Virus genome (UHGV): UHGV-0114133
Direction: 5' to 3' (one strand)
Length of the DNA stretch: 38,826 bases
From: a virus
In this document: in pieces, positions 1-38,826 of the stretch
How positions within the stretch are numbered: the stretch's first letter is position 1
Layout: each line of letters begins with the position of its first letter
The notes under the pieces: generated by a model
What the model was told of the DNA's origin: nothing
Seen by the model: only the letters and a program-made list of their open reading frames with translations
Databases searched by the model: none
Program-made: the position numbers and the translations under genes

Positions 1-1021
<1,021 letters not shown>

Positions 1022-1160
1022 TCTACACTCGCGGCATTGGAAGCAAAGATATGGTCGTCTGGCACCTGATGCACATTGATAAGGCTATCAACCACACGCT
1101 GGAGAAGTTCTTTCCACCAGCCTGAACACAATGATTGTGCGCCTTATAGCGCCCATTAAG

Positions 1161-1178
1161 ATAGATAAGTACTTACCA
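1161..1178. promoter_or_regulatory. Palindromic operator-like site (family TAGGTAAGTACTTACCTA)
   Basis: agataagtacttacca, 16 nt upstream of start codon at 1194. Confidence 0.45.
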
Positions 1179-1193
1179 ACAAGGAGAAAACAC

Positions 1194-1469
1194 ATGAAGA
1201 CTTTGGTTCGCATTTCATCTAGTACCGACTATGACGTTTACCCGTTGTTCATGATCAAGTGCGACGGGCTGAACGATGAAGAAATTCAAGCGGCAATTGA
1301 ACGCAATCTAGTTGAATACACAGGAATGGATGCGGATTCTATTTATATCGATGATGACGGTGTTTGTTGGCACAACGGTAGCTGCTGGTACGTCGACGAC
1401 ACAATGCTGGTAAGCGATGAAGACGCGGCCCATCTTGAGCGCATTTTGGGTATCAGCACTTTTGAGTGA
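1194..1469 (+). CDS. hypothetical protein (91 aa, acidic)
   Basis: ORF with AAGGAG RBS 10 nt upstream of ATG; the track ORF from 1131 is an unsupported N-terminal extension. Confidence 0.55.
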   Translation: MKTLVRISSSTDYDVYPLFMIKCDGLNDEEIQAAIERNLVEYTGMDADSIYIDDDGVCWHNGSCWYVDDTMLVSDEDAAHLERILGISTFE

Positions 1470-1508
1470 TATTTACAGCAAAAATATATAAGTTAGCATT
1501 TACCTATC

Positions 1509-1688
1509 GTGAAAATTTTATTAGATATCACGTTACTTATTATCTCGATAGCCTTTGTGCTCGACTGCATCTTCACAGGGGCAATCCGTAAAGCGCTGGC
1601 GCCTGTTAATGATGTGATGATCAATGCGCTGGCCGTAGTACTGGTCTTCGACTCAGCATTAGGCGTTTTCAAAGGAGTCGTGGCATGA
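1509..1688 (+). CDS. small hydrophobic protein (59 aa, two predicted TM segments), GTG start
   Basis: Below track cutoff; translation VKILLDITLLIISIAFVLDCIFTG...NALAVVLVFDSALGVF; stop overlaps ATG of next gene (ATGA); no clear RBS. Confidence 0.3.
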   Translation: MKILLDITLLIISIAFVLDCIFTGAIRKALAPVNDVMINALAVVLVFDSALGVFKGVVA

Positions 1689-2020
1689 AGAAAACAGCCC
1701 TGGTACTGGCGCTGCTCACTCTCCCCGTCTTTGCGGACACACATGTCTATGAGTGCGAAATGTTTGTGGTCGAAGCGAAAAACGGCCTGATCCGCAACGT
1801 CGTTAAAGCTAATTACGGCGCGATGGTTGTGGACCGTGGCGAACAGTTTTATGTGGTACGCGATGATCGCGTCCTGTCTTCCCCGTTTCTCACTAAACGT
1901 AACGGCGAACTATCTGGCGTAGGTAAAGATAGGTTCGTTTACAACAAATCGGGTGATGTATACGGCGTTCACGCGAAGAACGACAGCTACCTTTTCGATG
2001 ACTGCAAGGAGATTAGTTGA
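1685..2020 (+). CDS. secreted protein with N-terminal signal peptide (111 aa)
   Basis: MKKTALVLALLTLPVFA signal-like N-terminus. Confidence 0.6.
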   Translation: MKKTALVLALLTLPVFADTHVYECEMFVVEAKNGLIRNVVKANYGAMVVDRGEQFYVVRDDRVLSSPFLTKRNGELSGVGKDRFVYNKSGDVYGVHAKNDSYLFDDCKEIS

Positions 2021-2232
2021 TGGCGGTTACACTGACAGGTCTGGAAATCGAAAAAACAAGCGGCTACTGGCGTGCCAAAGGGTTCAAGCAGTCCGGCGTA
2101 CTGGAACGACTGGAACGTGAAGATGGGTATATTGTCCACCAGCGACGTGAATGGCGCATGTACGATCCGGAAACAGGTAAGCTCGTAACGAAGGCCGGGA
2201 CACTCTGGGGTCTGCTGAAGAAAATCCACTGA
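2020..2232 (+). CDS. hypothetical protein (70 aa)
   Basis: ATG overlaps upstream stop (TGATG); basic small protein. Confidence 0.45.
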   Translation: MAVTLTGLEIEKTSGYWRAKGFKQSGVLERLEREDGYIVHQRREWRMYDPETGKLVTKAGTLWGLLKKIH

Positions 2233-2239
2233 TAACACT

Positions 2240-2840
2240 ATCCACTGCGGTGAGTAGCCAGCTCACCGCGTGTGAATCCGGCTCATAACCACTGTAGCGA
2301 GTAGAACACCCTTCAGGTATGCACCCCAACCACTGTAGTGAGCAAACCCTCTGCCACGATATCAACTATCCACTGTAGTGAGTAAATTGGTGATTATCGG
2401 GGTCGCTATACACTGTAGTGAGTAAACAGGCGTTCACTGACTACAAACAACCACTATAGAGAGTGATGGAATGCCCCCTCCAGCGGATATCCACTATGGA
2501 GAGTAAATCTTCGCTGTTTTAAACGGATATCCACTCACTACAGTGGATAGAGGTCAAGTCAGCCAATTCTGCTCTTCACAGTGGATAGTCAACAATGAGG
2601 AGAGCGACGATAACCGCTGTAGAGAGTAGACTTAACATGGATACCCAGTGACCGCTAACCTCTCAGCCCTTGTTTTATCTATGTTTGCAACCACTAACAT
2701 TTACTTCGCGATTTGTGCGCACTGCCTACAGTGGTTATTCTTCGGTTTCTTTTACTCACTACAGTGGATATTGCATTTCCGATAAACAAAAAGGCTCACT
2801 ACAGTGGATAGTGAGCCTTTTTACTCTCTACAGTGGTTGG
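2240..2840. repeat. Iteron array downstream of repA (incA-like copy-control locus), about 14 copies in both orientations
   Basis: Repeats of CCACTGTAGTGAGTA and variants and their reverse complements (TACTCACTACAGTGG) at irregular spacing. Confidence 0.8.
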
Positions 2841-2841
2841 G

Positions 2842-3897
2842 CTATTTGCGAGCCTTTGCCTTGCGCAGCTCTTCGAGAATCGCCAGTTCTTCCTTGCTCA
2901 ACATGACCATTTCCCCGTCTTTTTCTTCAGGAGCAACATCGATAATGTCCTCCGGATCATCACCTGGCAAGATATCTTCTGGCTCTTCAGGCGTGGCCAT
3001 AGATGGCGGCAGTGCCGAACGTAACTTCGGCCGTCTATAGTGGATGACGAAGTAGACCGAGCTGCCGCGTTTCACTTCAGTGTAATCGAGATAGCCGATC
3101 TCTCGCAGCTGCTCCATCGCCTTCCTGACTGTCGCATTCTGGGTAATGGTGCGGCTGGTTAAGTTAAGTCTGGCGCGTAAGCGAGCCAATGAGATTGGCG
3201 CCGGGTCTGGTGGCAAACTTTCAATGAAGGTGTAGAGCGCCTGCGCGGATTCCTTTCTGGAGAGTTCGTTGATGGCCCGAAGTTGCAAAAGCACCTTTTT
3301 GTCGAACTGGTAAAGTTCGAAAATCTTAGGATCGGCCTTCAGTTCGACCGTGTCATTCTTGGTACTGTACTTTGCCGTCTGCACAAGGTGCGTAACGTAA
3401 TACTCTTCAGAGCCTTTGCTGCGGAATGAGATGGTGTTTGTGGCGATACGACTTAGAGAGCTGTCCAGGCGCTTACGTAACTTCGCGGACGATCTGGCTG
3501 TTGGTATGCCACAAAGTCTGACGAACTCGACGAACGGCAACGTGACGGTGTCACCAACAACCTTGTGCTTGGCGAACGCGTGGATGATGCCCACCCATGT
3601 TTTGAAATCGTTATCCATATCAAGACGAAGACCAGCAATCCTTATATCCTCGTACCCTTCGGCTTTGGCCAGAGACAGCTGTTTGAGTTCAGCGGAGGCG
3701 TCCATAGAGACCATTTGCCCCTTTCTACCCCTGGATGTCGATTTCAGCGTCGGAACGAAGAGACCAAGACGCATCAGAGCAACAGGCTGAACTGTGTTGT
3801 TGGTGTTAGGAACTAACGTAACAACTTCGCCGGTCTTTTTGTCTGTTTCGGAAAATGCTTCGCTTATCGCAATGTTTTTATTGTCGTTTACGCTCAT
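2842..3897 (-). CDS. repA: Plasmid replication initiator RepA (iteron-binding, P1/RepFIB-like)
   Basis: 351-aa ORF flanked on both sides by iteron arrays; acidic C-terminus; organisation typical of P1-type replicons. Confidence 0.8.
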
Positions 3898-3940
3898 TCC
3901 AAATGTCTCTTTTTATTCGACGGCTTGGGTGCCTTTACTG

Positions 3941-4059
3941 ATTACAGTGGATAGTAGCACCCATCACAGTGGTTATCCTACCGCCTACAGCGGTTTTTCT
4001 ACTCTCCATAGTGGTTGATTTACTCTCCATAGTGGTTGTTCTTCTCACTATAGTGGATA
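3941..4059. repeat. Origin-proximal iterons (incC-like), 6 copies immediately upstream of repA
   Basis: TACTCTCCATAGTGGTTG and variants x6, same family as 2240-2840. Confidence 0.8.
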
Positions 4060-4099
4060 TCGATAACCTCTAAAGCCATGTGGCACAACGGTTTGCAGG

Positions 4100-4185
4100 G
4101 GCCGGGGATCTCTTTGGGTCTTTGTGGTTCTCTTTGGTTCTAACAGGGATCTGAATTACTGGATCGGGCCTGTGTATAAAAATCA
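4100..4185. promoter_or_regulatory. Origin-like segment A: 3 GATC sites plus DnaA-box-like TGTGTATAA
   Basis: GATC at 4107, 4148, 4162; TGTGTATAA at 4172 is one mismatch from the TGTGGATAA consensus. Confidence 0.5.
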
Positions 4186-4338
4186 GATAATTACAAAATC
4201 AGGCATCACTCCCCTTCTGGGGATAATGTGTGATCGAAATAAACACGCCGCAACGCAAAATTTACAATATTTCCAAGAATATCAGCCATCTGCCGCAGAA
4301 AAACAGGCTCGGAGTTATCCAGTTAAAACATTGTCTCC

Positions 4339-4442
4339 TACTCACTACAGTGGATACCGACTACTCTCCAGAGAGGTTGTTTTGCTCTTCATAGCGGTTA
4401 TTATGCTCTCTACAGTGGTTATTTTGCTCCCTATAGTGGATA
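4339..4442. repeat. Second iteron cluster (5 copies)
   Basis: TACTCACTACAGTGGATA, TGCTCTCTACAGTGGTTATT and similar. Confidence 0.75.
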
Positions 4443-4482
4443 GTAACCCCTTCTCAAGCCAGTAACCGCAAGCGCTGGAGAC

Positions 4483-4555
4483 GATCGGGGATCTCTTTTG
4501 ATCTTCTGTAGGATCTCTCTGGGGATCTAAATATTGGATCGGGCCTGTGAATAAA
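4483..4555. promoter_or_regulatory. Origin-like segment B: 6 GATC sites in 58 bp plus DnaA-box-like TGTGAATAA
   Basis: GATC at 4483, 4490, 4500, 4512, 4524, 4537; TGTGAATAA at 4547; resembles Dam-methylation-controlled P1 oriR. Confidence 0.6.
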
Positions 4556-4639
4556 GTGAATAAGTAAACAGGCATTTGCAAACTCCGGTGCGCCTTATCC
4601 GTTATCGTTGCCCCGGACAAAATTATTTGAACAAGAATT

Positions 4640-5284
4640 ATGGATCTTAAACGCACGCGCTGGGTTCGCCGTCTTGAAGATGGCTCCTACACCATTGAAT
4701 CAAACACTAGTCTGAACAAACAGAAGTTGCTCTGCGACCTTTGCGGCATTGCTTCGAAATGCCCGATTAACGAAACCCGGCTTAAACTCCACGACGCCGG
4801 TGCGCATTTCCACCTAAACAGCTGCATACGTTACGTGCCACTACTAGCATTTCGTAAACCGATCATCGGATTGGATGCTCCCTACTTCAACACACTGCGC
4901 TCTGGTGTCACTTGGCGAGATCGTGTCGAACCTGGCAAACTCGTTTGTCTGGTTGAAGCTGATACCGGAAATATCATCCGGTTCGGGAGAGTTGATAAGG
5001 TCTACTCAGGCCCGGTGGATGAAATGCTGCGGAAACACAGCCGATTTAACCATCTCTGCATGGGCGGAGAGAAGATTGAGAAGGTTGGCGAAGTAATTCG
5101 CAAATCTTACGGACACTTTCTGAATGATAACAGCCTTCTGACAGCCATTTACATTCGCCATGTCGATCGGGAGTTCGACACGGAGTATCACAGTGCTGAA
5201 GAGTTGAATCTTGTAGACCCTCGTCCAAAAGCTGGGGTAATAGACATCAGCAGAGCGCGTCAGAAGCCCTCAGAGACGTTTTAA
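4640..5284 (+). CDS. hypothetical protein (214 aa)
   Basis: Long ORF with protein-like composition; no recognised motif. Confidence 0.55.
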   Translation: MDLKRTRWVRRLEDGSYTIESNTSLNKQKLLCDLCGIASKCPINETRLKLHDAGAHFHLNSCIRYVPLLAFRKPIIGLDAPYFNTLRSGVTWRDRVEPGKLVCLVEADTGNIIRFGRVDKVYSGPVDEMLRKHSRFNHLCMGGEKIEKVGEVIRKSYGHFLNDNSLLTAIYIRHVDREFDTEYHSAEELNLVDPRPKAGVIDISRARQKPSETF

Positions 5285-5546
5285 AGGCAAACTCATGCTT
5301 TTTACCGGGCATAAAATATGGTGTCTTAGAAAGACACTGAGAGCTTTAGGGATTAATGCATGAGTGAATTTTATTCAAGAGCAGAAACTGTGGCCGACGG
5401 ATGCGTTTGAAGACGACGCACACAAACGCCGTAAATGTCATCTCACAACTTCACCGTCCGTTCTCCTTTTTCATTTCTTGTCATCAGTAAATGACTGCTC
5501 TCATAAAATTGCTTGTGACGTTTAGAAATCGTTGCCGCTCTATCTG

Positions 5547-5566
5547 ATAGGTATTTACTTACTTAT
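5547..5566. promoter_or_regulatory. Degenerate palindromic operator-like site
   Basis: ataggtatttacttacttat, about 115 nt upstream of the SbcD-like gene. Confidence 0.35.
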
Positions 5567-5680
5567 TTTTTTATCATTATCATGTGCCTTTATATTCTTT
5601 TGTGTGCCGTGTTGTATGAGTTGTACGCCTCTTATGCACGCTTAGAATTTGTATCAAAATAACCACAAAGGAAAAGACAC

Positions 5681-6766
5681 ATGACATTGCCATACGGGGT
5701 AATATCAGATCCCCATTATCATCGTTGGGATGCTTTTGCGACAACAAACGCTGACGGGCTTAACTCTCGGCTGGAGATCCAACTGGACGCTACGAAGGAG
5801 GCGGCCAAAGCGATGAAAGCTGCTGGCTGTAAGCACATGCTGGTAGCTGGTGATACCTTCCATGTTCGCGGTGCTATATCACCTTCCGTTCTGCATTTCG
5901 TGACCGAAACTTACGAGTGGATCATCAAAGAGTTGGGTCTCAAGGTGGTAATGCTGGCTGGCAACCACGACCTCGAAACCAACGATTCCGTATACAGCGC
6001 CAATGCAGCAGCCTCTCTGCGCTCAATCGGTGTGGAAATCGTCTGCGGCAAACGTCCTCATTCCATCAAAATGGGCGACGTAACCGTCCATCTGATTAGC
6101 TGGCGTAATAACCACGCAGAACTTATCAGCGATCTCAAAACGCTGCGTTCCGGGCTGGATGGTGACAACCATGATGTTGTTGTACATACCTCAATCAACA
6201 AAGCGATCCCCACCATGCCCGATGTCGGCATCGACGCACAGGAACTGAAAGATATCGGCTTCCGTTTATTGTTGTCCGGGCACTACCACAACCACAAAGA
6301 AGTGCTGCCTGGAGTGGTAAGTATCGGGGCGCTGACACACCAGAATTGGGGGGATGTTGGTTCACTGGCCGGCTTCATGATCGTCAAACCGGACGGCTCA
6401 TTCACTCACCACGAAACCTCGGCACCTAAATTCGTGAACCTTGAGGACGATGTAGATGACGATCAGATTCGCGGCAACTACGTGCGCTTCCGTGCCGTTG
6501 TTGAGAGCGATGAAGAAGGCATCAAACTTCAGAACGTCCTGAAAACAATGGGCGCGAAGGGTGTCGTCTGCAACTTCATTCGCAAGGCATCGATGATGGA
6601 AGGCGCTGCCAGTACTGCGGAGACCAGCAAAATTGACAGCCTGGGCGAGTCCGTTGCGGCGTACTGCAAGATCGTTCACGACACTGACGGTGGCTTCGAC
6701 CTGAGCAAGCTGGACATACTGTGTCAGGAGATCTTGACCGAAGCAGAGAGTGCGGAGGCTGTGTGA
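5681..6766 (+). CDS. SbcD/Mre11-like metallophosphoesterase nuclease
   Basis: Calcineurin-like phosphoesterase motifs: D-P-H-Y near N-terminus, GDTFH, GNHD, GHYH. Confidence 0.85.
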   Translation: MTLPYGVISDPHYHRWDAFATTNADGLNSRLEIQLDATKEAAKAMKAAGCKHMLVAGDTFHVRGAISPSVLHFVTETYEWIIKELGLKVVMLAGNHDLETNDSVYSANAAASLRSIGVEIVCGKRPHSIKMGDVTVHLISWRNNHAELISDLKTLRSGLDGDNHDVVVHTSINKAIPTMPDVGIDAQELKDIGFRLLLSGHYHNHKEVLPGVVSIGALTHQNWGDVGSLAGFMIVKPDGSFTHHETSAPKFVNLEDDVDDDQIRGNYVRFRAVVESDEEGIKLQNVLKTMGAKGVVCNFIRKASMMEGAASTAETSKIDSLGESVAAYCKIVHDTDGGFDLSKLDILCQEILTEAESAEAV

Positions 6767-6807
6767 GGCAACGTTATTATGGGAGCTTTCGAGAGTTTGC
6801 CATCGTG

Positions 6808-6999
6808 ATGAAAAAACTTCAAAAAGGCCAGACGGTTATGTTTCACAAGCCATACCCTTCAGGAGGAAATCCCGTAGCGTTTTATCTTGGAAGGCTAACC
6901 AGAAAAGGCTTATTGAATCGCAGATCCTTCCCCGCGCATACGGAGTTCAGATTGAAAGATGGTCAAAAGTTAACACACGATATCAGAGGTGTTATATGA
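6808..6999 (+). CDS. small hypothetical protein (63 aa)
   Basis: ORF between SbcD- and SbcC-like genes; stop overlaps SbcC ATG (ATGA); weak RBS. Confidence 0.3.
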   Translation: MKKLQKGQTVMFHKPYPSGGNPVAFYLGRLTRKGLLNRRSFPAHTEFRLKDGQKLTHDIRGVI

Positions 7000-8912
7000 A
7001 GTTTTTAAAGCTCCAGGTTGAAAATTTTATGGCAATCGCCAGCGCAGAAGTCGAGTTAGACCAGCGTGGACTGGTGCTGATCCAGGGTGTGAACAGTGGC
7101 GATACGTCTGCTGCCAGCAATGGCGCCGGGAAATCCACTCTGATGAATAGCTTAATGTGGTGTCTGTATGGTGAGACTGCACATGGCGTCAAAGGCGATG
7201 ACGTGCTGTCGACGGGCCATGAGAAGAACTGCCGTGTGATGGTTACAGTTGAAGACGAAGGTAAGAAATACGCGATCATTCGCCATCGTAAACACAAAGA
7301 GTTCAAGAACCGACTAATCGTCCGTGGTGAAGACGGTGATATGACCAAAGGCAAGGACACGCTGACACAGACGTTCGTAGAACGTCTGATTGGGGCATCG
7401 AAAGAGGTGTTCATGGCGTCCATCTACGCCAGTCAGGAAGCGATGCCAGATCTGCCCGGTATGTCCGACAAGAGCCTCAAAACCATCGTTGAAGAAGCTG
7501 CTGGCGTCGACCGATTGACGCGAGCCTATGCCATTGCCCGCGAGCGTGCTAATGCAGCTGCCGCACGTATGGACGTTACCAAATCCAAAATGGACGCCTG
7601 TCTCACGCTTATCGAGACTGCACAGTCAGAGATTGAGGCGGCCAAAGCGTCCTCTGAAAGCTGGGAGCGCGATCGCGGCGAGCGTCTGGACAAGGCCCGA
7701 GCCGATTTGGCTGGCGCGGAGGTAACACTGTCTGAAGTCGAGATGGAAATTCGCTCGCTGCCGGAACAGATCCGTGATACGGAAAACGCGATTGCTGGCG
7801 AACGCAGCAAGCTGGCCTCCAAAGAAGAGCATGACGCCAAACTGCTGAAGGTGCGCAGTGCTATTACTGAGATCCGCTCAAGCATCCGTACTTCAGAAGC
7901 GGCACAGAACGAGTCGATAAACCGTGCTCGCTCGTTTAAAACCAAAGCTGAAGAGGTCAGCACAAAGATCGGGGCACCCTGCATTACGTGCGGAAAGCCC
8001 TACTGCGAAGAAGATTTATCCACGGTGAAGGAGAGCTTCATTGAACAAGCGCGCAATGAGATCGGCCTTGCGCAGACATCAGCAGCGGCAGTGGCTCAAC
8101 ACAAGGCTCGTCTTGAGAAAGCGCTCGGTATCGAGTCTGCACTGGTCGCAGCCACACCCGACGTCTCAGAAATCATCTCCACAATAGAACGCCTGACCAA
8201 TGAGCTAAGTGCGCTGCGTCATCGCGAACGTGAAGTTGTGGCCGTCGAAGCGATGGTTGCGCGGGCGCGTACTGAAGTGAATCGCATCATGGCGGAAGCA
8301 AACCCATTTCTGGCCGTTATTAAGCGCCATGAAGACAACCTGGCTGCCAATAAATCTAATCATGCAGTACTTAAAAATGAGTTAAAGAGCATTCAGGAAC
8401 AGGCTCTGTTGCTGGAGAAGGCCCGCCAGGTTTACTCCCCAGCAGGCGTGCGTTCACACATCCTGACCTCCGTTACGCCTTTCCTGAACATCAGGACTGC
8501 GGAGTATCTCAACACGCTGTCGGACGGCAATATCGTTGCCGAATGGTCGACAATGGAGACAACGAAGAAAGGTGAGTATCGCGACAAATTCAATATCAGC
8601 GTAATCAAAACAGGCTCCAGCAAATCCTTCCAGACTTTGTCTGGTGGTGAGAAGCGTAAGGTACGTATTGCGTGCTCTCTGGCTTTGCAGGATCTGGTTG
8701 CCAGTCGCGCCAGTAAGAATATCGAGCTATTTATCGGTGATGAAATTGACGACGCGCTCGACACAGCCGGTCTGGAGCGTCTCATGGGGATTCTGGAAGC
8801 CAAAGCGCGTGAACGTGGCACAGTGATGATCATCTCCCACAAAGAGATGAAATCGTGGTTCCGGGAAATTATCACTGTCGAAGTTAAAGAGGGGCGCAGC
8901 TATGTCGTTTAA
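6996..8912 (+). CDS. SbcC/Rad50-like SMC-type ATPase
   Basis: Walker A GAGKST, central coiled coil with CxxC zinc hook (CITCGKPYC), signature LSGGEKRKV, Walker B FIGDEIDDALD; RBS before ATG at 6996; track extension from 6750 rejected. Confidence 0.85.
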   Translation: MKFLKLQVENFMAIASAEVELDQRGLVLIQGVNSGDTSAASNGAGKSTLMNSLMWCLYGETAHGVKGDDVLSTGHEKNCRVMVTVEDEGKKYAIIRHRKHKEFKNRLIVRGEDGDMTKGKDTLTQTFVERLIGASKEVFMASIYASQEAMPDLPGMSDKSLKTIVEEAAGVDRLTRAYAIARERANAAAARMDVTKSKMDACLTLIETAQSEIEAAKASSESWERDRGERLDKARADLAGAEVTLSEVEMEIRSLPEQIRDTENAIAGERSKLASKEEHDAKLLKVRSAITEIRSSIRTSEAAQNESINRARSFKTKAEEVSTKIGAPCITCGKPYCEEDLSTVKESFIEQARNEIGLAQTSAAAVAQHKARLEKALGIESALVAATPDVSEIISTIERLTNELSALRHREREVVAVEAMVARARTEVNRIMAEANPFLAVIKRHEDNLAANKSNHAVLKNELKSIQEQALLLEKARQVYSPAGVRSHILTSVTPFLNIRTAEYLNTLSDGNIVAEWSTMETTKKGEYRDKFNISVIKTGSSKSFQTLSGGEKRKVRIACSLALQDLVASRASKNIELFIGDEIDDALDTAGLERLMGILEAKARERGTVMIISHKEMKSWFREIITVEVKEGRSYVV

Positions 8913-9648
8913 CTTGAGCCGCACGCAGTTTTTGCAGATGTTTGCCGTGATGCAGTCTATAAAGCTGATAAACAACCATACAGCAAAAGTAACTCCGCCT
9001 GCACTTTTGTGGAAAAACGTAAACATCAGCGACGACCAGTTCTCGGTATTAACCAATCTATTGTCATCGACTCCTTTGATGCCGAGCTTGGCTAATCTGC
9101 CGTCAGGAAGCACTGCGCCGATCCTTATTAATCCATTTACGGAAGGTGGATATCTCCCACATTCTGGGCCGGGGTTCGTTGTGATTCCTGAAACCGGAAC
9201 GCTGAACATCCAAGAAAATGCACTCTTCAATGCAATGGAGACGCACATCAGCACCGCATTCACTAATCTGATTCGACACGCTAACGCACGCGCGGATCAC
9301 GTTGCAATGCCGGGTGCTGCCTTCGCCAGCTTCTCTGTTGACTATGACCGGCACGCGCCAATTTCAGAACGGGCGAAACTTTGTTTTTACGAGGAAGGAG
9401 GCGAAGTAGCGATTATTGAAGTTCTCCTCCCCCACGTATTCAACGCGAATGAAAAGGCTGCGTGCCAACTTATTGACATCATGCGGCATTTCATCGGCCA
9501 GAGCATGATTGATGCAGATATTGCTGCAGGCGTTCTGAGCAACGATGGCATTCACGTAGTTAACGACATTCCGAAGCCGCCAACTCGAGAGCCGGAAAAG
9601 ACACTTGAACAGAAACTAATGGAATGCCCAACCTGGGCTACGTGGTAA
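8902..9648 (+). CDS. hypothetical protein (248 aa), translationally coupled to SbcC-like gene
   Basis: ATG overlaps SbcC stop; no recognised motif. Confidence 0.6.
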   Translation: MSFNLSRTQFLQMFAVMQSIKLINNHTAKVTPPALLWKNVNISDDQFSVLTNLLSSTPLMPSLANLPSGSTAPILINPFTEGGYLPHSGPGFVVIPETGTLNIQENALFNAMETHISTAFTNLIRHANARADHVAMPGAAFASFSVDYDRHAPISERAKLCFYEEGGEVAIIEVLLPHVFNANEKAACQLIDIMRHFIGQSMIDADIAAGVLSNDGIHVVNDIPKPPTREPEKTLEQKLMECPTWATW

Positions 9649-9659
9649 GGAGACCAAAA

Positions 9660-10400
9660 GTGAGAGGAAGAGCGACAAAATTAAGAAAAGATGCGAAACC
9701 TATCAATCCCGACGATTTCGACGGAAATTTCATTAGAGAGTTGGAGCCAATATTTGATTCAAGGGGGCGTAAGCGCCGAATTGTTGAGCTTGAATGCTTT
9801 ATCTGCGGTCATCGATTCTCTGCAAACCTTGAGAACGCGAAGCGAGTCAGACAGAAGACCTGCTCAAACAAATGTGCCGGAATATATCGCCAGAACGCAG
9901 AATATAAAGTCATGGAAAACCCTCTGTACTGGACTTGGGCAAGTATGAAGGCGCGTTGTAACAATCCAAATCGGGCAAGATACGAAAAGTATGGTGGACG
10001 GGGAATATCTTACGCCACCGGGTTCGAGGATTTTGATAATTTTTACAGGTATGTTTCCGTACTTGAGGGCTATCCGTTTTCCGATACGGAGAGAGTTGTA
10101 GAGGGGGTTACGCTTGATCGCATCGACTCCAGCAAGGGATATGAACCAGGGAATCTGAGGTGGGCTGACAAGCACGTCCAGAGTGCAAATAAACAAGGGA
10201 AAGTGGATGGTAGTACGTCGAAGTTTACTGGCGTTCATTACTGCAAAACGAACAAGGTTTGGGTTGCTAGAGTTGTGTGGAAAGGAGAGTGTGTCTTCTT
10301 GTATCAATGTCACGATGAATTGGAGGCTTACTTAGCGCGTAAGCGATTTATCGAAGAGCACAATCTACCGCATTTTGTTGAAATGGAGGTCACAGAGTGA
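9660..10400 (+). CDS. HNH homing-type endonuclease with zinc ribbon and C-terminal AP2-like DNA-binding domain
   Basis: CxxC...CxxC ribbon, YGGRGI motif, TLDRIDSSKGYEPGNLRWADKHVQSANK, then AP2-like FTGVHYCKTNKVWVARV; AAGGAG RBS before GTG 9660 (alternative ATG at 9624). Confidence 0.7.
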   Translation: MRGRATKLRKDAKPINPDDFDGNFIRELEPIFDSRGRKRRIVELECFICGHRFSANLENAKRVRQKTCSNKCAGIYRQNAEYKVMENPLYWTWASMKARCNNPNRARYEKYGGRGISYATGFEDFDNFYRYVSVLEGYPFSDTERVVEGVTLDRIDSSKGYEPGNLRWADKHVQSANKQGKVDGSTSKFTGVHYCKTNKVWVARVVWKGECVFLYQCHDELEAYLARKRFIEEHNLPHFVEMEVTE

Positions 10401-10966
10401 AAAAAGTAATCAAAGTTGCAGGTCTCGATCCATCTCTGTCAAATTTTGGCGTTGCCATCGGAGAAATAGAACTGGATTCAGGTGCATTGCAGGTCAATAA
10501 GTTGCATCTCATTGAGACGAAAGCTGGTGATACGAAAAAGCAAGTTCGCGTTAACAGTGACGATATGCGGCGGTTGAACGAGATTTGGCGTGGTATTAAG
10601 CCACTGATTGACCAAGTTCATTTAGTGTTCTGTGAACTGCCAGTAGGCAGTCAATCTGCTAGAGCGATGGTTTCTTATGGTGGTTGCCTTGGCGTACTGG
10701 CGTGTGTGGATAAGCCACTGATACAGGTCACGCCAAACGAGATTAAGTACTATGTCGGGAATAAGCTGACTACGTCGAAAGAAGAGATCATTCAGTGGGC
10801 TACGCAGAAGCAGCCAAACGCCCCGTGGTTGCGCCGGAAGCAATCGGGCAAAGAAGTGCTGGTGAATAAAAACGAGCACCTTGCGGACGCTGTCGCATCG
10901 ATTTACACCGGTATGCAGACTGATCAATTCCGTCAGGTTCGCGATGTTCTTGCTGGAATTTTATAA
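10397..10966 (+). CDS. RuvC-like Holliday junction resolvase
   Basis: N-terminal GLDPSLSNFGVA (RuvC GxDPG-like with catalytic Asp), acidic residue in CELP, C-terminal EHLADAVA (His/Asp); GTG start after GGAGG. Confidence 0.65.
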   Translation: MKKVIKVAGLDPSLSNFGVAIGEIELDSGALQVNKLHLIETKAGDTKKQVRVNSDDMRRLNEIWRGIKPLIDQVHLVFCELPVGSQSARAMVSYGGCLGVLACVDKPLIQVTPNEIKYYVGNKLTTSKEEIIQWATQKQPNAPWLRRKQSGKEVLVNKNEHLADAVASIYTGMQTDQFRQVRDVLAGIL

Positions 10967-10977
10967 GTTGATAATTG

Positions 10978-10997
10978 ATAGGTAAGTGCTTATCTAT
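10978..10997. promoter_or_regulatory. Palindromic operator-like site
   Basis: ataggtaagtgcttatctat immediately after the RuvC-like gene. Confidence 0.45.
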
Positions 10998-11004
10998 TAC
11001 CATG

Positions 11005-11034
11005 AGACCACTATATATAGTGGTCTTTTTAATT
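11005..11034 (+). terminator. Rho-independent terminator
   Basis: Hairpin AGACCACTATATATAGTGGTCT followed by TTTTTAATT. Confidence 0.6.
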
Positions 11035-11231
11035 GGGCTACACATAATAAGCATCGTAAAACGTAACGCCCACCGAGCCGCTGCCAGCTGCATGAAGCGC
11101 TGACAAAGTTCGCTGTCGATTGCACTGGCCCGAGCCAGTTCGAATACCTCTAAGCCGAGTTTAACCACTTTGTGGCCTGGCGCTGCTGGGTCAAAATTGG
11201 CGTATCAAAAGAAGTCTAAAGGAAAGAAAAC

Positions 11232-12110
11232 ATGAAATTTACGAAACTGACCGATCATCTGAAACTTGCCGCAGACAAACTCGTGGGGTTTAAACCAGAG
11301 CCTTACGAGTTGAATCCCGGTTTCGGCAAGACAACGGAAAGCATCTACCTGATGGTTGACCAGTTCCACACACTGTTTCAGCACCCACGCCGTGCCATTC
11401 CAGATCCGGCATTACTGCGTCTGCGTGCCAAGCTGATCCACGAAGAAGCAGTTACCGAGGGCATCCCGGCAGCCAAAAATGGGGATATGACGGCACTGCT
11501 GGACGCGATGGCTGACTTCCTTTACGTGGGCGTCGGCACAATGGTGGCCATCAAAGGCGGCATCTCGACGGGCATGAGTTACTACACCCAAGAGCAGAGT
11601 GTTGATCGCTTCATCCACACCATCATGGTTCCGGGCAACACGGTCTTTGACGATATGGCTATCCCGTTTGAAGAAGCAAAAGAAGCTGCATTAATGCTGA
11701 ATGCGCTGGCTGACAAACTTGAAGCGAAGCCGATAAGCGATTCCGAATTGGTGCAGGAGCTGCGCCGCGTGATGAACAAAATCTACGTTGCCTGCATGAT
11801 GACCTACCGTCTGGCTGATTTTCTCGGAATCGATATTGTTGAGCTGGTGGCAGAAATCCACCGTTCCAACATGACCAAGCTGTGGCCGGCTGACGCCGAA
11901 GAGCGTCGTGTGGCGGTAGAGAATTGCAAATATGACAAGGAAGACCTGGGCTTCCGCCATGCTGAAGGGACTGACATGATGATCGGTTTCAGGGTTTCTG
12001 ATGGCAAGATCCTCAAATCTCCCACCTACAGCGATGTGGATCTGACTTGCTTTGTTGAGAAGGCGAAGTCCTCATCTCTTTACGAGATGGTAAAAAATAA
12101 TTGTAAGTGA
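11232..12110 (+). CDS. putative MazG-like nucleoside triphosphate pyrophosphohydrolase
   Basis: Two helical segments with E-x-x-E / acidic-Leu-x-D patterns (EEAVTEG...TALLDAMADFLYV; ELVQELRRVMNKIY...LADFLGID) resembling tandem MazG repeats; assignment by eye only. Confidence 0.45.
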   Translation: MKFTKLTDHLKLAADKLVGFKPEPYELNPGFGKTTESIYLMVDQFHTLFQHPRRAIPDPALLRLRAKLIHEEAVTEGIPAAKNGDMTALLDAMADFLYVGVGTMVAIKGGISTGMSYYTQEQSVDRFIHTIMVPGNTVFDDMAIPFEEAKEAALMLNALADKLEAKPISDSELVQELRRVMNKIYVACMMTYRLADFLGIDIVELVAEIHRSNMTKLWPADAEERRVAVENCKYDKEDLGFRHAEGTDMMIGFRVSDGKILKSPTYSDVDLTCFVEKAKSSSLYEMVKNNCK

Positions 12111-12173
12111 GTACTTATCATTATATATTGCCTTGGCGTGTTTTATTGTCCAAGTTCTTAATTGCTCATTGCA

Positions 12174-12203
12174 ATGGTGGTCGAAGAGCCACCATTTTTT
12201 TTA
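12174..12203 (+). terminator. Rho-independent terminator
   Basis: Hairpin ATGGTGGTCGAAGAGCCACCAT followed by TTTTTTTT. Confidence 0.65.
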
Positions 12204-12253
12204 CTCCCCTCCTAGCCTTACACACTTCTGACAGATAAACTTGTATAAAATAA

Positions 12254-12273
12254 TAGGTATGTACTTACTTATC
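12254..12273. promoter_or_regulatory. Palindromic operator-like site
   Basis: ataggtatgtacttacttat just upstream of the thyA-like start. Confidence 0.45.
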
Positions 12274-12277
12274 TTGT

Positions 12278-13393
12278 GTGAGGTTGATTTTGTCTATCCT
12301 ACTGAATCGAGACTTTACGAACGGTCAGTTTGCCAGTGGTTCGTATGCCAAAGTGGTTGAAACGGTGCTCAACACTGGCGTTCACGCGGGTGATCGCACC
12401 GGAACCGGCACAAAAAGTGTTTCATATGTCCCTTCCTACTACATGCTGACGGGCGGATCTGTTCCACTTATCTCCGGAAAAGCCGTCAATCTGAAGCCGT
12501 TACTGGTTGAGCTGGAGTGGTATCTCAAAGGAACAGGCAACATCCAGTTCCTGAAAGACAATGGCGTCAAAATCTGGGATGCCTGGGCCGATGAAAATGG
12601 CGATTTAGGCCCGGTCTATGGCAAGCAATGGCGTCGGTGGGAAGACACTCGCATCGTGAGCCATAGCGAGTATCTGCGCAAAATCGACACGTTCCGTGAG
12701 CGCGGGTACAAGGTCGAGGGGTATCTGGGCGTAAGTGAAGATCGCGTTGTGTTGTCCCGTGAAATTGACCAGCTACAGCGTATCGTTGACACGCTTCGCA
12801 CCAACCCTACCGATCGTCGCATCCTGCTGAATGCCTGGAATGTTGGCGAACTGGAAGATATGAAGCTGCCGCCATGCCATTTCGTGTTTTCACTGTGGAG
12901 TCGCGAGCTGGACTTTGAGACCCGACTGACTATGGCCACCGACATTGGCATACAGCACAACCGCCACGGCCACGAGTCCATTTACACCCAGATGCTGTGT
13001 CTTCTGGAAAGAGATGGCGGCATTACTGAGAACATGCTGGACGAGCTGGGTATCCCGAAACGCATTCTGAACTCATGCCTGGTTCAACGCAGTGTCGATA
13101 CCTTTGTTGGTATGCCGTTCAACATCGCCGGTTACGGCATTCTCACCCACTTCCTCGCGAAGATCACCGGCCACATGGCTGGCGCATTCGTGCATTTTGG
13201 CTTTGACGTTCATCTCTACGACAACCACATGGAAGGCGTTGAGGAACTGATGAAGCGCGAGCCGCCCAAAGAGTCCGACCCGGTTGTCATCTTCCCGCAT
13301 GAATGGGCCGAACTGGACGACTTCAAATGGGAAGGTGTGCAGGTGTGCGGCTACAGCCCTCTTCCGTGGATCAAGGTTCCAGTGGCGGTGTGA
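12278..13393 (+). CDS. thyA: Thymidylate synthase (ThyA family) with N-terminal and internal insertions
   Basis: DRTGTGT, WADENGDLGPVYGKQWRRW, RRILLNAWNVGELEDMKLPPCH (catalytic Cys), GMPFNIAGYGILTH, HLYDNH; start uncertain (GTG 12278 or TTG 12290). Confidence 0.8.
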   Translation: MRLILSILLNRDFTNGQFASGSYAKVVETVLNTGVHAGDRTGTGTKSVSYVPSYYMLTGGSVPLISGKAVNLKPLLVELEWYLKGTGNIQFLKDNGVKIWDAWADENGDLGPVYGKQWRRWEDTRIVSHSEYLRKIDTFRERGYKVEGYLGVSEDRVVLSREIDQLQRIVDTLRTNPTDRRILLNAWNVGELEDMKLPPCHFVFSLWSRELDFETRLTMATDIGIQHNRHGHESIYTQMLCLLERDGGITENMLDELGIPKRILNSCLVQRSVDTFVGMPFNIAGYGILTHFLAKITGHMAGAFVHFGFDVHLYDNHMEGVEELMKREPPKESDPVVIFPHEWAELDDFKWEGVQVCGYSPLPWIKVPVAV

Positions 13394-13394
13394 T

Positions 13395-13808
13395 ATGGCC
13401 AGAGGGATGTATGTGTTGTGTGAAATTGAAGGTGTGCTGGCGAGAGCCAGCCATCGCAAAGCAGTGCCTGATGCGGATGCAGGCGCTCTCATTGCCGGTG
13501 ATGAACTCATCTTTCCCACCAGCCGCATGTTGCGTGGTTTTGCTCGCTCCGGTGCTGAAGTGGTGCTTATCAGTAGTCGTCCGGAAGCGCTCGAAGGCCC
13601 AACCAAGCGCTGGCTGAAGGACTTCGGCATTGATTATGACTGGCTCCACCTGGTTCCGCGCGGTGTCAGTTTTGAAACCCATATCAAGCGCACGCTGGCA
13701 GAGCACAAAGGCGACTTACTTATCGCCGCACTGGTTCATGATCCGCGTCTGCGTTCTGCGCTGGCAGATTCTCACCAGCGACCAACCATCTATGAGGTAA
13801 GCCAATGA
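13395..13808 (+). CDS. hypothetical protein (137 aa)
   Basis: ATG overlaps thyA stop (TGATATG); no recognised motif. Confidence 0.55.
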   Translation: MARGMYVLCEIEGVLARASHRKAVPDADAGALIAGDELIFPTSRMLRGFARSGAEVVLISSRPEALEGPTKRWLKDFGIDYDWLHLVPRGVSFETHIKRTLAEHKGDLLIAALVHDPRLRSALADSHQRPTIYEVSQ

Positions 13809-14281
13809 AGATGATTGCAGCTGTCGGCCGCAACTATGAAATCGGCATTGGCAACGAACTTCCCTGGCGTTGCCCGACCGATCTGAAACTGTTCAAACAA
13901 CTCACCAAAAACGCCACTGTCGTGATGGGACGTAAGACGATGGAAAGTCTCAAACGCCCGCTGCCAGAGCGCCATAACCTCGTTTTGACGCGCTCTCGTG
14001 GCTATATCCCCAATGGTTTCTACCCCGCTGGCATCGATGACGTTTTAAAACTACCAGATCCGGTCTGGGTGATTGGTGGCGGGCAGATTTACTCGCTCTT
14101 TATGCCACACGTTGAAGAGATCTGGCTGTCGCATATTGGCGTGGATGTGTCGGGCGCGGATGCGTTCTTCCCGGCGCCAATGATGCGTTCTTTAGGGTTC
14201 GTACCAGTCGAAACGGCTTATACCCAACGTGCAAATGAGGATGAGCCTGGCTTTTTGCAGATCGTATACAGAAGGTCGTAA
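13805..14281 (+). CDS. Dihydrofolate reductase
   Basis: DHFR-like pattern: IAAVGRN..IG..LPW, VVMGRKTMESL, VWVIGGGQIY; start overlaps upstream stop. Confidence 0.8.
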   Translation: MKMIAAVGRNYEIGIGNELPWRCPTDLKLFKQLTKNATVVMGRKTMESLKRPLPERHNLVLTRSRGYIPNGFYPAGIDDVLKLPDPVWVIGGGQIYSLFMPHVEEIWLSHIGVDVSGADAFFPAPMMRSLGFVPVETAYTQRANEDEPGFLQIVYRRS

Positions 14282-14925
14282 TGGATTACCGGATTGGAAT
14301 CACTGGCGCACAGGGCAGTGGGAAAACAACCCTGGCAAGGTACATCGATGCGCACTATGGCATTCCGTATGTGGATGCTGGTGTTGGCAAGCTGATGAGC
14401 AGTCTGGGGGTGAAGGTTGGCGAGCGTTTGCCCCTTTACGAGCGTCTTCAGGTTCAGATGGAGATTGCCAGACACATCGAGATGATCACCCGCGGCGTTG
14501 AAGGTTTTGTTATCGATCGGACGCCCGCCGATGTCATGGCTTATACGCTTGATTTGGTCGCCCAGACCAACGAAGACCGTTGCATCGAGCTGGCTCTCGA
14601 CATTGAGCAGTTTTGTCATAAAGCGGCCATTTCCAACTTCAATGCTATAGCGGGTCTTCGCCCGGGCGTTGAGCTTTCCAGCAAAGATCTCGCGCGTCCC
14701 CAGCGAGGATCGCTTGACCGTCTCTATGTTGCTCGCATCGATGCACTTATGTGTGGCGAGCTGACGAAAATTAGCGCCCTTCCCCATACCGGCGATTTGC
14801 AGGTTTTCATTATCTCTGAAAAGTGCCGCACGGTTGAGGCGCGAGCCAGATCGGTATTGCGTGTGCTGGAAAGAGCCACTGAAAACATCGAGAGCCGTAT
14901 AACAGGACGAGTGACCTTCCACTGA
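14281..14925 (+). CDS. P-loop NTPase, putative (deoxy)nucleotide kinase
   Basis: Walker A GAQGSGKTT at N-terminus, VIDRTPADV Walker-B-like; embedded in nucleotide-metabolism operon. Confidence 0.6.
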   Translation: MDYRIGITGAQGSGKTTLARYIDAHYGIPYVDAGVGKLMSSLGVKVGERLPLYERLQVQMEIARHIEMITRGVEGFVIDRTPADVMAYTLDLVAQTNEDRCIELALDIEQFCHKAAISNFNAIAGLRPGVELSSKDLARPQRGSLDRLYVARIDALMCGELTKISALPHTGDLQVFIISEKCRTVEARARSVLRVLERATENIESRITGRVTFH

Positions 14926-14988
14926 ATGTTGTTCCCCTGTTGGGCAGTGTGACAATAAGACACGCGAAATGAATTGAGGAAAAACAGA

Positions 14989-15408
14989 ATGATAGATGAA
15001 CTTCCCCTGTCGGATGAATTAGATCGCAAAGCGATTGAAGCACTGATCCGTATTGCTGACGAACAATCCCGTTCCTTAATGAATGAACGTGAAGCACGTC
15101 TGGCTATCCGAGCAGTGTTTGAGTCCGTTCAAGGTCTTGTTGGGGAAGAGGTTGGTGAAGCCATTAATGCGGCGATGTCGCAATTCAATGGCGGCACCAA
15201 GCGCTCTCTGTTTCCTATGCATCTCAAACTCTCGGGCGGTACGGTTTTGTATGTGTCCGTTTGCCTGGAGACTAACCAAATCCAGCTCCTCAACACGTCA
15301 ACGGGCGAATGGCGTGAGCCGGTCGTCTGCGAAAGCGGCGAGGACGCACTAAAAAAGGCTGCTCAGTTTGTGCGTGGCGCACTGCTGAAAGGCGCGAAGA
15401 AGCTGTAA
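14989..15408 (+). CDS. hypothetical protein (139 aa)
   Basis: GAGGA RBS 8 nt before ATG at 14989; track start 14974 is TTG. Confidence 0.55.
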   Translation: MIDELPLSDELDRKAIEALIRIADEQSRSLMNEREARLAIRAVFESVQGLVGEEVGEAINAAMSQFNGGTKRSLFPMHLKLSGGTVLYVSVCLETNQIQLLNTSTGEWREPVVCESGEDALKKAAQFVRGALLKGAKKL

Positions 15409-15417
15409 GGAGTACCA

Positions 15418-15978
15418 ATGACCACGATTGTCGGTGGCGTCGATATTGAGTCCACGGGGCTGGACTTCACATCCGGCCACAAAATTATCGAAATCGCGAT
15501 ATCTCGTTATGAAATGGAAACCCAGAAGCGCATTGACAGCCTTGAGATGCGCTTCAACCCGCGTCGTAGCATCGATCCGAAGGCGCAGGCTGTACATGGT
15601 ATCTCTCTGGAAGAACTGGCTGCTGAACCGCTGTTGGCTGATCACGCAGGTAAGATTGCTGCATATATGGGGGCATGTAGCGCGTTAGTCGCCCATAACG
15701 GGGAGGCTTTTGACCTTCCGTTCATTCGCCACGAGTTCGGAAGCTATGGAGTAAAATTGCCAGAAATCCCTCTGGTTGACACTCTATTTTCCCTGTGGGC
15801 TACCGAGGATGGGAAGCGCCCACGCCTGGAAGAGCTGGCATTCTCACTTGGGTTCACTTACGACCGTGAGAAAGCCCACAGTGCTCTCTACGATACTGAT
15901 CTGATGATGCAGTGTTTCTTCAAAGCCCGAGAGAAATACGGCTTCTTCAAACTTCCTTTCGAAAGGACCGAACGTTAG
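15418..15978 (+). CDS. DnaQ-like 3'-5' exonuclease (DEDDh family)
   Basis: Exo I VDIESTGLD, Exo II VAHNGEAFDLPF, Exo III HSALYDTD. Confidence 0.8.
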   Translation: MTTIVGGVDIESTGLDFTSGHKIIEIAISRYEMETQKRIDSLEMRFNPRRSIDPKAQAVHGISLEELAAEPLLADHAGKIAAYMGACSALVAHNGEAFDLPFIRHEFGSYGVKLPEIPLVDTLFSLWATEDGKRPRLEELAFSLGFTYDREKAHSALYDTDLMMQCFFKAREKYGFFKLPFERTER

Positions 15979-15980
15979 AG

Positions 15981-17003
15981 CTATCGGATGTTGAAGATCG
16001 TCCAGCGTGCCATAAGGTAGTCAGGATTTATCGGGCGAACCGGTTGAGAGATGGGGATAGCGTGGTATTTTTCCAAATCAGGGTCGTCGATCAACACCAT
16101 CGGGTTAAAGTAGATCATCATTGTCGACGGCTCTATTGCGCATAAACCGGCATCAAATAAACGGTGAATGTCTACTCGCAACCATAGCCCATTTGTATAA
16201 TGGTCTACGCCTCCTGCTTTGTGCTCAACGATATGGGCAGCCTCACAGCGCACTCTGGTTTTGACACCAGTAACAACGCAGGTATAGCGGCAGTTTACCC
16301 CCACGGAGTCTGCGAATTTAGCCTGATCTGGGCGACTGGTAATCGTTACTTTTTCACCTACTCTTTTCGACGGAAGTGGTTGGGGTATAAATTCAACTTT
16401 CTTAGTCTCTATTGGTAGTTGGGTAACAATAAGAGGAGTTTCAGGAGACCCAATTAATTTAATCTCTGCTTTTACTATGGGGTTTTCAATTTTGAATTCA
16501 GCTAGGAATTCATTAACAATGCCTTGAGCACTGGTGTTCAGATACTGACCAGTGCGGTGAAACCATAATTGGAAATCACGACGTTTAGAAAAGTCGATGC
16601 AGTTCTCTACTATTTCAGGTAAGTTTTCCATCCTGATTTTTTCAAGAGCTTTACGTTTCTCATCTTGTTCTTTTCGCGCTGCGCGATCCTTTGCTTCCAG
16701 CTCCCGCTTTTCTAAAACGTACTCAATTCTTCGCTTACGTAGGTCATCCCGAACGGAAGAACTGCGCATCGTCTTTTTGAAGCTAATATTTTGTTTCTGA
16801 TGGTTGATAATACCGGTTGGTGTGATGTTGGCAAGGTGCTCTTTCGAGTTCTTTATAGAAGCGACGATTTCAGCCTTTGACTGCCCATCGGCTACTTTCT
16901 TTTTTATCGTTTTTAATAATATTTGGTAATAGGGTCTGGATGGCTTGATATTCAAATCTAATGCTAGAGTATTTACATAAAGTTTCCGCTTATCACTGTT
17001 CAC
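15981..17003 (-). CDS. HNH endonuclease with lysine-rich N-terminal domain
   Basis: C-terminal CEAAHIVEH...GLWLRVDIHRLFD HNH-like core; GTG start. Confidence 0.65.
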   Translation of the reverse strand: MNSDKRKLYVNTLALDLNIKPSRPYYQILLKTIKKKVADGQSKAEIVASIKNSKEHLANITPTGIINHQKQNISFKKTMRSSSVRDDLRKRRIEYVLEKRELEAKDRAARKEQDEKRKALEKIRMENLPEIVENCIDFSKRRDFQLWFHRTGQYLNTSAQGIVNEFLAEFKIENPIVKAEIKLIGSPETPLIVTQLPIETKKVEFIPQPLPSKRVGEKVTITSRPDQAKFADSVGVNCRYTCVVTGVKTRVRCEAAHIVEHKAGGVDHYTNGLWLRVDIHRLFDAGLCAIEPSTMMIYFNPMVLIDDPDLEKYHAIPISQPVRPINPDYLMARWTIFNIR

Positions 17004-17338
17004 TATTATGCCCTATTCATTAATGAATTATTATCAATGCACATTATCAGGCAGAAAAATTCGCAAGGCAAGTGAAAGCTAATTAACCGCTTAGTGATGC
17101 TTTATGTGTAGGACACGTTTTAAGTGTTTGCCTATGATGTGGTGGTGGTGTGTATTTTATCTAGACGTGAACTTTTGTATTCAATTTTAAGACGAGTTAA
17201 CTCCTTTGAACAAGATAGTTGAGTTGCCTTGAGTTTATTTTGCTGCCTGTGAATATGACTTTTCCGCCTGATAGGTTTTGCCAGAATACGCTCAACCAAA
17301 ACGCGGAAATGCACCAACGAAAACATAAGGAGTTAAAA

Positions 17339-18211
17339 ATGAGCGCAGTTTCAAACATTGTTAAAAACGATGACCTGGATGAATTGACTGCAATGCTGCA
17401 ATCTCTCGAAGAACCGGTTCAGAAAGCTGCGAAAATGAGCGGTGTCGACGAGATCGACGATCTTCTTTCTGGTCTGGATGATGCAATCGCAAAACCAGTC
17501 GAGGCGGTAGCAGATGAAGTCATGAATGTCAGCTCTACCGGCGATCTGAGTGGCGTTCTGGAAGAGCTTGAGATTGCACACGAATCGGTGAAGGTCGAGG
17601 AGCCAGAGCGTGGCCCTATTGCGGAGATAGTGGACGAGCCAACACCTGAACTTGATGCTCGAAGCGCTGAGACCACCGATATAGCTCCAACGCTTTTACC
17701 TTCAGTGGAGTCTGGGCCTAAACCTGAAGAAGAGCAGCCAAAACACCAGAAGGCACAATCAAAGCGTGCGCCGACCAAACCTCGCTTCACGCTGGAGGGT
17801 AAGGATGAATCGTTCTATGTGACAGCCGGTCTGGATAGTGAGCGCTTTACTGCCGCATTTGAAGGCGCGCCGGTCAAAGCGAAAGACAAAATCTTAAACC
17901 TCCTGAACTGGTTTAGTGGTGGCCCGGAAATCAGCGTCTACACGGTAATCGCAATGCGCCATATTCTTGATACGAACACGGCGACCAGCAATAGCATTAA
18001 ACTGGCGCTAATGAGCTACCCGGAGAAACCATATCCACTTAACACGGCTTCGACTCAGGCTGGCCAGATGATGGCTGTGTTTCCGGCCACAGGCATTGCC
18101 ACCAGAGAAGGTGGAAATCTAACGCTTAATAAAGAGTCGCCGATCGTCAAAAAATTCATAGCGGAGTATTCCATTGAACAATGTTCCTCTGCACGATCTA
18201 AAGCACCCTGA
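17339..18211 (+). CDS. hypothetical protein with highly acidic N-terminal half (290 aa)
   Basis: AAGGAG RBS before ATG 17339; Asp/Glu-rich N-terminal region followed by a globular-looking C-terminus. Confidence 0.6.
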   Translation: MSAVSNIVKNDDLDELTAMLQSLEEPVQKAAKMSGVDEIDDLLSGLDDAIAKPVEAVADEVMNVSSTGDLSGVLEELEIAHESVKVEEPERGPIAEIVDEPTPELDARSAETTDIAPTLLPSVESGPKPEEEQPKHQKAQSKRAPTKPRFTLEGKDESFYVTAGLDSERFTAAFEGAPVKAKDKILNLLNWFSGGPEISVYTVIAMRHILDTNTATSNSIKLALMSYPEKPYPLNTASTQAGQMMAVFPATGIATREGGNLTLNKESPIVKKFIAEYSIEQCSSARSKAP

Positions 18212-18258
18212 GAGCTTTAGGACGCTGGGTAAGCTCATTGCATACCCAGCATCGATAA

Positions 18259-18310
18259 AACGCGCCAGAGAGCTTCCCGTTTGCGAATCTGGCGCGTTCT
18301 TCTTTGTTTG
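18259..18310 (+). terminator. Rho-independent terminator
   Basis: Stem AACGCGCCAGA / TCTGGCGCGTT followed by a T-rich tract. Confidence 0.55.
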
Positions 18311-18334
18311 CTATCCGTTGGATTAAATGAAAAA

Positions 18335-18354
18335 ATAGGTAAGTATTTACCTAT
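18335..18354. promoter_or_regulatory. Palindromic operator-like site
   Basis: ataggtaagtatttacctat, 13 nt upstream of dam. Confidence 0.5.
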
Positions 18355-18366
18355 CAGAGTAAAGTA

Positions 18367-18960
18367 ATGATCGCAGCCGAAAAAATCAAAAAGCGAGAGC
18401 GTGATGCCTCTCTTCGCGACCTTTGGCGCACACCGCAGTGGTTGTTTGTCGCCATCCAACGTTACATAGGCGTAAAGTTCGATGTGGACGTCGCCTGCAA
18501 CAAAGATAATGCTCTCCTGCCGAACTTTATCGGTGTTGAGCGTGATGCGCTCAAGTGCAGTTGGGGAGAACCTGGCACTGTGGCGTTCCTTAACCCGCCC
18601 TACTCCAAAATCACCCCCTGGATAGATGCAGCCATTCGCGAGCAGGCGCGTGGAGTGACGACGGTCATGCTGATACCACAATCCCTCGATACGCAGTGGT
18701 ACGAGCGTGCGGCTGAATGCGCCAACGAAACCGTCATCTTGTCTGGCGGCCGCGTGGCGTTCGTTGAGCCGGATGTTGAACTTGGGCTGGTGGAGGTGAA
18801 CATCAACCCTGGTGGCAGCATGTTGCTTATCTTCCGTGGCTACTGTCAGGAAGCTGGGCACACCATCAGCAAGATACCGCTGGCGGTGATGAAAAAGCTG
18901 GGTGGTTATGACCCTGCCAATGTTGTCAGGAAGAAGAGACCACGTAAAAAGGCAGCGTAA
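18367..18960 (+). CDS. dam: Phage-type DNA N6-adenine methyltransferase (Dam family)
   Basis: DLWRTPQWLF N-terminal motif, NPPYS catalytic motif; GATC cluster at the replication origin suggests the target. Confidence 0.8.
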   Translation: MIAAEKIKKRERDASLRDLWRTPQWLFVAIQRYIGVKFDVDVACNKDNALLPNFIGVERDALKCSWGEPGTVAFLNPPYSKITPWIDAAIREQARGVTTVMLIPQSLDTQWYERAAECANETVILSGGRVAFVEPDVELGLVEVNINPGGSMLLIFRGYCQEAGHTISKIPLAVMKKLGGYDPANVVRKKRPRKKAA

Positions 18961-19162
18961 ACACCAGTCTGGGAGTTAGTTTGAGAACCTGCTTCCGTAT
19001 ATATAAATAACTAAGTACTAATTATTAATATATACAGATGCAGGCTTTTTAAGACGTGATTTCCAAACAACTCCCAGACCGTTTTACACCTCCAGAACCC
19101 ACTGGAGTCCCTCTCCAGACGCTCTAGAATCGATTTTATGAACCACAGTAAGGAAAACTATC

Positions 19163-19393
19163 ATGGTATACCCGACGAACGTCGTAGCGCTCGTTGAGAG
19201 CGATTTTCTGGCCACAGTGCGCGACATGATGAAAGATCGCGATAAGGCTTTCAGTCTCTACGAATGGTCGCTCAAATGTCTTCATTCAGGCGAGCACAAA
19301 GAGCTGGTGGAGCAGCTGTTAGGGGAACTCATCAATGAGGTGTTTGCCCTGAACGTCCAGCTTCATGGGCGAGAAATTAATCAATCAATATAA
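19163..19393 (+). CDS. hypothetical protein (76 aa)
   Basis: AAGGA RBS before ATG. Confidence 0.5.
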   Translation: MVYPTNVVALVESDFLATVRDMMKDRDKAFSLYEWSLKCLHSGEHKELVEQLLGELINEVFALNVQLHGREINQSI

Positions 19394-19410
19394 TAGGTAA
19401 GTACTTACCA
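19393..19410. promoter_or_regulatory. Palindromic operator-like site (near-perfect)
   Basis: ataggtaagtacttacca at the stop of the 19163 gene. Confidence 0.5.
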
Positions 19411-19987
19411 TTCAAAACGCCACTAACCAGTGATACAATCTATCCGCTTCCGGATACTTTCGGCAGCTCGACCTGATGGGTGGGGGATAGCGTCACTGGC
19501 GTCAGGTTTAAAAAAGCTCACTACCAGCGTAGAACCGGCACCGTTTAGGGGTTGGGGAAGGGGGAACCAAAGTGGGCAGAGAGAAGGGTCACTTTATGAT
19601 TGTCGAGTCTGGAGTGTTTCGAGAGGTTGAATCCAGTACTCCCCTTCATAAAGTGTGGGAAGATCTCGGTTCTGGGGTGCTGTCATCCATAACTTCCCAA
19701 GCCTAAGCTGGCAGTAGACTTAGGTCATAACTTTTCAGGTTATGAAACGACCAGGTTGGTGAGGAAATTTTGTACTCACCTCCCTGGGAGAGTATTACCT
19801 GAAAAGACAACCTCTCACTTCGTTCGAGGTGAACTTCACTCACTTCGTTCGTTCAGTTCAGGTTTTATTAAAACCTGTTCTGGGAAGTAATTTTTCTTTT
19901 CTAAAAAATTTTTAATATTTACACGCACGCGTGCGCACACGCGCGAGGGAAAAAAAAATCGTCGCGGCGCACGATTCTGGAGCCAAA

Positions 19988-20596
19988 ATGACGACCAAGA
20001 ACCCAGTCCGGCAACGCACTGGCTGCCGCACGAAGTCTAAAGCCAGATGCCAAACCCACCAGCATTCCCGTACCAATTTCAACACACCCGTAGTCGAGTT
20101 CAATCCCCAGCTCAAAACCGTAAAAGTATTCAGTGATGGCTCTTGCCTCAAAAATCCGGGCGGGCCGGGCGGTTACGGCATCGTTCTCCAGTATCGAGGC
20201 GAAGAGCGCGAGCTTTCTGAGGGCTTCCACAGCACGACCAACAATCGGATGGAGATGATGGGCGCCCTGATTGCGCTGGAGCGTCTGAAGTACCCCTGCA
20301 ACGTGATCCTGCATTCCGACAGCCAGTATCTTAAAAACGGCATGACGCTCTGGATGAAAGGCTGGAAGCGTAACGGATGGATCACGTCTGAGAAGAAGCC
20401 AGTCAAAAACGTGGATCTCTGGAAACGTCTCGACGCGGCCGCCAGTCGTCATAATGTCCGCTGGAAGTGGGTTAAAGGCCATGCAGGTCATCGCGAGAAC
20501 GAAATGTGTGACCGTCTGGCGAAGATCGCCGCCTATTCCGCAGCTGATATGCCTCACAAGCATGACATTGGGTTTTTGTCACAAAAAGATAAGTAA
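19988..20596 (+). CDS. rnhA: Ribonuclease HI with about 38-aa basic N-terminal extension
   Basis: [67 protein letters not shown] (close to E. coli RNase HI as recalled from memory). Confidence 0.85.
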
Positions 20597-20609
20597 GTAT
20601 TTACCTACT
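20588..20609. promoter_or_regulatory. Palindromic operator-like site followed by TATAAT
   Basis: gataagtaagtatttacctact overlapping the rnhA stop; TATAAT 1 nt downstream. Confidence 0.45.
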
Positions 20610-20738
20610 ATAATAAATCAGGTATCTTATAAATCGTCAGGATGACGAAGTACCGGTTAGGTACGGTTCCAGGATGGAACGCCAAAAGGCGGCTGGCTTG
20701 GCCAGCCGCAACTCTTTCTGACACTGAATGGAATCCAC

Positions 20739-21239
20739 ATGGCCCGTCAAACGTCTTTCACTTCTTTCAATAAACGTCCCCGTTCAATTCGCCTGGTGCT
20801 GACCGAGCTGTTTAGTGGTCGTGTTTCCGCACGCCTTACGGAACTGGAAGAACGAGTGTTTGAACTGGAGAAGCGCATTAATGCGCAAGCTACCGCCATA
20901 GCTAATCTGGGCACGACAGTAGGCATGGAGAAGGTGCGTAATAGCGTCGCTTCTCGTGTGTTGCGTGAAACCCGGACACACAAGGACAGTTCTCATGGAA
21001 AATTTTCAACGAAATCGACTGAAGCCAATGGCCTACGGAGTGATTTTGGCAACTCTGGCAGCGATTACCGTACCAGCCGGTCAGAGCCTTTTGATGCCGG
21101 GCACAGCTACTTCCACTGCCACCACAGCCTTGCAGATGACACCCCTGCCCGAACGACCTCCTGTCTCTCTGGATGGGATGCTGATGGACACGATTCCAGC
21201 TCGACCTGCGACTCCGGATCTTCCTTCTGCTGTGACTGA
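20739..21239 (+). CDS. hypothetical protein; N-terminal about 85 aa coiled-coil-like, remainder low complexity (possible frameshifted gene)
   Basis: ORF overlaps 20995..21252 in another frame; only the N-terminal part looks protein-like. Confidence 0.35.
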   Translation: MARQTSFTSFNKRPRSIRLVLTELFSGRVSARLTELEERVFELEKRINAQATAIANLGTTVGMEKVRNSVASRVLRETRTHKDSSHGKFSTKSTEANGLRSDFGNSGSDYRTSRSEPFDAGHSYFHCHHSLADDTPARTTSCLSGWDADGHDSSSTCDSGSSFCCD

Positions 21240-21252
21240 GGCTATTGTATGA
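20995..21252 (+). CDS. hypothetical membrane-anchored Pro/Thr-rich protein (85 aa)
   Basis: Predicted TM segment MAYGVILATLAAITVPA; stop overlaps next ATG. Confidence 0.4.
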   Translation: MENFQRNRLKPMAYGVILATLAAITVPAGQSLLMPGTATSTATTALQMTPLPERPPVSLDGMLMDTIPARPATPDLPSAVTEAIV

Positions 21253-21437
21253 AATGGAACTTCCAGAAATTCACCTTGATGATTGTTGGCTTTACCGTTT
21301 TTTTGTTTAGCGGCTGGATCATGAATCTGGTGAAACTTGTGAACGATGGCGATCTCCAGTCTCATGCCGGAGTGACACTTGCGCGTGTCGTGGGAGTTTT
21401 CATTGTTCCAGTGGGCGGCATCCTCGGGTTCTTTTGA
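21249..21437 (+). CDS. small membrane protein (62 aa, two predicted TM segments)
   Basis: Hydrophobic segments FTLMIVGFTVFLFSGWIM and VGVFIVPVGGILGFF. Confidence 0.5.
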   Translation: MKWNFQKFTLMIVGFTVFLFSGWIMNLVKLVNDGDLQSHAGVTLARVVGVFIVPVGGILGFF

Positions 21438-21461
21438 TGCTGAATGTTTTTCTGCATTGTT

Positions 21462-21478
21462 AAAACAAATTGTTTAGA
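21462..21478 (+). promoter_or_regulatory. Cassette leader motif (AAACAATTTGTTT core)
   Basis: aaaacaaattgtttaga. Confidence 0.4.
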
Positions 21479-21503
21479 CAAATGATTAATGAGAGTTAAC
21501 AAC

Positions 21504-21527
21504 AAGGGCCGCTGACGGCCCTTTTGT
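21504..21527 (+). terminator. Hairpin terminator or attenuator
   Basis: AAGGGCCGCTGACGGCCCTT followed by TTGT; lies between the motif and the 21544 start. Confidence 0.45.
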
Positions 21528-21543
21528 ACTGAATGGAAAACGT

Positions 21544-22359
21544 ATGTTTGAGGTAACTGCACACGCTCCCAGCACCACAGGCTTACATGCCAGGCCATCG
21601 ATGACCAGTCAGGAGATCGCCGAAATGGTCGGCAGTCGCCATGACAGCGTAAAGCGTACCATTGAAAGACTCGCTAAATCCGGCGTTATTACTTTTCCAC
21701 CAATGGTGGAAAAGCCCACTGCCGGGCGTCCGGCTACGTTTTACTTATTCGAAGCCGAACAGGGTAAGCGCGACAGTATCGTTGTCGTGGCACAGCTTTC
21801 TCCTGAATTTACCGCACGCCTTGTTGATCGGTGGAGAGAGCTTGAGTCCATGTTTGCCGACCGCGGAACGCCTGCTATTCCACGTACCTATAAAGAGGCT
21901 CTGGTTCATTTGTTACACCAGGTCGAGGAAAACGAGCGTCTGGAGAAAGAGAACGAAGCGTTAGGCGTTGCACTATCTAACGCAAAACCAAAAGCCATTC
22001 TCATGGACACCATTTGCGGCACTGCTGATGAGCTTTATGGGCTGAATGAAGCTGGTCGCATTCTCGGCACGTCCGGGGCTGTTCTGGGTTCGCTGATGGA
22101 CTCGCTGGGTGATGTGTATGTTAAGCGCAAATACACCACAGTTAGTCGCCAGTTTCTCAAGATCTTCATTGACCGTGGATATGGCAAAAACGTTGTCATC
22201 GGAAACGGTCGCAACCAGGCCAAGTTCACCTTTAAAGGGCTTTGCTTTGCAGCTGTGAAACTAATTGCAGCCGGGTTGATTGCCTCCAGCGCCATTGAAT
22301 ATGAGCCGTGTCGTGAGCATGTCGAACGTGCAATGAAGGAATCCAAACGTCTTCATTGA
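21544..22359 (+). CDS. Phage regulatory protein, Rha/antirepressor-like
   Basis: N-terminal helix-turn-helix-like SQEIAEMVGSRHDSVKRTIERL resembling the Rha family; C-terminal domain unassigned. Confidence 0.5.
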   Translation: MFEVTAHAPSTTGLHARPSMTSQEIAEMVGSRHDSVKRTIERLAKSGVITFPPMVEKPTAGRPATFYLFEAEQGKRDSIVVVAQLSPEFTARLVDRWRELESMFADRGTPAIPRTYKEALVHLLHQVEENERLEKENEALGVALSNAKPKAILMDTICGTADELYGLNEAGRILGTSGAVLGSLMDSLGDVYVKRKYTTVSRQFLKIFIDRGYGKNVVIGNGRNQAKFTFKGLCFAAVKLIAAGLIASSAIEYEPCREHVERAMKESKRLH

Positions 22360-22419
22360 CCGTCAGTATGGACGTCCACCTTTATGTAGCGTTTGGCCAC
22401 CTTTTCAGTCACGTCACAA

Positions 22420-22449
22420 TAACACAATTGAGAAAACAACTTGTTTAAA
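22420..22449 (+). promoter_or_regulatory. Cassette leader motif
   Basis: taacacaattgagaaaacaacttgtttaaa, 19 nt upstream of ATG 22468. Confidence 0.45.
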
Positions 22450-22467
22450 AACATAAGGAAAAAACAC

Positions 22468-23028
22468 ATGTGCGAAAAATGCAAAAAAACTAATGCCAAA
22501 GTTGAAAGCGTGATTAAAAAAGTTGGTGCGGCCGAACTGGTTGAGATCATGGGTCTTGTGGTTGGTCACGAAGACGACGCCTCCCCTATTGACCGCCTTT
22601 TCAGCGTTCTCAAGTTCTCAAGCATGATTGATGATCCGATTGAAATTGTGATGCTGGCGCGTCATTTCGGCGAAGCGTATCTGGAAGAGAAAGAACGCGC
22701 CGACAAACTTCAGGCAACTCTGGAAATGGTAAGCAAGCCGAAGTGCTCACCGGATTCAGTCAAGGCAGATGAAACCAACGCCAGCAAAGATCGTGAAATC
22801 GCCGGGTTGAAGTCTTCTCTGGCGATGTTGCTGGCCGCCTTCAAACTGATGTCTTCCCAGGCTGGATTCAAAATGCCTGAGCTGAACAGCGACGATCCGA
22901 TGGCCGTTCGCCAGCTGCTGGGGGCAATGGCCGACCAGCTTGACGACACCAAGAGCCGTCTTGAAGACATGATGCGCGAGCTGACCCACCGCCACAACCT
23001 GAACAAACAGCCGCACAAGATGAGGTAA
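22468..23028 (+). CDS. hypothetical protein (186 aa) with N-terminal CxxC
   Basis: RBS GGAAAAAACAC before ATG; track start 22441 rejected. Confidence 0.55.
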   Translation: MCEKCKKTNAKVESVIKKVGAAELVEIMGLVVGHEDDASPIDRLFSVLKFSSMIDDPIEIVMLARHFGEAYLEEKERADKLQATLEMVSKPKCSPDSVKADETNASKDREIAGLKSSLAMLLAAFKLMSSQAGFKMPELNSDDPMAVRQLLGAMADQLDDTKSRLEDMMRELTHRHNLNKQPHKMR

Positions 23029-23049
23029 ATATTTATATATTAATAATAA

Positions 23050-23095
23050 TTCCTTAAGGTGGCTACAGCCTCTTAAGGAATTATTTGGCTTTTTC
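23050..23095. terminator. Bidirectional terminator between convergent genes
   Basis: TCCTTAAGG...CTTAAGGAA stem followed by TTATTTGGCTTTTT. Confidence 0.5.
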
Positions 23096-23122
23096 GCAAA
23101 TGATAAGAATTATATCGTTGTT

Positions 23123-23566
23123 TTATAAACCTGGGTCAATAATCTCATCTATGAAGTCGCGAGATTTATCGTTGAATCCCAACGCGGAGAAACGCATAAC
23201 AAGATCATTATTTTGAATCGTAACATAGTCTTTGCGCATAAATTCTCCAAAAATATATTTGATACCCTCTTTAGTGTAGGCATACCAATACATTCCTATC
23301 GTACGATCACAATTCTGATACCAACGAAGTTTCACGCCGTTGACATACATGCCTTGAGCTACGCCACTACCTGAACACTTAAAGAAATTCCGCGAAGTAA
23401 GGTAGATGTTTGCATTGCCATCCGACGTTCTTTCTAGGAACACATACCAATTACCGTCGTCTGACATTACAACAGGTCTTCCTGTTTCTGTTAAATACCA
23501 TCCTTCGGCATTAGCTGATGCTAAGCTACTGATAAACAAAAATACTGCGATAACTAACCTGTGCAT
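23123..23566 (-). CDS. secreted protein with signal peptide (147 aa)
   Basis: MHRLVIAVFLFISSLASANA signal-like N-terminus; Trp/Tyr-rich mature part. Confidence 0.6.
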   Translation of the reverse strand: MHRLVIAVFLFISSLASANAEGWYLTETGRPVVMSDDGNWYVFLERTSDGNANIYLTSRNFFKCSGSGVAQGMYVNGVKLRWYQNCDRTIGMYWYAYTKEGIKYIFGEFMRKDYVTIQNNDLVMRFSALGFNDKSRDFIDEIIDPGL

Positions 23567-23726
23567 TAATGTGTCCTTTTAATTCTGTTATATGCAGATT
23601 GAGATGCTTTGCTACGTAATTAATATTATATCTAGGTTGAGGTCAAGAATCTAATACTAGGAATTGTCAACATTAATTCTATTAACGCACCCTAATAAAA
23701 AGTATTGGTTTCTTTTAAGTTTTTTA

Positions 23727-23760
23727 GATAATAACACCAACAAGAAAACAATTTGTTTAA
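23727..23760 (+). promoter_or_regulatory. Cassette promoter/leader motif (type I)
   Basis: gataataacaccaacaagaaaacaatttgtttaa, 11 nt upstream of ATG 23771. Confidence 0.5.
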
Positions 23761-23770
23761 TGGTGCAATC

Positions 23771-25456
23771 ATGAATACAGCCCTTTCCATCATTGACGCT
23801 TTCACCCCAAACACTGATATCGACTACCGGCAGGAAATGAATGTTATCCACGAAATTGTGGCCGAATGCGAGAAAGAGATTGCGTTCATGAATAAGGTTC
23901 ACGACTTCGTTTATGGCGACGAACGCCACAACATGATTAACCGTCTACTGCGGCTCAATCACCGGCCGGACGACGAGCGAACACGCTTTAACAGAACCTG
24001 GCTGGACAAAGTCGACCTGGAATGGGTGAAACAAAATATCTGGGCCGAGTACTGGAAGAAGGTCACGGATATGACCAACGTTCTGCTGATCATGCCAGCA
24101 TCCCGCCGCGACGAGTGGCGTGAACAGTTTATCGAGGGCAAGCAGGAAACGATCAAGACTGACAGAACTGGCTATCAAATGAAGGTTAAAGAGTTCGTTG
24201 GTGTACCTGAGTTCAAAGCAGAAACGGTCATACCAACGATGCTTAATTTGCTGAATGACAGGCACAAATATCTCTCTGAGCGCGTGTATGGCTTGTTTAA
24301 GGCGTTGAGTCCTGCTCACAAGACCAATAAGACGAACGGCTTCAGCGAGCGTCTGATCATCGCCGACTGCATTTCCGATTTCTGGCGGGACAGCGTCAGC
24401 GTTAACTACCGGAAAGAGGATTACATAGACGACCTGCGCGTCATGTTGCATTTCTTTGCACACAAAGAATTTATCACCATCAACCGCACGGCCGAGATGC
24501 TGTCAGCTGCGTATCGAGCAAATGACTGCCAGACCGGCGACTGGATGAATGTCGACGGAAACCTGATGCGTGTGAAGATGTTTAAGAACGGCAACGTTCA
24601 CTTTGAAATACATCCTGACGTAGCCTGGAAGCTGAATGAGGTGCTGGCTTACAGTATGCCCGCTGCAATTCCGGCTCCATGTCGTACTGCGCCCAAAACA
24701 CGGGCACCAAAACAGTTCGGGTTAATCCAGAAGACGATCTCCGAGCCGGTGCGTACTGCGCTTTGCGACGGGCGATCTGGCAATGACAAACGCGTATGGT
24801 ACTTCTCTGATTCCGGTCTCCAGAAGTCACAGGTGGAAGAGCTGGAGCGTACACTGAGCTTTATTGGCGGCGTGCAGGAGAACAAGCACTGGCAGTTCCC
24901 GTATGAGATCGGCCATACGCTCAATACGATTGTGGCCACCGGCTTAATACCGGATACAAAATCACACCAGTTCTACCCTACCCCGCGTTTGATAGCGGAG
25001 TACGTTGCCAGAGCCATCGAGCTGAAGCCAGGTGAGAAGCTGCTGGAGCCTGAAGCCGGGCGCGGAGATCTGCTGGCCTGCATCGACGCCAATCCGGAAG
25101 ACGTTACCTGCATAGAAGTCGCACCTCTCTTCGCTGATATCCTGCTTGGCAAGGGGTACACAAATACGGTCTGCTGCGACTTCATGAAGTGGTCTGAGGA
25201 CAACGCAGGTTATCAGTTCGACAAAATCGTTATGAACCCGCCCTACTCTCTTGGCCGTCACAGAGAGCATACGCTGGCCGCGCTGGAGCATCTTAAAGTC
25301 GGCGGGCGACTGGTGGCTGTACTGCCGGGTGATGCGCCAGTTCTGAACTGGATGTCGCTGGATAATTACGTTTATGCCAAAGGGAAGTCGTTTACTGACG
25401 AGTTTGAAGACACCGGGATTACTGTCAGCGTATACGTTTTTAAACGCGTTAAATGA
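23771..25456 (+). CDS. DNA methyltransferase (N6-adenine type) with about 430-aa N-terminal domain of unknown function
   Basis: C-terminal AdoMet motif LEPEAGRGDLL and catalytic NPPYS. Confidence 0.7.
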   Translation: MNTALSIIDAFTPNTDIDYRQEMNVIHEIVAECEKEIAFMNKVHDFVYGDERHNMINRLLRLNHRPDDERTRFNRTWLDKVDLEWVKQNIWAEYWKKVTDMTNVLLIMPASRRDEWREQFIEGKQETIKTDRTGYQMKVKEFVGVPEFKAETVIPTMLNLLNDRHKYLSERVYGLFKALSPAHKTNKTNGFSERLIIADCISDFWRDSVSVNYRKEDYIDDLRVMLHFFAHKEFITINRTAEMLSAAYRANDCQTGDWMNVDGNLMRVKMFKNGNVHFEIHPDVAWKLNEVLAYSMPAAIPAPCRTAPKTRAPKQFGLIQKTISEPVRTALCDGRSGNDKRVWYFSDSGLQKSQVEELERTLSFIGGVQENKHWQFPYEIGHTLNTIVATGLIPDTKSHQFYPTPRLIAEYVARAIELKPGEKLLEPEAGRGDLLACIDANPEDVTCIEVAPLFADILLGKGYTNTVCCDFMKWSEDNAGYQFDKIVMNPPYSLGRHREHTLAALEHLKVGGRLVAVLPGDAPVLNWMSLDNYVYAKGKSFTDEFEDTGITVSVYVFKRVK

Positions 25457-25476
25457 TAGGTAAATGCTTACCTAAT
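25455..25476. promoter_or_regulatory. Palindromic operator-like site
   Basis: gataggtaaatgcttacctaat overlapping the methyltransferase stop. Confidence 0.45.
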
Positions 25477-25518
25477 ATATGTAAGAATATAGTGACTATA
25501 TGATAAGAGAAAAAACAC

Positions 25519-26208
25519 ATGAGCAATCTTCCGTTAGAGCGTTTTAACGTCAAAAGCCATGCCGACTTTCCTTTCAAATTTGTAATGAGAGGTTATGCAG
25601 AGGAAGCAGTAGGCCAGATCATCATTGACAAAGGCATTGTTAAGTTTGAAGGGGATTATGATGAATCCGCGAAAACATTCATAGACTTCGTTGCTAAACG
25701 TTGGAGCGAGCAATGGAGAGACCTGGAAAAACGTGCTCGTAAATTTGATACATTCATGTCTTCAATTGATACAGCAAAAACGGCTCTGGCTGCGGGTACT
25801 CCGTTAGATTTGGAGTCTCTGTTTAAAGGTGAAATGGCCTCTGCGATGTTCGCAACCATGTTTGCCGGTGAGTTTGTTCGTAGCGGGGCCAGAAACTACC
25901 TGGAGCTGGGGTACGACGTTCCTGAAATGGGTGAGTTTACCGTCACCATTCAACGCAAAGAAGGTAAGACTCCTGGCGAACGTATCGCTGAACTTGAGGC
26001 CGTTGTGGATCAGCGTAACGGCGAGTGCGTCCGTTTGATTAATGAACGTGATGCGCTGCGCGAAGAGCAGCTAAACAAAGGCTCGAACACGCGCGCGACC
26101 GCAGACATCTACTTCCAGTTGGTTGAGGAATGCCAGATCCCGCCAGGTGGCTCTTTGGTCGAGTTCGTTCGCGAATTGCAGGAGAAAGCAGAGAGGTGCG
26201 CGGCATGA
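25519..26208 (+). CDS. hypothetical protein (229 aa)
   Basis: RBS-like GAGAAAAAACAC before ATG; no recognised motif. Confidence 0.6.
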   Translation: MSNLPLERFNVKSHADFPFKFVMRGYAEEAVGQIIIDKGIVKFEGDYDESAKTFIDFVAKRWSEQWRDLEKRARKFDTFMSSIDTAKTALAAGTPLDLESLFKGEMASAMFATMFAGEFVRSGARNYLELGYDVPEMGEFTVTIQRKEGKTPGERIAELEAVVDQRNGECVRLINERDALREEQLNKGSNTRATADIYFQLVEECQIPPGGSLVEFVRELQEKAERCAA

Positions 26209-26444
26209 ATGATCTGCTTGTCGAGCGAGTCTCCGCTTTTGTTAAGTCCCCGCTGAATAATCCCCTCACCCGCGGTGAGCAGATGGAGCTGGCAAGGTGG
26301 TTTCTGCGTATCCATGAGCAGATGGAAGTTTTTAAACAGTTGCCGGATCTGCCCATTACAGACGGCCAAATTCAGTGTGCCACTTCAGTACGGTCGACGA
26401 TGACAACGACGCAAACCTGCTTTTCGTCAAATCCGAAATCATAA
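26205..26444 (+). CDS. hypothetical protein (79 aa)
   Basis: ATG overlaps upstream stop (ATGA). Confidence 0.45.
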   Translation: MNDLLVERVSAFVKSPLNNPLTRGEQMELARWFLRIHEQMEVFKQLPDLPITDGQIQCATSVRSTMTTTQTCFSSNPKS

Positions 26445-26490
26445 AGTTGCGCAGGGAGAGAGAGAAATCGACGCAGAGCAGGCCCGCAAT

Positions 26491-26706
26491 ATGTGGGACG
26501 AGGCAGAAAACGCTGATGACGTAAAAGAAAGTTGCTGCTGTTTCGGTGTCGGTAACGAACTGCTGAGTCTGTTTGGTGACGATCCGTGGTATGCCGGTTG
26601 GCCAACGGTGCCAAACCCCAGATACCAATACCTGGAACGTATCATGAACGCGGTACGTGATGGGCTGAAAGAGCTTCACAATCAGATGAGAGAAGCAATC
26701 GGTTAA
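26491..26706 (+). CDS. hypothetical protein (71 aa)
   Basis: ORF with protein-like composition; start uncertain. Confidence 0.4.
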   Translation: MWDEAENADDVKESCCCFGVGNELLSLFGDDPWYAGWPTVPNPRYQYLERIMNAVRDGLKELHNQMREAIG

Positions 26707-26744
26707 GTGCTATAGTCAGGCGCTTTTATATTTATGGAGTGAAT

Positions 26745-27443
26745 ATGAAAAATATCCTACTGGCATCATTGTTGGTGGCATCGCCGGCTGTATTTGCAGC
26801 CAGCTTTGACTGCCAAAAGGCTTCGGCAGAAATCGAACACAAAATCTGCGATAACGAACGCCTGTCAAAATTAGACGAACAACTTAGCTCTACCTATTCC
26901 AACGCACTCAAAGCAAACCCGGGGGACGCAGACGCCTTAAAGACGGTTCAGCGTCAATGGGTAAGTATGCGTGGAAAACTCACTGGTGATAAGGCTCTGG
27001 AGCTGGCTTATCTAATCCAAATTAATGGCCTCAAGAGTTTGGATGGTTCGGCCAGCACTGCGGTGGTCAATGAGACACCAAAGCCTGTGCAGAAACAGCC
27101 TGAAGTTCAGGAAAAGATAAGCAAGGCAGACACAAAGCAGGCTGAGAGCGGTAAAAAGCTAACTCTGGAGTCATTCCGAGCTAAGTATATTGAAGTTGAC
27201 GGTGAATACTACAGCACGACATCCCTTCCCAGAGGGAGTTCGTTCTTGTTCACCTGCGCAAGTCGTATCGCAGATGACCAGGTGAATATTTGGAAGAAGG
27301 TGGCAGCCAAAGAGGGCAAGATCGATCTCTTCTTTGAACTTGAGAATCGAATACATACCGCAATGCTGAATGCCAATTTTCAGAAGCTAAATAGTGATTT
27401 AACTAAAACAGGCATTTGCGATCTGATTACTGCTGTTCCGTAA
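26745..27443 (+). CDS. periplasmic protein, LprI/DUF1311-like N-terminal domain
   Basis: Signal peptide MKNILLASLLVASPAVFA, then SFDCQKA...E..IC.N..L..LD..L...Y pattern resembling the lysozyme-inhibitor LprI family. Confidence 0.55.
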   Translation: MKNILLASLLVASPAVFAASFDCQKASAEIEHKICDNERLSKLDEQLSSTYSNALKANPGDADALKTVQRQWVSMRGKLTGDKALELAYLIQINGLKSLDGSASTAVVNETPKPVQKQPEVQEKISKADTKQAESGKKLTLESFRAKYIEVDGEYYSTTSLPRGSSFLFTCASRIADDQVNIWKKVAAKEGKIDLFFELENRIHTAMLNANFQKLNSDLTKTGICDLITAVP

Positions 27444-27450
27444 GCCAGAT

Positions 27451-27471
27451 AAGGCCACTATTTGTGGCCTT
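27451..27471 (+). terminator. Hairpin of the AAGGCCAC...GTGGCCTT terminator family
   Basis: aaggccactatttgtggcctt directly after the 26745 gene; no U-tract. Confidence 0.4.
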
Positions 27472-27488
27472 AAACAATTTGTTTAATT
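27471..27488 (+). promoter_or_regulatory. Cassette leader motif
   Basis: taaacaatttgtttaatt. Confidence 0.4.
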
Positions 27489-27787
27489 AGTGGTGTAATT
27501 ATTGGAATCCCAGGCGAACTAAATCCATTGGGCAGAACAGATCTTCCACACCTTCGATAGACACGCAGTCAGAGCGGCGTAATTGTTCTTCTGATTTGCC
27601 TTCCCCACTGATTTCTCTGATTACTCCCGTTGCGCCATTCATTGCCACCATGACATGGCTGCCGATAGTGATAGCATTACGGTTTCGATCATACGCCTTT
27701 ATCGTTTTCTCCTTTCACATGGGGCAAATCAGGTTTCAAAAATTGCCGTTTTCCATGTATATGCGATTTGCAAAATATCAATTTCCT

Positions 27788-27801
27788 AAACAAATTGTTT
27801 T
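27788..27801 (+). promoter_or_regulatory. Cassette leader motif (core only)
   Basis: aaacaaattgtttt. Confidence 0.35.
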
Positions 27802-27887
27802 CACCAGCTAGTTATTACACACAGGCGAAGTTGACCGCGCTTCATATAAATATCACTGTTTATACATACAGTGTATAAGAGGAAAAA

Positions 27888-28154
27888 ATGGGCGGAAAAG
27901 ACTCAAGCTATCAGATCGTTTACAGAGGTGAGACGCTCGAAAACTTTAAACCGGGGCAGTATGTCTTCTTTCAACGAGCGAAGGAGTATGGCGGCGGATA
28001 TTGGTTGGGCAGGACTCATGAAGATGGGTTCGAGTTTTTGCTGGAGGAGCCAACCTCGCTGGGAAGAGGTTTTGAGTTTCTGATAACTCACTCGAGCGTG
28101 GAGGCCAGATTTATGGAGTTCGTCGACGATGCGGACGACTTCAAACTCACCTAG
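27888..28154 (+). CDS. hypothetical small protein (88 aa)
   Basis: GAGGAAAAA RBS before ATG. Confidence 0.55.
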   Translation: MGGKDSSYQIVYRGETLENFKPGQYVFFQRAKEYGGGYWLGRTHEDGFEFLLEEPTSLGRGFEFLITHSSVEARFMEFVDDADDFKLT

Positions 28155-28196
28155 TCATCCCTTAAACATCTTGTTTTCTGCCTTTCGTTATTTGAG

Positions 28197-28232
28197 ATAA
28201 TAATACCAATAAGAAAACAAATTGTTTAAGGA
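28197..28232 (+). promoter_or_regulatory. Cassette promoter/leader motif (type I)
   Basis: gataataataccaataagaaaacaaattgtttaagg, ending 8 nt before ATG 28240. Confidence 0.5.
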
Positions 28233-28239
28233 GTTGATC

Positions 28240-28476
28240 ATGTTCGGAACCGCAAAAGACATCATCGAAAAGCTGGAGAACTACCCAGAAGACGAGCCGC
28301 TGCTGATGGTGATGTGGCACAAGGAAGATGTAGGTGAAGTGCGACCAGACCTGACTGACGAACAGTGCGTTCAGGTTTTGCGAAAAATCAAAGAGTGCCA
28401 TGACACCAGCGTCGGCGTGAATTGGGATGTCATTTCTGACACGGCCAACATTCTGTTTCCAAAGGAGAAGGCATGA
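28240..28476 (+). CDS. hypothetical small acidic protein (78 aa)
   Basis: AGGAG RBS then ATG at 28240; track start 28222 is TTG inside the motif. Confidence 0.55.
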   Translation: MFGTAKDIIEKLENYPEDEPLLMVMWHKEDVGEVRPDLTDEQCVQVLRKIKECHDTSVGVNWDVISDTANILFPKEKA

Positions 28477-28793
28477 TGCTGAAAATCACCGAATCGTATA
28501 AGACGGCGGTGATCAGCACCGCCCACGTAACGGCAGCGGATTCAGAACGGCTACCCATTGCCTGCTTCGACCCACTTACTGATCGCGGGTTGAATTGGTT
28601 ACACGGTACACAGTACGGCTGGATTGTTCGTGCTGGAATGCGAGGGAATGACTGGAAGGAAGAACTGCGTGAGTACGGCATTTCCCAAGAGGCGATCTCC
28701 AACATACAGACCATACTGGATGACGGCTTTGACGTGGTTCACTTCGATTGCGACGCCGAGCTGGTGGATGGGCTACCTGCATGGGAATGGTGA
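28473..28793 (+). CDS. hypothetical protein (106 aa)
   Basis: ATG overlaps upstream stop (ATGA); RBS AAGGAGAAGG. Confidence 0.55.
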   Translation: MMLKITESYKTAVISTAHVTAADSERLPIACFDPLTDRGLNWLHGTQYGWIVRAGMRGNDWKEELREYGISQEAISNIQTILDDGFDVVHFDCDAELVDGLPAWEW

Positions 28794-28869
28794 TCGCCCA
28801 CTCGTTGAGTAATCATGTCATATAAGCGAAGAAAATTGGTAACATAGTACCGCTTTTTAATCTGATGGA

Positions 28870-29439
28870 ATGGATGTGATGGAAACCCAGAACCAACAAA
28901 CAAAACCTCTGAATAATGCTTATGCGTGGCTTCTAGCTTTACTGCCTCTCTTCTTTGGAGCACCGCCAGATGAGTATTTGAATTATGCAATAGTGATAGG
29001 TGGAGTCGCTGGACTCGGCTTTCTGGTGGCTGACAGAATGGCATTGTCTGATGCAGGGTATGAACCACCGGCCATCCTGTGGGGAGTATTTCTCCTTCCG
29101 GTCTATCTCTGGAAACGTGCCACCGTTACAAAAGGCAGTCGACTTCCTTTTATCGTAATCGTCGCGTTGCTTGCTGGTAACATCTTCATCGGTATCCCAC
29201 ACCAGGAAGAGGTTGCTCTTGAAGAAGCGGCTTGTCCTCTCGTAACGACCATTCTGAAAGAGAATAACGGAACCACAGCGCCGAAATGTATGAAGGTGAC
29301 AATTCAGGACAAGGTGACGGACAAGTTCTATAAAGCGACGGCTACGCTGGATAACGGCAACGACATAAACGTTACTCTGGAACTGACCGGCGAAAGAAAC
29401 TTTTATGTGCGCGTTCCGGATGCCTATCTGAACAACTAA
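28870..29439 (+). CDS. integral membrane protein (189 aa)
   Basis: Several hydrophobic segments (LLALLPLFFGA, IVIGGVAGLGFLVA, ILWGVFLLPVYLW, FIVIVALLAGNIFIGI). Confidence 0.55.
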   Translation: MDVMETQNQQTKPLNNAYAWLLALLPLFFGAPPDEYLNYAIVIGGVAGLGFLVADRMALSDAGYEPPAILWGVFLLPVYLWKRATVTKGSRLPFIVIVALLAGNIFIGIPHQEEVALEEAACPLVTTILKENNGTTAPKCMKVTIQDKVTDKFYKATATLDNGNDINVTLELTGERNFYVRVPDAYLNN

Positions 29440-29783
29440 CGGCTGCAACTCGTTGATATTGGCGGTCACAAATTGAGGATTTCTATAAGAGTCCGTTGAT
29501 CGCCACTTTCCCCACCACCCTACCCCACTCAATCCCAGGCGTGACAAGGCATTTAAGCCAATTACACCCATAAGAAAACAAATAAATAACACATCAACGT
29601 AAAGTCAACGCTTTCCCCTGATTTGGTCTAAAAAGTTGATGTTTTCGCACGCCATCTCTTATACCCAAAATCCTGTGTGCCAGAATCCATCTCCCCGCGA
29701 CCAAAGCGTCAAAAACGACTCGTGATACCACCCAAAAACAGACACGCTCAGAAGCGCTCCCGTTGCGTTATATTGGGCATCTA

Positions 29784-29816
29784 AACAAGTTGTTTTCAGG
29801 CATAAGAAAACAAGTT
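29784..29816 (+). promoter_or_regulatory. Cassette leader motif, two adjacent partial copies, with no gene downstream
   Basis: aaacaagttgtttt then agaaaacaagtt. Confidence 0.35.
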
Positions 29817-29867
29817 AACCACACCCACAGGAAACCCAGAGACGCCATTACCCACAATCCCGGAAAC

Positions 29868-29959
29868 ACCCACCTCTTCCTGTCAGGCTACCGAAAAGAC
29901 CCACCTCTTTGCCCCAGGCTACAGAGCACCCACCTAATCTCCCCAGGCAACCGAGAACG
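29868..29959 (+). repeat. Tandem triplet of about 30-bp C-rich repeats
   Basis: cccacctcttcctgtcaggctaccga / cccacctctttgccccaggctacaga / cccacctaatctccccaggcaaccga. Confidence 0.6.
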
Positions 29960-30536
29960 CAGCTCGCGCACGCAAACCCCTACACGCCATTACCCAATAC
30001 ACGGAGAAGAACAGCCAGAACGAAACCCCGGACAAACCCAGACCAGAACAGGAACCGTCGCAATCTCGTTTACCCACCATTACCCCGAAAGAGAGCGCAA
30101 ATTCCTGAATAGCAGGGAACGTCATTACTTCATATGCGGAGAACAACAAAAGCGCCCTACTGCCATTACCCACACTTCCATCAATTCACGTAAACGAAGA
30201 GAAAAGCGCACCTGCCATTACTCCATACACGGAGAAGAACAATCACCAAAACGACGAGAACAACCCAGACGAAAACACAGAGAAGAACCACCTCAAGAAG
30301 AACGAAACCACATATGCCGGTAGAAAGAACAAACCACCCATTTCACCCACAGGAATAGTCGCCGTATTGAGCGTTATCAGAGAGAAGGTTTATGCCCACA
30401 TAAGAGAGAAAATTCGTGGGAGGTATAAGTGGGAAGGGAAGGAGGGGTATCGCCACTTTCTTCGTATAAATTCAAGCCATAGTTTTCATCCCCCGTAACG
30501 TCCCTTTCCACCCCTTCGGTCAGCCTTCGGGCCATC

Positions 30537-30680
30537 CAGGGAAAAGGCCATGTCCCTTTTCAGAAACGGGAGCGTCGCCGCAGGGAAAAGGCTGGAGGTT
30601 TTTCAGGGAAACGGTGGGAATCCCGCTATACGAACCGGGAAAAGGCTGGCTGCCGGTCGGGAAACGGGTACATCCCGGTA
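30537..30680 (+). repeat. Tandem triplet of about 45-bp G-rich repeats
   Basis: cagggaaaaggc...ttttcagaaacgg / cagggaaaaggctgg...tttttcagggaaacgg / ccgggaaaaggctgg...cgggaaacgg. Confidence 0.55.
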
Positions 30681-30988
30681 CAGAGCGAGGGACGACTGCG
30701 GGAGCGGTGCGGGAAATCTTCGGGAGTGCGCCTTACTCTTCACTCGCCTGAAAATCGCGAGGGAGTGTCGTTCCCTCTCGTGCAGCTACTGGACTCCATT
30801 CTGCCAGACCATCATCGGGTCTCAAGCGATTTCAGTAGGTTTTCGGGGAGAAGGATATTCTGCCCACCAGCCCCGCGGCGCGCGTAGAGCAGAATATCGT
30901 AAATACTGGCTCCCGTGTCGTTCCCGGATATTCACTACCCAGCCTGGCTTTCCCGACATAAAATCCTTTTTCGCCTTTGTCTTATTGC

Positions 30989-31023
30989 GATAATAACACC
31001 AACAAGTAAACAACATGTTTAGA
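30989..31023 (+). promoter_or_regulatory. Cassette promoter/leader motif (type I)
   Basis: gataataacaccaacaagtaaacaacatgtttaga. Confidence 0.5.
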
Positions 31024-31052
31024 CGTTATATAAACGAAGTGAGGATGAAGAG

Positions 31053-31271
31053 ATGATTAAGATGCCTGTGACGGTTGAGGTGTGGGGCGTGGATTCCCTG
31101 GCTGAGTGTCTGGATGCCGTGGGGCCGGAGTTGTACCGCAAGTTGTGGTCGTTCGTCCCGGCAGAAGGGGAATCGCCCAAAGGGAAGGATATCTGGCACC
31201 TGCTGAGTGAAGATGAAAAGCGGGAGCTGGTGGACGCGGTACACAGCGAGTTCCCGGACGACGAAGATTAA
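31053..31271 (+). CDS. hypothetical small acidic protein (72 aa)
   Basis: GAGGA RBS 7 nt before ATG; Asp/Glu-rich. Confidence 0.55.
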   Translation: MIKMPVTVEVWGVDSLAECLDAVGPELYRKLWSFVPAEGESPKGKDIWHLLSEDEKRELVDAVHSEFPDDED

Positions 31272-31276
31272 GAGTG

Positions 31277-31300
31277 AGGCCACCAGCACGGTGGCTTTTG
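31277..31300 (+). terminator. Rho-independent terminator
   Basis: GCCACCAGCACGGTGGC followed by TTTT. Confidence 0.6.
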
Positions 31301-31371
31301 TCGCTATTAACCTCCGGGGCAGCGCAGCACCGTAACGATATACTTTGTGGCCGTTTTCTTACTGGTATTGT

Positions 31372-31402
31372 TTACGCAATTCAGAAAACAACATGTTTAA
31401 GG
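31372..31402 (+). promoter_or_regulatory. Cassette promoter/leader motif (type II)
   Basis: ttacgcaattcagaaaacaacatgtttaagg; the upstream 60 bp is homologous to 31831-31890. Confidence 0.5.
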
Positions 31403-31410
31403 ATTGCTTT

Positions 31411-31740
31411 ATGTTTGCAAATATCGACATCAACCAAATCAAGAAAATGACTCAAAAAGAGTTTGACCAGTTTTATGAGTTAGAAGGTTGGTCTTCCACG
31501 CTGATCAATTCGCGCTGGGTGCTTGAGCTGATGACTCGTGATGATGCTCCTGCTTTGATTATTTGCGACATGGGTGAAGATGCTGACTTTATGGATATGA
31601 GCGAATTTTGTGTGGACACATACAACCGCAGCCAGAAGTACTACTTCACATGCGATAGCGAGAATGACGTGATTTCTAAGCTCTATCTTCACCTTGTCCA
31701 GCATTGGGACGTGCAGGAATTCCTTGAGTTATTCGCGTAA
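31411..31740 (+). CDS. hypothetical acidic protein (109 aa)
   Basis: AAGGA RBS before ATG 31411; alternative ATG 31393 lies inside the motif. Confidence 0.55.
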   Translation: MFANIDINQIKKMTQKEFDQFYELEGWSSTLINSRWVLELMTRDDAPALIICDMGEDADFMDMSEFCVDTYNRSQKYYFTCDSENDVISKLYLHLVQHWDVQEFLELFA

Positions 31741-31863
31741 GCCCAACCAAAGCCAGCACCGCCTGCTGGCTTAACTTCTCTGTAGCCGCAGGGAAGAACC
31801 ACCTTTAGATAATTCATGTGCCTGAGCAATATGCTTTGTAGCCGTTTTTACACTGGTATTATT

Positions 31864-31893
31864 TACGCCATTGAGAAAACAATTTGTTTACGG
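31864..31893 (+). promoter_or_regulatory. Cassette promoter/leader motif (type II)
   Basis: ttacgccattgagaaaacaatttgtttacgg. Confidence 0.5.
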
Positions 31894-31900
31894 AGTGGTG

Positions 31901-32212
31901 ATGAATACTTCATTGGTGCTGGGTCTTGCTGAAGGCCAGGAGAGAAAAGAAAAACCAACCTTAATGGGGCATCTCACATTGCTGGATATCGTAGCGAATG
32001 GGACTTCTATCCGTCTGTTTCGTGAAAAAGCCATTACCTTCGACGCGGGCAATTTTACGCGCTATGTGATGGTAGTTCGTCGCCAGCGTGGAAGAGGGTG
32101 GATGTCGGTCCAGAAAATGTGGCCAGAGGACCAGCTTGAACTGGCGCTGATGGAAGCCAACCGTGTCGCCCAACAAGAGATCCAACGAGCGTCTGTTCAG
32201 GCGGTAGCTTAA
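31901..32212 (+). CDS. hypothetical protein (103 aa)
   Basis: GGAGTGG RBS before ATG 31901. Confidence 0.55.
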   Translation: MNTSLVLGLAEGQERKEKPTLMGHLTLLDIVANGTSIRLFREKAITFDAGNFTRYVMVVRRQRGRGWMSVQKMWPEDQLELALMEANRVAQQEIQRASVQAVA

Positions 32213-32246
32213 ACATGTGCAAGCAGTAGTTAGTCGAATGTACGAC

Positions 32247-32276
32247 AGCCCCGCCAATCCTTCGGGGCTTTTTTGT
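32247..32276 (+). terminator. Rho-independent terminator
   Basis: AGCCCCGCCAATCCTTCGGGGCT followed by TTTTTT. Confidence 0.65.
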
Positions 32277-32297
32277 ATTGTAAGTACTTACTTATGA
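32277..32297. promoter_or_regulatory. Palindromic operator-like site
   Basis: attgtaagtacttacttatga, about 35 nt upstream of the 32334 gene. Confidence 0.45.
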
Positions 32298-32333
32298 TAA
32301 TAAAATTAAAAATTAAACACTAAGGAGAGTGAA

Positions 32334-32729
32334 ATGACCGTTAAACGCGAAAATCTGACCCTGGATATGTATTATGCATCAGAGACGGAAAATGGAGACA
32401 AAGTTGCAAAAATTACAATTGTGCTACGCGATAATGCCTCCGGCGAAGAAGTTCACACCAGTACCTTAACTCGCACCGGCGAGGCCACAAAGGGGAAATA
32501 TTCGGTGCGTTACCAAAGCATCAGTAATGCTTCTGACCCTTTACTGATAAAACTGGAAACTCATTTCCGTGGCGCGGATCAGACGTTGTTTGAAAATTTG
32601 ATGAAAAAGGTCGATGCGGTTTATACATCGAGTTTAAATACCAATAGTACCTGGATGGGACAACACGGTCTGCGAATAATCTCCGGCGAAAAGATCGACA
32701 CCATTGTCCCTGAAAGCGTATTCGCTTAA
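32334..32729 (+). CDS. hypothetical protein (131 aa)
   Basis: TAAGGAGAG RBS before ATG. Confidence 0.6.
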   Translation: MTVKRENLTLDMYYASETENGDKVAKITIVLRDNASGEEVHTSTLTRTGEATKGKYSVRYQSISNASDPLLIKLETHFRGADQTLFENLMKKVDAVYTSSLNTNSTWMGQHGLRIISGEKIDTIVPESVFA

Positions 32730-32741
32730 TCCTCTTTGAAT

Positions 32742-32766
32742 GGCGCGTACCCCGCGCCATTTTCTT
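32742..32766 (+). terminator. Rho-independent terminator
   Basis: GGCGCGTACCCCGCGCC followed by ATTTTCTT. Confidence 0.6.
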
Positions 32767-32772
32767 ATGCCC

Positions 32773-32793
32773 GATAACAATTTGTTTTCTGCC
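32773..32793 (+). promoter_or_regulatory. Cassette leader motif (core variant)
   Basis: gataacaatttgttttctgcc. Confidence 0.4.
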
Positions 32794-32846
32794 TTATCTG
32801 ATTTGTGAAAATGATTTCACTGAAGCAACTTAATAAGGAAACCATC

Positions 32847-33221
32847 ATGGGACTTGATATCTATATCGAGACGCAGCCTAAAAACGATCTGAATAACGAG
32901 GCATCCAGAAAGCAGGTTGCTTACTTCCGTAAGTTCAATGCGCTCGTTGGGTGGATGGAGCGCAACGTAGGTGAAGTCGAAAATTGTGAGCTTTTAGAAT
33001 TAACGATGAATGACATTTGTTTTCTGAAGGCTCATTTGATGCACATAAACGAAAGTAATTGCGAAGAGTACTTGCCTACCCAGGAAGGTTTTTTCTTCGG
33101 CAGTCAGGAGTACGATGAAGGTTACTGGCATGATGTGGGGGAGTTGAAAGAGATTGTGGAAGATCTGATTAAGAACCACGACTTTCACAATAATAGACTG
33201 ACCTTCTGCGCCTGGTGGTAA
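32847..33221 (+). CDS. hypothetical acidic protein (124 aa)
   Basis: AAGGA RBS 7 nt before ATG 32847. Confidence 0.55.
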   Translation: MGLDIYIETQPKNDLNNEASRKQVAYFRKFNALVGWMERNVGEVENCELLELTMNDICFLKAHLMHINESNCEEYLPTQEGFFFGSQEYDEGYWHDVGELKEIVEDLIKNHDFHNNRLTFCAWW

Positions 33222-33223
33222 AT

Positions 33224-33367
33224 ATGGGCGATTTCAAGAAACGCCTGAAGGAGAGAGCCGAGATGGTCAGAAAGCGAAACGCCTCTTCTGTCATAAGATA
33301 CGCAAGGCAGTTTAGTCGCAACAACAAATCAGTTGAGGAAAAGATCCTTAGCGTAATCGGGCGATAA
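33224..33367 (+). CDS. small basic protein (47 aa)
   Basis: Below track cutoff; ATG 2 nt after upstream stop; followed by family hairpin at 33373. Confidence 0.3.
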   Translation: MGDFKKRLKERAEMVRKRNASSVIRYARQFSRNNKSVEEKILSVIGR

Positions 33368-33372
33368 TTATT

Positions 33373-33396
33373 AAGGCCACCAGCATTGGTGGTCTT
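33373..33396 (+). terminator. Hairpin of the AAGGCCACC...GGTGGCCTT terminator family
   Basis: aaggccaccagcattggtggtctt. Confidence 0.45.
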
Positions 33397-33505
33397 AAAT
33401 GACTTTTAATAACCGAAGGTTAGTTTGAAACCTGGCTATCAACTTCCAGAACCTTTCTTGTGTATTCAGCCTGTATTAACTTCTTTTATGCCTTATCTAC
33501 ACTGC

Positions 33506-33540
33506 GATAATTACACCAACAAGAAAACAATATGTTTACG
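33506..33540 (+). promoter_or_regulatory. Cassette promoter/leader motif (type I)
   Basis: gataattacaccaacaagaaaacaatatgtttacg. Confidence 0.5.
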
Positions 33541-33556
33541 CAGTGAGGATATGCTC

Positions 33557-33838
33557 ATGACTGATTTCACCATTACCCCTAAAGCACAAAATGTATTCCT
33601 TGAATCATGGCTGGACTTGCCGGAAACAGAACAGCAAGAAATGGATCATGTGGAATATGACGAGCAGGTAAGCACGCGATTCTTCCACTTTGAGGGCTGC
33701 GTTTACGACATTGCCGACTTCATGCGAGATGACCGCTTCCCTGAATGGCACGCAAGCTATCCACTAAACGCCTTCGCCATGCTGATGATCCGTGTGGATG
33801 ATTCAGGGGATACCATCGACATCGGTCTGCTCCACTAA
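33557..33838 (+). CDS. hypothetical acidic protein (93 aa)
   Basis: GAGGA RBS 7 nt before ATG 33557 (alternative ATG 33551). Confidence 0.55.
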   Translation: MTDFTITPKAQNVFLESWLDLPETEQQEMDHVEYDEQVSTRFFHFEGCVYDIADFMRDDRFPEWHASYPLNAFAMLMIRVDDSGDTIDIGLLH

Positions 33839-33843
33839 AGAGT

Positions 33844-33867
33844 AAGGCCACCAATGCTGGTGGCCTT
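33844..33867 (+). terminator. Hairpin of the AAGGCCACC...GGTGGCCTT terminator family
   Basis: aaggccaccaatgctggtggcctt. Confidence 0.45.
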
Positions 33868-33871
33868 AAAT

Positions 33872-33960
33872 GACCATCCTGTTTCCCGCAGGCTAAAAAC
33901 ACCAACCTCTTACCTCCAGGCAACCGACAAACCCACCTGTTCCCGTCCGGCTACCGCAAC
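33872..33960 (+). repeat. Second tandem triplet of about 30-bp C-rich repeats (paralogous to 29868-29959)
   Basis: ccatcctgtttcccgcaggctaaaaa / ccaacctcttacctccaggcaaccga / cccacctgttcccgtccggctaccg. Confidence 0.6.
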
Positions 33961-33989
33961 TTTCCACTTTGACGCCTTATTCGTACAAC

Positions 33990-34028
33990 GATAATTAACA
34001 CCAACAAGAAAACAATTTGTTATTTACG
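33990..34028 (+). promoter_or_regulatory. Cassette promoter/leader motif (type I)
   Basis: gataattaacaccaacaagaaaacaatttgttatttacg. Confidence 0.5.
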
Positions 34029-34042
34029 ATAAGGAATTAATC

Positions 34043-34525
34043 ATGAATTTTATCGCTACTGTAAACGCACCCGCACATGGCAATATCGCTGTAACGTTCT
34101 CTGACATTGAAAAACGAGTACTTGGTGCATGGCGCGACAATGAGACGGTAGAACTGTCAGCACAAGAAAAATGCATTATTGCACGCGACATCATTGGCAA
34201 TCGTCGTTACTCGCGGGTATTTGAGAAAGCATATGTGGTAAATTCTGGATTCGGAACGTTCGTCTTTCCGGTGCGCTCCGGGCGATTCTGCCAGTCCAAG
34301 CTGATTGAGTTCGCTACGCAGATTTCTGTCTGGATTAAAACTCAATCGTCGTTCAAATTTTCCGACGATGAAGCAGTATCGCAGGGGATGCGGATCGCCA
34401 ACAATGCAATAAAATGCAAAAACATTACGTATGCCGCTGGCGTTGACACATGGAAACTGTTTTGCGCTAACTTTATGCTGAATGTATACGCAAGCAACCG
34501 CATCCACATCCTTGATGGCGTGTAA
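34043..34525 (+). CDS. hypothetical protein (160 aa)
   Basis: AAGGA RBS before ATG; flanked by C-rich and G-rich repeat blocks. Confidence 0.6.
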   Translation: MNFIATVNAPAHGNIAVTFSDIEKRVLGAWRDNETVELSAQEKCIIARDIIGNRRYSRVFEKAYVVNSGFGTFVFPVRSGRFCQSKLIEFATQISVWIKTQSSFKFSDDEAVSQGMRIANNAIKCKNITYAAGVDTWKLFCANFMLNVYASNRIHILDGV

Positions 34526-34532
34526 CTGAGAA

Positions 34533-34557
34533 GAGGGCCAGAAACGGCCCTTTCTCT
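34533..34557 (+). terminator. Rho-independent terminator
   Basis: GAGGGCCAGAAACGGCCCT followed by TTCTC. Confidence 0.55.
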
Positions 34558-34572
34558 ATAGCCACCAGCTGC

Positions 34573-34720
34573 CGCAGGGAAATTTTCAGAAACGGCGAGG
34601 AACGCATTCATGAGCCGAAGGGAAACGACCATGAAATTTTCTGGAAACGGCGGGGGTCGCCTTTATGTAGAAAACTGAGCGGGAGAAACCCGGAATCGCG
34701 CCAGAAATTGCGTAGCGGCG
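34573..34720 (+). repeat. Second block of G-rich repeats (paralogous to 30537-30680)
   Basis: cagggaaattttcagaaacggcgagg / aagggaaacgaccatgaaattttctggaaacggcgggg. Confidence 0.5.
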
Positions 34721-35063
34721 CTGGGGTAGCGCTGGTGGGGTTTCAGCCCCTGGGCCATCCAGATAGCTTTCGCTATGTGATTATGTGAATCCGTGGGTAA
34801 ATCACTGTAAGCGCGTACACGTTGCCCAACGTGGCAATCATATGCGAGTGGATACAAAACAACACAAAGAGCCGATCCGCGCCGACAAATAAACGCGGAT
34901 CACGCCAACGACACGACAAAATAAGCAACACGCTAAAACGCTGTAAAACGTGCTATAACGTGTTTTTATTGTGGGTAATGGTCAGATACTGCTACTCGCA
35001 AAAATGCGTTAAATTGGTGCTTTTATGGCGCTTGCCTTTGGTCTGTTTTGGCTAACTTCGGAC

Positions 35064-35137
35064 AATAAAAAACGCGCCAATGATGGCGCGTTATGGTGGG
35101 AGTATTGGAAACGAAAAAAGCGCCCATAGTGGGCGCT
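35064..35137 (-). terminator. Two tandem rho-independent terminators for the minus-strand operon
   Basis: Hairpins AACGCGCCAATGATGGCGCGTT and AGCGCCCATAGTGGGCGCT, each followed by a U-tract on the minus strand. Confidence 0.6.
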
Positions 35138-35142
35138 CGATT

Positions 35143-35364
35143 TTATTTGTGTAAACTAATTTTGAATCCCATTTCTACAAACGCTTTTAACATTAAAAAT
35201 ATATCAGCGTCATTCACGTCTGCTTTTTTTCGCTCCTGGTCGTTCAATAAGTCAATTTTGCGCGTTGTTTCATTTATAAACTCGACTGCGCGCCCAGCGA
35301 TCCCAGCGATGCGATTAACATAATATTCATTATGGACGTTAACGCCAGCGATAAGAACAAACAT
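35143..35364 (-). CDS. small hypothetical protein (73 aa)
   Basis: AGGAG RBS; flanked on both sides by the same 19-bp hairpin. Confidence 0.45.
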   Translation of the reverse strand: MFVLIAGVNVHNEYYVNRIAGIAGRAVEFINETTRKIDLLNDQERKKADVNDADIFLMLKAFVEMGFKISLHK

Positions 35365-35414
35365 GATTAAGCTCCTTAAAACTAGCGCCCACTATGGGCG
35401 CTATATCCATCTAA

Positions 35415-36065
35415 TTACGCTTTGAAAGCATCAGCCAGATAGTTATAAAAATCATTTTTAACGAAGCGATATTGCTGTGATCCGTTTTTCGCTGCACCCA
35501 TTCCTTTGATTTTTTCGACCAGTCCCAGACGTTCGCAAAGATTGATAAGCTGGTTGGCTTGAGTGTATCCTGCGTCTAATTTTATTTCGTTGGCTTTTTT
35601 CGCTTCATTCATTAAATCGAAAACAGCGCCATTGGTGAACGTGTCGATCTCGTCGTTAATCATATCGATTAATGCGAATACACGAGATCCTGACATATCA
35701 GCGACGGAATAAACACATTTACCAGCTTTAATGGATTTAACCAGATAAACCAGTTTTTCCAGAGAATAACTATTAGTCATTGCTTCGCGGAAAAACGCTT
35801 CAGGTGCTTGTTTGCTTGCTTTAATCGCGTAGTAAAAGACACCAGCTAATTTCTCATCATTAACAGCGTTTAAAACGTTGTTGGTGAAGTATGCTAGTTT
35901 GGTAGACGCTGCAAGCATGTTAGCTTTATCCGCTTTTGTGTGTGTACCATTTTTATAATGATTGTTATAAGTCTGAGTAGCGTTGTTGGCTGCAACTTGC
36001 AATTCATTAGCGATAACTACAGCAGCGTCGATGATAGCTTTTTTAGAGATAGCAATGTTAGACAT
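35415..36065 (-). CDS. hypothetical protein (216 aa)
   Basis: Long ORF in AT-richer region; no recognised motif. Confidence 0.55.
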   Translation of the reverse strand: MSNIAISKKAIIDAAVVIANELQVAANNATQTYNNHYKNGTHTKADKANMLAASTKLAYFTNNVLNAVNDEKLAGVFYYAIKASKQAPEAFFREAMTNSYSLEKLVYLVKSIKAGKCVYSVADMSGSRVFALIDMINDEIDTFTNGAVFDLMNEAKKANEIKLDAGYTQANQLINLCERLGLVEKIKGMGAAKNGSQQYRFVKNDFYNYLADAFKA

Positions 36066-36329
36066 AATATAAATCCTTAGATTAAATTAGAAAATGTATT
36101 TCTTTCTATCGTTGGCGTGTTCGCTTTCGATGTGATTAATTATCAATATGCAAAAATTAAAATCAAGAGTTTTGTTACGCGGGAGCGAAAAAAATTTACT
36201 CAATAAAAATCAAAGTCTTAGAAATAAAACGCGTTTTCTCGAAGGTGTTGCCTAAATAAATTCTCTATTCAGCCAATCACCCTTATATATTTAAATTGGA
36301 ATCGAGTTTGTGGGAAATAAATATAACGG

Positions 36330-36370
36330 GAAGTGACGAATAAAATAATAACCGGACTTAGCCGGTTATT
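36330..36370 (-). terminator. Rho-independent terminator (minus strand)
   Basis: TAACCGGACTTAGCCGGTTA hairpin followed by a T-rich tract on the minus strand. Confidence 0.55.
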
Positions 36371-36382
36371 AACCTTATAGAT

Positions 36383-36691
36383 TTATTGAACAGACTCTAC
36401 AGCCTTACGATTGGTGTCAAATAGCGCATCAACGAACTGTGCCGATGACTCGCTAGATTCGCAATCCAACATTGCCCTTTCTTCATTTGCCACTTTCTTA
36501 CACAGTTCCACATTCTCGCCTATCGCTTTTCCTGCTTTTACGGCTGCCGAAAATTGATACATGCAAACTGATACATTCTGAGACGTTGAGCACACGTCAT
36601 TCATCAGCGACTGAATGACAGGCTTATAGTCCATTGCATTTGCCGTAACTGAGCAAAGTAAAAATAATGGTGGTAACAATATCGATTTCAT
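36383..36691 (-). CDS. small secreted Cys-containing protein with signal peptide (102 aa)
   Basis: MKSILLPPLFLLCSVTANA signal-like N-terminus; five Cys in the mature part. Confidence 0.55.
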   Translation of the reverse strand: MKSILLPPLFLLCSVTANAMDYKPVIQSLMNDVCSTSQNVSVCMYQFSAAVKAGKAIGENVELCKKVANEERAMLDCESSESSAQFVDALFDTNRKAVESVQ

Positions 36692-36694
36692 AAC

Positions 36695-37207
36695 TCAAAA
36701 AGGCAAAATTCGTTCAACCCAATCGAACAAAACAACTATTTTTCTACCGTTCTCGACACGTAGTGTAACCTGACAAGCATCTGCGCCTGCTGACACCCCC
36801 TCAATTTCACGGCCATCCGCCATGTAAACCCTTATAGACTTCTGTGTTTCATGAGCCTGACGACAAATTCTGAAGAAGTCGCGGCGAGATGGTTGGTTGT
36901 TCACGTAGTCCGGATGTATGGTAAGCCTGCCCGTAAAGCCCTCATCTACTTCTGGAGGTATAATCGTTTCTATGGTGCTAACTCTCTCAATAGGAAGACG
37001 AACTCGATGCTCTTTGCTTCCTGGAACGGGAGAAAGATCGAGTTTGTTGCGTGATGGTAGTGTTCCCTGTATGTACATGTTGAACACTTGTCCATCTTCC
37101 ATCGTGACCTTTACAGGAACAGAGCGTGCCCTCCAGAACATCAAGGTATGTTCCACATTCGAATAGTCTCTGGGCCAGACCTCTGCAGGGATGCCATATG
37201 TAACCAT
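36695..37207 (-). CDS. hypothetical protein (170 aa)
   Basis: Co-oriented with and 3 bp upstream of the 36383 gene (operon). Confidence 0.55.
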   Translation of the reverse strand: MVTYGIPAEVWPRDYSNVEHTLMFWRARSVPVKVTMEDGQVFNMYIQGTLPSRNKLDLSPVPGSKEHRVRLPIERVSTIETIIPPEVDEGFTGRLTIHPDYVNNQPSRRDFFRICRQAHETQKSIRVYMADGREIEGVSAGADACQVTLRVENGRKIVVLFDWVERILPF

Positions 37208-37321
37208 AGTCTACCTTTTTATATCTTTTTTAGTCATTATATACATCTATCTGATACGTATACAGACCAACTGTTCTTTCTGCCGAGTTGATATTGTTAA
37301 GCTGATAATGAAATAAGGCTT

Positions 37322-38122
37322 ATGGAGGGTGATGTGAATAAAAAACACGCATTGGGATTATTGGCGGCATCTGTATTGTTAACAGGTTGTGATTCTGCTG
37401 AGGAGCGAGCTATAAATCTTGTTGAAAAGGAAGTTCGTTCTACGCTTTTAGATCCAGATTCGGGCCGGTTCACCAATATGCGAGCGCTTCAGCTAGGTGA
37501 CAATAGTCACTCATATATGGTATGCGGCGAGGTAAATGGAAAAAATGCCTTGAACGCCTATACAGGCGCGACTGAATTTAATGCGTACATCTTTGATATT
37601 CGCGAACGTGAGCCGATAACGATTGTTGCAATGAATAATAGAACTAGCTCATTAAAAGAGAGATTGCTTTTTGAACGACAAAGTCTGGCATGTATTGACA
37701 ATGGCGTGAAACGCTATTTAGAAAAAGAAGATGAATTCAGAAGGGCAAGCGAAAAACGAGATGATTTGAAAAAAACTCCTTTAGGTAAAGCGGTGTTTGA
37801 TGCTGCAAGTGATTCATCATATGTAAGCAGAGAGTTGGGGGAACCGAAGCGTATCCGTGAAGTGTACGCAAGAGAAGACGATAAGCATGCCTTTGTAAGT
37901 GTCACTAATTATGATACTCCCGATTTTTACAAATTCAGGAAGAGCGATAAAGGCGAGCTTGAACCTGTTAAGGGGCTTTCATATACCGGTTACCCCGCAG
38001 CAGTCAAACAGTGCCAATTTGAACAAGTAGACTCTGAAAACTGCATAACAGAAGAAGAAATTAAGTTGCTTCGAAACGAAAAATATAAACTTGACGACTT
38101 CGTAGTCCCGCCAGAAGAATAA
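37322..38122 (+). CDS. lipoprotein (266 aa)
   Basis: Lipobox LLAASVLLTGC with Cys after the signal peptide; charged mature domain. Confidence 0.65.
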   Translation: MEGDVNKKHALGLLAASVLLTGCDSAEERAINLVEKEVRSTLLDPDSGRFTNMRALQLGDNSHSYMVCGEVNGKNALNAYTGATEFNAYIFDIREREPITIVAMNNRTSSLKERLLFERQSLACIDNGVKRYLEKEDEFRRASEKRDDLKKTPLGKAVFDAASDSSYVSRELGEPKRIREVYAREDDKHAFVSVTNYDTPDFYKFRKSDKGELEPVKGLSYTGYPAAVKQCQFEQVDSENCITEEEIKLLRNEKYKLDDFVVPPEE

Positions 38123-38165
38123 ATAATATCATGTGCTGGAATTTATAACCCCAGCATATTGATTG

Positions 38166-38693
38166 TTATTTGTCCAGTGCTTTGTATTTACTCTTAATCA
38201 ATCGCTCTCCCTTGTCGGTGAAAATAAAACCAAATGGCGATTTGCTGTTTCTACGTAACACGCCTTCTTCGATTGCTTCCTTGTTTGGTTGTACAGTTGC
38301 ATTGTCTACCCAACCTACGAGAGCAAGAAAGTTTAGAAGTTTCATGCTTGTTATCCCTATGTCCAAAGCTACATTACTGACGGTGCGACGTGCTCTGCTT
38401 CTAGTTTTAGTTACTTCACTGCTCTTCGGTGTCAAAAATGTATCTAGCGTATTAAAGAATCCCCTTGCGGATTCTGACTTAATAAGACCTGAGTCGCTCA
38501 TATCACATGCAATACGATAAAGAACATTGCTGTTATTCATGAAGGGATAGTTCTCAACAAATCTGACGAACTCTTGTGCATTTTTCTCTCCGCATTTGTA
38601 ATCCAGCGGGTTGTTCACGCGCCAGAAAAAAACGTTGTTGTTTTTTGCATCAAAAATATCAACGAATGGTAGTTCAGTTAAATAATTCATCAT
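38166..38693 (-). CDS. hypothetical protein (175 aa)
   Basis: Long ORF; start codon lies within a 13-bp inverted repeat. Confidence 0.55.
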   Translation of the reverse strand: MMNYLTELPFVDIFDAKNNNVFFWRVNNPLDYKCGEKNAQEFVRFVENYPFMNNSNVLYRIACDMSDSGLIKSESARGFFNTLDTFLTPKSSEVTKTRSRARRTVSNVALDIGITSMKLLNFLALVGWVDNATVQPNKEAIEEGVLRRNSKSPFGFIFTDKGERLIKSKYKALDK

Positions 38694-38826
38694 GTGCTCC
38701 TTTGTGTCTGGACGAGCACATGATGAATTTTAAAAGGAGGGGAAAAAGTGGAAGTTTACGGCAGCCGTTTGAGAATATCGGCCAGATCTTCTTTGGTCAT
38801 ACCCGAGTTTTCGTAAATCTTCATGA

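Follow-up and report, generated by a model that had tools for sequence, protein, structure and literature searches.

The DNA analyzed here (the window) is the whole 38,826-nucleotide stretch of UHGV-0114133, which is an SSU5/pHCM2-type phage-plasmid. Within it lies a conserved gene-free module, the features of which are collected in Table 1. The module is surrounded by variable accessory cassettes; its ends are identical in every clade, and the left-hand neighbor genes vary between clades. Full-length copies are present in 859 PLSDB plasmids, and a length of 1.5-1.6 kb is kept in 705 plasmid records. The SSU5-type phage-plasmids that bear it (hundreds of elements) have E. coli, Klebsiella, and Salmonella as hosts, and 246 of 5,426 complete E. 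coli genomes (~4.5%) contain the module; no E. coli chromosomal match was found in these 5,426 genomes, short seeds being uninformative at such a database size. A scan of species-representative genomes, in which the conserved block at 29742-29767 (ACACGCTCAGAAGCGCTCCCGTTGCG) served as pattern, returned copies from Kluyvera and Buttiauxella, both clade A-like, as sole matches. The module forms three deep clades (A, B, and C) with 62-72% mutual identity, and alignments showed that a Cronobacter relative and pCP102 also share its features. In the SSU5 record the segment lies at 90.4-91.7 kb.

Table 1. Features of the gene-free module and of the locus that shares its repeats (window coordinates).
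Feature	Position	Strand	Basis or remark
Whole conserved gene-free module	29447..31024		BLAST boundaries (Klebsiella, second E. coli, and Cronobacter clades), alignments, 859 plasmid records
5' element	29451..29504	+	Near-invariant in all clades
Leader-like copy 1 (ACACCCATAAGAAAACAAAT...), operator left half only	29562..29592	+	Repeat family D3, cassette-leader comparison
TCAACG hexamers and bipartite promoter-like site	29594..29664	+	Hexamers invariant in all clades and pCP102
Conserved block ACACGCTCAGAAGCGCTCCCGTTGCG, just upstream of operator	29742..29767	+	Clades A, B, C, Cronobacter, pCP102
Operator palindrome AAACAAGTTGTTT	29783..29795		One of 12 in window; kept in every lineage
Leader-like copy 2 CATAAGAAAACAAGTT, no gene behind	29801..29816	+	Repeat family and cassette-leader comparison
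A/C-rich core	29800..30350	+	Composition; bias kept in three clades; weak fold (z -0.35)
RYCATTACYYM, six same-orientation copies	29844..30241	+	Starts 29844, 29986, 30075, 30121, 30162, 30214
Three ~31-nt units, ACCCACCTC-N8-CCAGGCTACCGA	29867..29957	+	Paralogous array at 33868-33959
Most conserved core block	30190..30262	+	~57 nt identical between clades otherwise 68% identical
GGTATAAGTGGG, then G-rich / C,U-rich arms GGGAAGGGAAGGAGGGG ... CACTTTCTTC	30422..30466	+	Local consensus-fold z about -7
GGGAAA[AC]GG cores, five	30539..30667	+	Starts 30539, 30583, 30606, 30637, 30659; variable spacers
Predicted inward-facing sigma-70 extended -10 promoter	30798..30825	-	TTGAGA, 16 nt, TGgCAGAAT
Inverted repeat ATATTCTGC / GCAGAATAT	30855..30897		Encloses complement of Chi (30864-30871)
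Promoter and operator of next cassette (gene 31053-31271)	30985..31021	+	Right module boundary
Locus sharing module repeats	33868..34762	+	Also in SSU5

The preliminary description had seen no credible ORF here and had argued against decayed coding sequence, and the comparison with relatives bears out both points. The segment 29447-31024 carries no conserved ORF: those listed in it (a 186-aa TTG ORF, a 147-aa ORF, and short ones) are not conserved, and between 29800 and 30500 each of 15 sequences from the three clades has 2-14 stops per frame in all six frames. The variable fraction is the same at each codon phase (0.56/0.57/0.57), so that substitutions have no 3-base periodicity, and indels are mostly of 1-2 nt (18 distinct gaps of this size versus few of 3n length). 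Among the 246 E. coli genomes bearing the module, most have no feature placed there by PGAP/RefSeq annotation. A protein-coding gene or pseudogene, suggested by the protein-like frame mod3=1, is thus excluded by stops in all lineages, aperiodic substitutions, and 1-2-nt indels.

A minus-strand hydrophobic peptide (30181-30291, MVLLCVFVWVVLVVLVIVLLRVWSNGR...) under antisense control by convergent transcription would amount to a type I toxin-antitoxin-like system. The 36-39-aa ORF stays open in all three clades as well as in Cronobacter, contains a 12-nt in-frame deletion, and is bracketed by convergent promoter-like sites. However, 1-nt indels break its frame in the relatives L009 and L038, its start and stop positions vary between clades, and differences are spread equally across codon positions, with one 57-nt stretch free of differences at all three codon positions even though, elsewhere, 40-50% of third positions differ between the same clades. 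Usable Shine-Dalgarno spacing is absent, and G/T-rich DNA gives hydrophobic ORFs in every frame. As it has no coding signature, this small ORF was rejected as a type I toxin, and we regard such a system as highly improbable.

Identity between clades is 0.69-0.72 over the module, whereas flanking orthologues reach 0.33-0.59 at their third codon positions. Conservation above the synonymous sites of neighboring genes indicates that the module is under purifying selection, and supports a functional non-coding element rather than decayed coding sequence. Evolutionary debris, in which remains of old cassettes (leaders, flanking repeats, and a dead low-complexity gene) hitch-hike without function, sits poorly with this conservation and also with the length and ends kept in ~700 records and three deep clades. 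It would account for leader fragments without genes, for modules common to another cassette, and for rare IS insertions. Frame mod3=1 also resembles a P/T/E/K/N-rich protein with two stops over 690 nt, with AIT(Q/P)YTEKN repeats in register, and some indels are multiples of 3 (12 and 21 nt); yet long open frames arise by chance in T-poor sequence, no lineage has an intact ORF, there is no codon-position signal, and the supposedly dead leader region is the best-conserved part. We therefore consider debris very improbable. IS3 and IS1 insertions within the module are rare and are tolerated in maintained plasmids, an observation that also weighs against the transcription unit proposed below.

At the left end, the 5' element contains CGTTGA hexamers at 29451 and 29494, an invariant TCTATAAGAG at 29482-29491, and an inverted repeat, GGCGGTCA (29461-29468) / TGATCGCC (29497-29504), whose eight predicted pairs have zero compensatory changes. 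Leader-motif copies with no gene behind them, reported earlier at a single place, were found there (29783-29816) and additionally at 29562-29592, where column conservation reaches 90%. The best-conserved part of the module is the stretch 29594-29664, in which two TCAACG hexamers (29594 and 29605) spaced 11 bp from each other are followed by a bipartite site composed of TTGAYG (29636-29641), a 17-nt spacer, and TTATAC (29659-29664), a non-canonical -10; the spacer varies in sequence and is fixed in length in all clades and pCP102.

Tandem Repeats Finder detected no array in the segment even at score 30, which implies that the arrays are diverged. The three C-rich units described earlier as about 30 bp long are ~31-nt units, 71-74% alike within the window (29867-29957) and ~90% conserved between clades, with a copy number of 1 to 3. 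The claim of at least four copies of a short motif holds: GCCATTACCCA occurs exactly three times (29844, 29986, and 30162), with variants at 30075, 30121, and 30214, and has five matches at <=1 mismatch in the window versus 0.46 expected. Its consensus, RYCATTACYYM, is present in 3-6 copies per clade and four in pCP102. Three copies (29986, 30121, and 30214) extend into a 27-28-nt element, GCCATTACYYMATAYRCGGAGAASAAC; the diverged direct repeat of about 29 nt in the preliminary description is accordingly a 28-mer (29986-30013 / 30214-30241, 93% identical) with a third copy at 30121-30148 (75% identical). G-rich repeats exist as had been stated, but the unit is five 9-nt GGGAAA[AC]GG cores with a base period of ~22 nt rather than a unit of about 45 bp: spacings are 44/23/31/22 in the window and 22/22/22 in the Cronobacter relative. 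GGGA occurs 16 times in this 3' part versus 5.3 expected. All core motif copies have one orientation. A ToxI-like type III antitoxin or CRISPR-like array was rejected, as the units are only 71-74% alike and contiguous and there is no adjacent toxin or cas ORF; this test likewise gave no Rfam match and no Tandem Repeats Finder array. Short resemblances to the fliC 5' UTR (ACCCAAUAC), P1 parS (ATCGCCAC/ATTTCAC), a XerCD site, a DnaA box, and the T7/SP6 CTATAG are presumably compatible with chance.

The same repeat families flank another gene. At 33868-33959, 31-nt units precede gene 34043-34525, and after it, at 34571-34762, come G-rich TTTTCAGRRAACGG repeats, the array paralogous to the GGGAAA[AC]GG cores occupying 34571-34660, plus TCAGCCnnnGGGCCATCCAG. 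The gene encodes a family-restricted 160-aa protein with a confident AlphaFold model (pLDDT 85), and structure comparison of this model gave no PDB fold match. Here the 31-nt array sits between a hairpin and a promoter, where transcription of the array is not required, which counts against a transcribed function.

The strand asymmetry noted by eye in the preliminary description was confirmed by counting. Over 29800-30350 the plus strand is 37.2% A, 34.1% C, 16.5% G, and 12.2% T, and the switch to G-rich sequence over 30350-30720 is equally real (G 31.5 versus C 22.9%), the local skew changing sign at ~30350. GC skew (down to -0.45) and AT skew (up to +0.53) are the extremes of the whole window, and the C>G tract at 29446-30257 (C-G>=0.10, ~810 nt) is its longest, with a C/G ratio of 2.07 over 29500-30350. 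A+C makes up 69-76% of the core in all three clades despite ~30% of sites differing. Core differences between clades are A<->C in 30-35% and G<->T in 2-6% of cases, which by calculation approximates random draws from that composition. The A/C bias itself is thus maintained, also at variable positions, which points to a single-strand constraint; on spacer positions it goes beyond what double-stranded binding sites alone would impose.

Conserved cores with variable, fixed-length spacers, set at helical-phase distances (TCAACG 11 bp, GGGAAAMGG ~22 bp, 31-nt units, CGTTGA 43 bp), could also describe a double-stranded DNA protein-binding hub, in which a protein of the phage-plasmid or of its host would be gathered on the oriented repeats into a nucleoprotein complex and any transcription would be incidental. 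We take this to be the main rival to a transcription unit, a serious but doubtful possibility; possible roles are an early-region regulatory or silencing center, an accessory centromere-like or pairing site, or a lytic replication enhancer. Repeat spacings of 11, 22, 31-33, and 44 bp do resemble protein sites on one face of double-stranded DNA, against the transcription unit. The copy number of the 31-nt unit varies between clades as in iteron-like arrays, the repeat families recur around the gene at 33.9-34.8 kb, and a DnaA-box-like TTACCCACA is present twice. The iteron and centromere arrays of plasmids and phage-plasmids (P1 incA/parS, F sopC, R1 parC, and the dispersed sop sites of N15) are similar in that they, too, are non-coding clusters of short oriented repeats, spaced in helical phase and variable in copy number. 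The RepA iterons of the element itself are, however, absent from the module, which does not adjoin rep or par genes and embeds its repeats in 550 nt of strand-biased sequence, absent from such sites. Double-stranded binding leaves unexplained that the A/C bias reaches unconserved positions. No candidate binding protein came to light, the flanked 160-aa protein having no known fold, and an AT-rich unwinding element is absent, GC being 45-60% throughout the segment.

Location bears on the cis-acting roles proposed earlier. In SSU5, distances of 12-60 kb separate the module from the genes for the terminase, ParA, RepA, and the replisome. For a centromere, repeat arrays are present, but location lends no support, parA (30.5 kb) being 60 kb from the module (90.4 kb). 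A packaging site is not supported either, as the module, ~12 kb before the end of the SSU5 record, is not next to the terminase genes (134-2034 of the record). A RepFIB iteron origin or incompatibility locus was rejected: a position weight matrix of the 21-bp RepA iteron scores 18-27 at >25 sites around repA and at best 5.6 in the module. The module could be a lytic origin or another protein-binding cis site.

The core is bracketed by an operator palindrome on the left and a conserved inward promoter on the right. The palindrome has 12 sites in the window versus 1.4 matches expected; most of the other 11 lie between a plus-strand promoter and a gene, and in SSU5 it also stands ahead of the terS-like gene and of parA. 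The scatter of this 13-bp palindrome over the genome, for the most part downstream of promoters, recalls the C1 operators of P1 and the stoperators of mycobacteriophages. Unlike such dispersed-operator networks, the module has one full operator and two half-copies, 13 of ~1580 bp, and is thus not an operator array. The inward site at 30798-30825 is the only one to pass a promoter scan of 29000-31500. In clades A, B, and C and Cronobacter its -35 TTG, TG, and CAnAAT are conserved around a 16-nt spacer of variable sequence, a signature that fits sigma-70 (-35 and -10 hexamers with A-11/T-7, 16-18-nt spacing, variable spacer). Both bipartite sites, with conserved hexamers, variable spacer sequence, and fixed spacing, have evolved in the manner of real promoters. 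On the plus strand the search for a canonical -10 gave none, TTATAC/TATACC being without the -7 T, and the only canonical promoter points opposite to a plus-sense RNA; both observations count against the proposal that follows. SSU5 itself is without the 30798-30825 promoter, a minus-strand gene occupying that position.

The minus-strand promoter could alternatively drive an R-loop lytic origin, sending RNA (34% G, 20 GGG runs) into a 550-bp stretch to form a stable hybrid; RNase H and Pol I-like enzymes would then process the primer, as in ColE1/T4. ColE1 RNA II and T4 ori(uvsY)/ori(34) share with the module a promoter reading into a region of G-rich RNA, and their elements likewise supply RNase H and Pol I-like functions: the conserved extended -10 promoter faces the core, the minus strand has strong G>C with 20 G3+ runs, the local skew flips sign at ~30350, and among the SSU5 gene products are RNase H-like proteins, a Pol I-like protein, a ligase, a helicase, and a primase. 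This reading is nevertheless improbable. SSU5, a lytically growing phage, does without the promoter, the first ~440 nt of the minus RNA are C-rich rather than G-rich, the module has neither the AT-rich unwinding element of R-loop origins nor initiator repeats, and the replisome genes are 40-55 kb away. Tolerance of IS insertions is a further difficulty, though those records attest plasmid maintenance only.

The other role suggested in the preliminary description, a long structured RNA, finds no support in folding. For the plus-sense core the fold reaches only -75 kcal/mol over 551 nt (z -0.35), with z +1.2 and +1.9 elsewhere in the module; the whole-module consensus fold is sparse (-75 kcal/mol over 1.67 kb of alignment), and none of 17 tested pairs in the two best local hairpins has compensatory changes. 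A large structured ncRNA (GOLLD/ROOL/OLE-like) was rejected accordingly, z being not beyond shuffled controls and covariation being absent in sliding and whole-module folds. Arms at 30422-30466 show C<->U changes opposite G, which would be compatible with G-U wobble pairing and are no proof of it; the inverted repeat at 30855-30897 was not recovered by consensus fold and has no compensatory pairs. Rfam 15 gave zero gathering-score matches in the window, and relaxing the cutoff to E<=10 brought up only a human lncRNA model, a chance match (E=5). A CsrB-type CsrA sponge was rejected (core GGA 8 versus 6.6 expected, AGGA 2 versus 2.9), AGGA being also not enriched in the 3' part (3 versus 3.9). 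A search for antisense complementarity to the SSU5 genome (97 kb) returned nothing beyond chance. Complementarity at chance level and the unenriched GGA/AGGA of the core count against an RNA product.

Weighing these observations, we tentatively favor a repressor-linked non-coding transcription unit whose C-rich, motif-bearing RNA, lacking structure, would load Rho or titrate a factor. On this view the segment is a non-coding regulatory module, selectively maintained in the early/accessory region that the repressor controls in SSU5-type phage-plasmids, with the ~1-kb core (29.8-30.8 kb) as the transcription unit, an operator-bearing leader-like region on its left, and the inward promoter on its right. 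We infer that the module is transcribed, which strand matters, and what partner it may have; the working product would be an RNA acting as a single strand. Plus-sense RNA would be nearly structure-free, C-rich and G-poor over ~800 nt, and poor in start codons (three in the 551-nt core), and would bear one-orientation motifs, CAUUACCCA and the 31-nt units followed by GGGAAAMGG, so as to suit the loading or titration of an RNA-binding factor. Rho loads on untranslated, unstructured C>G RNA tracts and is therefore the obvious candidate; only if the plus strand is transcribed does the tract match a rut region (>=80 nt, untranslated, unstructured, C well above G). A leader-binding regulator or a G/U-rich host sRNA might take the place of Rho, and whichever the partner, the module would gate or time early expression.

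In temperate phages, rut regions and Rho-dependent polarity elements are known from lambda tR1/nut and the P4 and P1 immunity leaders. Like the module, they are untranslated, unstructured, C-rich/G-poor tracts downstream of repressor-controlled promoters, situated in an early region of short transcription units. The C>G tract of the module, by contrast, extends over ~800 nt rather than the ~80-100 nt of known cases and has sequence-specific repeated motifs conserved between clades, and no boxA/boxB-like antitermination site or complementary small RNA was found. Sequence-specific conservation over 1.5 kb is more than Rho entry by itself would call for, a further point against the model.

A variant that we think unlikely is a high-capacity decoy: soon after infection or induction, the module would give rise to a ~1-kb A/C-rich RNA free of structure. 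This RNA might soak up Rho and relieve polarity across many short early cassettes, or titrate a factor that binds A/C-rich cassette leaders or G/U-rich host sRNAs; candidates would be the FljA-family post-transcriptional repressor of the element, Hfq, and GcvB-type sRNAs. A/C-rich sequence is the target of G/U-rich seeds such as that of GcvB, and AgvB, a prophage anti-sRNA, is a precedent for a sponge encoded by a mobile element. CsrB/CsrC, CrcZ, and AgvB share with the module a non-coding nature and many short motif copies in one orientation, but a module RNA of ~1 kb would be 3-5 times longer than known sponges, matches no Rfam family, and, compared with CsrB-type sponges, neither is enriched in GGA/AGGA in its core nor places its motifs in hairpin loops. 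If the decoy is real, no phage-plasmid would have been known before to make a long "linear" sponge RNA.

Taken as a whole, the segment has the look of a regulatory module new to the literature, and a non-coding transcription unit is its likeliest identity; our literature search turned up nothing on this region or on how SSU5 is regulated. That selection acts on strand composition itself is uncommon, and it speaks for a module that works as a single strand. Phage-plasmids of the SSU5/pHCM2 type are common in clinical Enterobacteriaceae, elements of the family carry resistance genes, and their regulation is essentially unstudied. Establishing the role of the module would open an early-gene control circuit in which the network of AAACAAnTTGTTT operators spread over the genome acts together with the promoters of the cassettes and possibly with Rho or some factor that is titrated, and could give a handle for curing or controlling SSU5-type elements.

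Sequence comparison places the window in an SSU5/pHCM2-type phage-plasmid, as its gene-free segment matches Salmonella phage SSU5 (94% over 80% of the segment's length) and hundreds of plasmids of about 110 kb, mostly IncFIB-typed and non-mobilizable, from Escherichia, Klebsiella, Enterobacter, Salmonella, Citrobacter and Cronobacter. It encodes repA, nucleotide-metabolism and SbcCD-like genes, a methyltransferase, an antirepressor and, from about 21 kb onward, a run of small plus-strand cassettes. Chi (GCTGGTGG) is strongly enriched in the window (15 sites vs 1.1 expected), with several copies forming part of GC-rich hairpins 3' of genes (31280, 33856). A FljA-family gene lies in the putative immunity region; FljA in Salmonella is a post-transcriptional repressor of fliC mRNA.

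The gene-free segment at 29447-31024 (the module) contains no credible ORF and is not decayed coding sequence, as the preliminary description held. One frame (mod3=1) could pass for a low-complexity protein interrupted by just two stops, as T-poor sequence is expected to yield by chance; a pseudogene reading of it was rejected, given the lack of an open frame in 15 homologous segments drawn from the three deep clades (several stops per frame, both strands), the absence of codon periodicity (variable sites per phase 0.56/0.57/0.57) and distinct indels mostly of 1-2 nt. For most of the E. coli genomes that carry the module (246 in all), RefSeq annotation, pseudogenes included, lists no feature at that place. 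The G/T-rich minus strand of 29800-30350 has Val/Leu/Phe-rich pseudo-ORFs in all frames. One of these (MVLLCVFVWVVLVVLVIVLLRVWSNGR...) is open in most lineages, lacks a coding signature and was rejected as a gene; that the module acts through a type I toxin-like small ORF is very improbable.

Conservation in related replicons, a check proposed at the outset, was evident: distant-mode BLAST found the module in 859 plasmid records, and in 705 of these the match spanned at least 80% of the query. Together with 51 viral contigs, they gave 24 non-redundant sequences, which fall into three clades (62-72% identity between clades) and recombinants. In Enterobacter plasmid pCP102, which is more distantly related, a gene-free gap of 1.9 kb is laid out in the same way. 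It also has an 80-aa ORF on the minus strand, unannotated, with a hydrophobic segment at its right end. The module ends are constant across lineages, while the left-hand genes vary (a 189-aa gene, DUF262 on the opposite strand, ivy and others); a full metG (methionine-tRNA ligase) lies a few cassettes upstream in the second E. coli clade (L007 1-95, L008 1-577). Module identity to other clades (0.69-0.72) is below that of first and second codon positions of flanking orthologues and above that of their third positions (0.33-0.59), a pattern indicating that purifying selection acts on the nucleotide sequence. Two plasmids with IS insertions in the module are otherwise complete (about 112 kb) and maintained, so plasmid maintenance does not need an intact module. 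We regard it as unlikely that the module is inert debris.

The strand skew described earlier was confirmed, and no compositional feature of the window is more extreme than the A/C skew. A+C in 29800-30350 stays at 69-76% across the three clades, even with differences at about 30% of the aligned sites. Of these differences, 30-35% are A<->C exchanges and only 2-6% G<->T, close to calculated random draws from the core composition, which shows that the bias covers unconserved positions as well as motifs. Constraint acting on one strand in single-stranded form, whether RNA or single-stranded DNA, would explain this bias. A protein-binding hub on double-stranded DNA, by comparison, would have no reason to impose it on unconserved positions; in favor of such a hub are repeat spacings that match the helical period and a paralogous array in a gap that is possibly untranscribed. 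We consider the hub possible, and nearly as likely as the non-coding transcription unit that we tentatively rank first.

The repeats themselves were largely as first reported: three tandem units (of about 31 nt), six CATTAC-type motifs including a 28-mer in three copies, and leader-motif copies with no gene behind them. The G-rich set is present, although what was taken for 45-bp units is a 9-nt core repeated five times at a period of about 22 nt; the tandem arrays are real but too diverged for Tandem Repeats Finder.

Several of the functions proposed at first were not supported. The position of the module lends no support to a centromere or packaging site: in SSU5 it lies at 90.4-91.7 kb (record end 103.3 kb), far from parA (30.5 kb), terminase (0.1-2 kb), repA (59.4 kb) and the replisome genes at 34-50 kb (helicase, primase, Pol III). 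RepA iterons are absent from the module (best score 5.6 vs 18-27 at real sites). An R-loop lytic origin is unlikely, about as much so as inert debris, and the toxin-like ORF is less likely still, all three ranking below the transcription unit and the hub. As for a long structured RNA, folding of the plus-strand core gives -75 kcal/mol per 551 nt (z -0.35), with z-scores of +1.9 for the minus strand and +1.2 for the 3' half, no more stable than shuffled controls. A consensus fold computed from the complete alignment is sparse, sliding-window signals are only local (the 5' inverted repeat and 30.42-30.47 kb), none of 17 pairs tested showed compensatory changes, and Rfam gave no match; this reading was rejected.

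Features of the module and of the surrounding window (module parts from left to right)
Feature	Position	Strand	Remarks
5' element	left end of module		near-invariant; inverted repeat + CGTTGA hexamers
Leader-like copy	right of 5' element		half an operator
TCAACG hexamers	after leader-like copy		11 bp apart
Bipartite site TTGAYG-N17-TTATAC	after TCAACG pair		hexamers and spacing invariant, spacer sequence varies
Conserved block, then full operator	operator 29783-29795		operator retained in every lineage
A/C-rich core	right of operator		carries motif families
G-rich part	right of A/C core		~22-nt repeats
Promoter TTGAGA-16-TGgCAGAAT	30798-30825	-	sole site in 29000-31500 passing promoter scan
Pseudo-ORF MVLLCVFVWVVLVVLVIVLLRVWSNGR...	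30181-30291	-	
IS3 insertion	~30505 (window-equivalent)		L071 (CP099103.1)
IS1 insertion	~30260 (window-equivalent)		L072 (NZ_CP083480.1)
Longer module version, pCP102	L066 2913-4815		four GCCATTACCCACAC copies, several CTATAGGG-type motifs
AAACAAnTTGTTT sites	21462, 22433, 23745, 27471, 27787, 28163, 28214, 29782, 31007, 31385, 31876, 33524		
Chi sites (examples of 15)	28760, 30864, 31226, 31280, 33856		
repA	2842-3897	-	flanked both sides by 21-bp iterons
RepFIB-type 21-bp iterons (ACTCTCYAYAGTGGWTR...)	2235-2823 and 3937-4447		>25 copies
DnaA boxes	4171-4554		
31-nt units, second array	33868-33959	+	just upstream of promoter of gene 34043-34525
160-aa protein gene	34043-34525	+	flanked by the module's repeat families
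G-rich repeats, second set	34571-34762	+	just after gene 34043-34525
Second gene-poor stretch	34526-35414		~890 bp; G-rich TTTTCAGRRAACGG repeats
A/C-rich run	34846-34960		in second gene-poor stretch
Inverted CATTACCCACA	34968-34982		in second gene-poor stretch
GC-rich hairpins	35060-35095, 35107-35135, 35383-35405		in second gene-poor stretch
FljA-family gene	36695-37207	-	Pfam PF03614, E 2e-73

The 13-bp palindrome AAACAAnTTGTTT has 12 sites in the window vs 1.4 matches expected. Most cassettes have a promoter, often of extended -10 type (TGnGATAAT / TGGTATTAT), followed, mostly about 12 nt further on, by AAACAAnTTGTTT within the 5' leader. The palindrome is also found ahead of the terS-like and parA genes of SSU5, suggesting a genome-wide dispersed operator network comparable to that of P1. 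The module core lies between this putative operator and an inward-facing predicted promoter. The latter keeps its hexamers and spacing, with a variable spacer, in four lineages, and is absent from SSU5, where a minus-strand gene stands instead. The -10 of the bipartite site is non-canonical. If transcribed, the plus strand would yield an untranslated C>G tract of about 810 nt, longer than any other in the window; untranslated C>G RNA is the type on which Rho loads.

SSU5 likewise has 31-nt units and G-rich repeats arranged around its copy of the 160-aa protein gene. Their recurrence at this second locus suggests that both motif families are reusable modules of the element. Only SSU5-like elements encode the 160-aa protein; its AlphaFold model is confident (pLDDT 85, pTM 0.73) and has no PDB fold match at E<0.8, giving no hint of a role. 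The gene-poor stretch that follows may hold small RNAs.

Our tentatively preferred reading is a repressor-linked non-coding transcription unit whose plus-strand transcript would act as an unstructured, motif-bearing RNA, because this explains why the strand bias is maintained, why the motifs all point the same way, why operator and promoter signatures occur and why there is no fold. Different features of the module recall rut/polarity regions, sponge RNAs and plasmid repeat arrays, but it has none of their testable defining features except the composition that defines a Rho entry region. We found no publication describing it, and we rate the module as a real, selectively maintained phage non-coding regulatory element, not described before.

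What the first reader, a model, noticed from the sequence alone, without database searches (positions are those of the whole stretch)
35064..38693. AT-richer island at the 3' end encoding a lipoprotein, a small secreted Cys-rich protein and three unknown proteins
By eye this region is visibly more AT-rich than the rest of the window (not computed). It is bounded on the left by tandem minus-strand terminators. It carries a minus-strand two-gene operon (170-aa protein and 102-aa secreted protein with five Cys), a divergent 266-aa lipoprotein, a 216-aa protein and a convergent 175-aa protein. Envelope-targeted genes in a compositionally distinct block are typical of acquired cargo such as superinfection exclusion, receptor masking, or toxin/immunity pairs.
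Basis: partly seen in the sequence, partly recalled or inferred. Interest (0 to 1): 0.55.

Follow-up and report, generated by a model that had tools for sequence, protein, structure and literature searches.

The report
FljA-like regulator plus swappable envelope genes
The AT-rich block is real, but it is a standard part of SSU5/pHCM2-type phage-plasmids: two family-wide core units, one encoding an RNA-binding FljA (flagellin-repressor) homologue, interleaved with exchangeable envelope-protein genes, so it is only partly acquired cargo and is fairly ordinary.

Summary
**Observation: confirmed.**
- Bases 35064-38693 have 40.0% GC against 48.6% for the rest. This is the lowest-GC block of its size in the window.
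- Two tandem minus-strand terminators bound it on the left, and the five ORFs exist.

**Interpretation: partly supported.** The window is a piece of an SSU5/pHCM2/pMT1-type phage-plasmid.
- **Core genes.** The 216-aa gene (815 plasmids) and the 170-aa gene (832 plasmids) are core genes of that family. A missed 73-aa ORF is annotated in most relatives examined.
- **The 170-aa protein is not unknown.** It is a full-length FljA-family protein (PF03614, E 2e-73). Its predicted fold is two tandem Hfq/Sm-like domains.
- **Accessory genes.**
  - The 102-aa periplasmic protein (259 plasmids) is an exact 312-bp cassette behind fljA-like.
  - The lipoprotein is found in 71 plasmids.
  - The 175-aa protein is found in 183 plasmids.
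- **Variable slot.** In nine of ten relatives examined, the position beside fljA-like holds a lipoprotein, a secreted protein or a membrane-anchored protein, of several apparently unrelated types.

**Most likely function (inferred, not shown).** This is a module expressed during lysogeny. An RNA-binding translational repressor, possibly silencing host flagellin, sits beside interchangeable envelope proteins that may serve exclusion or surface remodelling.

**Verdict.** New member of a known kind, of modest interest.

The parts
35071..35138 (-). Two tandem intrinsic-terminator-like hairpins (35138..35118 and 35092..35071) that end the orf216-orf73 transcription unit. They form the left border of the AT-rich block.
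   Evidence: 9-bp stems, 6 G-C pairs, T tails; sequence.
It has an AAGGAG Shine-Dalgarno sequence, 37% GC, and a 67-76 aa counterpart annotated in most relatives examined.
   Evidence: (phrog_1585, E 9.5e-34). Counterparts are annotated; none is annotated in the Cronobacter and distant Klebsiella loci.
35378..35402 (-). Hairpin AGCGCCCAnnnTGGGCGCT between orf216 and orf73. It is an inverted copy of the terminator hairpin at 35119-35143.
   Evidence: 2 matches, 0.02 expected by chance; I1, 25 nt, 92% complementary.
35415..36065 (-). orf216, a core gene of the SSU5 family with unknown function. It has no Pfam or PDB relative and is about 39% GC in all family members examined.
   Evidence: phrog_1513; 815 plasmids; dN/dS 0.07.
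36139..36262 (-). Regulatory region of orf216. It holds a promoter-like TTGATT-16-GATAAT (36166..36139), the palindrome AAAACGCGTTTT (36226-36237) and an invariant block (36239-36262) upstream of the promoter.
   Evidence: alignment of 10 family members.
36346..36371 (-). Intrinsic terminator of the fljA-like(-orf102) unit, almost invariant in the 10 family members aligned.
36383..36691 (-). orf102, which yields an 83-aa acidic periplasmic protein after cleavage at ANA|MD, with 4 Cys in the mature protein. It is accessory and forms an exact 312-bp cassette between the last sense codon of fljA-like and the ancestral TAA. It appears translationally coupled.
   Evidence: phrog_9536; 259 plasmids.
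36695..37207 (-). fljA-like gene, encoding a 170-aa FljA-family protein (Pfam 'repressor of phase-1 flagellin'). The predicted fold is two tandem Hfq/Sm-like domains. It is a core gene of the family.
37208..37333 (.). AT-rich (about 31% GC) divergent intergenic region between fljA-like and the lipoprotein gene. It presumably holds both promoters, but no strong sigma-70 consensus was found.
37334..38122 (+). Lipoprotein gene (ORF open from 37322; likely start GTG 37334; 262 aa). It has the lipobox LLTG|C and Asp at +2. The mature protein has 4 conserved Cys and a predicted cystatin/NTF2-like alpha+beta domain (possibly two) joined by helices. It is accessory.
   Evidence: phrog_20234; 71 plasmids.
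38166..38693 (-). orf175, an accessory basic protein from a very small family, unknown function. It is the last gene of the helicase-orf92 string and is convergent with the lipoprotein gene.
   Evidence: phrog_13473; 183 plasmids; 17 of 1.84 billion representatives.
38684..38729 (-). Perfect 16-bp hairpin that buries the Shine-Dalgarno sequence and ATG of orf175.
   Evidence: I4; MFE -24.8 kcal/mol, z -6.0; compensatory changes in relatives.
38756..38826 (-). 3' end of orf92, the homologue of SSU5_123. It is cut by the window end, and a DEAD/DEAH helicase gene and parB genes follow in relatives.

Best explanation
**What it is (shown).** The region is the fljA-like neighbourhood of an SSU5/pHCM2/pMT1-supergroup phage-plasmid. 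It lies between the early and nucleotide-metabolism genes and the helicase/ParB region. It is built from two family-wide core units and an exchangeable set of accessory genes.

- **Core unit 1:** the orf216-orf73 operon, closed by tandem terminators.
- **Core unit 2:** fljA-like, closed by its own terminator.
- **Accessory genes:**
  - orf102, a precise cassette behind fljA-like.
  - A slot between fljA-like and orf92 that here holds a divergent lipoprotein gene and orf175.

The AT-richness has two sources. One is an old, lineage-wide low GC of orf216/orf73 and of the promoter regions. The other is a low-GC lipoprotein+orf175 cassette brought in by recombination with another family member.

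**How it most likely works (inferred).**
- The FljA-like protein is a tandem-Sm (Hfq-like) RNA-binding protein that binds the leader of a specific mRNA and blocks its translation, as FljA does with fliC mRNA.
- In flagellated hosts (E. coli, Enterobacter, Salmonella) the most likely target is host flagellin mRNA. Carriage of the phage-plasmid would then lower flagellin and motility. That would remove the receptor of flagellotropic phages, remove an immune target and save cost.
- The lipoprotein is probably held in the inner membrane by Asp+2 and faces the periplasm. The 83-aa disulfide-bonded periplasmic protein sits alongside it. Both are interchangeable lysogenic-conversion or exclusion factors acting in the envelope.
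- orf175 is kept translationally quiet by a hairpin over its ribosome-binding site.

**Confidence by part.** Architecture and evolution about 0.85; FljA-like as an RNA-binding translational regulator about 0.7; host flagellin as its target about 0.4; an exclusion or surface role for the envelope proteins about 0.35.
For: **Family identity and synteny.**

**Core versus accessory counts.**

**GC pattern across relatives.**: orf216 is about 0.39 everywhere, the alternative 140-aa lipoprotein is 0.53-0.54, and the 266-aa lipoprotein and orf175/188 are 0.35-0.42.

**Recombination breakpoints.** They lie at 36385/36697, and the orf102 indel is exact.

**FljA family membership and fold.**
- PF03614 match with E 1.9e-73 over the full length.
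- 45% identity over residues 106-167 to the C-terminal part of a FljA-like reading frame on Salmonella Kentucky DNA. It shares the PSRRDxFxIC and FDWVxRI motifs, which are largely invariant in the plasmid family.
- AF2 model with pLDDT 82.5, showing two helix+5-strand units.

**Selection.** The gene is under purifying selection, with median dN/dS 0.11.

**Precedent.** A plasmid-borne fljA (z66) prevents fliC mRNA translation, and its plasmid makes motile E. coli non-motile (PMC2652032).

**Envelope genes beside fljA-like.** Nine of ten related loci examined carry an exported or membrane protein next to it. Five types were seen: 140-aa, 145-aa and 266-aa lipoproteins, a 196-aa secreted protein and a 208-aa TM-anchored protein. 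A 102/99-aa secreted protein often lies downstream.

**Lipoprotein features.**

**orf175 hairpin.**
Against: - No experiment links any of these genes to a phenotype, and no paper in the searchable library mentions FljA-like genes of SSU5-type phage-plasmids.
- The gene is not next to a flagellin gene or an invertase, unlike every characterised fljA.
- 342 of 832 carrier plasmids are from Klebsiella and 62 from Yersinia pestis, hosts generally regarded as non-motile. The gene is nevertheless intact and constrained there.
- No sequence resembling the E. coli fliC leader occurs in the window, but none would be expected if the target is chromosomal.
- The Hfq relationship rests on a predicted structure. 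Profile comparison with Hfq was not significant.
- Asp at +2 is replaced by Lys in 2 of 8 homologue clusters.
- Expression during lysogeny is assumed, not shown.
Confidence: 0.6

Rival explanations
1. The FljA-like protein regulates the phage-plasmid's own transcripts, for example a lysis-lysogeny, maintenance or early-gene mRNA, and has nothing to do with host flagellin. The envelope genes are unrelated neighbours that collect in a permissive insertion site.
For: - The gene is core in a family where about half of the carrier plasmids come from non-motile hosts, and it is under purifying selection there.
- Among 50,697 phage records it occurs only in SSU5-type elements, and it is never linked to a flagellin gene.
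- It exists as at least six allelic classes about 70% identical to one another, reshuffled across backbones and genera, with dS higher than in the neighbouring orf216. That pattern is typical of specificity or immunity determinants of mobile elements.
Against: - No candidate cis target was found.
- fljA-like alleles do not co-vary with the adjacent slot gene. The Cronobacter allele is 92% identical to pMT1's, yet the slots differ.
- A recombination breakpoint separates fljA-like from the orf216 leader.
- Nearly identical alleles are shared between Klebsiella and E. coli plasmids (95%). Selection in flagellated hosts could therefore maintain the gene family-wide.
- A plasmid-borne fljA acts across genera on chromosomal fliC (PMC2652032).
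Confidence: 0.3
2. One reading: the whole 3.6-kb block is recently acquired foreign cargo encoding superinfection exclusion, receptor masking or a toxin/immunity pair.
For: - It is the lowest-GC block in the window.
- The lipoprotein, orf102 and orf175 are accessory and restricted to this family.
- The right half has a different nearest relative from the backbone.
- The module has its own terminators and AT-rich promoter regions.
- Small phage lipoproteins are weak structural neighbours of the lipoprotein's N-terminal domain.
Against: - orf216 and fljA-like are in about 815-832 plasmids of the family, and orf216/orf73 are equally AT-rich in all members examined.
- There was no hit in PADLOC, and no annotated Pfam, NCBIfam or PHROG exclusion or toxin family.
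- There are no integrase or transposase genes and no long flanking direct repeats.
- The exchange is between members of the same family, not an import from outside.
Confidence: 0.2
3. The block is decaying, non-functional AT-rich filler, and the ORFs are not real genes.
For: Low GC, and four of the six proteins have no known domain.
Against: - dN/dS is 0.07-0.11 for orf216 and fljA-like.
- Full-length conservation across hundreds of plasmids.
- Conserved Cys residues, signal peptides and Shine-Dalgarno sequences.
- Confident fold for the FljA-like protein.
Confidence: 0.02

Closest known systems
FljA, the phase-1 flagellin repressor of the Salmonella enterica fljBA operon (Pfam PF03614)
   Same: - Full-length match to the family profile (E 1.9e-73) and similar size.
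- 45% identity of the C-terminal domain to a FljA-like reading frame on Salmonella Kentucky DNA, with the PSRRDxFxIC and FDWVxRI motifs shared.
- An RNA-binding mode of action is expected (PMC2652032; fold).
   Different: - Not in an operon with a flagellin gene and not under a Hin-type invertible promoter.
- Carried as a core gene of a phage-plasmid family that also lives in non-motile hosts.
- The target is unknown.
- Identity to a complete, authenticated FljA was not measured. The Salmonella fragment is unannotated and I recognise it as fljA from memory.
fljA(z66) of the linear plasmid pBSSB1 of Salmonella Typhi
   Same: A plasmid-borne FljA homologue that silences the chromosomal fliC post-transcriptionally. 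Its plasmid renders motile E. coli non-motile (PMC2652032, PMC1876496). It is the best precedent for lysogenic conversion of motility by a mobile element.
   Different: - It is still paired with its own flagellin gene fljB(z66).
- It sits on a different replicon type that is not a phage.
Hfq / bacterial Sm-like proteins
   Same: - The model's second half has the same helix plus five-strand order.
   Different: - Two Sm-like domains in one chain rather than one.
- 13-19% identity only, and no significant profile similarity.
- Oligomeric state unknown.
- Hfq is a general chaperone, whereas FljA is a gene-specific repressor.
Phage 'moron' and lysogenic-conversion envelope proteins (for example T5 Llp, phi80/N15 Cor, lambda Bor; named from general knowledge)
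   Same: - Small lipoprotein or secreted proteins in a temperate element, AT-rich, with presence varying among close relatives.
- The fljA-like/orf102 unit has its own terminator, and AT-rich presumed promoter regions flank the genes.
   Different: - No sequence or specific structural similarity to any of them.
- The lipoprotein is larger (262 aa, with a cystatin/NTF2-like fold) and probably anchored in the inner membrane.
- Function untested.
SSU5_122 'lipoprotein' and the equivalent 140-aa lipoprotein of pMT1 and E. coli phage-plasmids
   Same: It occupies the same slot next to fljA-like and is also a lipoprotein.
   Different: - Unrelated in sequence apart from the signal peptide.
- GC-rich at 0.53-0.54.
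- Co-directional with fljA-like and 4 nt upstream of it, rather than divergent.

Membership tests
FljA / Flag1_repress (PF03614) | Full-length match to the family profile above the curated cut-off | tested here: met
   246.3 bits against a cut-off of 24, E 1.9e-73, residues 2-167 on profile positions 2-170 of 170. PHROG 1444 'transcriptional repressor', E 3.4e-89.
FljA / Flag1_repress (PF03614) | Encoded downstream of a flagellin gene (fljB or equivalent) in one operon | tested here: not met
   No flagellin gene lies in the window region or in any of the related loci. The neighbours are a lipoprotein or secreted-protein gene and orf216.
FljA / Flag1_repress (PF03614) | Binds the fliC mRNA leader and blocks flagellin translation | not testable with these tools
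   This needs motility, FliC western, reporter-fusion or RNA-binding assays. The only indirect precedent is PMC2652032.
FljA / Flag1_repress (PF03614) | Conserved C-terminal motifs shared with chromosomal Salmonella fljA | tested here: met
   45% identity over 62 residues, with PSRRDxFxIC and FDWVxRI shared. The same residues are largely invariant in the plasmid family. Caveat: the Salmonella fragment is unannotated, and its identification as fljA rests on my recall.
Sm/Hfq-like fold | N-terminal helix followed by a five-stranded, strongly bent antiparallel sheet | tested here: met
   [not shown]
Bacterial lipoprotein (Lgt/LspA substrate) | Signal peptide ending in a lipobox [LVI][ASTVI][GAS]C | tested here: met
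   MNKKHALGLLAASVLLTG|C. The lipobox is conserved in all 8 homologue clusters. LipoP and SignalP were not available.
Bacterial lipoprotein (Lgt/LspA substrate) | Sorting signal: Asp at +2 gives inner-membrane retention (the E. coli '+2 rule', established knowledge) | tested here: inconclusive
   The window protein and 5 other clusters have C-D-S. Two clusters have C-K. Localisation has not been measured.
Sec/signal-peptidase-I secreted protein (orf102) | Positive n-region, hydrophobic h-region and an AXA cleavage motif | tested here: met
   MK-SILLPPLFLLCSVT-ANA|MD. The A-x-A or S-x-A site is kept in all homologues. Judged by rule, with no predictor run.
Recently acquired genomic island / moron | Composition differs from the rest of the replicon | tested here: met
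   0.400 against 0.486 GC, the lowest 3.6-kb block in the window.
Recently acquired genomic island / moron | Absent from most close relatives of the replicon | tested here: inconclusive
   Met for the lipoprotein (71), orf175 (183) and orf102 (259). Not met for fljA-like (832) and orf216 (815). orf73 was not counted.
Recently acquired genomic island / moron | Mobility genes or flanking direct repeats at the borders | tested here: not met
   No integrase or transposase ORF, and only short chance-level direct repeats.
Known anti-phage defence, superinfection-exclusion or toxin-immunity families | Match to a curated model (PADLOC, Pfam, NCBIfam, annotated PHROG) | tested here: not met
   No PADLOC hit at E <= 0.1. 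There were no relevant Pfam or NCBIfam hits, and the PHROGs matched have 'unknown function'.
SSU5 supergroup phage-plasmid (SSU5_pHCM2, pKpn, pSLy3, pMT1 groups; PMC7969092) | Nucleotide similarity and gene order shared with SSU5, pHCM2 and pMT1 | tested here: met
   799 plasmids match the window's right 25 kb, the best at 96-97% over 78-83%. Synteny with SSU5, pHCM2, pMT1 and LF82/Cyrano is shown.

The most novel reading that the evidence does not exclude
FljA-like proteins of SSU5-type phage-plasmids are a family-wide set of allele-specific, tandem-Hfq-like translational repressors. Through them the element rewires the host cell surface after it establishes itself. They switch off flagellin, or in non-flagellated hosts another envelope mRNA, while the adjacent hyper-variable slot supplies replacement or exclusion envelope proteins. 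This would be a conserved 'surface-remodelling module' analogous to fljBA phase variation, but driven by a mobile element. The deep allelic classes would reflect target or immunity specificities.
Probability: 0.2. Interest if true: 0.6.

Novelty: new member of a known kind. Interest (0 to 1): 0.3.

Why it matters
SSU5-type phage-plasmids are common in clinical Enterobacteriaceae. About 4.5% of complete E. coli genomes carry this gene, always on a plasmid.

If their universal FljA homologue really shuts off flagellin translation, carrying such an element would silently change several traits:
- motility and H-antigen expression;
- susceptibility to flagellotropic phages;
- innate immune recognition.

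That is testable with simple motility and reporter assays.

The predicted tandem Hfq-like fold also gives a structural rationale for how FljA-family repressors recognise an mRNA leader. I found no paper stating this.

The envelope-protein slot is a candidate place to look for new exclusion factors. The specific island in this window is otherwise a routine mosaic of known gene families.

Tried and rejected
**Tried without result.**
- Rfam scan of the whole window found no family.
- Search for a fliC-leader-like sequence in the window gave only chance-level short matches.
- Profile comparison of the FljA-like alignment with Hfq gave 4% probability. The fold relationship appeared only at the level of predicted structure.
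- Attempts to fetch pBSSB1 fljA failed because the record is not in the collections.
- The genome-contig scan with the FljA-like alignment returned six SSU5-type-like relatives (62-76% identity, on contigs of about 30-110 kb). It did not return chromosomal fljA, because the patterns were too specific.
- The afdb50 fold library was unavailable.
- PDB sequence and profile searches for orf216, orf175, the lipoprotein and FljA-like gave nothing meaningful.
- Pfam on distant orf175 relatives gave nothing. One weak hit to a C-type-lectin repeat protein looks spurious.
- PADLOC gave nothing.
- Literature searches for FljA in SSU5, pHCM2 or phage-plasmids found nothing.

**Considered and rejected.**
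- *fljA-like regulates the adjacent lipoprotein mRNA.* The alleles do not co-vary with the slot content.
- *The island is an integrative element.* There are no mobility genes and no flanking repeats.
- *The ORFs are spurious.* dN/dS and conservation argue against it.

Full report
**1.

Region 35064-38693 has 40.0% GC, against 48.6% for bases 1-35063. No window of the same length starting before position 31,400 is as low, and the window-wide minimum (39.9%) lies inside the region. The intergenic parts are about 30% GC.

Two minus-strand terminator-like hairpins lie at 35138..35118 and 35092..35071, each with a 9-bp stem, 6 G-C pairs and a T tail. Region 34400-38826 holds 9 such sites, against 4.1 +/- 2.3 in shuffles.

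The five ORFs are present at the stated coordinates. The 170-aa and 102-aa genes are 3 nt apart. The second has no Shine-Dalgarno sequence, and a terminator follows at 36371..36346, so they form one operon.

By inspection, the 102-aa protein has a classical signal peptide ending ANA|MD. It has five Cys, one of them in the signal peptide. The 266-aa ORF has the lipobox LLTG|C.

Three corrections are needed:
- A 73-aa ORF (35143-35364, minus strand) with a good Shine-Dalgarno sequence was missed.
- The lipoprotein most likely starts at GTG 37334, behind a GGAGG motif, giving 262 aa. Six of seven homologues start there.
- The 170-aa protein is not unknown.

**2. What the window is**

The region matches 789 plasmids, 755 of them non-mobilizable, and the related plasmids listed are about 100-135 kb. 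They come from Klebsiella, Escherichia, Enterobacter, Yersinia, Salmonella, Citrobacter and Cronobacter. It also matches 12 phage records, including Salmonella phage SSU5 and Escherichia phage Cyrano.

Gene order is the same as in SSU5, pHCM2, Y. pestis pMT1 and the E. coli LF82 plasmid. In the window's orientation, left to right, the order is:
- the 160-aa gene;
- terminators;
- the 67-76 aa gene;
- the 216-aa gene;
- the optional 102-aa gene;
- fljA-like;
- a variable slot;
- orf92;
- a DEAD/DEAH helicase gene;
- parB genes.

The rest of the window carries a Rep3 initiator flanked by 21-bp iterons, an SbcCD-like nuclease pair, thymidylate synthase and an HNH endonuclease. The window is therefore a piece of a phage-plasmid of the SSU5 supergroup, as defined in PMC7969092. 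Its backbone is closest to E. coli and E. fergusonii members, at 96-97% identity.

**3. Core and accessory parts**

tblastn against 72,556 plasmids gave these counts:

| Gene | Plasmids with a match | Typical identity |
|---|---|---|
| fljA-like (170 aa) | 832 | mostly 60-80% |
| orf216 | 815 | mostly 88-100% |
| orf102 | 259 | mixed: 98 records at 95% or more, 148 at 60-80% |
| orf175 | 183 | mostly below 80% |
| Lipoprotein | 71 (59 full length) | mostly 60-80% |

Two of the six genes are thus counted core genes of the replicon family. The small gene after orf216 has annotated counterparts in most, but not all, relatives examined.

orf216 and its small partner are about 39% GC in every member examined (SSU5, pMT1, Klebsiella, Enterobacter, LF82). 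The alternative 140-aa lipoprotein that fills the slot in SSU5 and pMT1 is 53-54% GC. The 266-aa lipoprotein and orf175/188 are 35-42% GC wherever they occur.

The AT-richness therefore has two origins: an old lineage trait on the left, and a low-GC cassette on the right.

Pairwise blastn shows clean mosaic boundaries:
- 33843-36385 is most like E. coli members, at 93-95%.
- 36697-38826 is 95.6% identical to an Enterobacter hormaechei plasmid.
- The segment between them is missing from members that lack orf102.

At the junction, members without orf102 read ...CCGTTT TAA ATCTATAAGG. The window reads ...CCTTTT TGA GTT ATG...CAA TAA ATCTATAAGG. orf102 is therefore an exact 312-bp cassette placed between the last sense codon of fljA-like and the ancestral stop codon.

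No integrase or transposase gene and no long flanking direct repeats are present.

**4. The 170-aa protein is a FljA-family protein with a tandem Hfq-like fold**

It matches Pfam PF03614 ('repressor of phase-1 flagellin') over its whole length, with E 1.9e-73, and PHROG 1444. Sources name its relatives 'transcriptional regulator', 'repressor of phase-1 flagellin' or 'flagellar synthesis: repressor of fliC'.

Its distribution is narrow:
- Among 50,697 phage records it occurs only in SSU5-type elements.
- Among 5,426 complete E. coli genomes it occurs in 246, always on plasmids.

A 4.6-kb Salmonella Kentucky fragment begins with the 3' end of a reading frame that I recognise, from memory, as chromosomal fljA. 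That fragment is 45% identical to residues 106-167 and shares PSRRDxFxIC and FDWVxRI. These residues are largely invariant across the plasmid family.

This fold fits the published mode of action of FljA-type repressors, which prevent translation of fliC mRNA (PMC2652032).

**5. How fljA-like evolves**

dN/dS is about 0.11, against 0.07 for orf216 and 0.02 for the helicase. dN is about three times higher than in those neighbours, and dS is about twice that of orf216.

The alleles fall into at least six classes about 70% identical to one another. These classes do not follow host genus. A Klebsiella allele is 95% identical to one from E. coli, and the pMT1, pHCM2 and Cronobacter alleles are 92-95% identical. 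The window's allele belongs to an Enterobacter-type class, with 88-90% as its best match. Its C-terminal end is identical to that of an E. coli class, which shows recombination within the gene.

The gene is clearly functional. Its presence in Klebsiella (342 plasmids) and Y. pestis (62) argues that flagellin cannot be the only reason it is kept. The sharing of alleles between genera weakens that argument.

**6. The envelope-protein slot**

In ten related loci, the position beside fljA-like holds different products:

| Product beside fljA-like | Found in | Arrangement |
|---|---|---|
| 140-aa lipoprotein | SSU5, pMT1, pHCM2 (annotated truncated there) and an E. coli plasmid | Co-directional, 4 nt upstream of fljA-like |
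| 145-aa lipoprotein | Klebsiella | Divergent |
| 259-266 aa lipoprotein | Window, Enterobacter, LF82, Cronobacter | Divergent |
| 196-aa secreted protein | Two E. coli members | Upstream |
| 208-aa protein with an N-terminal membrane helix | A Klebsiella member | Upstream |

The window's lipoprotein shares only its signal peptide with the 140-aa type, and the 140-aa and 145-aa types give different weak Pfam hits. A very distant Klebsiella member has no exported protein at this position.

A 99-102 aa secreted protein with a C-x8-C-M motif often follows fljA-like.

The window's lipoprotein belongs to a family of only 8 clusters, nearly all of those with informative contig lengths on contigs of about 100-110 kb. 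It has four conserved Cys in the mature protein and Asp at +2. Under the E. coli +2 rule that Asp implies inner-membrane retention, but two clusters have Lys instead.

orf102 belongs to a family of 12 clusters. orf175 has only 17 relatives among 1.84 billion representatives. Neither these nor orf216 matches Pfam, NCBIfam, PADLOC or the PDB.

**7. Most likely mechanism**

*Shown:*
- the architecture of the region;
- family membership of the FljA-like protein;
- the core/accessory split;
- the recombination history;
- the export signals;
- the predicted folds.

*Inferred:*
- The FljA-like protein binds an mRNA leader and blocks translation.
- In flagellated hosts the obvious candidate target is fliC mRNA. 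The precedent is the fljA of plasmid pBSSB1/pBSSB2, which silences chromosomal fliC and makes E. coli non-motile (PMC2652032).
- The flanking envelope proteins are interchangeable lysogenic-conversion or exclusion factors.

*Main rival:* the protein controls the element's own transcripts. Its deep, reshuffled allelic classes and its retention in non-motile hosts point that way. However, I found no cis target, and the alleles do not co-vary with the neighbouring genes.

**8. Comparison with what is known, and verdict**

The protein is a member of the FljA sequence family. It lacks the genomic hallmark of characterised fljA genes, which is a flagellin gene in the same operon.

The annotation 'repressor of phase-1 flagellin' has been attached to relatives of this gene in public records. 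I found no paper that discusses or tests it in SSU5-type elements, and none that describes the Hfq-like fold.

The island in this window is a new mosaic: an E. coli-type backbone, an Enterobacter-type fljA-like/lipoprotein/orf175 block and an E. coli-type orf102. All its gene families are already present in hundreds of sequenced plasmids.

It is a new member of a known kind, of modest interest.

Noticed in passing
window 38684-38729 (minus strand): A perfect 16-bp hairpin with a 14-nt loop buries the Shine-Dalgarno sequence and ATG of orf175. The RNA MFE is -24.8 kcal/mol, z -6.0 against shuffles. Relatives keep it through compensatory changes: C-G to G-C in LF82 and A-T to G-C in an E. coli plasmid. 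It is a likely translational block or attenuator.
   Followed up: partly
window 35119-35143 and 35378-35402: The same hairpin, AGCGCCCAnnnTGGGCGCT, occurs twice in opposite orientation and brackets the 73-aa gene. One copy is the first terminator. The other lies between orf216 and orf73, just before the Shine-Dalgarno sequence. There were 2 matches against 0.02 expected by chance.
   Followed up: partly
window 36170-36300 (upstream of the orf216 promoter at 36166..36139): Several non-coding blocks are invariant or nearly so across 10 family members and are better conserved than much of the rest of the intergenic region. They include the palindrome AAAACGCGTTTT (36226-36237), which is AAAATGCATTTT in one relative and so still a palindrome, and the block 36239-36262. 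They may be an operator or a small RNA.
   Followed up: partly
window 36695-37207 and loci L001-L020: fljA-like exists as at least six allelic classes about 70% identical to one another. They are shared across host genera, with dS about twice that of the adjacent orf216. The pattern resembles specificity or immunity determinants under balancing selection.
   Followed up: partly
window 2842-4465: A Rep3-type initiator gene (2842-3897, minus strand) is followed by two arrays of 21-bp iterons (3992-4056 and 4364-4439). This is the plasmid replication origin.
   Followed up: partly
window 15981-17003 and 23000-24000: There are two further AT-rich dips, at 0.40 and 0.38 GC. The first contains an HNH endonuclease ORF and is a possible homing-endonuclease insertion. 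The second lies just upstream of, and overlaps the start of, a DUF4942-domain gene.
   Followed up: no
window 29000-30500: There is a strong strand-composition anomaly, with GC skew down to -0.27 and AT skew up to +0.34. Relatives carry a gene annotated 'procyclic acidic repetitive family protein' somewhere in the region matching the window's right 25 kb, which could explain the anomaly. This was not examined.
   Followed up: no
locus L022 (OR850936.1, labelled Salmonella phage S.Kent 1-2-1), 1-4592: This 4.6-kb 'phage' record starts with the 3' end of what looks like chromosomal fljA. Two large minus-strand ORFs (328 and 319 aa) and IS3-like transposase-type ORFs follow. None was checked against profile libraries. 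It looks like host DNA rather than a phage genome.
   Followed up: no
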